The notes beneath the pieces are model-generated. The model made no database searches, had not been told where the DNA came from, and worked only from the letters and a program-made list of their open reading frames with translations. Of a stretch of DNA of 64,000 nt, positions 1 through 64,000 are shown one piece after another (position 1 is the first letter of the stretch; every line of letters starts with the position of its first letter). The position numbers were made by a program, and so were the translations under genes. Source of the stretch: Carcharhinus amblyrhynchos (Eukaryota); the NCBI GenBank assembly GCA_965287045.1, contig OZ336870.1:154194001-154258000 (forward strand), in the 5' to 3' direction.

Positions 1-763
1 GAGCTGCACTTCTGCAGGCAGGCTTTAAATGTCACACTCATCTTGAATTCATGAGCGAAATGAGTGGCCCTTATTTCCAAACATGTTTCAGTCTGCTCTT
101 ATTTTCTACTAATGTGGCGCTAGATTAGGAAGGCTGAGAGATTCCGGTGAATGGCATTTTTAATGAGCATTCATGACCTGGTAAGGAATGCAAATGGGAT
201 TCCTGCCTGGATTAATGGGAAATGCAACCCACCATCCACCATTGTCTATGAAATATTGGTACTTTTCTCACACCATTTCTTCACAATCGCAAACTGGCCA
301 CTCCCTGGACTCTTGGTGAAGAGAAAATTCAACACTTTCGGGTTTCCGATTTTTGACGCCTCTCTAAATTTTTTGTCCTGCCCACCACGAAACCTGTCAT
401 GGGGAAAATTCAGCCCTCAGTTCATTAAATAAGCTTAACACATATAATTTTAATTCTCTTGCCAGCGTGAATCTGTGCTCCAGAATAGGATGGTAATGAA
501 GGAAAGACAAAGCAAGTATAAAATATAACTGTTGAGAATGAAAGATTGAGGTCATTTGGCAAACAATGTGAGCCTATAGAAAGTGGGAATTAGATTCAAA
601 TCATTTTGGGATCCTAGACCTGAAGAACAGGTAACCTGGAACGTCAACAGAACGGGAATTTTGTGTTAAAGAGGTGAGAAACCGAGGAAACACAAGTCAG
701 GATTCAGAGCTCAGGTTGTCACAGAGAGGAGTAGTGGTAGGAGAGGATACAAGATTCAGGTTA

Positions 764-1032
764 AAAGTTAAAGTTTATTTATTAGTCACAAGGAAGGCTT
801 ATATTAACACTGCAATGAAGTTGCTGTGAAATTCCCCTAGTCGCCAGGGTCTGGTGCCTGTTTGGGTCAATGCACCTAACCGCACGTCTTTCAGAATGTG
901 GGAGGGAACTGAAACACCCGGAGGAAACCCACGCAGACATGGGGAGAACTGACAGTGACCCAAGCCAAGAATCGAACCCAAGTCCCTGGCTCTGTGAAAC
1001 AGCAGTGCTAACCACTGAGCTACCATGCCATC
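764..1032 (-). mobile_element. HE1-like tRNA SINE
   Basis: Minus-strand A box (GGTAGCTCAGTGGTTAGC) and B box (GGTTCGATTC), shared body, tail cttcattgcagtgttaat..ctaataaataaac. Confidence 0.88.
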
Positions 1033-1308
1033 CTGTGTATGTATTGTGTCAGTTTGATAGCAGAGTCAAAATGGGAAACTCAGAAGTTTCTAGTAACTTT
1101 GTTCAAATCTCCACGCCAACTTGAGGTAACTGCCTTTTTGTGACTTGACATAGTTCAAACCTTTAAATTTCCATGAACATTTAAAACACATAATTAATGC
1201 AAAATCAGCTATACTTAAGGATTGATATATCCAAACCCTGTTGAACAAATGCAATGTGACAAAAATGCAATACTGTACAGATAATATTAAGTGACTGTTA
1301 GGACTTAC

Positions 1309-1408
1309 TCTCTGGTAAAGGTTTTGGTCACTGGCGATCTTACTGGAGCTAATTCTTGCATTTCTTCAAATTCAGGTAAAGGTTTAATTTCCAAGGGGGC
1401 AGGTTTAA
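1309..1408 (-). CDS. GAB1: GAB1 exon following the 90-nt alternative exon
   Basis: [33 protein letters not shown]. Acceptor ttttataccacag, donor GA|gtaagt, 100 nt, phase 1->2. Not in the ORF track. Confidence 0.96.
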
Positions 1409-2392
1409 CTGTGGTATAAAAAGTGCACATGAATATACTTACTGTAGAAAATTGCTGGGTGTCATTTAACAAACAGCATACAAAATATTAAAGATGCTGG
1501 TGGCATGTTTACAACTCAGAGCATCAATTAAAATTGGAAAAGTATACAACTTGTAACTAATATCACAGACATATTAATTGGGGATTATTGAGCCCTTTGA
1601 AAATACTCTCCATTAAACACAAGAAGCTTCAACTGTGCTTCAGGCACTTGGACTTATAATGGTTCGTAATTGTAACCACTGGAAAATCATTTGGCATCAT
1701 GGCCAATTCTCAGGAAGTGTGGGAAAACAAGAAATATGGTTTCTCAATCTACCTCTTCCCCACCCTCCTGAGAAAATGATCAAGATCTGGCAAAACTCAT
1801 GACAGTTAATTCATTTAATCATCCATCTCAGGTTCTCAGAAATGCAAACCATGTGTTTTAACCATGTAGCTAGTTTTAGAAAACTGTTCTGCGAAAAACT
1901 CGCTGTTTGCGCAAGACTAAAGTCAACAAAAACTTAGACTATTTAAAATCAGTAAACGTACTGCAGAATGTATTACTGCTCATGTTAACTCGGGCAAACA
2001 GAAGCTGGCTGTAAATCAGCGAGGAAATTTCAGAATGTAGCTGCACTAATTAGAAACAGAGAGCATTTGATTGCCCAACCTTGACATCAAGTATAGCCTG
2101 CCTGATACACAAGGTGCTGATTTTACAAGACAACAATATTGGTGGGGAGCTTCACTGGCCAGCAGCACCATGAGAAACTACAGGAGGCAAGACCAATGAT
2201 CTTCCATCCATTCATTTGAAAGGTTTAAAAACCATGTCAATCCACATCTGAAGTTTCAAAGCATGCAGCCAAATAAAGAGACTTCCTTCTAAAAGGATAG
2301 ATTCAAAATCTTTCTTAACGGGCCAAGCACAGAGTCCAATTAAAACGTATGATTTGCTTGAATTCCGTAAAAGTGCAGACAATTTTCTGGAA

Positions 2393-2697
2393 TTCATAGA
2401 ATCCCTACAGTACAGAGGGAGGCCATTCAGCCCATCGAGTCTGCACCAACCACAATCCCACCCAGCCCCTATTCCCTTAACCCCACACATTTACCCTGCT
2501 AAATCCCCTGACACTAGGGGGAATTTAGCATGGCCAATCAACCTAACCTGCACATCTCTTTACTGTGGGAGGAAACCCATGCAGACACAGGGAAAATGTG
2601 CAACTCCACACAGACAGTGACCCAAGCCAGGAATTGAACCCAGGTCCCTGGCACTGTGAAGCAGCAATGCTAATCACTATGCCACCACACTGCCCCA
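2393..2697 (-). mobile_element. HE1-like tRNA SINE with CR1-type tail
   Basis: A/B boxes on the minus strand, tail gggctgaatggcctcc..ctgtagggattctatga. Confidence 0.88.
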
Positions 2698-2811
2698 ATT
2701 ATACAATCTGTTGAACTTGTAAGCAGCACCAAACCAAATATTTCATTGTTAAAGTCCAACCCATTTCAAAATAAGCATCAAGATTTTAAAATTATTTCTC
2801 AGTCATTTTTA

Positions 2812-3142
2812 TTCATAGAATCCATGAAGTGCAGAAGGAGCCCATCGAGCCCCCACTGACTCTCCAACAACAATCCTTGGTCTATCCCTGTAACATCATG
2901 TATTTACGCTGCTAATTCCCCCTAACCGACACATCCCTGGGGCAATTTAGCATAGCTAATCAACCTAACCTGCACATCTTTGGACTGAGAGGGGAAACCA
3001 GAGCACTGAGAGGGGAAACCAGAGCACCGAGAGGAAATTCACAGGAGAACGTGCAGACAACACGCAGATAGTGTACAAGGCCGGAATTGAACCCAGGTCC
3101 CTGGCACTGAGAGACAGCAGTGCTAACCACTGTGCCGCCTGT
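2812..3142 (-). mobile_element. HE1-like tRNA SINE
   Basis: As above, with an internal 21-bp tandem duplication actgagaggggaaaccagagc. Confidence 0.85.
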
Positions 3143-3882
3143 GCTAATAAAATTGAAAAGAAAAGTTGCAGCTAAATCGATCTCTATTCTTCCAGTCCTA
3201 ACTGTGGAAGACAATAGATTTCAAAGGCATACTGCTGAAGGCTGTTCAAGAAACAACACTACTTTCATTTGTGCTTTTTATGTATTATATAAACACAGTT
3301 TGCTTCATGTCAGAACGCAAGTTGCTTAGTAATAAGAAGAAGACTAAACTAACAGGGTTTTAAAAATATTCACTGTGACATTTTAATATGTTGGAACCTT
3401 TCTGCAAACTCTCATCAGGACAGCAGAGGCCACTCTAAACAAAGTTTGCAATTTATTTCTGCTCGGATTCATGGTGTGGATTACTGTACAATGGTTCATT
3501 TTTGTTCCGTATATAAATAGAGTGTAATGAAATTGTCAATAAGTTCTGCTGTCAAGGTAAAATGGAACCACTTACTGATAATAAAGTTTAAAACCTTCGT
3601 TTAATGGCAGCCACATGAGCTGTTAGAATGCAGATGTTTTACAGGTGTAGAGGGTTATGGATTATAAACAGCAGATTTCATGACTTATCCAGAAATATTT
3701 AGCATTGTATAAAAGATATCAAAAGTGTAAAATGACAAACAGAGACATAACGTTTACTGATTAATTGAACAAGAATGCAATCTATTGATGGGAGGATTAA
3801 TTGCATAGTAACAGACATTACCAAAAGTTTAGTCAGTTAAAGTTCCAAGCCATCTTAATATTGCATGCTGAACATTACCTAC

Positions 3883-3972
3883 CCTTGTGTCGTCTTGGAG
3901 GAAAGTCACCTATGGTTTGAGTATCAGTTCGTTCTAAAACAGGTTTAGCTCTTAATATTTTAGGACTTTGAC
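3883..3972 (-). CDS. GAB1: GAB1 alternative 90-nt exon (long isoform)
   Basis: GQSPKILRAKPVLERTDTQTIGDFPPRRHK, resembling the 30-aa insert of the long human isoform. Acceptor ttttctcatcaattag, donor G|gtaggt, phase 1->1. Confidence 0.92.
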
Positions 3973-5576
3973 CTAATTGATGAGAAAAGAAGACTCTTCG
4001 GTTATAATTTTTCTTTGTAAAATGGTTGTGCAATATTGGGCTCTTAGCGTGGCCAGTTAGCTGTGCTGAAATTGCAGGTGCAAGTGATAACCAGCCGAGC
4101 AAAAGCAATCTGGCCAATCAGCCAGTCTTCACCATGCTCATGCTTAGAGATTCAAAACATTATTTATTTATTTTTTAAGTAGAGGAATAAGTAGCTATAT
4201 CATGCACACATCCGAAGCAGTGTAGTCAAAGCAGGCAATTATTGAAAAGTAAACGCAGAATTCTTCCCAGGGTACAGATGAACTTCCCAGTGTCCCACAA
4301 ACAGCTGAACGCTTCTGTCACAACCACCAGCCTAAACCTCTTTCAAACAGCTCCACAAGATTCGCCCACTCTCAGATGCCTTTTTCAAGTAGCCATTTTC
4401 GTAGATTTTCTGAACATTAAACATCTGCAGAATCGTGTGCACAGGAAGAAAAGCAGTGGAGTCTAATCTGATCCTGCTCTTAGCCGACACATACACATGT
4501 TACAGCAGGACTAGCTAGATAGCAATCAGTTTATAGGAAGAGGTGACTAATTTTTGCCCATCCCTGATTGCAATGCAGTGAAGTCAGTTGCAAAGACAAT
4601 GTCATCAGACAGATTCATTTTTATCTTAAAATCTTATGGAGTTTTGTTCTCTGCTTGTGCCGAGGAATGGAATATCTTTCATTTCAAACAGCCACCGTCA
4701 TCAGCCAGGCATGCATGGTGAGATGCTGAGTAAACATACTCGGCTGTATCTGACCAACATGCCTGGCTCTAACTCTCAAAGCTCGTCCTTTCGCCACATG
4801 TCAATGATCACCAACTTGGTGCTCAACTAGGGTGGGACAGCATTTTCAATTCAGGAATGCAGCATTTAAAAAAAAATCTATACTGCGAGCAAATCTTAAA
4901 CGTTATCAGCCATCTGCAATTCCATCAGTCATTTCCAGTAAACAGACTGACTCCTGTTTGGTTAGTTTAGCAATCAAACTCGTGGAGACATCAAGACTTC
5001 TGAAAGCCACATCCTCAATTTCAGCCATTACCTCAATCTTTCAAATTACACGGGAAACAAACCACATTTAACACTGGCATTTAGACTAGAATTAAACTAC
5101 TTGCTCACAAAATCTCCACTGCTTGCTTTAGCAAGGGGTGTGAACAGTTGGCTCCCATAAGCAGTAATGACTTCAAGCCCAAGGATGGCGGGAGACTAAT
5201 TTGTTTTCCCCTCAAGTTGTACAAAGAAGAGCTAGTTTCATTGTGGACTGCTGTGTAATGTACTATGTGAAATGGAAACTTCACTCTGATGATAGGGAAG
5301 GGCAAATAGACTCGCCCTCCTTGAACTTTGCAGCCTGAGTGTCCCAAGTGCTTAGTGGAGTTAACCAGCAAACAAGCTAGCTCTACATGACAGGGAGGAC
5401 CTGGATTAGGTTGCCAGTTAGCTGTGTTAACTGATATCAATATGGAGGAATGCGTTACAATCAGCCATGATGCCTCTTGGTCGGGGATGGAGGTAGAAAC
5501 CAGCAAACACTTCTGCACTCAAATGTCATCAGGGACACTTGGTGGAATTGCAAATGTAACTATCAGTTCTGGGTAG

Positions 5577-6635
5577 GATTAGTACAAAAGCAAAATACTG
5601 CAGATGCTAGAAATCTGAAGTGAAAACAGGAAGTGCTGGTCAGGCACCATCTGTGAAGAGAGATAGCTAACCTTTCAGATCAATGACCTTTCATCAGAAT
5701 TGGGAAAGTTAGAAATGTAACATATTTTAGTGAAGTAAAGAGGCAGGGAAAGGGTTTGGGAAGAGGGAATGACCAAACTTGACCAAGATTCTTCTTGATA
5801 GAGAAGATTAAATGACCAAAGGAAAGATGGTGCCAGGCAAAAGGGTATGGTGATGGGATAAGCAAAGGAAGAAAAGATGTGTGCAGAGAATTTGTAAATG
5901 AGAAGGGCAGAATCTTCACCAGTTGAAATTTAGAAAAAGGATTATAATCAGAAATTGTTGAAACCAATGTTCAGTCCAGAAGGTTGTATCTTCCAAAGAT
6001 GAGATGCTGTTCTTCAAGCTTCACTGTAGGTTCCAACAGGGTAGGAGACTGACAGCAGAGTCGGAGTGGAGCAGAGAATTATAATGACAGGCTACCTGAA
6101 GCTTGATGTGCAGTGAATGGAAGTGTTCCACAAAGCAGTCACTGAATTGAAGCTTGGTCTCCCCAGTGTAGAGGAGATTGAGTAGTGATCAATGAATGCA
6201 GTGTAATAAATTGAAAGTAGTACAAATAAATTGCCTTTGCACATGGAGCAGCATTTGAGACCCAGGGAATTGGGAAAGAGAGAGATAAAAGGCCAGGGGT
6301 TGGATCTCTGATGCTAAGAGGGAAAGACCAAAGGGACCGAGATTCCTCCTGATAGCGAAGATTAAATAACAAAGGGATGATGATGCCAGGCAAAAGGGAT
6401 GGTAACGGGATAAGTAAAAGGAAGAAAAGATGTGTCTGAAGGATTTGTAAATGAGAAGGGCAGAATCATCACCTACACTTGTTATGTAGAAAAAAGATTA
6501 TAATCTGAAATTGTTGAAACCAATGTTCAGTCCAGAAGGTTGTATTTATCTCTCTTCATAGATGCTACCTGACCAGCACTTTTTCATTTCACTTCAGATT
6601 TCCAGCATCTGCAGTACTTTGCTTTTGTACTAATC
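5577..6635 (-). mobile_element. Penelope-like element derivative with ~90-bp terminal inverted repeats
   Basis: 5577-5665 and 6547-6635 are inverted copies. Internal GIY-YIG remnant (LLYTGETK...DCFVEH), internal direct repeat 5820-5988/6370-6545, hammerhead-like CTGATGA..GAAA at 5673-5697 (minus). Confidence 0.75.
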
Positions 6636-6749
6636 TTGGGTGGGTACAGCGATCAGAGGTGGTTCTGTTGGGGATGATAAAGAATCACCCTGCCCTTCTT
6701 TTTCTAGCATTCTGAAGGGACTGCCACAACATTCTGGTCCACTCTTCAA

Positions 6750-7340
6750 TCACTTGTACCTTTTCAACTTTGTATACTTTATTCATTGTTCACAATCCTC
6801 TATATTGTAGAGATCAACACACACTGGGTGGGTGACCACTTTGCACAACACCTCCACTCAGTCTAAAAGTGTGACCTAAGCTTCCAGGTACCTATCATTT
6901 TAATACTCTGCTCCACTCTGACCTCTCATCTTGACCTCCTGCACTGTTCCAAAGAAGCTCAACATAAACTGGAGGGACTGCACCTCATCTATGAATCAGA
7001 CACTTTGCAGCCTTCCCGGTTCAATATTGAGTTCAACAATTTCAGATAATGCCACTGCCCTATTTTTATACATTGGCTATTGAAGAAGATCCTGCTCTCA
7101 TCATTTACAATTCTCCTGGACCCAGCTGCAGTTTCTTTATCAACCCCCTTGTGCCTTGTATCACTGTCATTTAATCACACCTGTCTTCATGCCTATCAGA
7201 GGCCTTCACTTTTGTTCCCCTTTGCTTGACTCTGTACTTGCCTAAATCCTGTTACATTTCCAACTCTTTCCAGTTCTGACAAAAGATCAGCGAATTGAAA
7301 TGTTTCTCTCTTGAAACAGATACTGTCTTACCACCTGAGT
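6750..7340 (+). mobile_element. Penelope-like GIY-YIG 3' fragment
   Basis: IHCSQ..LYI.E...GDHFAQHLHSV, KLEGLHLI, NIEFNNFR*, then a 3' region with a decayed hammerhead motif (ctgacaaaagatc...gaaatgtt). Confidence 0.75.
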
Positions 7341-9293
7341 TTTCTGTTTCGACTCTGAATAGGGTTAGGTTTGGCTATGATGTTCTCCAAGGCCAAAGAG
7401 GATGTTGGCGCTAGCCATTCTGAATGACATCAACATTAGCCATTTAGGCGAAGCATCAGATATTTATGGGACTGCATACCTAAAGGGAATGGATATCTTA
7501 CGAGAAACCTGGAAACGTTCGTACGAGAAAGCAAACAACTCTGCAATGAATTGAAAATGCAACAGTGTAAACTGATCTACAGTACAAGACTACACTTCCT
7601 TCAGGGATGTTAACTCAACTTATCAAATCCTTGATTAATGCTGTTGGTCTACTCTACAAATTGATTAAAAACACAATTTACACATTTTGCACATGCATTA
7701 GCATGCACAATGTGCATAATTCTTACAACTTTCAGTATAATGAAGGAAAAGTTTTACGCTATAACTGAACTGATGTCCATGTCAGCATGCATCCCAACGT
7801 GCATCAAGTTAACAGCCAGTTAATTTCTTTGTCAAAGTCAATTCTAAACTTACAAGGTTGACAAGTTATTGTGACAGCAGTCATTCTGGCCAATTTCAGG
7901 ATACTTTGGATACTGACTTGCTATTACATCGTTCTACGATACTTCAAAAATTGCTGCCGAAATGTGTGTGCATTAATATGCAAGTTTTGTACAAAACTAA
8001 TCAGAGTAAGTACTCCAAGGTACTGAAATTAATCTGGATCAGGACTGTAAACATTGAATGCAGTATTTATGGAGCCAATTATTCACTCTTGTCTTGCTAT
8101 AAGGAAAGCGAATTAAGATTATTCTGCAGAAATGCAAAATGAAAGTACTTCATACCTCTCACTAATTTCCGCATTATGCAAGTGGAATGGCTGCAATCTT
8201 ACTGCAGGAAAGCAAAAGTGCTTCCCCATGATTTAGAAACTTACAGACTCCCCATGTTTATTACACATCAATTAACTTGGAACCAAATGTCATTTAACTA
8301 CAAGAGGATGTTGCCACTAGCAATTTCTTCCAGCCCAAATGGTTTGGTGGTCGTGCTTCTGCCTTATTACTAGCAAGGCCCATGCAGTAAAGAAGTACTT
8401 TTTTTTGATCTCCCCTATATTTCTTGGGATTGCTTTGGGACTTCTAAGTTGAGGATGGATGGCAGGGACAGGCACAGGAACCTAATGATAATGATGCAAT
8501 TTTGTTGAAGTGTGGTAAATGAGAAGATTTATATTTGTTAGACATTTTCTCAGGGATTCTCCAGCTACACCACCATAATTATGGTGGACACCCTGTTTAC
8601 ACGCATAGTTCGGACTGCTGTTCAACCTCTGTTAAGCTACAATGGTGTACTGAGAAAAAGCCCAGAGGTAATTCCCAGTGATAATTTTTCATTAAATGTT
8701 TTATCATCTGTGTCTCAGTCAACAACTCAGAGTATGTATATTTGCTGCCAATTCTTTTCAAATCCTTTAAAAGCCCTCTTGCTCCAAGCATTTTGGATTT
8801 TATCACCTCCTCACTCATTCTGTTACCAAGAGTCTCACTAATGCAGTTTTAGCTGGTGTGAACGATCGGTTCAGGACCATCTTCTCATTGATGTTTCTTC
8901 CCCAAAAGTAAAAAGCTGGCCACTTTGTCCAATAACGTGGCCACTCTCAGAAATTTGCAGAGTCGGTAGGAGATAAATCACACAGTAACCTTGATCCCAC
9001 TGCACATCATCATGAATTTATTGCCTTTCTCAGAGGGCTGTATATTCTTTTTTGTTTCCTCTAATTAAAGTCAGTAGCATCGGTAGTGATTGACACATTC
9101 ATTTTATCTCGGCTTGGCAAGAATCCAGCTCGGAATGAGGCAGGAAAGTCTTTGCTCTCCATTGGTTGTGGGGATCTATGTGAAACATGTTTGGTGAGTC
9201 TCACATATTTTCCCAGTGGGTCTCCTGAACAGAACTGGCAACTGATTGGTACAGAATGAGAAAATGATCAAATGGTTAGTGTGAATATGGAAA

Positions 9294-9891
9294 TATAGGG
9301 CATTGGTGAGGCCGCAGTTGGAGCACTGTGTGCAGTTTTGGGCGCCGCACCTGCGCAAGGATATTTTGGCCCTGGAGGGAGTGCAGAGGAGGTTTACTAG
9401 GCTGATACCGGAGTTGAGGGGATTGAGCTATGAGGAGAGGCTGAATAAACTAGGCTTGTACTCGTTAGAGTTTAGAAGAATGAGGGGAGATCTCATTGAG
9501 ACGTATAAGATGATGAATGAGATGGATAGGATAGAGGTGGAGAGACTCTTCCCGCTCAAAAAAGACAGTAGGACTAGGGGGCACAGCCTCAAGATAAAGG
9601 GGAGGCGGTTTAGAACGGAGTTGAGGAGGAACTTCTTCACTCAAAGGGTGGTGAATCTCTGGAATTCTCTGCCCGTTGAAGTGGTGGAGGCTGCCTCGCT
9701 AAATATTTTTAAGAAGCGGGTTGATGGGTTTTTGATAAGAGAAGGGATTGAGGGTTATGGGGAGAGGGCGGGAAAGTGGAACTGAGCCACGACAGATCAG
9801 CCATGATCTTATTGAATGGCGGGGCAGGCTCGAAGGGCTAGATGGCCTACTCCTGCTCCTATTTCTTATGTTCTTATGTTCTTATGTTCTT
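9294..9891 (+). mobile_element. Young 5'-truncated CR1 LINE (ORF2 C-terminus + 3' UTR)
   Basis: ORF 9303-9785 VRPQLEHCVQFWAP...RMRGDLIETYK...RTRGHSLK...FFTQRVVNLWNSLP, (TTCTTATG)n tail, CpGs retained. Confidence 0.95.
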
Positions 9892-12800
9892 AAAAAATAT
9901 CTGTGCAACTGAGAGCACTCTTTTGAGTTTGAGATTAAGTGCATTGTTGTGACAGTGGAAAGAGTTTTCCACTGCATTGGCCCAAGCAAAGGACTTGACC
10001 AGAGAATGGCTGAATCCACTGAGTATCCCAAATGGAAATGTTTAATTTCCTAGCTCTACACAAACCAGATTTTCACAGCATAACACTAACATCTAAAAGC
10101 TTCACAGAATTCACGGGGGCTGTAATCAAAGTATATCATCTTTCTCTGACAAATACGAACAAAAAAAAAAGCAAAACTCAAAAGCTCGCCTCCTTATTAA
10201 AAGCAGGAACAAATCAACCTACAAAACTTCCTGAAAATAGTTGTTCACATAGTATCATGTCAGGATGAATTCTCTATGGTCGAAAACCTACTTTAAAATG
10301 GAAAAGAAATCTATTACATTTCCCCAACAATGCTTTCATATCTCTACAATAAAAACATCTCCTCTGCAGTTAAAAATGAAACATGGCAATCTGAACCTGC
10401 AGTGTTACGGGGAAGTTTGCCTGTAAGTGCTATTGATTCCACTTAGCAACTGCATTTCAGGAGGCAAAGATCAGCACAAATACACATCTTTGCTAACCAC
10501 AACACATACACACCTAATTGATACAACTCATCCCCGTAGAAAAATGCCATTAGAAATTAGTATGTATATATATTTTTAAAGCAGCCATATTACACAGTAG
10601 GAATTGTAAACTAAATTGTGTATTTGACATAGCCTGGTCCCTATTAGGGAACAATCATTACCTAGGAAATCTAGGTCTTGCACTGACTAGCTGGCAATAT
10701 CTTAAGCAATACCAATACATCTGAGGTTGCTGTTTTCTCTCAATCATCCGCATAGACTTTAGCTAAATTTGAAGGGAATAAGGTCAATGTGGAAAGGAAA
10801 ATTTCTCAGTTTTAACAAACCTCACAGAATTTATATAATCCTGAGAAAATGTGATTGCTCTGAAATGAACTGTACTCATGAACCTTCCCAACCCCCCACA
10901 CAAGCGTCAGATTTAATAACAATGTAAAATAACAAATCTTCAGCATCTTTCAATCCTTGTGGAACCCTCAAATCACTGTTATGGACCAGGCATTTCTCAA
11001 CGTCAAATATGGTCACAAACCACCTTTCAATATATGTTCCAAGCAAAATTCAAGAATCATTCTACTTGGAATTTTTGTCTTATAACACTGTCTGAGAAGT
11101 TATCTGACATTTGAAACTACCGCCCTAACACTATTGCATAAAAAGATTGCATTCTGCCACTACAGCTGTAATTCAAACACTGACAGTAAAGGCAAACTTG
11201 CTTTCAATTTACAAGCTTGGTTTCAATCTAAAGTGAAGCTACTGGGTTGGAATACCGTACTCTTATAAGGGTACAGCATCCTTCAAAGGGTGATGGTGAT
11301 GTACCACCTACATTCTGTAATCACCAGTACCAGATCAGTCTCACAATCCGAATAGCTTGGATGTTGCGAGATAAGGAGCATTGATTGCACAGAAGCAGAG
11401 GACAAAGAAAGGAAAGTGGGTGGGGGTGGGAAAAAAAGTATTGTAAGCAGATTATTCAGATAATATTCTTCAAAGTTTAACATGCATATATTGTCACTAG
11501 GATCTTCATGAAAGATAATAAATCACATTTCTGCTATGGTCTACTTGATTGTGTAAACCACCCCACAAAACAATTATAGGTTCTGTTTTTCCAAACTTGG
11601 GCAGTGCTCAAAGAGCATTTGGAGCTGGGAGCAATGCGAGATGCCAAGCTTTCACGCAAGAAATAATGTGGTTTTCTGCCCTGTCCCCACAATTACCGGC
11701 ACCAAGAAGCTAAACGTGCCTAGTGACAACAGTGACGCAAGAAACTTCGATCCACTTCCTAATGAAACGTTAAAAATATTTTTTATACATTACTTAAAAT
11801 GCAGGTGATGTTAAAATTAACCCAAAATCTTAGAAGCAAATGCAATGTGATGTTTGAGTATAAACTCAGCTATAGCAACCTCCACCAGAAATAGCTGAAC
11901 AATAAAAGCATTTTTGCAGCAAGGCCCAGGTACAAGAGCGCATCAAATTTATAAAAACAGACAGCAGATACAAGAACATTCCAAATACAAATCAAAACAC
12001 TTTAGCATTTCACCACTTCTAAAACAGCAGTAGATCGAATCAAAATAACTAATTTACTAACTGAAAAGGAATGATTCAAGTGGTTTCTTGTAATAATGTC
12101 AATTAAAAGATATTTTCAACCAAAACTGTGAATTGTCTGATCTAACTAACATGAAACTCGTGTTAGGTTTCACTGGATAATTGCACAAACTTGGAACATA
12201 AACTTTGAAAAGCAGCATGGCTCTGACAGAAGGATAAAAATCCATTCAACATACATCTGTGTATGGTGTAGAGAAAGTCTGCTTCACAGTTGAAAGCAAT
12301 TTAATGCTAACAAACCAAAAGCATTTAAGACTGCAGATGACCTTGTAACACCATTATTTTCCACACCAACTAGACCAGGCCTTTCTCACGAGCCGTGGTA
12401 CTGGAAAAGGATATAGTTATTAATGTAGTAACTCTTTTTGAATCTGGAAGAGTTCTTCAAGCATATTTTTCAATTTTATTACACTATGTAAAATTAATTA
12501 AAATTAATATGCAAAACTCAGCTCTCTTCTAACTTTTTTTTAAATAGTTGTAGATGCCATAAATATTTTAAAAAATTGTCAATAATCTAATTGGTTTTGC
12601 AGCCAGCAAGCAGCTTCTGTGCAAATTTTCCTTCTTTTTCGCCAAATTGTGCGGTGAACGCTTCCATTTTAAAATCCAGCACTTCAAATGGAAATCATAG
12701 ATACATCACATTCTTCCAAATTAACAGCAAACATTTCAAAATTATTTTACCCTGAATGTTCAAATAAAATATTTCTACTTACTCATGTTTTCAGTGAATC

Positions 12801-12908
12801 ACAAAATATTAAATTGATACATCACCTTAATATTTTTAACACAAGATTAAACCGCAATAAACAAGAATAAACTGAAACATGTGAAAGGCAGTACAAATCT
12901 ACACTTAC

Positions 12909-13212
12909 CTTTCCTGTCGGGTTTAAGGTTCCTGTCCACTGGCGGTGGCTGACAATCAGCAGTCGGTACTGGCCTCCTGGGAGGTGTTTTTGGGCTTACT
13001 CTGAAACCCATGTGTGCTGGAGGTGGTACCTGCATTCCCAGTCCAGGGAAATCAAAAGGACCAGGTGTCATAGCTACATAATTCGTGTCCTGGATTGGTT
13101 CAGTGTGGCTGATTGACTGCAGGCGTGGTGGAGAGTTGGCATCCATGGGCACATAGTTCTGGTCAGCTTCTTCATTACACAAACTTGACAGTGGCAGCAT
13201 ATCCTTCCTTTG
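12909..13212 (-). CDS. GAB1: GAB1 exon 6 (p85 YxxM sites, Met-binding site, Grb2 SH3 site)
   Basis: QRKDMLPL...NYVPM...NYVAMTPG...[21 protein letters not shown]...[13 protein letters not shown]. The Met-binding motif [13 protein letters not shown] identifies GAB1. 304 nt, acceptor ttttaag, donor G|gtaagt, phase 0->1. Confidence 0.98.
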
Positions 13213-13324
13213 CTTAAAATTGAAGGGAAAAAAGTTGCAATTTAAAAAAACTCATTCAAATTGCTCAATTTACTCTTTCAAAAAAAAAAGAACAGCATTC
13301 CTCCTAATATCAGCTTGCCAAATG

Positions 13325-13660
13325 GCAGCATTCTCACCTCAGAATCAGAAGGTCCTGGGTTCAAACCTCATTACAGGTTTGAGCACATATGCCAGACTGG
13401 CTTTCAATGGTACTTAAGAAGTTCTGCATTGTCAGAGATATGAAATCAATAAGGTCCCACTGTACTATTCAAAGAGGAGTCCTCAACCAGCTTCCAAAAA
13501 CAGATCAACTGGCCATTTGTTCTATTGCTGTTTGTGTAAGACCTTGCAATATGAAACTTGGTTGTTACGTTTGCCAAAATTATAACAAGATTACTCTTCA
13601 GAAGCTTTTCATTGGCTGCAAAGTACTTTCAGATGTCTCAATGACATCAAGGATACTAAA
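13325..13660 (+). mobile_element. Deu-domain SINE (SacSINE1/AmnSINE-like)
   Basis: tRNA-like head (gaatcagaaggtcctgggttcaaacc) and Deu-like body (attgctgtttgtg..accttgc...cattggctgcaaagtacttt). Family assigned from recalled consensus. Confidence 0.65.
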
Positions 13661-13816
13661 GGTTATATTTTAACTCATTAAGTGGGTGGGTTTTGAAGGA
13701 ATTAAAATCTCATCCTATTCAGACCTGTATAGTTCAGTACTATAGCAATCTTCAAGTACTAACTGAAATACTGGGGATAGCCTGCCCTGGTAATGAGCTT
13801 GGAGGGAGAAAAATTG

Positions 13817-14009
13817 ATGTGGAAATGCCAGCGTTGGACTTGGTTAAGCACAATAAGAAGTCTCACAACACCAGGTTAAAGTCCAACAGGTTTATTTGGT
13901 ATCAGAACTCCCCACTCACCTGACAAAGAAGCAGCGCTCCAAAAGCTAGTAGCGTTTGTTACCAAATAAACCTGTGGGGCTTTAACCTGGTGTTGAGACT
14001 TCTTACTAC
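13817..14009. mobile_element. Short foldback Penelope-derived element with 11-bp target-site duplication
   Basis: Inverted arms 13854-13901 and 13960-14007. GAGAAAAATTG flanks both sides (13806-13816, 14010-14020). Confidence 0.75.
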
Positions 14010-14074
14010 GAGAAAAATTGCCATGGGGTTACAGGCCATTTAAAAGGCCTCCGCTCCCCGATCCTTCTTTATAA

Positions 14075-14420
14075 ATTCATTCTTGAGATGTGGGTAATCC
14101 TTGTTGGGCAACATTTAATACCAATCCCTAGATGGTGGGCCTAATGGTGGGCCGCCTTGAGTTACTAAAATCCACATGGAAGGTGTCCTTACAATACTGT
14201 TAGGTAGGGAGATTTAGGATTTTGACACAGGGAGGTTGGAGGAATGCTGACATATACAAGGGCAGCACATGACTTAGTGGAGTTTGAAAATGGAGGTATC
14301 GCATACACCTGTTGCCCTTGTCCTTTAAGGTGGTGGTGGTCACGGTGTGGGAGGTGCTGCAGGAAAGTGTCAGCAAGTTGTAATCTTAAATAATACATTA
14401 TGCAGCCATGAGACATCATG
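14075..14420 (-). mobile_element. LINE 3' fragment, family unassigned
   Basis: Similar to 30460-30875 (ggattttgac..., ctgttgcccttgtcctt...). Confidence 0.5.
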
Positions 14421-15096
14421 GACATTTAGACTGTACTTCCATTCTGCTATATCCAGGCTGTCCAACCTTTTCACTCGGCAGGGTGGGAAGGAGAAGGTAC
14501 AAAGACTGTTTGTCTGGCTCACTCCAAATCTCTTGATGCTTAATCACTCACACACACTCACTGGGAGAGTAGGTGTGTTTGTGCCTTAGTATGTGGAGGT
14601 GAGAATGAGTAAGAAACCTGGAGGGGGGGAGGGCTTGCAGGCAATGCATTGGACAAGCCTGTGCTGTATCTACGCTCTCAACTTTCCTTTGGGAATTAAT
14701 TTGCAACTCTGACTTGATTACAGGAGTTAAATGGCCAAATGTACCACAAACACTCGAGTACTCCACTGGACTAAGTGTAGATTTTTGTGCTCAAGCCCTG
14801 GAATGGGCTCAGAACATTGTGGACCAGAGGCGAAAGTGCTCCAAATGAGCCATGGTTACACAGTTTTTTCTGGAATTACTCAATAAATATCTCTTCTGCA
14901 AATACTGTATTTGATAATGACTATTCCAGGACATATGATTTGATTATTTTGGTTATTTTAATTCTACCCCATTATGCCTTACAATGTACACTGAAAAAGT
15001 ACGTTGTTACATTTTGAAACCTGAAGGGTTAAGAACTCATTCTAAATAAATGCAGCCTTGTGATGACTTGTATTAAAATAAGTAAAACACACTTAC

Positions 15097-15179
15097 TAGG
15101 TAACTACTAAACCCTTCCCCAAGATCGACTGAATTTGAAAATGTTCTTGGAATATCGTAGCTATCTTGAGGACCACAGT
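15097..15179 (-). CDS. GAB1: GAB1 exon 5
   Basis: DCGPQDSYDIPRTFSNSVDLGEGFSSYL. Acceptor ctttcttttacag, donor CTA|gtaagt, 83 nt, phase 1->0. Confidence 0.93.
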
Positions 15180-16089
15180 CTGTAAAAGAAAGAGTTTCAA
15201 GACTGAGGTTACCAAAATCAAAATGGGAAGAAAGTAGGACACGAACAGCAGAACGTATTACATTCAATGTTCAAAAATATCTAATTTGTTGAAAACTGAA
15301 ATGAAACCAATGGTTTAAATTACAATAGCTTTTGGTGTTGATTCCCTCTCAAAATGGCAGTCAAGATCACTTACTAATAGTACAACAGTTCTGTCCATCA
15401 CAATTGCATAGATCTTTAAGACTTTGAAGTTTGACGGTACTGTATGCTTAAAAGCATTTGTTTCTCTATAATTGGTTGATGTCTAAGGTAATCTTTTATA
15501 CCGATATAGGGTGATGTGCTGTAATTTCACAGTAACTGAAAAGAACAGCTTTATAGCTATAAAGAAATGGATTTATTACAAATATGTAATAAAATTAATT
15601 GCACAGAAGTTACTTAATGTCAAGGTTTTACTGCAGCCTGCACTTCCTTTTAATTTCATTCTTTACTGCATTCAACCAGACCTTCCAAAACAGAAAACTC
15701 GCTCCAATACTGATCTGAAATAAAATAGAAATGACAGCAATGTTCTATTTATGAAGTGAAAATGTTCAAAAGATTGGAGAGCAATGAGTGAGTCAGCGCA
15801 TGGATACAGTCACTGCATGTGTAAATCCAGCTTATAGCAGAAACTAATCATGTGCCAAGTTCTCCAAAGGAGGAGTAACAGTGCCTCAGACAGAAGAGTC
15901 TAGTTATGCATGCTTCCTACTCTCTGGTTACAGCAGCAGCAGCAGAATGCTGTATACTTTTAGCTGGAGGGCATTGCATGGTATGAGCTAATCAGAATAC
16001 CTTTCCTGACAGTAAAATTAACTGATGCCACATTTCCCAAGGCTGATATATATATACTTTAATTATTGCAATGTAATAACGCCTGGATG

Positions 16090-16762
16090 TCCTTGTTCAT
16101 GAGACACTAAAAGTTAGCATGCAGGTGCAACAAAGCAATTGAGGCGGTAAATGGTATGTTGGTCTTTGTTGCAAGGGGAGTTGAGTACAAATGTCTTGCT
16201 GCAGTTCTATAGAGCCTTGGTGAGGCCTCATCTGGAGCACTGTGTACAGTTTTGGTCCCTTTATCTTTGGAGGGATATACTTGCCACAGAGGAAATGCAA
16301 TGGAGATTCATCAGATTAATCCCTGGGATGGCGGGATTGTTTTGTGGGGAGAGATTGAGGAGACTGCGACTGAAAGCCCTAGAGTTTCGAAGAATGAGAG
16401 CTGACTTCATTGAAATGTACAAAATTCTTACAAGGTATGACAGGGTAAATGTAGATAGGCTGTTTCCCCCAGCTGGTGAGTCTAAAACTAGGGACATAAT
16501 CTCAAGGATAAGGGACAAGTCATTTAAGATTGAGGGGAGAAGGAATTTCTTCACTTGGAGGGTGGAGAGTCTTATGAATTCTCTACCCAGAAGGTTGTTG
16601 AAGCTCAATTATTGAGCACATTTAAGAAAGAGATCAATAGTGAATATATCAAGGGACATGGAGGTAGTGCAAGAAAATAGCATTAGCATGGTTGATCAAC
16701 CATGATCTAATTGAATGGTGGGGCAGGTTTGACAGACTGAACAGTCTACTCCAGTTCCTATA
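16090..16762 (+). mobile_element. Older CR1 3' fragment
   Basis: YRALVRPHLEHCVQFWS...RRMRADFIEMYK...RRNFFTWRV, followed by CR1 3' UTR. Confidence 0.9.
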
Positions 16763-17959
16763 TACGTGCATAATAATTTTAAATCATTATTCCAACCTGT
16801 AACCAATGCAAATTGAAAACCTTACCCAGTTTAGGTTGAATTTAACAATTTCATAAATGGGAACAGGAAGATAAAAAGCTTGAAAGGGGAAAAGCTGGCA
16901 TATAATCTGACTATTGCAGCTTTCTTATTGAATTCAATCATTTTTAAGGCAATAACATAACACAAATGAATGAAAGGGCTGTCAATCCTTACGGAGTCAA
17001 CACCCACACTCGGCAACTAAACCTCGAGCAGTTGTCACCCAAACACAAATCAAAGCCCCTGTCCAACCTGAAAAACTTTCCTTTAAATGTGCACCAAGAT
17101 ATTAACAGCTTTTTAAGTAAATTGTTACATACAAATAATGAAGTTAAAACAAAATGCTGGGGTAAGAGAATATTTTGCATTGTAAGTACTTCCCATTATT
17201 CTTATTTAATAGCAATTAATGGCTGTACATGGGCACACACCTGGCTGCAGAATATAGGTGGCAGAAGTATCTGAAACTTTAAGCAGGGTAATGAGGATGT
17301 TGCTAGTAAAAGACAATCAGAAACCAAACAAAACTGAAGAAAGCAAACAACCGTACATAAGCACAGTTGCCTGGGGCTCTATCCCATTCATTAGAATTCT
17401 AGAACTGCACAACAGGAATATTATGTGATACAATTGAGACAACCATCACATGGTTCCCTGTTTCACAGAATCGACACTTGTGCTGGGAGCATAATAGGCC
17501 CTGGACAACTTGAGCTGAAGTTGCTAATTGACAAGCTCAGACACGTGCTAGACTCAATGACTTCAGATCTCTCTTCAGAAACTCAAATAAAAATCTACGT
17601 GTTTGAAGTAATGTCATGATAGCCCTTGGCATTTTTGAAACAGGCTTGGTGACCATCAATTTATTTTGTACAGCAGAGTACACATCAACAATGAAAGCAA
17701 ATTCCTCTCCTTTCTAGCCTTTACAAAAATTATACATGGACTATGAAAATAGGCTTATGATGAAAAAGGTGCATCGTTTCAATGTTACTAAATATTATTT
17801 CAGAGTCAAATTTCCGGACAAGTATGGGCTTGCCAATGTGAATTCGCTTTTTTGGTTTCATGGCTTGTCCTTTAGGGGGACAACTCCACATTTATGAAAA
17901 ATGTTGTTTTCTCAAACATATTTCCCCACCACTCCTCATTTAAAAGCTATTGATTCGAG

Positions 17960-18054
17960 AAAATTTCACAGGCTCCTACTCGATTCACGAGCCTCAGCAG
18001 CAAATGTTGTTAAATTATTCAACCATGGAGAGAACCATATTCCTGTCCTCACTT

Positions 18055-18123
<69 letters not shown>

Positions 18124-18300
18124 GGAGCGGGGACACTGCACAGCAAATTGGAACAAAAAACTGCTTTACTTTTCCCCTCATTATTCTAGGAGCAGCGAGA
18201 CCAACTGTAACAGTTTTAATACAATCACAGAAGTGATCAGATATCTCAACACTGCCTAGCAATTGAACCCGGAGCCTCCGTGGTCTTTATGACTCAGTGG
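17960..18300 (-). mobile_element. LF-SINE-like element containing an expanded (TG)n
   Basis: gaccacggaggctccgggttcaatt..gtgttgagatatctgatc..gaggggaaaa..cccgctcctg..(tg)n..tcaagtgaggacagga. Resembles recalled LF-SINE consensus; not verified by search. Confidence 0.55.
18056..18119. repeat. (CA)32 microsatellite
   Basis: Perfect AC repeat. Confidence 0.99.
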
Positions 18301-18355
18301 TTAAACGAGAGAGATCAGAGAAAGTATGGTTACTTACTCAAGCCACTGAACTGAC

Positions 18356-18963
18356 CTTTTCTTAGCCAATGGCCTTCCACAGTGCCAATGGTATTGCTTC
18401 GAAGAGTTTTGCCTGATGTAGGAATGCTGTAATTAGTATCAGCCTCTGAGGACGAGCGTGGTACACAATAGGTGTCCACGGGGGAACGGTCATGAGATAG
18501 AGAAGGTTTTGGTGGGCGAGGAGGAGGAACATCTGGTATAGGTTCCAACTTTGAGCAACTTTGACTTAGGGTCCCCTCTCCGGAAGGTCGTGGAATCTGA
18601 TAAGTACCTCCTGGCGTGGGAGGAATGTCATAACAGACAGACATCTGTCTCATTTGATTTTCTATACCAGATATCCGTGAGGGTGTATTAAATACATATA
18701 AATCTCCTTCAGTGTCAGCAACCGATGGAGGGCAAGTTCCAGCAATTATGTCTTGGGAAAAACTTCTTGGCAGGTTGTAAAGACTTGAATCTGTAGACGT
18801 AGATGTAGCTCTGGGTGGGGGAGAATCATAAAAACTTTGTTGTGAAAAGAAGCCATTCACAGCCTGTTTAGTTGCTGGAGGTGCTGGGGGTTTGTGAGAA
18901 GGTACATTGTCATTGCAGTCAGTTTCTGACGAGGTGGACTTGGTCAAAGAGTCTGCATGCAAC
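18356..18963 (-). CDS. GAB1: GAB1 exon 4
   Basis: [24 protein letters not shown]...YDSPP...YNLPRS...[13 protein letters not shown]...[11 protein letters not shown]...RSNTI. Acceptor tttttcag, donor G|gtcagt, 608 nt, phase 2->1. Confidence 0.97.
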
Positions 18964-20204
18964 CTGAAAAACAAAACAGAGGACTCTCAATAACTATTTT
19001 CCACATTAGCATCATTAACAAAATGTAGAAAAGTGACAAGTGCAAATGGAGTCAGCAACTGGCTGCGTTCGGTGAAAACTGATTTGATGGAGACAATCTA
19101 GCAACCCCAACTTTTCTTTTAGGCAATCTGTGGATTAGAACACTTAGTTGTACTTTTACATTTATTACAAAAAGGGAATGACACAGAAAGCATGCCATCA
19201 GTGTGGCCTGCTGATCTCACTTGCTTCTAATTTAGTAATGAAAGAAAGGGTAGGGCTGCTATAAGTAACATATTAAATAAATCACTTGAATCAGCAGTCA
19301 AGAGAAAGTAAATCCACTGGAATGCAAACATGCAGACAAGAAATTTTACATTTCAACTACAGATCAAATTACATAGCTTTATTTAACACACAATTTTCAC
19401 CCCCATGGAAACCTATTGAGACTCTGCCCTCTGTAAACCTTCTTATCCAAAGCTCTGCATATCTTACATGGCATCAAGTCCCACTCACCCATTTCCTTGG
19501 TCTTCACCAAATATATTGAATTCTACTTCCCCATGCCACAAATTTAAAATTCTCGTCTAAGTTATTAAAAAAAACATATTACCTATACAGATTACACACT
19601 TCTCAATAAACGTGAATAAAACTTTAACAAAGCTAGTATCTGAACAACTTCCATATATGACTGAGCGCGCTGTTGGAGAGGTTTTGTGTTACAGTGGGTA
19701 CCATTCCTGCCTCTGAACCAGAAGCTTTTGATTCAAGTCCAACTCCAAGACTTGATGGCCGAGCTGTGTCCCTTATACATCTAAACAGGTTGGGTATCCA
19801 TTTGTAAATCTTTCCCAAAAACGCAAATGACAGATAGTAAAAATGGGAGATATTTCTGGTCAGCCAAGTGATGGAAAGAAAACTGAAGCCTCTACCATCA
19901 CTATTCATGGCTCTGGTCAAAACTTGCATGTCAAGTGCATAGGGCTGGTTCGCTCATGGCCTGTGTACATCATATTGGTGCAAACAGCTTGGGATTTGAT
20001 CAATGTTCCAGCTAGGATGGATTTGAGACCTGCCTCTTTGTCCTATCTGTGGCGGAGGTTGCCTTTGAACAGAAAGAAAAAGAGCTGCTTCAGGACACAG
20101 TGAAACAGAATAAAGTGAAGACCAATACTGGAAATTCTACTGGTGCAATCAACTGCACCTCCACCATATTCAGATTCCATACATTTCTATACAATTTGGC
20201 CATA

Positions 20205-21000
20205 TGAACATATAAAATTGGAGAAGTAGACCATTCGGTCTCTCAAGCCTACACTGCCATTTGATAAAATCAAGGCTGATCTGTTTGTGTTTCTAGTCCT
20301 GCATTTCCATGTACCTCAGATAACCTTTGATTTTCTTGTCCAACAAGAATCTAACTACCTCTGCCTTAAAAAAAAGTTAATGACCACAAATTCTGAGGCA
20401 GAGGGTTCCTAAATCACACAAACCTCAGAAAAACATATCCTCATCTCTATCCTAACCAGGCCAACTCCTATTTTTAAAATATTGCCTCCCAGTTCTGGAC
20501 TCACCTACAAGCAGAAACATCCTTTTCCATGTCCACCTGGTCAATAACGTTCAGGATACTGCAATCAGATCCCCCTCACTCTTCTAGACTCCAGTGGACA
20601 CAAACCAGTCTGTCTAGCCTTTCCTCATAAGGCTAACTGCTCATTCCAGGTATCAATCTAGCGAACTTCTGTTCAAGTACCTCTAATGCATTTACATTCT
20701 CCCTTTAATAAGGACACCAAAACTGAACACAATATTCGAGATGCAATCTCACCAATACTCTATAACTGAAGCAACATCCTTACTTTCATGTTCAATTCAT
20801 CTTGTAATAAAAGACAGTGCTTTATCAGTCTTAATAATTACTTGCGGTTCTTGGATACAAATTTTTTTGAGACTCATGCACTGGAACACCGTGAATCCTC
20901 TACAGCCATTTCCATCTAGGTTTTCTTATTCTTCCTGCTAAAGTGAGCAACTTCACATTTATGCATCATCTGCCAGGGTTTTGTCCATTTGATAAGATCG
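20205..21000 (-). mobile_element. Degraded CR1 3' fragment
   Basis: Reverse-strand CR1 3' UTR and WTKPWQM..KCEVAHF motif in ORF 20916-21122. Confidence 0.8.
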
Positions 21001-21034
21001 TGAAAATATACATCAATTTTGTGTGATAGTACAG

Positions 21035-21343
21035 AATTTGAGTATTGCTGTTTTGTCAAATCTTTTTGTCTTACTTTCATCAGGATAGTTTTCATGAATA
21101 CCAATGTAAGGGGAAGCAACAAATTAATACTGTATGAGAAGAGTGTGTTAATTGGTTGTCAAGTGATGCATGCTTCACGGTAACTTCCCCACAGAGTCCA
21201 CTTCTCAACTAATCAGCACTCCCCTCTCATACAATATTACCTTGTTGCTTCCCCTTACATCGATGTTGTTGCAAAAGGTTCTGATGAGTGCAAGACAAAA
21301 AGCTTCGACAGAATAGTATTTTTTTCAAGCAATACATCAAATT
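21035..21343. mobile_element. ~310-bp palindromic element with hammerhead-like motifs in both arms
   Basis: Arms are reverse complements (atgtaaggggaagcaacaa / ttgttgcttccccttacat). Related partial copies at ~28015-28120 and from ~36190. Confidence 0.75.
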
Positions 21344-22289
21344 TGCTTCAATCAAAGTTATGCGCCATTGGGAAATGCGGCAACAATTTAAAGGATGGAA
21401 ACTAGGGTCTAGTCATGTTTTAATAATGGAGATTGTGCAATTGTGACAGTTTAATCATAATTCTAGGAGCAAAGTAACTCTTTATAGTTTCCAAACACAA
21501 TGAAGTTCCAAACAAGTTTTTGATCACCGATAAATTTGGTTTTACAGCTGGGCTATAGACAGAAGCATCACTGCTAATGTCATTTTAGGCTTTGATACAT
21601 GGAGGACATCTGCTCCTTAAATTGTCTTTGAAGGAATATGACAGATATACTAAATCTAAATCCAACCTGGATAATCCTTTCAAAAAGTACTATTGCCAGC
21701 GTGCAATTCTCCCTCTTTTTCGCACATTAATTCTCATGCTTTTGTCTTTATTAAGTATGTCTCTTAGAAATAAATTAGAGAATCTTATCCCATTATGAAA
21801 ATCATGTACATTATTCACATCAAATTAAATGAATAGCTAGTCTTTCGCAAGGCAGGTTAACGAGTTCAACTGGTCCTTTAAGTGTTCTTTGTTGGACACA
21901 TTCATGGTCAAAGACCATGATATGGTGCACCAAAGAATTAAGGACACAGTTGAAGTTATTTGCTTGATTGGATTTTCTGACATGGAGCGTGAGGAAAAGG
22001 TAGAAGAACAAAAATTGTACTTCTACAATTCGCCATGACATTATGAGAGAACATGTCAGACTGCACAGCAGCATTTTCATGGAAAAACAAAAAAATGGAA
22101 AATCACACAGAGGGCCAGTCAGAATCTGGCGAGATAACAGACCCTCCTTCACCTGAAGCACTAAATTTAATTCATTCTCCCCAAAGCTGACTGGTCTGCA
22201 GTGTCTTCCCAGCCTTTTCTGTTTTTGATTCAGCATCTGCACTATTTTAGTTTTACTGACATTCTCAAGGAGTTTGATCCAAACAAACA

Positions 22290-22510
22290 GAATCATAAAA
22301 TTGTTATGGCACAGAAGGAGGCCACTTGTCCCATCATGTCTGCACTGCCACTCATGTGGCTCTCCGTCTGAGCAACTCACCTAGTTCCATTCCTCCACCT
22401 TCTCCCTGTGAACACTCACCCTTTTCAGATAGTAGTCTAATTCCCTTTTGAATGTTTGAATTAAACCTGCCTCCACCGTGCTCTCAGGTAGTGCATTCCA
22501 GGCCTGCTTA
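22290..22510 (-). mobile_element. CR1 3' end fragment
   Basis: agaatcataaaattgttatggcacagaaggaggcc...caggtagtgcattccag resembles a reverse CR1 3' end. Confidence 0.6.
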
Positions 22511-22559
22511 TCTCAGCTTTATCTCAGAACATTTTTGCTGCCTTTAAGAATTATTTTAA

Positions 22560-22878
22560 ATCACAGAAATCCTACCGTGCAGGAGGAGGCCATTTGGCCT
22601 GTCAGGTCAGCACTGACAACAGTCCCACCTAGATCCTATCCCCATAACCCAACATATTTACCCCGCTAGTCTCTCTAACCTACGCATCCCAGGAGACCAA
22701 GGGGCAATTTAGCATGGCCAATGCATCTTACCAGCACATCTTTCAGACTGTGGGAAGAAACCCACACAGACACGGGAAGAACATGCAAAGTCCACACAGA
22801 CCATGACCCAAGGAATCGAACCCAGGCCCCTGGAGCTGTGAGGCAGCAGTGCTAACTACTGTACCAACGTGCCGCCCA
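22560..22878 (-). mobile_element. HE1-like tRNA SINE
   Basis: A/B boxes and a body shared with the other copies. Confidence 0.87.
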
Positions 22879-22959
22879 TAAATCTGTGTCTTATTCCTGA
22901 TCTTTTCACGAATGGGAACAATTTCTCCACCGGAGTATGGCTGGTACAGAGTGTAATTA

Positions 22960-23250
22960 CTGCGGGTTTGGACACTGGTTTAAGGTGTTTGACAAAAGAA
23001 CCAAAGGTGCTACGAGGAAAAACATTTTCATGTAACACATGGTTGGGATAACATGAAATGCATTAGCTAAGAGTGTGTCATGGGCAGAGTCAATTGTGGC
23101 TTTCAAATGGGAATTAGATTATGATCTGAAAAACTGTCCAGGGTTATTGGGAAAGGGCAGAGAAAGATGACTAGCTGAGTTGCTCTTGCAGTGTGCTGGC
23201 ACAAACACAACAGCCTGATCAGCTTCCTTTTGTGCTATAGCCATTCTATA
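22960..23250 (+). mobile_element. CR1 3' end fragment
   Basis: Degenerate RKNFF..RVV..WN region and CR1-type 3' UTR. Confidence 0.6.
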
Positions 23251-23714
23251 ATATGCAAATATAACTCAACTTCTGGTAACTGCAATAACAACCTGTAATG
23301 GCAATGTGCAGGCAAGTCCACAAAAAAGTGACAAATATTGGTCCACTTCTTTTAAAAAGTTTTGGGTTTCCATGAGTAATTTGTATCTCAATTCATCCAC
23401 ACACTAACATCTTGCTCATTCATTATTTTTACACGTTGAGTGATTCAGTGATCATCTCTCATTGAAACAAAATATCTCATACAACTAGATTTATCATATT
23501 TTTCCATAGTTCAAATAATTAAGTATGTGATCTTAAAAAAAAAGCCCCAAATCAAAAGTAACCTAGATGGGAAGCCTTATGTTACTTATCTTCAGGCAGT
23601 TTTTTAGTTACCTTGAAAATTTTGAAATATAACGTCTGCAAAGGTGTACAGATTTGTTTGTTCCTTTTGTAAAATTAACTGCTGCAACGTTAAACATCGG
23701 TATGACCCTGCAGA

Positions 23715-23863
23715 TTCAAAAGGGTCCTTTAAGAGACTTTTGGATATGTACATGGGACTTAGTAAGATAGAGGGTTATAGGTAAACCTAGTAGGCAGGGA
23801 CACATTCGATGCAACTTGTGGGCCGAAGGGCCTGTTTGTGCTGCAGTTTTTCTATGTTCTATG
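23715..23863 (+). mobile_element. Short CR1-type 3' end
   Basis: gggccgaagggcctgtttgtgctg...ttctatgttctatg tail. Confidence 0.65.
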
Positions 23864-25289
23864 ACATGCATATTACTAATGCCAACTCCAAAAACTGGAT
23901 TTATGGATCCACAAGCATTAGCAATCTGCACATTGGAGCCTAGGCAGTGACTGTTGGACACCCACTCATAACCCGGTCCATAGTTACGAGTGGTTCATCG
24001 TTTCCACGTTGAAAATTTCATTCTTGCTCTCTCCGGCCAATTAACAAGCTCATCAAGAGCTTAACAGGCTGTTAATTAGAGGCAAACTGGTTCCCACCTC
24101 CCTTCCACTCCCCCACCTCACCTTCGCTTTAAAAACTGGAGTGCATCAAGCAGGCATTACCAAGCAGGAATGCCTTCCAGGGTTGCCATTTTCAAATTGT
24201 TCTCCACCCTGCCAGCAACTGAAAATACAGCTTGTGAACTGTTACAAGGATCGGCAATGTCCAAGATGTTGTTGTTCCAAGGTGGTGAGATAATTGGTTT
24301 CCTTCAATCATTACCCCACATCCACCTAGACTACCATCAAGTAAGCACTAAATTAGGATACCTTGTTCAATTTCCATCTTCTTAACTAATTCTCCTCCTT
24401 TTGTTTGACTTCTGGGATTCTGTAAGGTCTTACTTCTATTGTCAGTTCAGCTGGTGCCACTAGCACACATCAGATTGCCCTTGTCCTCCTGGGCTGAGAT
24501 GGAAATGCAAAGTCTAGTCCACATCCTGTGCCTGTCCATACTGATCTTCAGTCAGTTCACCAGAGAGGTAAACTCTTCTTTGTATTCTCTGTATCTTGGT
24601 GTCAGGTTCCCTGGTAGTTTCTCCACCACTGATAGGCCCCTCTCTTCTCAATAGCTTAAAGATGTTTGTGTGGTAGATCTGTTCAGGATGCCTTCTCTGA
24701 AAGCATCTGATCTTTATAGTGCACCATCTGTAGCATCATAAGGTTCTTGCCACAAAGCAAAGACCTTGCTTTCCTGTTACTACACAGGAATAACCAACTT
24801 GATCCACTCCCTCACTTTCACTATGTGTTCAACAATATTTTTGGAGAGTTCCTCTTTAGCACTGTCAAGGAATCTGCATGACTCTTGTCCACAGAACAGG
24901 TCACCAGGGAATACTTCATTAAAGACTTAAGCACCCCACTAATGGCAAGCATAGTATAAGGCACTGGGTTAACCCAATTTTCCAAGTTCTTTTTGACTAC
25001 CTTTCCTTTGACATATACTTGAGGGTTTCACTGAACTTTCCACAGGGCTATTGTTCTGAGGACCAGCATGGAGGTCCTTAGCTCTTAATACAGATGAGGT
25101 ACAAAAGTCTTTCATCAGTTTGGACACAAAGGGACTAGCTGGCTTGTTAAGATTTTCTTTGGGTTCCCTATCTATAGAACACCTACAATTCACCCAATAA
25201 GGTTTTAGAGGTTGTGTTCCTTAGTGGAATTGCCTTAGGACGTAGTCAATGTCTAACAAAATATATTGATGTCCTTGAGACCACTAAAG

Positions 25290-26440
25290 GTCAGCACACT
25301 TGGTCCATAACGATTGTTTCAAAGAGCAACTTAATTGTTGACTTTGACGGAGTTGACTATACCATCTTACTCCAATGCAAGTTCACTATCGTCCAGCTGA
25401 GGGGGACTGCACTCATTGGTCTCAACTCTTAACTACCTAACTGCAGCCAGAGTGTAATCTGCAATGGGTTTTCTCTTTGCTCTGTTACACCCGTTATGCT
25501 CCAAAGATGTATACTTGGACCCCTTCTACCTCGCATCTACATACTGCCCCTGGCAATATCATGGAGAAAAACAACATTAGTTTTCACAGGTATGTTGATG
25601 ACAACCAGCTCTACCTCACCACCGCCTCTCTTGTCTTCTCCACTGTTGTTAAATTGCAGACTGCTTATCCACCTTCCAGGACTGGATCAGCAGAAAATTC
25701 CTCCAATTAAATATTGGGAAGATTGTAACTATTCGGTGGCAACTTCATTCCCAAGCTACCAAATTCCATCCCACTCTCTGGCAACTGTTTGAGACTGATT
25801 AGTCTGTTCACAACCTGTTTGACCTTGAGATGACCTTCTGATCACAAACCTGCTCCATCACTAGTACTATTTCTACCTCATCTGTCTCAACTCATCTGTT
25901 CGTCTGGACCTGAGGATTCAAATACACTCATCAGCCTCCCACTTTCTACGCAATGTAATGTTGAGATAAGCTAAAACTCTGCTGCCCATGTTCTTGCTTG
26001 CACCAAGTCCTGTTCATCCATCACCCCTGTTCTCACTGATCTAAACTGGCTCCCTATTAAACATGCTTCCATTTTCAAAACTTTCTTCCTGGTTTTCAAA
26101 TCTGTCCCTTACCTAGCCCCACCCTTTTTCTGTAAGCTCCTCCACCATAACCCTCATGATATCTGTACTTTTACAATTCTAGGCTCTTGAGTATTCCCCG
26201 TTTTAATTCCTCCATGAATGATTGCTGTGCCTTTAGCTTCCCAAGCCCTAAACTCCACAATTTCCACCCTCAACCTCGCTATTTCTCCTTTTTCTTATGA
26301 GACGCTCCTTAGAATCTAGCCCTTTGCCCAGGCTATTGGCCATCTGCCCTCATGTCACCTTATATGGCTGAGTGTCAGATTTTATTTCACTTCTGTAAAG
26401 CGCATTGGAATCATTTCATTGTTAGACATAGTGTATAAAA
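25290..26440 (+). mobile_element. L2-type LINE RT fragment and 3' end
   Basis: DFDGVDYTILL, LRGTAL, LGPLL..IYILPL and SFHRYVDDNQLYL (YADDTQLY-like) spread across frameshifts. Confidence 0.85.
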
Positions 26441-26454
26441 AACAAGTTCTTAGG

Positions 26455-26563
26455 TTAGATGCAATGACCCAACCGGGCGCCGGAGTGTGGTGGCTTGGGG
26501 AATTTCACAGTAGCTTCATTGCAGTGTTAATGTAAGCCTTACTTGTGACTAATAAATAAACTT
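26455..26563 (+). mobile_element. 3' part of HE1-like SINE
   Basis: ggcgccggagtgtgg...cttcattgcagtgttaatgtaagccttacttgtgactaataaataaac. Confidence 0.8.
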
Positions 26564-27451
26564 AATTATTGTTATTATTGAGTAAGGAACCAATACAGGG
26601 CCTAGATCCACATTTCAGTTCTTCAACACCTAACTTGTTTCAGTATCTACCTCTTTTCAGCCCTCCCCTTTTATGCATGACTGGCTTTCCAATCCAAGTA
26701 CAATTATTTTTGAAGACTAGGCTCTTAAAGAGATTGTACTCTTCTTCTGGGAATATCATCATCATCTACTTTCAGCCTCAATCAATTGGCTTCAATGTTC
26801 AATTGAATATAGTACACAGACACTGGATATTTCACATACATGTAATATGGATACATACATTATATGCATATATTTAGAATGTACTCTGATTAAGTCAACC
26901 ATTTAAAAAAAGGTATAGCTGACATTTTTTCCATCTAACATAACATTCAAAGATAATTCACTATGCCTCATCTTGGAACATTCCTTTAATTGCACTAGAG
27001 TATTTAGACAGGTTTAAATATCATTGGATTCAGCTTTATTCAATATGTTTACCACCAACTTATGAAAGTTAGAATCAATTCATGTAGCGATCCATTTCAA
27101 CAAATTAGATTAGTGGATCATATAAAACATTTCTTCAAGGGTCTACATTGGTTAATAATTGATTGACAAGTGCGTGCCATGCAACCTTTACCATCCTGGA
27201 CTCAGGATTCACCAAGCACGAGTTCCACGCCATGCCATTTCCCAGAAACTCTGACGTAATTTCACAAAAGCCACTGTAAAGTTAGTAGGAAGCAGATATA
27301 TCAAGGTTAGAATTTCAAGCAGTGGCAAGAGTGTAGTTTGCAGAGTGGAAAGCCAAACCATTTCTGGCACACAGATCAAGTCTGAAATGCTGAGAACTGC
27401 ATACGGGTCCATGTTTTCACTATAGACCCATTTGCAATTCATTAAACTCAC

Positions 27452-27538
27452 TGATTGTGAATCGGATGCTTTTTGCTTTCAAAATCTTCCAGCAGAAGAT
27501 ACTCGTCCCCCTCTTCTGTGGTAAATGATGATGCTCGG
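27452..27538 (-). CDS. GAB1: GAB1 cassette exon between exons 3 and 4 (probable striated-muscle-specific exon)
   Basis: Acceptor catcttccatttcctctgtgaaatag, donor CA|gtgagt, 87 nt, symmetric phase 2->2, open in the GAB1 frame: (S)RASSFTTEEGDEYLLLEDFESKKHPIHN(Q). Confidence 0.8.
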
Positions 27539-28629
27539 CTATTTCACAGAGGAAATGGAAGATGACAACATAAAAATGGCGTGGCTAAATCTAATTTCAG
27601 TGCAGAATGTAATAAAGATCTTAAACAAAAAGAAGCAGACATTTATATGAAAGTGCCATCTTCCTCTGAAATGCAGCTGATGACAAAGCAGCCAATTACA
27701 GAAATACAATGAATTTTGCGCATATCCTGTCAAATTAGAATTGGTTAAAAAAAACACAAACAGAATGAAATATATAAAATTTGACCAAGGCACAGGCAAA
27801 TAAGTGAATAAACTTGAAACATTAAATAAACAACAGCTAATTTCCAACGTACTTAAGTAACTCTTAAATATTTGTTTTGCAACAGCAGATTACTTTGTTA
27901 TTGTTCCTTTAAGGGCCAGTGCCATAGATAAAACTAAGCTATAAAAATATCTCAAGAATGAAAAAATACACAATTACTGGAAGCCAATTTATTTTAGTCA
28001 TTTGGTGGTACGTTGCTTAAGTATTGCTGAAAAGAAATACTATTCTTCTCATCAGGACAGTAAAAGAACAATTCACACTACATGAGAAGAGCACTGATTC
28101 ATTGGCAAGTAGACTCTGAGCATTCTTTACATAAAAATGGAGAATATTATGATACTGATTGTGTATTCTCATTGTTCTACACTTTTCACAGGATATGTAC
28201 TAGAAGAAGTGCACAGTTACTAGATAATTTTATACACCCATGACCATTGTGATCAAATGAGCTGGATCAATTTACATTCTTCAATATTATTTATTGGTCT
28301 ACAGTTATAGAACAGTCATGTTGCAATGAGGAATACAAATTTTTGGCAAAGGCTACAATGTAAATACATGGAAATCTATATGTATGTCAACATACGTGAA
28401 TATATCTAGACATCTGATTGCCACTCTTGAAGTCCGTTGGATTGTCTATGTAGTTTCAGGAATAGTTCATTCAATATTTTTGTTTCCCCCTGCCACCACC
28501 AACCAAATGCAAATTTTGCCACTCCAGGTGACTGCCTTGCTTGCTTAGTGGTTGCATCAGTCTGATTAGATAATGGATGTTTGCAATCACATACGTTTTG
28601 TTCACATATTCACTTACAGAATGGTTTAC

Positions 28630-30250
28630 TTACAGGCCTTTTGGCAAGTCTGTCGTATCTGTGTCAGCTTTCAGCAAGAGCAAACTAGCTGAACCCATTC
28701 TTTCCCCATAGCCTTAAATGTTCTCTTTGAGGTGCTTTTCCTTTGAGACCAAATGGTATCCCTCACCATCCTCTCAGGTTTTCGCTGTGCAAGTGTTTTT
28801 CCTTATGTTATCGTTGATTCTTTAGACAACTACCTTCACGTCTTCTGGCACTTGACTGTCCCATCAACAGGAACAATTACTGTCTGTCTGCTCTATCCAG
28901 GCTTCTCATGTTTTTGAACACTTCTATTATATCTTCTCTCAACTTTCTCTTCTCGTAAAAGAACAACCCCAACTCGCACAATCTATCCACATAACTCAAG
29001 TCCCTCATTTCCAGAGCCATTCTCGAAAAACCCGAAAAGGCTGCAGTACCTGGAACTGGACAAAATACTCCGGTTGAAGCCAAACCGATGTTTGATTTTA
29101 AAGGTTCATCAAAAATTCCTTACTCTAGAACTCTGTCTCTATTTGAAAAGCCCAGCATCCTTTAAACATTTTTAACCACGTTCTCAACCTCACCTGTCAC
29201 CTTCAATGATTTGGGCGTACATATGCTGGTTCTCTCTTTTCCGGCATCCTATTTAGAATTGAATTTTTTATTTTATGTTACCTCTCCTAATTCTTTCTAC
29301 AAAAAAGCACCACTTCACACTTCTCTGCATTAATTTCACCTGCCACGTTATGCCGATTCCAGCCAACTGCTTCTTCAAGTCGATCACTGTCCTCATCAGT
29401 TTCCACTAATTGTCATATGTAACTTTTGAAATTGAGCCCTGCGCACCCTTAGAGTCTAAGTCATTAAAATATATCAAGAAAAGCAGTGGCCTTAGTACCA
29501 ACTCCTGGGGAACCGCACCATATATACGTGCCTCCAGTTTGACAAATAACTATTAACCATTAAACCTGTTTCCTGTTACTCAGCCAACTTTGAATCCATG
29601 CTGCCATGTCCCTTTTATTCCATGTGTTTCAGTTTTTCTGAGAAATCTATCATGTGGCACTTCATAAAACATCTAGCCAAAGTCCACGTACATTACATCA
29701 ACCAACCTTCATCAACCATCTGATATCTTAGCAAAACAATTCAATCAAATTAGTTAAACTCAATTTGCTTTTGACTATTCCATGCTGGTTTTCTTAAATT
29801 AATCCACACTTGTCCAAGTAATTGTTCATTTTATTCCAAAGATCATTATCATCCCTAAAAGCTTTCCCATCACCGTAGTTAAACTGATTGGCTTTAGTTT
29901 CCAGTCAGAGGTCCAACATTTCCAATTCTCCAGTCCTCTGACACCATCTCTGTATCTAAAGAGTATTGGAAGATTAAGGCTAGTGCATCTGCAATTTCCA
30001 ACCATAATTCCCTCTGCATCCTCGATGCATCTGATCCGGTCCAGGTGACTTACTAATTGTTACAGCCTTATCCATCTTTCGACAATCCTGTTATCTCCTC
30101 TTTCACTGATTTTGGCATCATCTTCTTTGATAGAGAGAGTTGCACTCATTTAGTGCCTCAGCCATATTCCTCTGCCTCCATGCATAGATTCCCATTTTGG
30201 TCCTTAAACCGCCTCATCCCTTCTCTTTACCATCTTTTCACCATTTATGT
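28630..30250 (-). mobile_element. Degraded CR1 ORF2 (RT) fragment
   Basis: LSYVDRLCELGLF..EKRKLREDIIEVFK, plus upstream GVPQ..VLGP-like and GPDQMH.R-like motifs on the minus strand. Confidence 0.85.
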
Positions 30251-30459
30251 GCTTACAGAATCAAAGTTTAACATTTAAGAGTTAGAAATTTAACAGCTCA
30301 TAAAACACAAATATGAATAGAGAAGCTTATTCAAAGAAATTCTGCAGTTTATCATCACAGGATCAAACTGTCTGTTATGACAGTTGCTTTGGCTATATGA
30401 AATGCTTCTAGAACATTTGGAAAATGATGATTTGAGCTTCCTTATAAGGTAATGGTGAG

Positions 30460-30875
30460 CTGTCTTCATGAACCGCTGCAGTCCATGTTTTGTAGGAATA
30501 CTCATGGTGCGTTTAAGGAAGGGAAACCCAGGATTTTGATCCCAGTGACAATGAAGTAACAGCGATATAATTCAAAATCAGGATGGTGTTTGACTTGGAG
30601 TGGAACTTGCACCTGGTGGTGTTTCCATACATCTGTTGCCCTTATCCTTTTAGATGGTATAAGGTTACAAGTTTGGAAAGTTCTGATGAAGGCATCTTGA
30701 CGAGTTGCTGCTATGTACTTGTACATAGCACATGCTGCTGCCACTGTGCGTCACTGGTGGAGGCAGTGAATGTTTAAGCTGGTGGATGGGGGGTGCCAAT
30801 CAAGTAGGCTCCCTTGTCCTACATGTTGTTGAGCTTCTTGAGTATCATTGGAGCTGCATTCATCCAGGCAATAGG
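30460..30875 (-). mobile_element. LINE 3' fragment, family unassigned
   Basis: HHQVQVPLQVKHHPD region. A similar sequence lies at ~14075-14420. Confidence 0.55.
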
Positions 30876-31049
30876 ACCAGAACCAATGGTTAAAGAGACA
30901 ATATCAATTAATAGGCAGTTGCAGACAGGGGATGGGTATAAACTTTAGATTCAATATCAGTGTTCTCTTTTCTTTGTCATCACGTTGTTTTGAATCTTCT
31001 CGCTTCTATAACAGATGCATTCCAATGCAGCACTTTGCACTAGCTGCTG

Positions 31050-31660
31050 TTCATATTAGGAACATGGAAACAGAAACTAGAAGCAGGATTAGGCCATTAG
31101 GCCCTTTGAGCCTGCTCCGCTATTCGGCACGATCATGGCTGATCCTCAAATTCAATATTCCGATCCTCCACCATATTCCTTTAGCCCCAAGAGCAATATC
31201 TAATATTTTCTTGAAATCAGACAACATTTTTGCCTCAACTAATTTCTGTAGTAGTGAATTCCGCATATTCATCACCCTGGCTGAAGAAATTTCTCCTCAC
31301 CTCAGTTCCAAAAGGTTTACCCTTATCCTCAAACCATGACCCCTAGTTCGGGATTCCCCCACCGTCGGGGGATTCTTTCTGAATCCACAATGTCTAACTC
31401 TGTTATAACTTTATAAGTTTTAATGAGATTCCCGCTCACTCTTCTAAACTCCAGTTAATATAATCCTAACCTATACGATAGACCTGCCATCCCAGGAATC
31501 AGCCTGGTAAACCTTCACTGCACTCTCTCTATAGCAAGAGCATCCTTCCTCAGATAAGGACACCAAAGCTACACACAATATTCCAGGTGTGGCCTCACCA
31601 ACGCCCTATAGAATTGTAGTAAAATATCCCTATTCCTTTACTCAAATCCTCTTGCTATAA
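31050..31660 (-). mobile_element. CR1 3' fragment
   Basis: Colinear with the young CR1 copies (ggccatt..gccc..gagcctgctccgc; LVRPHLEYCV on the minus strand). Confidence 0.88.
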
Positions 31661-32869
31661 TAAGAGGATTGCAATGTTTTATGAATAATATTGTAAAAGG
31701 CAAAAACAGGTAGTGTTGTTCTACAAAATTGAGGTATATGTTGTTTTGAAGTTACAAAGCTTGTAACAGCAGTGAGGTAAACACTGAGGGGGATACAGAT
31801 GTCAATTACGACCTTTCAAACACCAAATCTAGATTCTCAGTTTCTGAAGGAATCCATTGTATTTCAACTGAAAAATAATAAGACTGTGACACTGATGCAT
31901 GAAAGAGAAATTAGGAAAACAAAGTGCAAAAGTGGCATATTAAATGTTAATGGTATGGTAAAATAGAAAAGGTGCTGGTAAATGTTGAGAAAATCTATAA
32001 ATACTCAATTTACAGGTCCTAATGCTGTGTTTCAACTACTTTATTTTGTACTAATTGTTCTGTCAAATGTTTATCTCGCATAACATGGTAAGTAAATTCA
32101 ATATAAATGCATTTCTAAAACATATTTTGAAACATTATTTCTAAGCATTAAAGAATAAAAGCTGCAAAACCATATAGAATATGGTTGCCATGACAGTTCT
32201 GAAGAATCTAGTGCAGGTTCAATTCTCCTGCACTTCCATCAGCTCTGCCCTTGCCGTGTTCTACTGGCCCAGTGCCATCATGCAGTACCAATGTTAAGAT
32301 GCTTGTTCTTAGATTAAAACCCTTCCATGACATCATTCAATCATGCCAAAATAATAGAACCATACATGCACCAGCTATTCTTCAGCGCAGATTTTTGCTT
32401 GTACCCTGCTTTTTCTGCAACTTCATTAAAGACCAATCTGTGACCAGGCTCCTGGCAACTTAGTCTCACTCAACTCTGAGTCAGAGATTATAGTGTTAGC
32501 CGATCTCCAAAACTGAAATACAGCATTTTTAACATATAAAAAAGCTGACACTTCATAGAATCACTGGAGACTCTGAGTGAGGACACGTGTCCAGTCTTTC
32601 TCTTTGTTGGTTATCCCCCTCTCAAGTTCTGCAGTATCTTTTCCTTTCTGCATACTTAGTTCCTCTTTACACTTCATATTTCATGCAACATCTGCTGATT
32701 CACTCCACTTTTGCCCATGTGACAGTAATCTTCTTCTGCATTCATTTTAAGTGGTTACCACACTTGGCTACATGCCCCAAGCTTTTGGCAAAGGATGGGG
32801 TATTTTGCTGCAGGCTTCATCATCCTTAAATCTGCCTCAGTTAACACACAGTTTATTAAGTGATCATTC

Positions 32870-34010
32870 ATTACAATTGTTCGACAGTTCCACGTCTTCA
32901 TGCTCACACATGCCCCGAATGATGGCAAATCTTCTGACCCATTCCCAGTCACTGGTGGAGTTAAACAGGGCTATGTGCTGGCACCAATCCTCTTCAGCAC
33001 ATTTTTCATTGCCATGCTGTGATTAGATATTGCATGGATGGAAGTTGCTGAACCCGAGACAGCTCCAGGCAAAGAGCAAGGTCTCCAAGGGTGTCCTTTG
33101 TGATCTCCTGTTTGCTGATGACTGTGCACTACTGCCAGTTCAGGGCTGGTCATGCAATGTAATCTGGACTTGTTCTCCAATACATGCCACAGCTTTGGCC
33201 TGATAATTAGCACAAAGAAAATTGAAATAAAGCACTAGCTTGTTCCAGGAAAGTCCTATCTTGCGATAAAGATTTCAGTCCATGACCAGATCGATCAGCA
33301 GTGGACATGTTCATTTATCTCAGCTGTTTATATTGATGACAAGACACATGCAATAATTTCCCAAAGCATCTGTAGCCTTTGGGAGACTTTGATCATCAGT
33401 TTGGGAATGGAGGAGTAAAGTCTGCCTACTATAGAGCAGTAGTCGTGCTTACTCACTCTTCGCATGCCAGGCTTGGACTGTGAACCAGCCAAAAAGCTCA
33501 ACTACTTTCACTTCACCTGCCTTTGGAAACTTCTGCAGATTAGATGTCAGGTGTTCACCCAAGCTGGCATGCCAAGCATCAATGCCATATTGAGACAGTC
33601 ACAACTGTAGCTGGCCGTTCATGTAGCCAGAATGTCTGACACTTCTATGGAAAGCTCGAGTCTGGAGTATGCTCTCGTGGCGGCCAAAGGAAGCACTACA
33701 AGGCTTTGCTTTGGAGTTTTGATGTTGATTTGGGTCCTTGGAGGAACTTATCCAGGATCTCTGCATCTGGCATAATCAGACAAAAAAAAAGTGCCTCCTT
33801 TGAAAGCAAGTGCATATCGGAGGTGAAGAGAAAATGCAACGAGGGGAAATTCTGAACCAGCAACTCATCCGAAGTTCAATCATCTATCGATCCTACATGC
33901 AGCAGAACCTTCTGGCAGAGATCAACATGAGCAGTCACATACATTCCCTCTGGAACATCACCAAACATCTCAGATGATGAACAAGGTCATCTTCATAAGG
34001 CAAACAACAC
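32870..34010 (+). mobile_element. RTE-clade (BovB/RTE-like) LINE RT fragment
   Basis: NDGKSSDPFPVTGGVKQGYVLAPILFSTFFIAML, LLFADDCAL, FGLIISTKK, KASVAFGRL, with frameshifts. Confidence 0.85.
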
Positions 34011-34449
34011 AAAGAAGTAGTTTTAAGTGTTCCAGGAATTTTCTTTTATTTGTAGCAATTATTGCAGCTTTGAAAGAGAGCTGGGTAACTGGTTGCACGT
34101 CCCACTTCTAATCTCTTTTGTTTATTGACATTTGGAAATCTGGCTGGGATAGATCTTTTCATTCCTGAGGAGATATGCATTCCAATGAAACATAGTGGTA
34201 TTGTTGTGACAAAATTTCATCTGGAGACTATTTTCACTAATAAGTTAGGGTTAGGAATCTGTGCAATTTGGATGAAAGAATTGTTTTGTTCTGTATTGCT
34301 GGACACACAACTAGAATGAAGTACTTTTAAAAAACTTCAGTTTCAATGGCATAATGATTCTAATAAGTTAATTTAAAGAAAATGTATACAGGTTTAAAGT
34401 TTGATGTAGAACAGGAGATTAAAGACTGAATTAAGGAAATCAGGTAATC

Positions 34450-34474
34450 AGAGAGAGAGAGAGAGAGAGAGAGA
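34450..34474. repeat. (GA)n microsatellite
   Basis: Perfect AG repeat. Confidence 0.95.
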
Positions 34475-35064
34475 TTTTGGAAAAGAGACAAAGCTTGAGA
34501 GTAACAGCATCAAAGATGCAGAAACTGAACAGAGGAAAGGTAAGGACAGTTTCACCTCCCAGTTTTCCTCCTCTTTGACCAACCAAACATCATTCTCTTA
34601 TTTTCAACTATATCATACTGGTCACAGTTTATGTAAGTTAGTCAGGCAACAAACTAAATCCATCAATAAAGTAGGGCACAACCATAAAAGTCAACTTTCT
34701 GCATTTTTTCAGCATCTCTAGATAATAATATTTGATAGCTCCTATAACATTGCAAGCAATAAGCATTAGAGACCCAGTCCTGATATCAGTGGCCAAAATG
34801 CAACAGAGGAACTTGCCTTATGCCTAAATCAATTGAAAACTCAACTCCAAACCACAAAAAACAAGTAGCCTTAACAGAATTTTTTAAAATTACTTCAAGA
34901 GTATCAATGACCACTGACAAAAAGTACAACTTCTATTCACATTTCATATGAATAATATTCCAGTTATACAAATTATGAAGTTGTGTCAGGAATTCAGATT
35001 AAATAGTGTGGCCCTAATGGAGTTTACAAATGATACTGCTACTCTTCCCAAGTACTCATCTTAC

Positions 35065-35278
35065 CTAGTGGGTTCAGGCTTTTTGCTTTCACAGTTGGCT
35101 AGCCACAGATAATCCTGTGGATCTTCCTGGCTGGATAACGATGCCAGACGTCGCACACTGATGGGCTGATAGGGGGGAGGTAGCGAGCCCATGGAAACTG
35201 CTGGCCGAACAGAAGGCTGTACAGAAAGAGGTACCTCAGTACCAGCATTACCAGAGGGATTTGATGGTTTAACAGCAT
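35065..35278 (-). CDS. GAB1: GAB1 exon 3
   Basis: Manual translation DAVKPSNPSGNAGTEVPLSVQPSVRPAVSMGSLPPPYQPISVRRLASLSSQEDPQDYLWLANCESKKPEPTR, matching GAB1 LPPPYQ and QEDPQDYL..NC.SKKPEP. Acceptor attatag, donor AG|gtaaga, 214 nt, phase 1->2. Not in the ORF track. Confidence 0.95.
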
Positions 35279-36184
35279 CTATAATGGTACAAAAAAAAAA
35301 GTGTTATCAATAAATGAAATAAAAAGACCGTAACAACAATGTTCAACTTTTAATGGAACAGACTGAGAACAGGGCAGGGATTGGATCAATATTTGAAAAT
35401 TGAAAGAACTGATCAATCTACAATATATTTGTATGTAAATTCAGATTGTGGCAGCGAGCTCTGAAGTATTCCAAAATGCTACCCATATGAAAAATTAAAC
35501 TGGATGCACTAGAACTGTTAATTATACAGCACTGTATTTCAGTGCAATGGCAAACCGCAGAGCAATACTGCTGTGTTTCACAAAGTTTTAATCAACATCT
35601 TCTCTGGAGCTCAAAATGCGTAAAAGATTGCAGAATAAATTTTTGTTACAGATGTCAAATACTTCCTTATGCGAATTTTGTGGCTGGAAAAATGTGGACA
35701 TTGTTGGAAAAGAGAAATTTTCTAACTTTTTAAAAAAATTCCTACTTCTCTAATCATTTTTAGTAACCCAGCAGGATCCTGGAATTGTACTCTCAAACTA
35801 GAATGAGATACTGGACACCATTGTGGGGAAGTTCTTTTGGAAGGCAAGATAATATTTTGAATGTTAACAAAGCTGATGCAATAGTGAAGCTATTCAGTCT
35901 CTTAAATTTTCCCTGCACTTCCCCCACACAGCCCATCAAAAATACATTTGTTGAACATCTTGACAACAAATTTCCATAAGCAGCAAAACCAGCATTGAAC
36001 CAAAATATATATTTGCGAGATTGGCTTGAACAAACAGAATCTGAGTATGTTAACAGATTAGTGACTTAGAAATTGTCTCTCGCCTTGGTGCCACATTTAG
36101 TTTCTAATGAGATATTTCTAACTCTAGATAATAGATGGAAATTGCATTTTAAGACATCACTAAAATGAACGTTGGTCATTTTGT

Positions 36185-36660
36185 AGTACAAAATTTGAGT
36201 ATTGTTGAAAAAGGACATTTTGTCGAAGCTTTTTGTCTCATCAGGATGATTGCAAGAATACCACCATCAGGGGAAATTACAACTTTATACTATATGAGAA
36301 GAGGGCGCTGATTGGTTGGCAAATAAATTTTGATTGGTAGAACCATTACCAGGGAGAATGCACCAGTTAATAATGAATGAAAGTTAACTGCCAAGCATTG
36401 TTATCAATTTAAACAAAGCTGTTTGGACTCTAGTCGGGACATTGCCCTTTGGAATGAGCCAGCAAATGATTATAATTTATTTGTCTAGCTGAAATGTATG
36501 TAAATATTCTCTCCACAAGGAGCAGGGTCCTGCATATTAATATATGCAACTTCCAGTACACTCAAATGGACCACACAGAGCCCAACTGACAATATTTAAC
36601 TAGTTGTAAGCGTAATTTTTGCACATTGACGATTACTTAGCAAATGTCGTCCAATTGCAG
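36185..36660 (-). mobile_element. Longer relative of the 21-kb palindromic element
   Basis: Shares tagtac..aatttgagtattg, tgtcgaagctttttgtc, tcatcagga and tatgagaagag..ctgattggttg with 21027-21160. The right boundary is uncertain. Confidence 0.6.
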
Positions 36661-37396
36661 AATCACATCGACCTTTGGACACACTGTTTTGCCACATGTT
36701 ATCATATCAAACAGCATGTCCCTTTCGCTCTTTGCGACGTGCAAAATATAGACCACACCAAGACAGCCCATGCTTGCAAAATGCTAGTTAAGCTCAGAGG
36801 CATGGGGCTTTGAGCATACTAGGCACTCATCGAACTATCGAATGCCTTTTGGAAGTCTGAAAACATAACTTTGTGGGATTAACGATTGTGAATTTAACTT
36901 CCTCAAAAAAACTTAAGGAAGTTGGCCATGAAGGTTCTTCCTCATTTAAAACAGTGTTTTAATAATGCTTTATCACTCTTCTGAAAACAAAGATCATGTT
37001 AGCCTGTTTCTAATCAAGTGCTATCTCCTTGGCATCCATTGCTATTAAAACAATTTGCAGTGCTTCATAAACTTCACTAGTCTTGCTCAATACTCTGGGA
37101 GCATCTCGTCCTGGGATCTCAGTTTTCCCAATACATCAACTCCTTGAGAACCAAACTCCGAAATAAACCTTTGCTCAAGCAACTTGACATCTTTTTTCCC
37201 TTTTTAACACGTTAACCCATTTATGATCAGGTTTGTTGAGTCTGAGCTTGCTGATCTCATGATGGAGGTAGGAGAGGGGCAAGGGCGGCAGCGGTGCTGG
37301 AAGGGCAGTTGGTAGATTTTATTGCAAGCAAGCGTGTGGGTTGAGTTAAGACCTGGAAAAATATGAGTGTATGAGGAAGCCAGCTCCTATTATACA

Positions 37397-37706
37397 GCAC
37401 GGTGGCATAATGGTTAGCACTGCTTCTCTCAGCACCAGGGACCCAGGTTCATTTCTGGCCTTGGGTGATTGCATGTGTGGAGTTTGCATGTTCTCCCCAT
37501 GCCCTCCGGGTGTTCCAGTTTCCTCCCACATTCCAAAGATGCATGCATTAGGTTGATTGGCCATGCTAAATTGCCCCTTAGCGTCAGGGGAACTAGCAGG
37601 GTAAATATGTGGGGTCGAGGGTATATGGCCTGGGTGGGATTGTTGTCAGTGCAGCTTCAATGGGCAGAATGGCCTCCTGCTACACTGAAGGGGTTCTATG
37701 ATTCTA
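37397..37706 (+). mobile_element. HE1-like tRNA SINE
   Basis: gcacggtggcataatggttagcactgc..ccaggttcatttc...ggattgttgtcagtgcag..ttctatgattcta. Confidence 0.88.
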
Positions 37707-39512
37707 AGTGCATTACACGAAGCTGCATATACAGAGATGGGGTGTCAATTTGAATGTGTTAATTGCTCAATTCAACTGATATTAACATGGCTTTTGCAAA
37801 TTATCTGTGGGAGAGTGGAATTCCCGGAACAAAATCGTGTAAGTCAGGAGAAGGTACAATTACAACACGACAGGGAAATATACCACCAAATTTGCCTCAT
37901 AACTGTTTTCTTGTCTGCTTGTATGAAAGGCTTTATTGAAAACACTTGTGTTGGAAGATTATTTTTGAAGGTGTCTGTAGAGTAAAGTTGATCATGCCCA
38001 TAAACATGTGTAGTTTGGTGACATTCCTGGATGGCATGAGTTCTATTTTGGCTTTTCTCTTCTGGAGCAATTCCTTTTCTGGGCTCTTACAGACCTCTCA
38101 TCACATTCAGGGAGCTGTTACTAAAAGCAGGTCCCTGAATATCTGGAGTCTATTTTGTGAATTCCTCCTTTTGTGCTTCCAACTACAGCAAATTGCATGT
38201 GTTTGGAGTGTCCCTGTAATGTCACCTCAAGCTGGCTGACATCTTGCCAAATGGTAACAAAACCCAGGAATACGGTAATGCGGCGTCCCATTTAAAAGTC
38301 ACTCACATGCATGCTGCACCCACTTTCAAGCTTCCTATGCCCTACTGGATCTTACTCACAGAGTTAAAATCCAGCTTTGCATTTGTCTTACGTACTCAGT
38401 ATTAACACTTGAGAGTTTGTCATCTACTGAAATATTAATAAACTTCCTGTTTTGCTACATTTATTTCATTCTTTTAAAAATTTCTTTTGTTTCCTCATCT
38501 TACAGCCAAATCCCAAGATTGTTTTAAATTTGCAGCAACGTTACCTGTGGTTTGCATGACTGAAATTTGTTGAGCCATTTAAGTATGTTAGATTAAGGTG
38601 AGTGCTAGCTTTCATGGCTGGTCTTGCACATTTGAGTCATGAAACAGTCATGCATTACATTTACCAACTCTAACTCCAAACCTCCTGAGAATCCAATTTA
38701 TGTTCGGTTGGTTGAAGTTTCCGTTTTCAATTACGTTCCTATTTCTCAATGACTCTATCTCCTCACAAAGCAATCTATCCTCCTCGTGCTGACCTTTAGA
38801 AAATCCCAAGCAGCAGCTTGGATCTTTTTCCCATTGGAAACTTCTATCCTAAAGTGGTTCTTTATGTACCTCATTTCCTCCCATAGGATCAATTTGTTTT
38901 ATGCTCCAATTGACCCTGACATATATGATGACATTGCCTTTTTTTCTGTCCGTTCCCCGTACTCAATACCCCAAATGTTAAATTAATTTCTGTCCTATGG
39001 GTTTACCACATTTCTGATGTTCCCACCATGCTTTGTTCCAAGTTGCCATGAACAGTTCCACGCTTACATTTAAACTGCTTCTAATATTCAAATTTAACCA
39101 TCTTACTTTAATTTTCTTCCTTTTATTATGCTAGTTTTTTCCCTGCTAGATTAAAGGTACATGTATATATTGCTGGGTCACTGTAATCAATACTTGTTGA
39201 GTATCCTCTACCCTACTAACTTTCCCACTTGTAATCTGGTTACTTATCCTCTCTCACTCTCAAAACCCCTTAACTCCCCTGCACCTCCATTTACTTCTTA
39301 CTTTGAAAATATTCCCAATTATTTGACTGTTGTTTTGTCACCAGATAGTCAGCCTTCATTTAACACCTCCAATTATGTTGGTGAAGTCCTTCCTTTCCTA
39401 AGTTCTGCAATGTCAATTTTCTTTTAGGTGCTAAAGAACCTCGAAGGTGGCCAGGATGGGGGCCTAAGCTCAAACATCGATTTAACTTGCATTGATGGCA
39501 AGATCTTACCTT

Positions 39513-39797
39513 AAAGTTTATTTAAGTGACACAAGTAGGCTTACACTAATATTGCAATGAAGCTGCTATGAAAATCCCCTTGTCGCCACACTCCGGCATC
39601 TGTTCGGGTACACTGAGGGAGAATTTAGCATTGCCAATATACCTAACAAGGTATCTTTCAGACCGTGGGAGAAAACCAAAGCACCCAGAGAAAACTGATG
39701 CAACGCAGGGAGAACGTGCAGACTCCGCACAGAGTGACCCAAGCTGGGAATCAAACCGAGATCCCCAGCGCTGTGAGGCAGCAGTGCTAGCCACAGG
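39513..39797 (-). mobile_element. HE1-like tRNA SINE
   Basis: Same subfamily as 764-1032. Confidence 0.85.
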
Positions 39798-39799
39798 GC

Positions 39800-41270
39800 T
39801 ATAATTTCTCGGATTGTCTTCTGCCCTTCTTAAACAGAGAAATAACGTTACTTACTCTACAATCCTCTGGTACCTCACCCCGTGGCTAAAGGGGATACAA
39901 AGATTTTGGCCAATGCGTCAGTAAATTCTTCCTGCGCCTCTTAGTATTCTGGGATAGACCCTATCTAGCATTTGCCTACCTTAGTGTTCTCAAAACCTCC
40001 AATACCACCTTCCTTTTTATCTCAACATGCTCTAGAATGTTAACATCCTCCTTTCCATATTCACTATCCACCAAATCCTTCTCCTTTGTGAATACTGATG
40101 CCAAGTATACGTTAAGGACCTCACCCACCTCATCTGCTTCCAAACACAAATTCCCTCCACTGTTGTTGAATGGACCCATTCTTTCCTTAGCTATTCTCTT
40201 CCTCTTTATATATGGATAAAAAGACTTGGGATTCTCCTTAATCCTGCCTGCCAAGAACATTTCATGGCCCCTTTTAGCCTTTCAAAGCTCTTTCCTGCCA
40301 TCTTTGTATTCCTCAAGAGTCTTGTCCATTTTCAATTTCCTGAAATTTATGTATGCCTCCTTCTTTTTCACTAAGCTCACAATCTTTCTTGTCATCCAGG
40401 GTTCCCGAATCTTGCCATCTTTATCTTTCATTTTTACAGGGACATACTTGTCCTGAATTGTTAACAAGTGACTTTTAAAAGCCTCCCACATATCAGATGT
40501 GGATTTACCCTCAAACAGCTGTCCCCAGTCTACATTCCCTAGCTCCTGCCTAATACTATCATAGATAGCCTTCCCACAGTCAGTACTTTCATTCTGGGAC
40601 TACTTCTACCCTTTTTTATAAGTATCTTGAATCTGGTAGAATTGGATCACTGTTCAAGAAATGGTCCCCCACTGAGACAATCACCTGTCTGGGCTCTTTT
40701 CTCAGAACCAGGTCTAAGATAGCCTCTTCCCGAGGTGGAATAACTACACAATGCCTCAAAAAGCACTCTTGGAAACACTGAAGAAACTCAGCCCCATCCA
40801 AACCCCTGACGCTAAAGGAATCCCAGTCCATATTGGGGAATTTAAAATCACCCATCACAACAACCCTGCTGTTTTCACATCTTCCCATAATCTGTTGGCA
40901 TATCAGTTCCTCCACTTCGCGCTGGCTGTTAGGAGGTCTTGAGTACAACCCCAACAGTGTGATTGCACTGATCCTGTTCCTGAGTTCTACCCATATGGCC
41001 TCACTGCATGATTGCACGAACGTATCCTCCCTCTGTATAACTGTGACATTCTCCCTAATCAGTAAAGCAACACCCCCACCTCTTCTGCCACCCTATCTCG
41101 CCTGAAGCATCTAAATCCTGGAATGCTAAACTACCAGTCCTGCCCTTCTTTCATCCAAGTCTCCATAATTACCACAACATCTTTCTTTCATGTAGTAATC
41201 TAAGCTTTTAAGTTCATCTGCCTAACCTGTCATACTCCTTGCATTAAAGCAAACACATGTCAGACCATCT
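39800..41270 (-). mobile_element. CR1 ORF2 N-terminal (AP endonuclease) fragment
   Basis: EAIWVELRN..LLGLYSRPPN..VVVMGDFKFPNMDW..PREEAILDLVL, EPWMTRKI, IKENPKSFYPYIK..LNVYLASVFT. Confidence 0.92.
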
Positions 41271-44200
41271 GTCCTGTCCAATTCAGGTTCTTCAGCTTGC
41301 AGATTAGAAAATCATTTGGCACGTAAGTATTTTTTTTTATGACAAACTGATGGAACTCACTCCCTTCAGAAGTTTTAAAACTTTGTCTGCGTCGCCTCCG
41401 AAGCATTCTCTCCTGGTTTACATTCCTCTAGTCATTAAGCTTTGTTGCCCCAAGTCTGTAATGATTACTAAATACCCTGGAATTGATCTATGTGGTGGTC
41501 CCGCCAAGATATTCCCCTGACAGGCAGGTGGAGAAAAGCCAAGCATTATTCTTAACATAGAATGTGATGTGTGATTTCTAAACTATATTTATTCTGGCTT
41601 TGTATTTCCCGGTCTTGACCGTATATACTCATCAACCTATTTACCATCTCTATAAGCCCTATAACAATGCCCCTGAATTTTAAGCATTTTATGAGTGAGG
41701 CACCAGGTAGGTCTCTATCTGTTCTGCATTCAAGCATGTCAGACAAATCTAGAATTACCATGACGTAAATGCCTTATTTATTGACATAATCAACATAAGA
41801 ACTTCTTCCACACTGAGTCCAGTCACCAGTACAAAATTAGTCTTCAAAGTATTTCCCCCAAATCTGAACTCCCACATAAAAATTTGCTGATGTCACAAAG
41901 GTAGAAGGATTGTATTAACAATGGCTTCATCCAAATCATAGTTAAAGTTGCTTCAAACTAAGGTCATAACCCAGATCCCGACTTATGTTGATTATTTGTG
42001 TCAACCTAATTGGCCTGCTGTTCCAGGCGGACTCTGTAACCAAGGCCCATGCAAAAACGGCAGAGCTGAGGTCTGACATCCGGGTGGAAGACAAGCAAAC
42101 TGATTTTGTTATTAATATTCCAGCAATGAGTTCAGGATTTGAAATGCAGAAGGAGGAATGGTATGAGAAAGGACACAAGCTTCCCAGAGGTGCTCAATTA
42201 AGCAACCACCACCACCACTAGGAGTGCCATCCCATACCATGGGCAGACTGGTACCAGTCACTGGAAGGTCAGAGACGCAAAAGAAAAGGGTGACTGGCAC
42301 CCTCACTAAGAACTGCGTGTTCTGCTCCAAAGAGAGAAGGTAAGAGTGCCACAAAATGGAGATACATTACTAGAACAGGCAGACATGTCCAAACACCCAG
42401 ATCCGTCAGCAAGGGAAATGCTTGCTTTAGCCTGTGAACGTGCTGAATGAAACCAAGACTGATTTAAAGAAAGCTTTGCATATTCATTTTATGGCATTTC
42501 ACCCTCTCGTTGTGCTTTCACCTCCTGTAACGAGAAAAGTTGCACAAACAGCAGGGGTCCAGAACGTCTCCAGCAAACTGCCATTGCCCTAGGAAAATGG
42601 CAGTTAATTGATACCATAATGGCTGCAATTGGCTTCTCGCCACAGCCAAGCGGTTTGACACCCAGGCACGCAGCCAGCTCCTGGGAAAAGCAGCCAGAGA
42701 CAGGAAGCATCAGAGAGCTGGCTCAGTTCACTACTTTATAATTTTCCCAGCTCTAAACCATCCCTGGGAAAATTATCCCACAAGGAGTTGACAGGTTAAG
42801 GTTCGGAACTAAGACCAGTGATGCTCAACAAACACCAGAGCAGAGATTGGGAGCAAAAGAAAAAACAGGGGAGATCAAAAAGCTTTAGGATTCAAGGAAA
42901 CGTTGTTCCAATGATAGTTAAAACTGAGTTGAAAGGGCACGTTGGTTCTCATCTTTTTATTCAAAAGTTTATAATGGGTTTGGTTTAATTTTGTGACCAG
43001 AAATAGTGAATAACCAGGCTGGTTAAAAGACAACATAGAAGCACTGCCCAAAATAGCTGGCGCATTTAATATACATCAGGCAAGGCAGCTGTTGAGGATA
43101 AGCAAGGATGCTTTAAGTGTTGGGGCCTGTATAGACTATTTACCATCAAACAACTTTGTCCCCTCTTCAAAACTTCCTGTCAAGTTGCCGAGACATGATT
43201 TGTATTTTCAAGAGCCATATTGAGAATCCCTAATAAGCAGCACTCTTTCAAAACATTGTGTAGAGCATATCTAATAATACCTTTAAGTATTGAATGTCAA
43301 ATTGGCATACATTTGCTAGACACCGACTTGCTCCCTTTGTTAAATATAGGCGCGACAGGCTTCTGTTCAGTCAATGGAAACATTCCCAGACTGCAACAAA
43401 CTGATAAGTACGTGAGCCAAGTGACTGGCATTTACTGAGGTGAATACAATCCAGACCAGCAATCCAACACTAGCAAGGACATATTCTTCAACAAATTCCA
43501 AGGGTTCAATATTGATGCAATTTTGTTTTATCTGCCTGTTCTGGCAATTCTGCAATGTTCTTAATAGTAAAAACAGATCAAAAGTCATATCCTGTTCTAC
43601 TTTCTTTTGCACCATTAAGAACATTAAAAGGCAGTACACTAACCAGTTTCACTCACCAAAACTTCAGACAGAAACATTGGCAATGCCATTTATCTCTGCA
43701 ACCCTAATGATTTGCACAAACCAACATCTATGATGACTCAAAATTGCTACTCATCACCTAGGTGTAAACAAATATTCTGAATAAGCCAGGGACTTATATA
43801 TTGGGAAACATGGACAGAGACAGCTAAAAGCTTCTCAGACACAAATATGTACCTGGCTGACTACATCTCTTCAACGTCTCAAGTTACCAATTATAGTTTT
43901 ATATTTCAAAATTGTGAAACAACTTTCTATTGCTAAATCATAATCACATTATGAACTGTCTCAACTAGAATCATCCATCAGCCTCAGTTGCCCCATCAAT
44001 TTACATAAATCATTATTTTTGCACCAAAATTTCCAGGAAAATGCTAGACATCTCAACAGTTTAACTACTGGAATTCTGAGTTATCAAACAAAGGAAACTC
44101 AATACATGGCAGATATCATGTTAAATTTCCATTCAACACCAATACAATGAATAAATTTATGTTTTCATCAGAAGGAATGGCATTGTCCTCATGGAGGGGG

Positions 44201-45829
44201 GTGGAAAACTGTGCATTGTCCCCACGTACAGTCACCACCACCACCACACCCCCCTTCGCCCACCCAAAGAAATTCGGCAGCAAGCCCGTCTCTGCACAGC
44301 CAGAAAAATCTGACTTTGTTTTATTGTTAAACTGCTAAGTGGTTTAGGTAATGGCTTTTGTGCCATGTGTTTGGTGTCCTCCTTCAGAGAGCTGTTGGCC
44401 CATTAGATGGCTCACAGTCTCAGCAATGGGAGTGGTGGCCACTGCTGCAACTGCAGTCAGTCCCCCATGTGGAATGGCACAGAGGCTGGACTGCAAGTAC
44501 GGCGGCCTCTCTTTGGTTAGTTAGGAAGGGCTGTGATCGGGAGGTCAGGATGAGGTGGGTGGGGGAGTCGGAATAAGTCAGAGTGGCAATCACTGTTAGG
44601 AGAGCCTCTGTTGGGGTCCTAGAGTGGCTAAAGGGTGGGTAGGTGAGCCAGCCCATACCTACCCTGCCACTGGTAAAATACCAGTGGAAACAGAAACTTC
44701 CCACGCCACCTGATTCTTAATGTCTGCTCCATAAGCGAAGTTAGATTGGAGTGCAAGATGGGGTGCACAGGGTGGCTAGTATAAAATTCCAGCCATATCT
44801 TCAAAGCAATTTTTGATAAAAAGCAGTTAAGCCACAAATCACTTTGTTTAGATTGGTTTATATTGTTCCTATTTAATACCTGCTGAAATCTTTCTTGCTT
44901 CAATTGTTTTGATTGCGGATCAATGTATAAACTTTTTTTAAGCTTGGAAACATTGTCATGCTGATGATAGCCAAAATGCAGTCCAGCTTAACAATGAAAG
45001 TTAAGTTCACATCAGTTCAACAGTGCATAACCTTGTTGTTCTATTCAATGCTGACCATAGCTTCAAACTCCACATCCACTCCTACATCAATACTGTGCAC
45101 ATTCATCCTAAAACAAAATCTGTCTGTTTCATCCCAACCATTATTGAAACCCTTGCTCTAGTTTGTCCAAGCTTAATTTCTCAAATGCCTAGAATTCTAC
45201 CTAAATAAACAGCCTCATTCATAACTCTTGTTACCTGTACCCCTGTGCTATCTAAGATCCTGCTCCTCTCTATCCATGCCAACCTCTGATAGTAGGTGCT
45301 GTTGCCAGCCTTCCAAGTGAAATAGAAATCTTTCTCTAGCTTTTTTGAGACTGTTTTGAGATCTGGTTGCAACAGTCTGAAGGGTTTGTTATGATCCTCA
45401 TACTGAACAATAACCTTTTAAGGAGAAAGGAATCCCTACAATGCCAACAATACAAAATATATTGGACAAGATTTTGCTTTCTAAAAAGCTTTCACTGTAA
45501 TGATCTAATTAAAATCAACGCACAGTGAACTCTTGATGACTCACTCTCAGGTGGCATGAAATTCTGCTTTGTTGATGTTAACAACTATTCCCACTGGCAG
45601 AATTATCAAAAGCAATAGAACAATGCCCATGACTCGCTGAAATTCCATAATGATTGATCTGGATTAGCCAAACCTTTGCTGGGTGCTGACAAGAGAAATA
45701 ATGCTGAAATCAGGGGTCACAAGATTGTGCCAAAAAAGCAGATTGGTTGGAGCTAAGTGCACTCAAATTTCTCTGTGGAACTAGACCTGGCAAGACCTGT
45801 GAGAAAGTTAAAGATTTTGTTAACCAGAG

Positions 45830-47480
45830 CGAAACGTTGAGAGGGCAGGTGGAAAATAGTGACAGAAAGTAGACACTGCAAGAAAGCTGGGAATTCTGCT
45901 ATCATATTTGTCCACAATTCTGAAAGCCAAGGAGAACATCTTGGAACAGTTCAACAAATGGGCATTCTCTCCAGCAAAGGGGGAGGAGGAGAGAATGACC
46001 ATCTGTGCCAACATCGAAGCAGCTCTGCTAATGTGGTACAATCCATGCTGGCCAAGCAGAGATGTGCCAATTTCCAGCTCCATCCTGCAGAGAAGGGGAG
46101 TCACCATGGTGAAGAAGCTGGGACACATGGAATTTACATGCAATGATGGATGACTGGACTGATTCAAGACAAGGCACAACATTGTCTTCTGCTCAGCGAG
46201 TGGTGAGGGCATTGCCATTATGACAACAATGACAGATGACTGGCTCTTAAATGGTCTTGTCCATGTCTTGAATGTAAATGCATAAAGAGACATATTTGAC
46301 ATGGGTGAAACCGGACGGTTTTACCGTCTTTTGCCAGACTGCTCTTTGGAGTTTACAGGAGCACGTGTAATGGCAGAAAGCAGAGCAAAGAATGGACCAC
46401 GGCTATGGACAATGCCAACATGGATGGCATCAAAAATCTGTTGCCTCTCATGAGGAAGACCAAGAAACCACAATTCTTTTCAAAAGTCACTACCCACACA
46501 GAATAAGGCAAATAAAAAAAGGATCAGAAAAGTAGACAAAATTTTTTTTTGGTTCATTTGTTGGACATAGGCTTCACTGGGTAGCTAGCATTTATTGCCC
46601 ATCCCTAGTTACCAGAGGGCAATTGAGTGTCAACCACGTTGCTGTGGATTTGGACCCACATGTAGGCCAGACCAGGTAAGGACGGCAGAATTCCTTCCCT
46701 AAAGGACATTAGTGAGCCAGACAATTGACAATGATTTCATGGTCATCAGTAGATTCATAACTCCAGATATATTTTATTGAATTCAAATTTCACCATCTGC
46801 CATAGCAGGATTCGAACCCCGGTCCCCAGAACATTAGCTGAGTTTCTGGATTAATAATCGAGCAATAGTGCAACTAGGCCATCACCACTCCCTGGGATTC
46901 AAAAGAAAAAGAACATTGCCAACATTGTAAACAACTGCCCTGAACTGCTGGCCTCAAGACCATCAAGCTGATGTTCTTGCCTCCCAACACCATGGCCAAA
47001 CTCCAGCCAGTGGATGAGGATGTGCTCAGGATCTGGAAAACCCACTACTGAAGGCAGATCTCACAGGCCATTGATAAGAAGTAGGGCTAAAATCCCACTG
47101 TTCTCGAGGCCACGTTGACACTGAAAAAAATGGGGAAGGAAAGCCACATTTGCAAGCTGCTTCAACAATGCTGGGTTCAAACAGATTACAGCTGCAGAAA
47201 ACAATGGCAGTGATGAGGAGCAGGGTGATGCGAATCTACATGATGGTGAGGCATTTCCCTTTTGCCTCTCGGGTGCTAAGATGGAGATTCTGTCAGAGAC
47301 AACGATAAAAAGATAGATGATGCCGTATGATGCACACTGAACTGACAGACGATATCACTGTAGATACAGTGCATTCTTTAGCCAAGGTGGTGATGACCCT
47401 GAAGATTCCGATGAATGTCTGTTTGTTTACCTGGGTCATGCTGTGGAGGTGTAGAGATTTTCTAAAATTTCGCACTGCAA
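45830..47480 (+). mobile_element. pogo/Tigger (TIGD-like) DNA transposon transposase fossil
   Basis: STILKAK..IEAALLMW..EFTCNDG*LD*FKTRHNI (CENP-B-type HTH), DIFDMGETG.FYRLLP, KQSKE.TT...ANMDG, FLPPNTMAKLQPVDEDV (DDE_1-type motifs). Stops and frameshifts, interrupted by a SINE. Confidence 0.85.
46552..46892 (-). mobile_element. tRNA-derived SINE inserted into the Tigger fossil
   Basis: B-box-like GGTTCGAATCC on the minus strand (~46808-46820) and a LINE-like tail similar to 14075-14130. Confidence 0.75.
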
Positions 47481-50400
47481 CACGTAAATACTAATAACAC
47501 ATTTGACTGCACTGACTGCATGGCAACATTGAGCACATAAAAGGATTATGGAGCTTTTCTAGTGATAAACCCCTACCTTTTCCCCAGGTCAACCCCATCC
47601 CCCAAGGATGGCCAACAAAATGTAAACTATATATAAACTAATTGAGTAAAGATTTTTTCACTTTATTAGTGTAATACTATGTTTTTCATTTCAAATTTGA
47701 ATCTGAAAAAACTAATACAGTAGATTCATTTGTAGGGATATTAGGTTGCACACTTGCATATCCTGGTGCTAAATTGGGCCTCATCAGATATCACAATGCT
47801 CTGTTTAACCAGAATTTAAAGGCGACTCTGCTTGGATTCAACTCATTGAGTGTTTATGGTAACTCAAAACATTAATTAACAGATGAAGGGCATGTCAAAC
47901 AAAGAGGTAAATAATTGAAACAACTGGCTGCAAAAACGAGGCACCACGCGCAATCACCCAGTTTCTCCAGCTCAACCCTGCAGTGTAGGATCTCCCACTT
48001 CTCCCTTGACCATTTCAGCCCTTGAGTTGCATTCAGCAACAGCCATATTCCATTTATAAAATCGCTGAACGCTGTTTGTTAACACTGGCAAGGTGCACAT
48101 CTATGTGCCGTCTCACTTGCGTCACAACAGTCCTGATGGCACAGCATCCTCAGCAACTCCGTTTTCTGACTGACCTCTTTAAATGACTGGGTGGGCTCTG
48201 GCAGCACTGAAACAGCTCATTCCTTGCACTGTATGTCCTTAACTCTCTTCCCTTCCCAGGGGCCAGGTGGTGTGGAGGAAATGCATGCAAAAGCCAGATC
48301 ATTTGCGAGGGGGCACCCAATGTTAGAAGGAGGTTGTTGATGGACCTGCCCATGCCCTGTCCACTCAAGGTCCGAGCTGAGTCACTTTTCAGCTTTCTCC
48401 CTGCCCCTGCACTCATTCAAACACCTGAAAATTGGGGCCTGATGGTAAGTGGAGCTTAAGCAGTTATTAATTCTGCCTCAAGGAACCAATTAACACTCTT
48501 TCAGAAAGCATCCCAGTCCCGTCTGGTTTGAAGGGGATGTAACACAAAAGTAAACACAGGCTTCTCCTGGGGTCATCGCAGATTGATGTAGTTGTGCAAG
48601 GTGCATTTCTTTAAAATGCTCTCTTGAGCAATGACCTGACAAAATCAAGATTACTTAAAATAAATATTCAGTTGCATTTGGCTTGCTGCTAGGATATTAT
48701 TCAAGAAATCAGCCTTCCTGTCCAAGCACCCCAACTTCTCCATGACATACTCTCGAATATGCATTATAGCCTCATCATACATCATGGCTCTCATCAGGTC
48801 AAGAATGATTCTGACCAAGCACTGAGAAAGTTCTGAACTAGGTGGCTTGGTAATGTCCTAAAGACCAATGTACCCTCTGTTGTTGGACACAGCCATAGTG
48901 TTGAGCTCTTGCATGGTGCATAAGCTTGGTAACATAAAGGAGACAACTTGTCTGTCACCTGTATGGGAATTTTCAGGTTGCTGAACAATTCAGCTGAGGA
49001 GAAATATTGCTTATTATCTTGGGAGACGCACTGTCAGCATCAACTAGTAAATTGGGAGCTTCCTAAAGTTGGCCCAAGGATTATTATCATTTTCATATTG
49101 TCCAGTGGGCAGATTTATAATCACTCTACTGACCACTTGGTTATAATTCTCTATGTGAATTACTATAACCCCACAAAGAGTACACACTACAAGATACTCC
49201 AGTGAGTTCTGTTCTTCCTCTATCTGTGGTGACAATTTCAGGTTAACCCTTGTCTGGTGTAGACAATCGAGTTCAATTGATAGCAAGGCTTACCTGACAG
49301 GATTAGTTTCATGACCCACATTATTGGGCATGAAGAAAGGTGGCTTCTGCCTCTACTCGGAAGGCTTCATATTGGTAAGAATTCACCTCACATGCTAGTA
49401 TGAAAACGGAGAATCAGATTGTGCCCAACAATAAATGAATCTGCTCAGATCATTTTAAACTAACACTACTATGTTGCTCTTGTGTGTACTGTATTTGAAA
49501 TACCAAAAGCCTGACTAATTGATTGTGTCTGAATTATATACCAACAGAGGAATCATAATGCCAAACAATATTATGAACACCAAACAGTCATTGTGTTTGC
49601 TGATTCATGCCTTGTGTGGGTAAGTCCCTGGCGTTATAAAATCCACCTACGCACACATCACTTGTTCTCAGAGAGAAAAAAAAGGATTTGTTCCTTCATC
49701 TGCACTGGCAAATCTATCGAGGACAAATTTAAAGTAGACAGAATTAAAGATGATTCAATTTACACTGAAATATATCATACAAATAATACAGTCTCTGCTG
49801 TAGTCATACATCAGTTATAATAGAATAATATAATTTCACACACAAATCAAACTGGACACATGACTACAGCTAGAAATGCTCTAAACATTCACGTACTGTC
49901 TGAATCGCTCTGTTTTCTAATCCTCCCCCATATCCTATTTTTAAAAACTGGTGTTGTGGGGGCCAGTTTACTATTCCAGATCACTTTTATCAAGAGGTTA
50001 AACTTTACTCAAGGTTAAACCAGCAAGTGCAATTAATGTTTTGTAGCCAAGGTCTTAAAACAAAAATTCCAAATGGGAACCCTGGTATTGTTTGTTTTGA
50101 TTTGTTTAAGGTTTATGCAAATACAAAGGTTAACCTACAAATGTCACTTTTGTTTTGTATACAGAGTAATCTAGCATAGTTTGTTGAAATACAACACTAT
50201 GCATTTAGTGAATGTTTTAGTTTAAATAATTTCCCTAGCAATGCAGGGATGCTACATTCTACACGAACACGCATGTTACATTTTATTATTAGTAAAGAGC
50301 AGGGAACTGATAGTCATGTGAACATGTAGCTCTGTGCAACGTGAATGCCATATTCACGTTGCACTGCAGTCAGGTTCCAAGAATCTAATGTACGAGTCTA

Positions 50401-51069
50401 ATGCGATGGCCCATGTGCTTTTGGGGAAAAGAAACATTAATTTTGAGGTGATGGTTCTGACAAAAGATAGGTTTCTCCAAAAAAAAATTATTGTAAAAAG
50501 CAGCTGACATGCAGTAATTGATCATGTGACCCAAGTTGCCTGGGAGGGGAACAATGATTGGGGCTGGGGGGAAGGAACGAGGTCAACCAGGATAAGTATG
50601 AGGGGGACCCTGGGTGTTGTTCTGTGTCAAGTAGTTTGGGTTTATTTCCAGATCAAGGTGGCTAGGGAGGCCATGTCTTTCAAGCAGGATTCAACTGAAA
50701 GGGTGTGCTGGCTAAAATTATTTTTTTTAAGCTTCAGAATGGATTGACTCTACTAACACCAAGTAGAATATCTTGACAAGCCAAGCTAGGAAGAGAGAGC
50801 TCTTAGATACAAGACTCCAGAGGTAGAGTATAAAAAGCAAGAGTCCTGACCAGAGGTGGTCATGCTTAAGATGTTAGTTATACTTGTTTTAAACTGGGAG
50901 ACCATAGCAGAAGATGGTTGGAGGAAGTTGGAATGGATAGCCTTGCTTAGAAGCAAGGCAGAAATGCAGACAACTTTTTCTTGAAACATTCAGCACACAA
51001 CTCCAGTCAAAGTTATGTAATCATAGTAACTTCGTTGCAGTGTTAATGCAAGCCTACTTGTGAAAAAAA

Positions 51070-51800
51070 TAGAACTACCAATATGAATTTCGGGAACTAA
51101 GTGCGCATGTTGACAATTTCATAAGTTGAAAAACACAGCCATAAAATGTGAATTTAAAGACACAGATGAAAGGATGGTTGGTTAACTCACATGGGTCACT
51201 GCAAGCCTGAGGTACAAAAACTTATTGGAAAGGGCAAGCTCACAATTCAGCAGACTGCAGACACTGCCAGAGTCCACGAAACCTCAAGCCGAGATGGAGG
51301 CACCAACTGCCAAAACAGCCAGCTTTTAATTACGAGTGATACAGTGCAACAGCAACAAGAGAATGCACACCAAACAGACAGAAAGATATACAGAAGTTGT
51401 GGAAGACTGAGTCCACAAACAGAAGGAAATGTCCTGCAAATGGATCAAACTGCAGGGCTTGTAGAAAACCCAAATCATTGGGAAAAGATGTGCCAAACAA
51501 AAAGAAGATGGTGAATGAGTTATTAGAGTTACAGCAACTGGGAGAACAATAAGCAAAAGAATTCAAAGCTTCCATATCCTGGAAGGTGATGAGGAGTTTG
51601 GAGGGCACAATAGGCATGGGAACCAAAGAACGGCATGAAATGGTTGGATACAACAGTTCATCGAGAAAAGAAGTTCATGCAACCATTCAGATCAGCAAGG
51701 GGGTTAGAAATAAGCCAACAACTATAAATTTGAGGCTAAAGCTTGAGACTTGAACATAGAGCAACATGGTGCAACTCAGACTTCAGACCTTAAAGAAAAT
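51070..51800 (+). mobile_element. Gypsy-type LTR retrotransposon gag/protease fossil
   Basis: EVQKLIGKGKLTIQQTADTARVHETS, frameshifted zinc knuckle (CG...KCPA..C..C.KPNHW.KMC), EVHATIQI..LRLKL(D)T protease-like start. Confidence 0.7.
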
Positions 51801-51883
51801 GGGTACCTAAGGAAAGGTGCTTTGAAACCAAGCAACGTTTAAACAGCATATGGGGGATTATTCTAGAGCCATGATTTTTTAAA

Positions 51884-52175
51884 AAAGTTTATTTTATTAG
51901 TGCCACTAGGCTTACATTAACACTGCGTGAAGTTACTGTGAAAATCTCGAGTCACCACACTCTGGCACCTGTTCAGATACACTGAGGGAGAATTTAGCAC
52001 AGCCAATGTACCTAACCAGTACATCTTTCAGATTGTGGGAAGCCAGAGCACTTGGAGGAAACCCACGCAGACATTGGGAGAACATGCAAACTCTGCACAG
52101 ACAATGACCCAAGCCAGGAATCGTACCCAAGTTCCTGGTGCTGTGAAGCAGCAGTGCTAACCTCTCTGTTACTCT
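51884..52175 (-). mobile_element. HE1-like tRNA SINE
   Basis: Same subfamily as 764-1032. Confidence 0.85.
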
Positions 52176-52337
52176 GCTGTTCATGATCAATGGGACAACA
52201 TGGAGGACAAAATGAATGCTGATAGTGGTTTAACCAATCAATCCAATCAGATAGTTATTTGTCTGACGTCAGGTGTACACGTTCAGTCCATTGTTACAAT
52301 ACTGCATCTGTTTGATCTGTGAAAACATTCATCAGGA

Positions 52338-52583
52338 TCATAGAATCTTATAGTGCAGTAGGTGGTCAATCGGCCCACTGAGTCTGCACTGACTCGTACC
52401 CAGGCTTACCTATAACCACACATATTTACCCCACCAATCCACCTAACCTGTGTGTCTTGGAACATCAAGGAGCAATTTTATCATGGCCAATCCACCTAAT
52501 CTGCATATCATTGAATGTGGGAAGAAACTGGCTCAACCAGAGGAATCCCATGCAGACACAGGGAGAAGGTGCAAACTCTGCAT
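52338..52583 (-). mobile_element. 5'-truncated HE1-like SINE
   Basis: Body and CR1-type tail similar to 2393-2697. Confidence 0.8.
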
Positions 52584-52629
52584 AGCTAAATATTTATCAA
52601 TCTTATTCACCCCTGGCTCTGCAGAAGGC

Positions 52630-53125
52630 TTTGATTGAAGCCCCACACTTGAAGTATTGCATCCAGTTCTGAGCACTACACTTCAGGAAGGTTGTGATTA
52701 GAAAAGGTGCAGTAAAGATTCACAGCATAGGTTCAAGAAGCTGGACCTGTTCCCATTAGACAAGAGAAGGTTGAGAGGAGATTTGATAGCGATATACAAA
52801 ATCATGGCAGGGATGGACAGAATAGATGGGGAGAAACTATTCCCAGAAAACCAGATGACATCAACTTAGCTTGACTGGGAAAAAGAGAAATGGTAACAGG
52901 AGGAGAAACTTTATTAAACAACGCGTGATTAAGATCTGGAATGCACTGCCTGAGAGTTAGTGGAGGCAGATCTAATTGTGATTTTTAAAAGAGAATTGGA
53001 TCACAAATCGAAGCAGCATTGCAGTGAAAAGAAAGGGAAATGGCACTAAGTGACTTGCTCTTCCAGAAAGCCAGTGCAGACACAACAGGCCAAATGGCCT
53101 CCTTCTTTGTAGTAACCATTCTATT
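52630..53125 (+). mobile_element. Degraded CR1 3' fragment
   Basis: PHLKYCIQF, KRRLRGDLI..YKIM, RVIKIWNALP. Confidence 0.85.
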
Positions 53126-53129
53126 TAAT

Positions 53130-53480
53130 CCTTGCTGACAATGAAGTGCAATACTCAGCCAGAACTGTATGGCTGAAGATGTCAGCTTTGAGAAAAGGTG
53201 TTAAACAGAGGTCTCTGCTGCTTACTCTGGTGGTATAAAGATCCATTGCAATAATTGCAAAGGAAAAAACCATTTTTCCCATGTCCTTAATCAAAACCAC
53301 TAGAAACAGATTAACCGATCCTTTATCTTACCCAATGTTTGTGAATCCTGCTGTATGTAAATACACTTTCATATTGCTCACTTAAATGACATAAGTCCAC
53401 TTACTCGAGTAATCAATTGGTTGTGCAGCACACTGGGCTGCATAAAGCATCCTGAGGGCCAGAAACGTCCATAAATGTCT
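53130..53480 (+). mobile_element. Deu-domain SINE, degraded
   Basis: ttaaacagaggtctctgctgc..aaagatccattgca..tgtttgtgaatcctgctgt..caattggttgtgcagca. Confidence 0.55.
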
Positions 53481-55212
53481 GGTAAACAGTTTACTCAACT
53501 CGGGGAAAGCACACTTGATAATCAAAGGGTTCAAGTTAGCTGCTAATGCTGTAACCATGTTTTTTGGGTCGTGTAGTTGCACTGTGCTTGCAATGACCTC
53601 ATTCCTAAGACTAATTGTGGTAGTGTGCCTGACCCAGATCAGATCAACAGCTATTTCCTGGTTCTTCCTACACATATGTTCTCACCGCATGACTACTGTT
53701 AAAATTATTTCCAATTATTCTGCTCTAGTACCATAGCAGTGGGCCCATGTAACCCAGCTGTCAAGACAGATGCACAGTAATAAAGTGGTACTGTAAGGTT
53801 TCAACTGCAATCTCTGCTGTGTATTGAATCAAAAGTTCATTCTTAAAGAATGGCTGAAAGTATGTTAACTGATCGTACTAACTGCACACATTTCATCAAA
53901 CTGTTAAAATTGGAGACAGATGTATCAAATATGAGCAGTTTTGCCAATGCAAATGATAACTTGTGATCTAATCTGTTTGTGTGCCAGAACAAAAACAGGA
54001 AGACAAGGACACCCGGCCCATCTGGGCACCCATTTAACTTGTTTCTCTTAAATCAGGAGCGTCGTGTGCAAGACACTAGATCATTTTTTGCTTTGCAGGA
54101 AAGACAATAAGCTTTGATGTCTGACAATAGCTGGATATCAACAACAAAGTTCAACAGACAGAATGCCCTGTGCCAAAATTTATCATTTAAGCTTGCTTCA
54201 TTACATCAGCTCACTTTACAGAAAGCCACAAACTTCGTCAACAGGCAATGGCAGCAAGAATAATGGCAACACTGACCCCTTTCTGAAAAATTAGATTCAG
54301 CACAAATATGACCTTGTTTGTCAGTATCGCGCCCACTGCAAGAAATGGTTAGTGCCGTTCATAAAAGACAACAATATTCTGTAATAGACAGATATTCAGG
54401 ATATATGGAATGGATTCTAAATGCTTACCAAACACCCATCTGCCTCTGTTCTAAATATTTTGACAGGCTAATGCACCTGTGCAAGCAAGCTTGGGAAAGT
54501 AATGAATTGTGGTGGGACGGCAGGCACAAAGGTAATTGTATAAAGTAATTTGGTGCATATTTTTTTTAAAAAGGATATCTTTAAATAATTCTCAAATTTC
54601 TGAGATGACAACTTTCCAAGACCTGCTGCATGGTTCTCAAAGTTCTAACGAAAAAATTTTACTAAGATCACCTAAGAGAAGTGGCCATTTGAGTGACGTG
54701 CTGAAAGGTCAACACTATCTTGTTGAACTGTCAAGGTGTCATGTTCAGCAGAAGGGAAATAAGGCCAGAAAATTGGAAAGTTGAGCCAATGTAGGAAAGT
54801 GCACTCTCCTTTTAGCATGTGTTTCTATTTGTTCTCGATATGTTTTTAACGATTTGAGTGTGAAGTTGAACTGAGAAAAAAACTGTGATCAAGAACAGTT
54901 TTCCCACCAATTCAACACTTTTGGGAGAACCTTACCTATTTAATGAATGCAGAATTATTACAACCTAGAGATAGATACACTCCAATGTAGTTAATTTATC
55001 AAATAAAAATGGAACATCTTTGCATAAAGCAAAGAGGTTTTTACACAAGAGTGCTGCTAATGGCAGACGGGCTGCTATCCCTCTGCTGGCTATTCTACAC
55101 ACAAGAAACTATCTGCATGAAATCAGTGTCTATGATGGGTGCCAGTTTCAGCAAAGTAAATACAATGAATCTGACTTGTACTTTTACTTTCAAGGGCAAC
55201 AATTGTAAAGGG

Positions 55213-55372
55213 TTTAAAGTTTATTTATTAGTGTCACAAGTGGGCTTACACTCACACTGCAATGAAATTATTGTGAAAATCCCCTAGTTGCCACACTCCA
55301 CCCCCGTTTGGGTACACCGAGGAGAATTCAGCATGGCCAATTCACCTAACTGGCATGTCTTTCGTGGGAGGA
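55213..55372 (-). mobile_element. 3' part of HE1-like SINE
   Basis: aaagtttatttattagtgtcacaag...gcatggccaattcacctaac. Confidence 0.8.
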
Positions 55373-55534
55373 ATGGGTATACAGCGATCAGCCCGGAGAC
55401 TGAACACCTAATCAATATCCAATGACTTCTGCGGAAATAATGCTTGTGTTGGGTGAAAAGCAACGAAACCAGTGTGATGGCCTGTCAGAAAATATATCTA
55501 TGTTCAAGCATTCAGTCACACAGGCATACAACAA

Positions 55535-56490
55535 CAAGTGGGAGAACTTGGCCACTGCTTAAATACCATTACACTTTTCATTTTTTCACTTAACCGCTGA
55601 AGCAGAGAGGCGAGCCCCGATGGGCTCTTGGCTTCTGGTCGGAAGTATCCTGGAGGCTGGTCATGACCCACTCTGGGGACAACGGCAAGTGGGGAGTTTG
55701 ACTGGGGTGGTACACCTGTCACACCATAACACAGGTGTCCTAAGGTGACCTCAGGGAGGACAGAAACCTCCTGTGGAGCAGAAGAGCAAAAGCTTGCTTG
55801 ATCTTTATCTTCAGCACAAATACAGACTGTGGCAGAAACTGAAGTTTTACAATCCTTGTAACCTTTTGGGTTTTAAGCAGGAGGTGTCAAAAAAGTTATC
55901 ACAAGGATAACTGGCTTGTGGCATTCATAGCGATGCCGCTTTTTCATCTTTCGACCTTGACACTTCCTTTCATTGTGAAGCAGAATTCACCAAATGTTAG
56001 ATTCACCAAAGGTTCACCCACTAATACAGAACACGAGCACGGTTTAGACTGTTGTGAGACAGGTTAGTTTTATCCTACTGATGATGTGTCACTGTAATAG
56101 TAATCTTGCTCAGTACAAGATGAACTGCGGGTTTAGATATCTGGTGTATGTGCTTGGCGGAGGAATCAATAGTGCAATGCTACCTTCTGTGGGATTATGA
56201 CTGAACACCTCTAGGTCAGAATCCTGCCTCAAAGTAACAATACTCTAGCACTGCAGATCACCGGTTGGCCTGGGATAGCTGATTACAGTCGGTGCCTAGT
56301 GCCACTTGATTCAGGGCTGGGGTGTGGCTGGATTGGTGCCATCTCTCCTGTTAGCGCACAACATGTTCATAGGTAACCCGGTGCTATGGTATTCATAAAT
56401 GACCCTGATTCTGGCTCAGGGATTCGAACATAGCAGAGCAGCTATCTTGTTGTGATCTATTGAAAGTCATCCCAAGTAAACAGGATGTTC
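55535..56490 (+). pseudogene. Degraded 3'-terminal fragment of 28S rRNA
   Basis: Colinear LSU motifs: GTGGGGAGTTTGACTGGGG, GGGAGGACAGAAACCTCC, GATAACTGGCTTGTGGC, GTGAAGCAGAATTCACCAA, GTGAGACAGGTTAGTTTTA, GGGATTATGACTGAAC, and terminal GATCTATTGAAAGTCA. Many CpG->TpG/CpA changes and indels. Confidence 0.93.
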
Positions 56491-56494
56491 TTAA

Positions 56495-56753
56495 GTTCTT
56501 TACAACCAATGAAGTAATCTTGGAGTGTAGACACTGTTGTAATGTAGGAAATACCGCAGCCAACTTGGGCACAGCAGGCTCCTACAACATGTAAAATGAT
56601 AACCACCAGATTATCTTTTACTATGATGTAAATTGAGGGATAAATATTGGCCAGAACATCAGGGACAAATCCCTTGCCCTTTTTTGAAGAAGTGCCATAG
56701 GATCTTTTGAGACACAGACAGGGCCTTGGTTTAATATCTTATCGGAAAGACGG
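56495..56753 (-). mobile_element. Deu-domain SINE fragment
   Basis: tttacaaccaatgaagta..cactgttgtaatgtaggaaa..ttgagggataaatattggccag..gtgccataggatctttt..ggtttaatatcttatcggaaagacgg. Confidence 0.7.
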
Positions 56754-56906
56754 GTAACAATTATAAAGTACCTTATACACAGATATTTGCTGTGAAAAGA
56801 ATGCACAAGTAGCATCCGTGCATGGAAACAAAACTTCCACTTCAATGCATCCTAGGCTCAAAATGTGGCCTGGCCCCTGCAGACTGTCCAGAGGGGGTCC
56901 AGGCTC

Positions 56907-57424
56907 CAGAGAGAGAGAGAGAGAGAGGGAGAGAGACAGAAACAAAGTGGGAAAGAAGAGACAGAAAGATACAGTGGGGGCGGGGGGAGAGAGAGAGAGA
57001 GAGAGAGAGTTGCAAAAGAGAGAAAGACAGAATGGGAAAAAGAGTGGGAAAGGAGAGAGAGAAGGGGGGGAACAGAGTTGGACAGAGAGATATGAAGATG
57101 GAGGGAGAGACACACCCAGACATCGTGAGAGAGAGAGACAGAGTAAGAGAGAGAAAGATGAGAGAGAAAGGGAAAGATGTGAGTGAAAGAGGGAAAGACA
57201 AGCGAGAAGAACAGTGTTTGAGGGGAGGGAGAGAGAGAGAGAGAGAGAGAGAGATACACACAAACATAGCTAGGGAGAGGGAGAGGGGGGTGGGGGGTGA
57301 GAGAGGCTGGGGGCGGGGGGAGAGAAAGAGAGAGAGTTGTAAAGGAGAAAGATAGAGTGGGAAAAGAGACAGAGAGAAAGAGAGGGAAAGAGGAGACAAA
57401 AAGAGGGAAAAAGGGGAAAGAGAG
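56907..57424. repeat. Purine-rich (GA) low-complexity tract
   Basis: ~520 bp of mostly G/A with embedded (GA)n and G runs; source of several spurious ORFs. Confidence 0.95.
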
Positions 57425-57439
57425 TTTTAACGTTTCTTT

Positions 57440-57707
57440 AAATTAATATGTCACAAGTAAGGCTTACATTAACACTGCAATGAAGTTACTGTGAAATTCT
57501 CCTAGTTGCCACATTCCAGTACCTGTTCAGGTCAATACACCTAACCAGTACATCTTTCAGATTGTGGGAGGAAATTGGAGCACCCGGAGGAAACCCATGC
57601 AGACACCAGGAAAATGTGCAAACTCCACATAGACAGTGACCCAAGCTGGGAATTGAACCCAGGTCCCTGGCACTGTGAGGCAGCAGTGCTAACCACTGTG
57701 CCACCCT
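57440..57707 (-). mobile_element. HE1-like tRNA SINE
   Basis: GGTGGCACAGTGGTTAGCACTGC..GGTTCAATTCC on the minus strand. Confidence 0.88.
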
Positions 57708-57800
57708 TGAGACAGAGAAAGAAGGCAGAGTGGGAAAGGAAAAAAGAGAGAGATAGAGAGAAATAAGGAAAGGAGAAGGGTAAATGCAGACAGAGACAGT

Positions 57801-58950
57801 GTCTGGATGACCCTTCACCAACTCCAACTCCATTTCTGCCAATTCCAGCATGACGTCTGATGAAGGGTTATCCAGACTCGAAACTTTGGCTTTGTTCTCT
57901 CTCCTCAGGTGCGATCAGATCTGCTGAGATTTTCCAGCATTTTCTGTTACATAAGAACATAAGAAATAGGAGCAGGAGTAGGCCATCTAGCCCTTCGAGC
58001 CTGCCCCGCCATTCAATAAGATCATGGCGGATCTGTCGTGGCTCAGTTCCACATTCCCGCCCTCTCCCCATAACCCTTAATCCCCTCGCTTACCAAAAAC
58101 CCATCAACCCGCGTCTTAAAAATATTTAGCGAGGCAGCCTCCACCACTTCAACGGGCAGAGAATTCCAGAGATTCACCACCCTTTGAGTGAAGAAGTTCC
58201 TCCTCAACTCCGTTCTAAACCGCCCCCCCTTTATCCTGAGGCTGTGCCCTCTAGTCCTACTGTCCTTTCTGAGCGGGAAGAGCCTCTCCACCTCTATCCT
58301 GTCCATCCCATTCATCATCTTATACGTCTCAATGAGATCTCCCCCCATTCTTCTAAACTCTAACGAGTACAAGCCTAGTTTATTCAGCCTCTCCTCATAG
58401 TTCAACCCCCTCAACTCCAGAATCAGCCTAGTAAACCTCCTCTGCACTCCCTCCAAGGCCAAAATATCCTTGCGTAAGTACGGCGACCAAAACTGCACAC
58501 AAAGCTGCGGCCTCACCAATGCCCTATACAGCTGCAGCAAGACCTCCCTACTTTTATATTCAATCCTCCTTGCTATGAAGGCCAGCATCCCATTGGCCTT
58601 CCTGACCACCTGCTGCACCTGCAGGCTGGGTTTTTGCAACTCATGCACAAGGACCCCGAGGTCCCTCTGCACCGTCGCATGCTGCAGTTTTTCGCTGCGT
58701 AAGTAATAGTCCTTCCTACCATTATTCCTACCAAAGTGGACAACCTCACATTTGCCAACATTAAATTCCATTTGCCAGTTCCTGGCCCATTCGCCCAGCC
58801 TATCTAGATCCTTCTGCAGACTCTCCACACCCTCCGCACAATTTGCCATTCCACCAATCTTGGTGTCATCAGCAAATTTCGACACCATACACTCGGTTCC
58901 CTCCTCCAGATCTTGTTTCAGTTTCCAGGATCCGCAAATTTTGCTTTTAT
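57801..58950. mobile_element. Penelope-derived foldback element split by a CR1 insertion
   Basis: Inverted repeat 57801-57820/57858-57877 and CTGATGA..GAAAC. The tail ...ttttccagcattttctgtt resumes after the CR1 as tgtttcagtttccagga..ttttgcttttat. Confidence 0.7.
57949..58912 (-). mobile_element. Young 5'-truncated CR1 LINE, same subfamily as 9294-9891
   Basis: ORF 58043-58888 from SKFADDTK through WQMEFNVGKC to FFTQRVVNLWNSLP, TTCTTATG tail. Nearly identical by eye to the 9.3-kb copy. Confidence 0.96.
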
Positions 58951-59017
58951 CTTAATGGAATGGAACAGCATCTAGACTGTGGAAATTGTAGTGTGAGACA
59001 AAAGACAACAACTTGGT

Positions 59018-59175
59018 TGGTTTAGCATCTCATTTGACAGATGTCACCTCCAAGACTGGAGCATCTCTTCAGTACTGCAATGAAGTGTCAGCCGACATTA
59101 TACGCTGAAATCTCTAAAGTGAGACTTGATTACATGACATTCTGACTCAAGCAGCAGGAGTGCAATGATTCAACC
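59018..59175 (-). mobile_element. Deu-domain SINE 5' fragment
   Basis: ggtttagcatctcatttgacagatgtcacctcc..cagtactgcaatgaagtgtcagcc..ttctgactca. Confidence 0.55.
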
Positions 59176-59810
59176 AAAACTATACAGGACATAAGGGGAT
59201 GCTTATTGGCGTATCTACTGAACTGCTATTGGATAAGAATAATGCATCGTGCAGCCCGACCATTGTGTCCTTCCATACAAATCCTGTTCTGGACCGAGGA
59301 ATGAACCATTGTCAAAGGGATCCGCCAGGGGGACTGGTGAGGGGGAAGACCAGTGAGCCAGGCCCCCTTCTGATGGCCCCAGCTTAGGTAACTCCCCTTA
59401 CGGTGAGCATGCCGCAGTGTTATGCTAAATTTTAAAATATTATTACAGATTTTCCACCTTCAAAAAATTTAAAGCCCTTGGATGCTCTTAGCATTACTGG
59501 ATACCAGTAATGCCCAGCTTACCATGTGAACAAGTGCGTCGTTTGATACATTTTCCTCAGTTGCATCATGTTTCAATGCGCCCACAAATTTACATGCTGG
59601 CTTAATGTGTGCTCTTGCTCTCCATGTAGGTCATCACTTCCTCAGCTTAATTAGATCCCAACTCTGTCTATCCAGATATTGCTTCTATTATCTATTTTTA
59701 GGATCCAATCTCTTCATTCTAATCGTGGACTAAAATGGTGTAAAAACAATGCCAATTATATGCCATCAAGGGCAACACTTAGTGGAAATAAGCAAAGGCA
59801 AGGCACTTAC

Positions 59811-60105
59811 CCTCATCAGTAGGATTGAACCCACAGATATCACAGATGCATCGAACCCACTTATTCATTTCTTCTTCAGTGTCTGCTACCAGGTAGAAGA
59901 CACGGTCAATTGTTCGGATATCAAAAATGTAACTGTTCTCAAGATCCTTCTTATTAAAAGTCAGCCCAGCATCCACTTGCTCACAAAGATTCAAGTCAAT
60001 GACACGGATAGGTTTCTTTGCATGATCATTTTTGTAGTATTCCAACACATCCGGATCTCCAGTCAGACGGCCACTTCGAAGTACAAACCAGCGCTTCTTC
60101 CATGC
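59811..60105 (-). CDS. GAB1: GAB1 exon 2 (most of the PH domain)
   Basis: Encodes [53 protein letters not shown]...[17 protein letters not shown]. Acceptor ttttcag|GCA, donor G|gtaagt, 295 nt, phase 0->1. Confidence 0.98.
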
Positions 60106-60624
60106 CTGAAAATAAACCAAGAACATTCCATTGAAGTGTCAGCACCATTAAAACTTTCTAACGTTTTTACTGCCATTTTGTGCTTTAATAAAACCGGCTG
60201 TTCAGTGATAAAGACAGTAGAAAGAGGAGACAAATTCATGGATGCTACGTCAGCAAATTTACTTTGGTCATCTATTTTTCTTGTATGTAGAAATATTTAC
60301 AATTGCTTTGTGATTTTTATTATGGCTGCAAGTGAAGAGGGCAATGCTGTGCTAACTCAGCCTGTCCTGGGAACGTTGATGGAACAGTGTAGGGAGCGCT
60401 TTACTCTGTATCTAATCCCATGCTGTACTTGTCTGGAAGTCTTTTGATGGGGACAGTGTAGAGAAAGATTTACTTGATACTCCTTGAAATAGTAAGTGCA
60501 TGGAGAACTGTTAGAAAGAGTATCAACATTTTACAAAGCATACAGTAAGTCCTCACTTCAAGTTGTGATTGCGTGCCTGAAAATGACAACTTTAAGTGAA
60601 ACAACTTTAAGTGAATAGTGATTT

Positions 60625-60830
60625 TCACGCAATGAGTTGTTAAGATTTGAAATGCACTGCCTGAGTGTGATGGAGGCAGGTTTAATTGAGGCATTCAACA
60701 GGATGAAGAGGAGGAAAACAATGTGGGTTTACAAGGAGAAGGTAGGATAACTGCACCAGGTGAAAACCTCTCATTCGGACAGCCAGTACTGATAGCTGTA
60801 TCACCTCCTTGCGTGCTGTAACAATTCTGT
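60625..60830 (+). mobile_element. CR1 3' end fragment
   Basis: ttcacgcaatgagttgttaagatttgaaatgcactgcctgag (FTQRVV.IWNALPE-like). Confidence 0.7.
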
Positions 60831-61119
60831 AATCACTGCCTATCGAAACATACTCCATCATGCTACAAGATGCAAGGGTGGAAACTTAGCTTGAGAGATA
60901 CATTCATTGTGAATACTGTGATTCCCCACTACAGCTTCAATCAGCATGCACACGCAGGCTTCTGCAGGAGATGTTGTCTGGAAATCAGGATTAGGAATAA
61001 TGCCAATTCCCACCCCCTAAAAACACTGATACCTATCATTTCAACCTCTACTTTCATCACTCTAGTTCAGTGAAGGCGATTGTAGGTTAAGGAGACAGAG
61101 AAACAGAGAGCAAAAGGAA

Positions 61120-61340
61120 TAGCACTTTTCACAACCTTAGACAACATCGAGGAGCTTTATCGCCAATGAATTACTTTATGCAGGTATCATCGCTGTTGTG
61201 GCTTTGTAAAACACAGCAGCTAATCTATGCACAGCAAGATTCAACTAACACCTGTTTTGGTGCTGGTTGAGGGGTCAATGTTGGCAAAATATCACTGGAC
61301 ATATTCCTTGCCCTGAATAATGCCACAAGATGTTTCTATT
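61120..61340 (-). mobile_element. Deu-domain SINE fragment
   Basis: gctttatcgccaatgaattacttt..cagcagctaatctatgcacagcaagat..gttgaggggtcaatgttggc. Confidence 0.6.
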
Positions 61341-62259
61341 CCCCAGGCAGGTAACTAAGTTCTGCATTGAAATGATTTTTTTTGAAAGACAATGTCTCTA
61401 GCTGTACACACTGTGCTGCACTGAGGAGTTTTTGCATTCTCGGGTCATGAAATTTGCCTTGAACTCTCAACCTTCTGACTTGGGGCCTCCCTGGTCTATA
61501 TAGTCCTTCAGCGCACCCAGCGAGCAGTGACAATAGGTAATAGTTTCCAAATATTTTAAAGAAAAGATACACTACTGAATCCTTTGAAAAGATATCATTT
61601 ATAAGTAACAAAATGGTTTATTATTCAGTGACCTTGGCCCATTTCATTTGATGAGTTGCAGCAAACACTGTTACAACACCAATAAGCTGTAAAGTTACTT
61701 ATTAGGAGCCGAGCTCTCTCATCAACATTATGAACTCTAAATGTTCTCTCTTGCAAACATTCCAGATAGTTTCAAACAAATACTGCCACAAACGGAGCAC
61801 TTAACATTTCTAAATTTTAGTCATCAGAAAGAATAAATGGTGACCCCCTAGGAAATCATTTGTTCTCATAATTTTCTAACCACAATAATTCTTTTCATCT
61901 CTATTAGGAAGAGATTTTCTTCAGGAAAACCAAGGCTAGAATTTTATGTTCCCTACCCCAGGATTCATGTGACCCGCACATGAATTTGTGGTGGGATGGA
62001 CAGGGCCTCAGACGAGAATCTCACCAATGCCCTAATTAAGGCCCATTAGGGCCTTTACCCACCCAGCCCAATTTTTAAGGTTGGCAGGTGCCCAATGAAT
62101 CAAGATGGTGAACAGAAAAAGTTCTCACCCTTGATCTCGGGCAGGAAAGGGGCTCCTTCAGCAGAAGGCCTCTTCAGACTAATGTTAAGTTATTCCTTTT
62201 GTTGTAAGAATAAAACAGAATTTTTCTTTTAATCGAGTGAGAAACTTATAGGTTTTGAC

Positions 62260-63155
62260 GTTCAAAGAGACTCGAGTGTGCTGGTACAAGGAATTTAGAG
62301 TTAGCATGCAGATGAAGCAATCTATTGGGAAGGTAAAGGATATGTTACTTTTTATTGCCAATTCTGGCCCCTAAATTTAAGGAAGAGTAAACTTGCATTG
62401 GAGGTGGTACTGTGATTGCAACTGGATCCGAGCTTCCTAACTCACAGACCGCAATCAATGAGGATAGACAACATCTCCTCCATGATCATCCTCAACACTG
62501 ATGCCCCACAAGACTGTGTTCTCAGCCCCCTACTGTACTCTTTATACACCTACGACCGTGTGGCCAAATTTCCCTCCAATTCGGTTTTCAAGTTTACTGA
62601 CAACACCACGTAGTGGATCGAATCTCAAACAATGATGACACAGAGTACAGGAATGAGATGGAGAACATGGTGAAGTGGTGCGGCAACTGCGGCAAACTGA
62701 GCCTATATTCTTTAGAGTTTATAAGAATGAGGGGTGTATTCATTCAAACATACAGGACAGGATTTTCCATCCCCTCCTGCCAGCAAGATCTCCCGGTTTC
62801 ATCGAAGGTGATGAAACTTTTGGCAAGCTTGCCACATCAGCTGTGCCGGAACCAGGAAGTCCAGGCCACAGATGCAGAATCTAGTTTAGGTGGGGCAATT
62901 CCAAGGTAAGGTGTAGGCCATTTAGGATTGAGATGAGGAGGAATTTCTTCATTCAAAGTTGGTGAATCTTTGGAATCCAGAGAGCTGTAAAGGCTTAGTC
63001 ATTGAGTATGTTCAGACCAACAGACTTCCAGACATTAAAGGCATCACAGGATATGAGGATATTGCAAGAAAATGGTGTTGAGGCTGATCAGCCATGACCT
63101 GGTTGAATAATGGAGCAGGTTCGAGGGCTAAATGGCCTACTCCTGTTCCTACGTT
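62260..63155 (+). mobile_element. CR1 3' fragment interrupted by other repeats
   Basis: KLSLYSLEFIRMRG, RRNFFIQ, CR1 3' UTR ending cctactcctgttcct. Confidence 0.8.
62414..62690 (+). mobile_element. Rex1/Babar-like LINE RT fragment
   Basis: FLTHRPQSMRI...NTDAPQDCVLSPLLYSLYTYD...KFTDNTT*.DRISNNDDTEYRNE...WC. Confidence 0.8.
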
Positions 63156-64000
63156 CCATTTACCATTTTCTGGTCAAAGCTGCAATTTGTCACATTTGGA
63201 TTCTCAATTAGTTGCATGAGATAGGTAGCTAACATACTGGTGACACTGTACCAACAAATTTAGCTTCCCAATAAAATATCAGAATTTTATAGAGTCTTTC
63301 ACCGGATCTTTAATACTCATCAGTTCCTGAATCTAACAGTTGTGGTTCTCATAAATAAGGATATCACACACACATGCAATGAATAGTAGTTCAATCACTG
63401 TATTAAGGGAAGCAGCTGGGTTATTCCTGCTGGAGACTGAAGTTAAAATGAGCAGTAAACAGGAATTGCTCCTCATGCCTTCCTAGTACAGCACTTCCAC
63501 AGCTCAACATGATCCAGTCCACTGTCCAAGCAACCCATGCTAACACCAAATAATCAATCCTCACTTCTCCCTCACAGACAAATAACTGCAGGAGGCCGGA
63601 TCAGAAGTCCTTGCAACGTTCCACATGTTGGAGAAATATGTCTGCACCATGTTTTCTCCCAATTCCCTACAGCTCACTGATTGTCATAGATCCAACTGGC
63701 TAATTATGTTTGCTTACAATGCTACGGCAACAAAGCTCTATTTGGTGCAAGACAAGAATAATTTTTCAGGCAATTTTAAAATGAGACATTCCAACAGTGA
63801 ATTCTAAAAGTACCATCTCAACCGAATTGCATTTATCAAGCTGTCTCTGTACATTCCAATCAGGCTACAAAATTATAATTTAAAGAAAATAATACCTTTT
63901 TTGCTAAATGTAACAAAAAATCTACCACAACAATAATTCAGACAGTTCATTTTTATGGTTCTCAACTTCAAATGCATTCGTCAGGAATTTGCCTTTTGAT

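Follow-up and report, generated by a model that had tools for sequence, protein, structure and literature searches.

Among the systems described so far, the closest to the exon considered here is an extra exon of mammalian Gab1, of 81 nt and 27 residues, which lies between exons 3 and 4, is used in heart and embryonic skeletal muscle, is conserved in mammals, and has no homology to known domains (PMC5115770). It belongs to the muscle isoform, with an exon of about 27 residues between exons 3 and 4, that an earlier note on this DNA had named. Neuregulin-1 elicits phosphorylation of the long isoform, and AKT activation falls when this isoform is knocked down; since over-expression of the short isoform increases AKT activity to about the same degree, no function specific to the exon has been established (PMC5115770). 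The insert (27 residues, about 3 kDa) is accompanied by a gel shift from 100 to 120 kDa, left unexplained in that paper, of which the acidity of the insert is a possible cause.

A second line of work concerns Tyr183 of human Gab1, which is conserved to chimaera, has been reported to be phosphorylated, belongs to a helix that is formed in part, and lacks a characterised partner (PMC13435814). The tyrosine sites of Gab1 occur in pairs, and Tyr162 has been taken as the only neighbour of Tyr183; the Tyr183 helix forms with or without phosphate, SH2 ligands being usually extended (PMC13435814).

The window analysed here is a stretch of 64,000 nt from the shark Carcharhinus amblyrhynchos (contig OZ336870.1), in which GAB1 lies on the minus strand, its coding exons showing 91–100% identity to RefSeq proteins of Mustelus asterias (tblastn). 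The features needed for the comparison are the following:

59811 to 60105, minus strand: GAB1 exon 2, most of the PH domain, which fixes the identity of the gene
35065 to 35278, minus strand: GAB1 exon 3, 214 nt, phase 1-2
35065 to 35148, minus strand: 3' part of exon 3, which aligns in register with the cassette and was probably the segment duplicated; it carries the Tyr183-equivalent motif, with its Tyr codon at 35111-35109
27539 to 27564, minus strand: polypyrimidine tract and TAG acceptor of the cassette, used in contig joints
27452 to 27538, minus strand: GAB1 cassette exon (3a), 87 nt, phase 2-2, net gain of 29 residues
27501 to 27499, minus strand: conserved Tyr codon of the cassette
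27446 to 27451, minus strand: cassette donor GTGAGT after CA, used in contig joints
18356 to 18963, minus strand: GAB1 exon 4, 608 nt

The earlier note had proposed a hidden cassette of 87 nt, phase 2-2 and open in the GAB1 frame, with a pyrimidine-rich AG acceptor and a GTGAGT donor after CA, placed between exons 3 and 4 in a 16-kb intron and adding 29 residues. All of this structure is borne out on the minus strand (27538-27452). From the end of exon 3 (35065) to the start of exon 4 (18963), the host intron measures 16,101 nt; the cassette consists of one base that closes the codon left split by exon 3, 28 complete codons, and two remaining bases. Both splice sites are present and used in spliced contigs, and the pyrimidine content at −26 to −4 of the cassette is 70%, with 61–74% for exons 2–4. 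The exon is hidden only from the lists of open reading frames, which miss it because its stop-to-stop frame has only 31 codons, but not from annotation, where the exact peptide is present in three RefSeq isoforms of M. asterias (P0003-P0005).

Splicing of the cassette is documented by contigs from four of the 20 public runs listed (from four studies and three coded organisms), placed on positions 18300-35350; the runs were selected for holding the exon, carry no tissue labels, and are guessed, not recorded, to be RNA. The joints expected on both sides of the exon occur, with canonical ends, in all four of these unlabelled runs: one joins exon 3 to the cassette (35065 to 27538, skipping 7,526 nt) and the other joins the cassette to exon 4 (27452 to 18963, skipping 8,488 nt). 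The direct joint between exons 3 and 4, in which the cassette is skipped, is found in three of the four. The cassette is thus a real exon of GAB1, which is both included and skipped. Its bases are identical to the window in every run; the contigs probably come from relatives or other individuals, because their exon 4 differs from the window at 2–5 bases. A single contig traverses exon 3, the cassette and exon 4, which rules out mutually exclusive splicing of exon 3 and the cassette, and both motifs are present together in 125 of 247 proteins.

The exon is widespread. A cassette-bearing isoform was found in 20 of the 23 cartilaginous fish species among the proteins retrieved, and the remaining three show skip isoforms only among those proteins, probably owing to sampling. 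The cassette is also carried by coelacanth, sturgeon, paddlefish, bowfin, teleosts, turtles, alligator, birds, squamates, platypus and orca. The shark peptide is identical to those of orca and platypus at 19 of 29 residues, and to the human immunogen peptide printed in PMC5115770 at 18 of 27 (ungapped, counted by eye). Within a core of 16 residues, the match to shark is complete in chimaera, 15/16 in turtle, chicken, skink, platypus and orca, 14/16 in coelacanth, and 11/16 in damselfish; exon 4, by comparison, agrees at 127 of 202 positions in the orca/platypus comparison and at 115–129 of 202 over the bony vertebrates compared, one partial sturgeon model without exon 4 being left out. Aligned in this way, the cassette is the orthologue of the mammalian striated-muscle exon, as the earlier note had supposed, and the conservation of the core from chimaera to mammals indicates a site under strong selection. 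Because chimaera, sharks, rays, ray-finned fishes, coelacanth and amniotes all carry it, the exon must, by this distribution, be at least as old as jawed vertebrates; the origin at their base proposed earlier therefore holds as a minimum age.

A set of 171 proteins, in which both anchors were required (10 of 181 were dropped for missing them), contains 55 with an insert, all of which have Y-[LF]-L-L; the proteins were found with exon-2 or exon-3 queries, not with the cassette. In 37 distinct cassette copies, Y, L+2, L+3, E+4 and S+8 are invariant; Y, L+2 and L+3 belonged to the search pattern for this set, whereas the check on the 55 proteins was based on length. The first third of the insert is replaced in teleosts. 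Since the insert of coelacanth also adds 29 residues, this is probably the older length, and the 27 residues of mammals would be a later shortening. In Scyliorhinus torazame (P0016, P0018, P0019), Lys replaces the otherwise invariant Glu directly before the cassette Tyr.

The matches listed in the homologue searches (120 of 418, 95 of 95, and 120 of 1,557) contained only jawed-vertebrate Gab1, and none from lamprey, hagfish, amphibian, lungfish or zebrafish, which is not evidence of absence. A 31-residue query against 1.84 billion representatives gave one match, a sturgeon Gab1. Pfam holds no family for the cassette or exon 3, none of the 20 matches of the PDB sequence search covers the cassette region, and the ESM Atlas returned nothing for residues 165-225 and only Gab/PH clusters for the whole protein.

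What the earlier note missed, while its position, phase, length and orthology stood, is the likely origin of the exon from the motif in exon 3. An ungapped alignment pairs the cassette with the final 84 nt of exon 3, 10 of 22 residues being identical; this is the best match of the cassette in the whole skip isoform, and was reached by 21 of 10,000 shuffles. In DNA, the end of exon 3 in this register is the best non-self ungapped match of the cassette (47/87) among 127,828 window positions (background mean 22.3, SD 4.1), the next best full-length match being 44/87; without a 13-nt identical run, the register scores 30/57, a value also reached at one unrelated position and exceeding the rest by a single match. 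With a profile of the 37 cassette copies, the exon-3 motif comes out on top in every one of 116 skip isoforms (median 9.75 bits, while reversed controls stay at or below 0.3 bits), although these isoforms are kin and amount to one test, not 116, and the Cys copies of teleosts raise the score. The two motifs are matched by hhalign with a probability of 96.6%. Of the ten residues that the motifs share, seven are encoded by identical codons (4.1 expected, P 0.049), and the first codon position is the same in 19 of 24 codons. In both exons the terminal donor is in phase 2, and its place in the register differs by no more than one codon. Divergence between the copies is seen at +4 to +6, with A/I/V-N-C in exon 3 and E-D/E-F/C in the cassette, and the cassette is without the Pro at −3 that starts the Tyr183 helix. 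Taken together, these comparisons make it very probable that the cassette arose by partial tandem duplication, from the 3' end of exon 3 with its Tyr183 motif.

At +6, the cassette has Cys in bowfin and teleosts, like exon 3, and Phe in sharks, sturgeon, paddlefish, coelacanth and amniotes (P0065, P0075-P0119 and P0190-P0244 versus P0187, P0246 and P0247). A one-base reversion or gene conversion could explain this Cys.

With the cassette included, Gab1 holds two Y-L-x-L motifs at a distance of 25–29 residues. Over 43 distinct pairs, the spacing from tyrosine to tyrosine is 28 residues in 23, 29 in 16, 26 in three, and 25 in one, with 28 in sharks, coelacanth and most amniotes, 29 in ray-finned fishes, and 25–26 in squamates. 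Position −2 is Q in exon 3 and D, E, Q or K in the cassette, +3 is L in both, and the conservation common to the two copies extends to +6 to +9 (C/F-E/Q-S-K), past the usual SH2 footprint. The SH2 domains of SHP2 prefer a hydrophobic residue at −2, and those of PLC-gamma pY-L-x-L behind acidic residues; acidic residues ahead of a tyrosine also suit a kinase site. A site of the SHP2 or p85 type was rejected, neither copy having Val at −2 or YxxM. The distance between the two tyrosines fits the workable range, which is of at least 10 residues, with 31 residues between the tyrosines of the SHP2 sites of Gab1 (PMC13681993).

The intron downstream of the cassette contains putative regulatory words:

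27068 to 27310, minus strand: cluster of five CTAAY words (QKI-type), a candidate splicing enhancer
27286 to 27281, minus strand: ACTAAY within the CTAAY cluster
27114 to 27104, minus strand: bipartite site within the CTAAY cluster
27178 to 27235, minus strand: RBFOX-type words TGCATG (27183-27178) and GCATG (27235-27231), not enriched alone (P 0.21 and 0.10)

The five CTAAY words in the 400 nt downstream of the cassette compare with 0.63 expected (P 4.9e-4 uncorrected; about 0.01 after correction for 20 motif-by-region tests) and with 0–1 after exons 2–4; five words are reached in one of 146 gene bins, and one other region, near 44.8 kb, also has five. ACTAAY occurs twice in the same 400 nt, once within 200 nt, where 0.16 would be expected, and is absent from the 300 nt upstream of the cassette and from the sequence after exons 2, 3 and 4. 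No enrichment near the cassette was found for RBFOX, MBNL, CELF, RBM20, RBM24, RBPMS or PTB words, and Rfam gave nothing in the host intron. In mouse heart, ACUAAY downstream of an exon marks exons activated by QKI (PMC10202634). The QKI-related supplement files of PMC7782589 that were searched have no GAB1 row, and none of the four gab1 events among the matches listed from the accessible part of a zebrafish heart splicing table (PMC9534849) fits the cassette by the sizes of its flanking exons.

These observations can be arranged into one proposal, which as a whole is slightly favoured: an orthologous cassette, born as a tandem copy before the split of sharks and bony vertebrates, whose inclusion is predicted to be driven in muscle, and which would give Gab1 a second docking motif of the Tyr183 type. 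Of the tandem copy, only a 3' piece could have been retained, with the donor in phase 2 taken over from exon 3 and an acceptor newly acquired in the same phase, because a copy of the whole exon (214 nt, phase 1-2) would shift the frame. QKI, perhaps together with RBFOX, would bind downstream of the cassette and promote its inclusion; the motifs make this choice of regulator about an even call, and enrichment of the inclusion in shark muscle is rather probable. Both tyrosines, at a distance of 28 residues in shark, would then be phosphorylated by a receptor kinase or a kinase of the Src family, and together they would bind the partner of the Tyr183 site more firmly. This partner would most likely be an SH2 protein with a preference for pY-L-x-L preceded by acidic residues, PLC-gamma being the first candidate. 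This functional step, with both tyrosines phosphorylated and a tighter hold on the partner, is tentative, and slightly less probable than its opposite. The divergence of the two copies at +4 to +6 and in the Pro at −3 may also mean that they have different partners. In its boldest and decidedly unlikely form, the proposal would make this duplication, more than 400 million years old, a splice-controlled switch, with the tyrosine pair as a bivalent ligand for one tandem-SH2 or dimeric partner in muscle; if true, it would tie the muscle isoform to the orphan Tyr183 motif and explain the role in neuregulin-1/ErbB4 signalling.

Several other explanations have to be weighed against this proposal, starting with the existence of the exon. 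Short open segments between AG and GT are frequent in an intron of 16 kb, and the cassette might have been one of them; the exact splice joints in all four runs, together with the exact peptide in annotated shark proteins, exclude a chance segment, which the conservation from chimaera to mammals also refutes, so that its probability is negligible. As regards the origin, the likeness to exon 3 might reflect convergence on a simple acidic Y-L-x-L site by an exon born from intron sequence, given that the match is short (22 residues), that both regions are rich in S, E and L, and that, apart from the 13-nt run, the DNA match scores close to the highest background values. However, the register runs without gaps across 24 codons, both shared serines use the same codon class, several unlike residues differ by one base, and a donor of the same phase lies at nearly the same place, all of which argue for the partial tandem copy and leave convergence quite improbable. 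As regards the function, the insert might be an acidic spacer that alters the shape or mobility of the disordered tail without any partner of its own, an idea favoured by its variable length (25–29 residues between the tyrosines), by the replaced first third in teleosts, and by the mouse work, which revealed no exon-specific function (PMC5115770). A spacer fits poorly with a core conserved at 15/16 next to about 60% in the exon 4 tail, and with residues Y, L+2, L+3, E+4 and S+8 invariant in 37 copies (Y, L+2 and L+3 being part of the search pattern), and it is very unlikely.

A different reading keeps the same exon and origin, but takes the motif as a short hydrophobic helix that, independently of phosphate, binds a kinase (PAK4, PAR1) or folds back on the PH domain of Gab1 itself, with the cassette as a second copy or a competing decoy. 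The conservation of C/F-E/Q-S-K at +6 to +9 in both copies, beyond the SH2 footprint, fits such a helix, whereas the acidic residues before the tyrosine suit a kinase site. This reading also agrees with a helix that forms in both phosphorylation states, unlike the usually extended SH2 ligands (PMC13435814), with the PAK4-binding region at residues 116-234 of Gab1, which spans the Tyr183 motif (review PMC2747914), and with the binding of several Gab1 tail peptides to the PH domain on arrays (PMC3039663); yet Tyr183 is reported to be phosphorylated, and the interaction of PAK4 with Gab1 is described as phosphorylation-dependent (PMC2747914). We consider it unlikely, although deserving of serious attention. 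Also unlikely is that the cassette is broadly alternatively spliced in shark tissues, muscle restriction being a later mammalian trait. The contig depths of inclusion and skipping are similar in three unlabelled runs (29.6/29.9, 13.5/27.8 and 16.4/13.6), which is compatible with broad use, and the exon appears in annotated isoforms of most species; but the runs, all chosen for holding the exon, are silent on tissue range, the QKI-type words are clustered downstream, and ancient duplicated exons are mostly tissue-specific, often in muscle (PMC9741552).

Other features of the locus are as follows. Among the annotated GAB1 isoforms, P0002 differs from P0004 and P0005 by a swapped segment after residues 589/617, encoded by exons beyond the left end of the window. 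The segment holds either the third YxxM site of Gab1 or a different acidic, Tyr-containing segment, the latter being the majority form in the vertebrate alignment, and the swap may amount to another conserved splice switch, one that acts on a p85 site. Another alternative GAB1 exon of about 90 nt (window 3884-3973, minus strand) is present in P0005 and not in P0004; a zebrafish exon of 84 nt, matched to it by its size and the sizes of its flanking exons, shows roughly half inclusion in embryonic heart, with no change in rbfox mutants (PMC9534849). Intron 2 contains two LINE remnants on the minus strand: part of a reverse transcriptase at 58046-58951 (RVT_1, with an E of 1.7e-4 that misses the Pfam cut-off) and part of an endonuclease at 40619-41092 (Exo_endo_phos_2, E 7e-7). 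Intronic repeats at about 22300-23990, 26497-26563 and 30800-31950 attract very high contig depths in each of the four runs, with a maximum near 15,000 per bin, probably as abundant SINE or LINE ends from other loci. Finally, the intron between the cassette and exon 4 holds an imperfect palindrome of 270 nt (21048-21316, 72% self-complementary), possibly a small inverted-repeat element.

Compared with the known systems, the shark cassette shares with the exon of Yasui 2016 the gene, the intron, the preserved frame, the production of both forms, and a core identical at 15/16 (orca), while it has 87 nt and 29 residues instead of 81 nt and 27. Yasui 2016 reports conservation in mammals only, does not mention the likeness to exon 3, and bases the tissue pattern and the neuregulin response on rodent data. 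RefSeq isoforms of shark and chimaera GAB1 already contain the exon (XP_078067046.1, M. asterias X2, with a cassette peptide identical to that of the window, and XP_042195278.1, Callorhinchus milii X2), but these are automatic models without a link to the muscle isoform or to exon 3. In the literature searched, mostly without subscription journals and splicing databases, no paper was found on the non-mammalian exon or its likeness to Tyr183, and no report that the tyrosine of the cassette is phosphorylated.

The Tyr183 epitope of PMC13435814 and the cassette have in common the acidic residues, Y-L-x-L and C/F-E/Q-S-K in the same register, which makes the cassette its likely paralogue; they differ in E-D-F of the cassette versus A/I-N-C of exon 3, and in the Pro at −3, absent from the cassette. 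The words "isoform", "splic" and "exon" do not occur in the text of PMC13435814.

Tandem duplicated exon substitutions (PMC8373072 and PMC9741552) are, like the cassette, ancient homologous neighbouring exons, often muscle-specific; however, they swap their copies, whereas the GAB1 copy is partial and added, with both motifs in one protein. The cassette was not assigned to this class, as its copies coexist (in one contig and in 125 of 247 proteins), and GAB1 was not found in the supplement of PMC8373072 or the main text of PMC9741552. The paired phosphotyrosine sites of Gab1 consist of two tyrosines about 30 residues apart in a disordered tail, as here (25–29), but the putative pair formed with the cassette is without Val at −2, YxxM or YxxP. 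Nor was the pair filed among the bis-phosphotyrosine ligands of tandem SH2 domains, the context of the SHP2 and p85 readers being absent.

In summary, the exon has already been published in mammals and annotated in sharks, and its likely identity as a second Tyr183 motif is a useful addition, which joins two open points: the exon of Yasui 2016, without a known motif, and the Tyr183 of Dietrich 2026, without a known partner.
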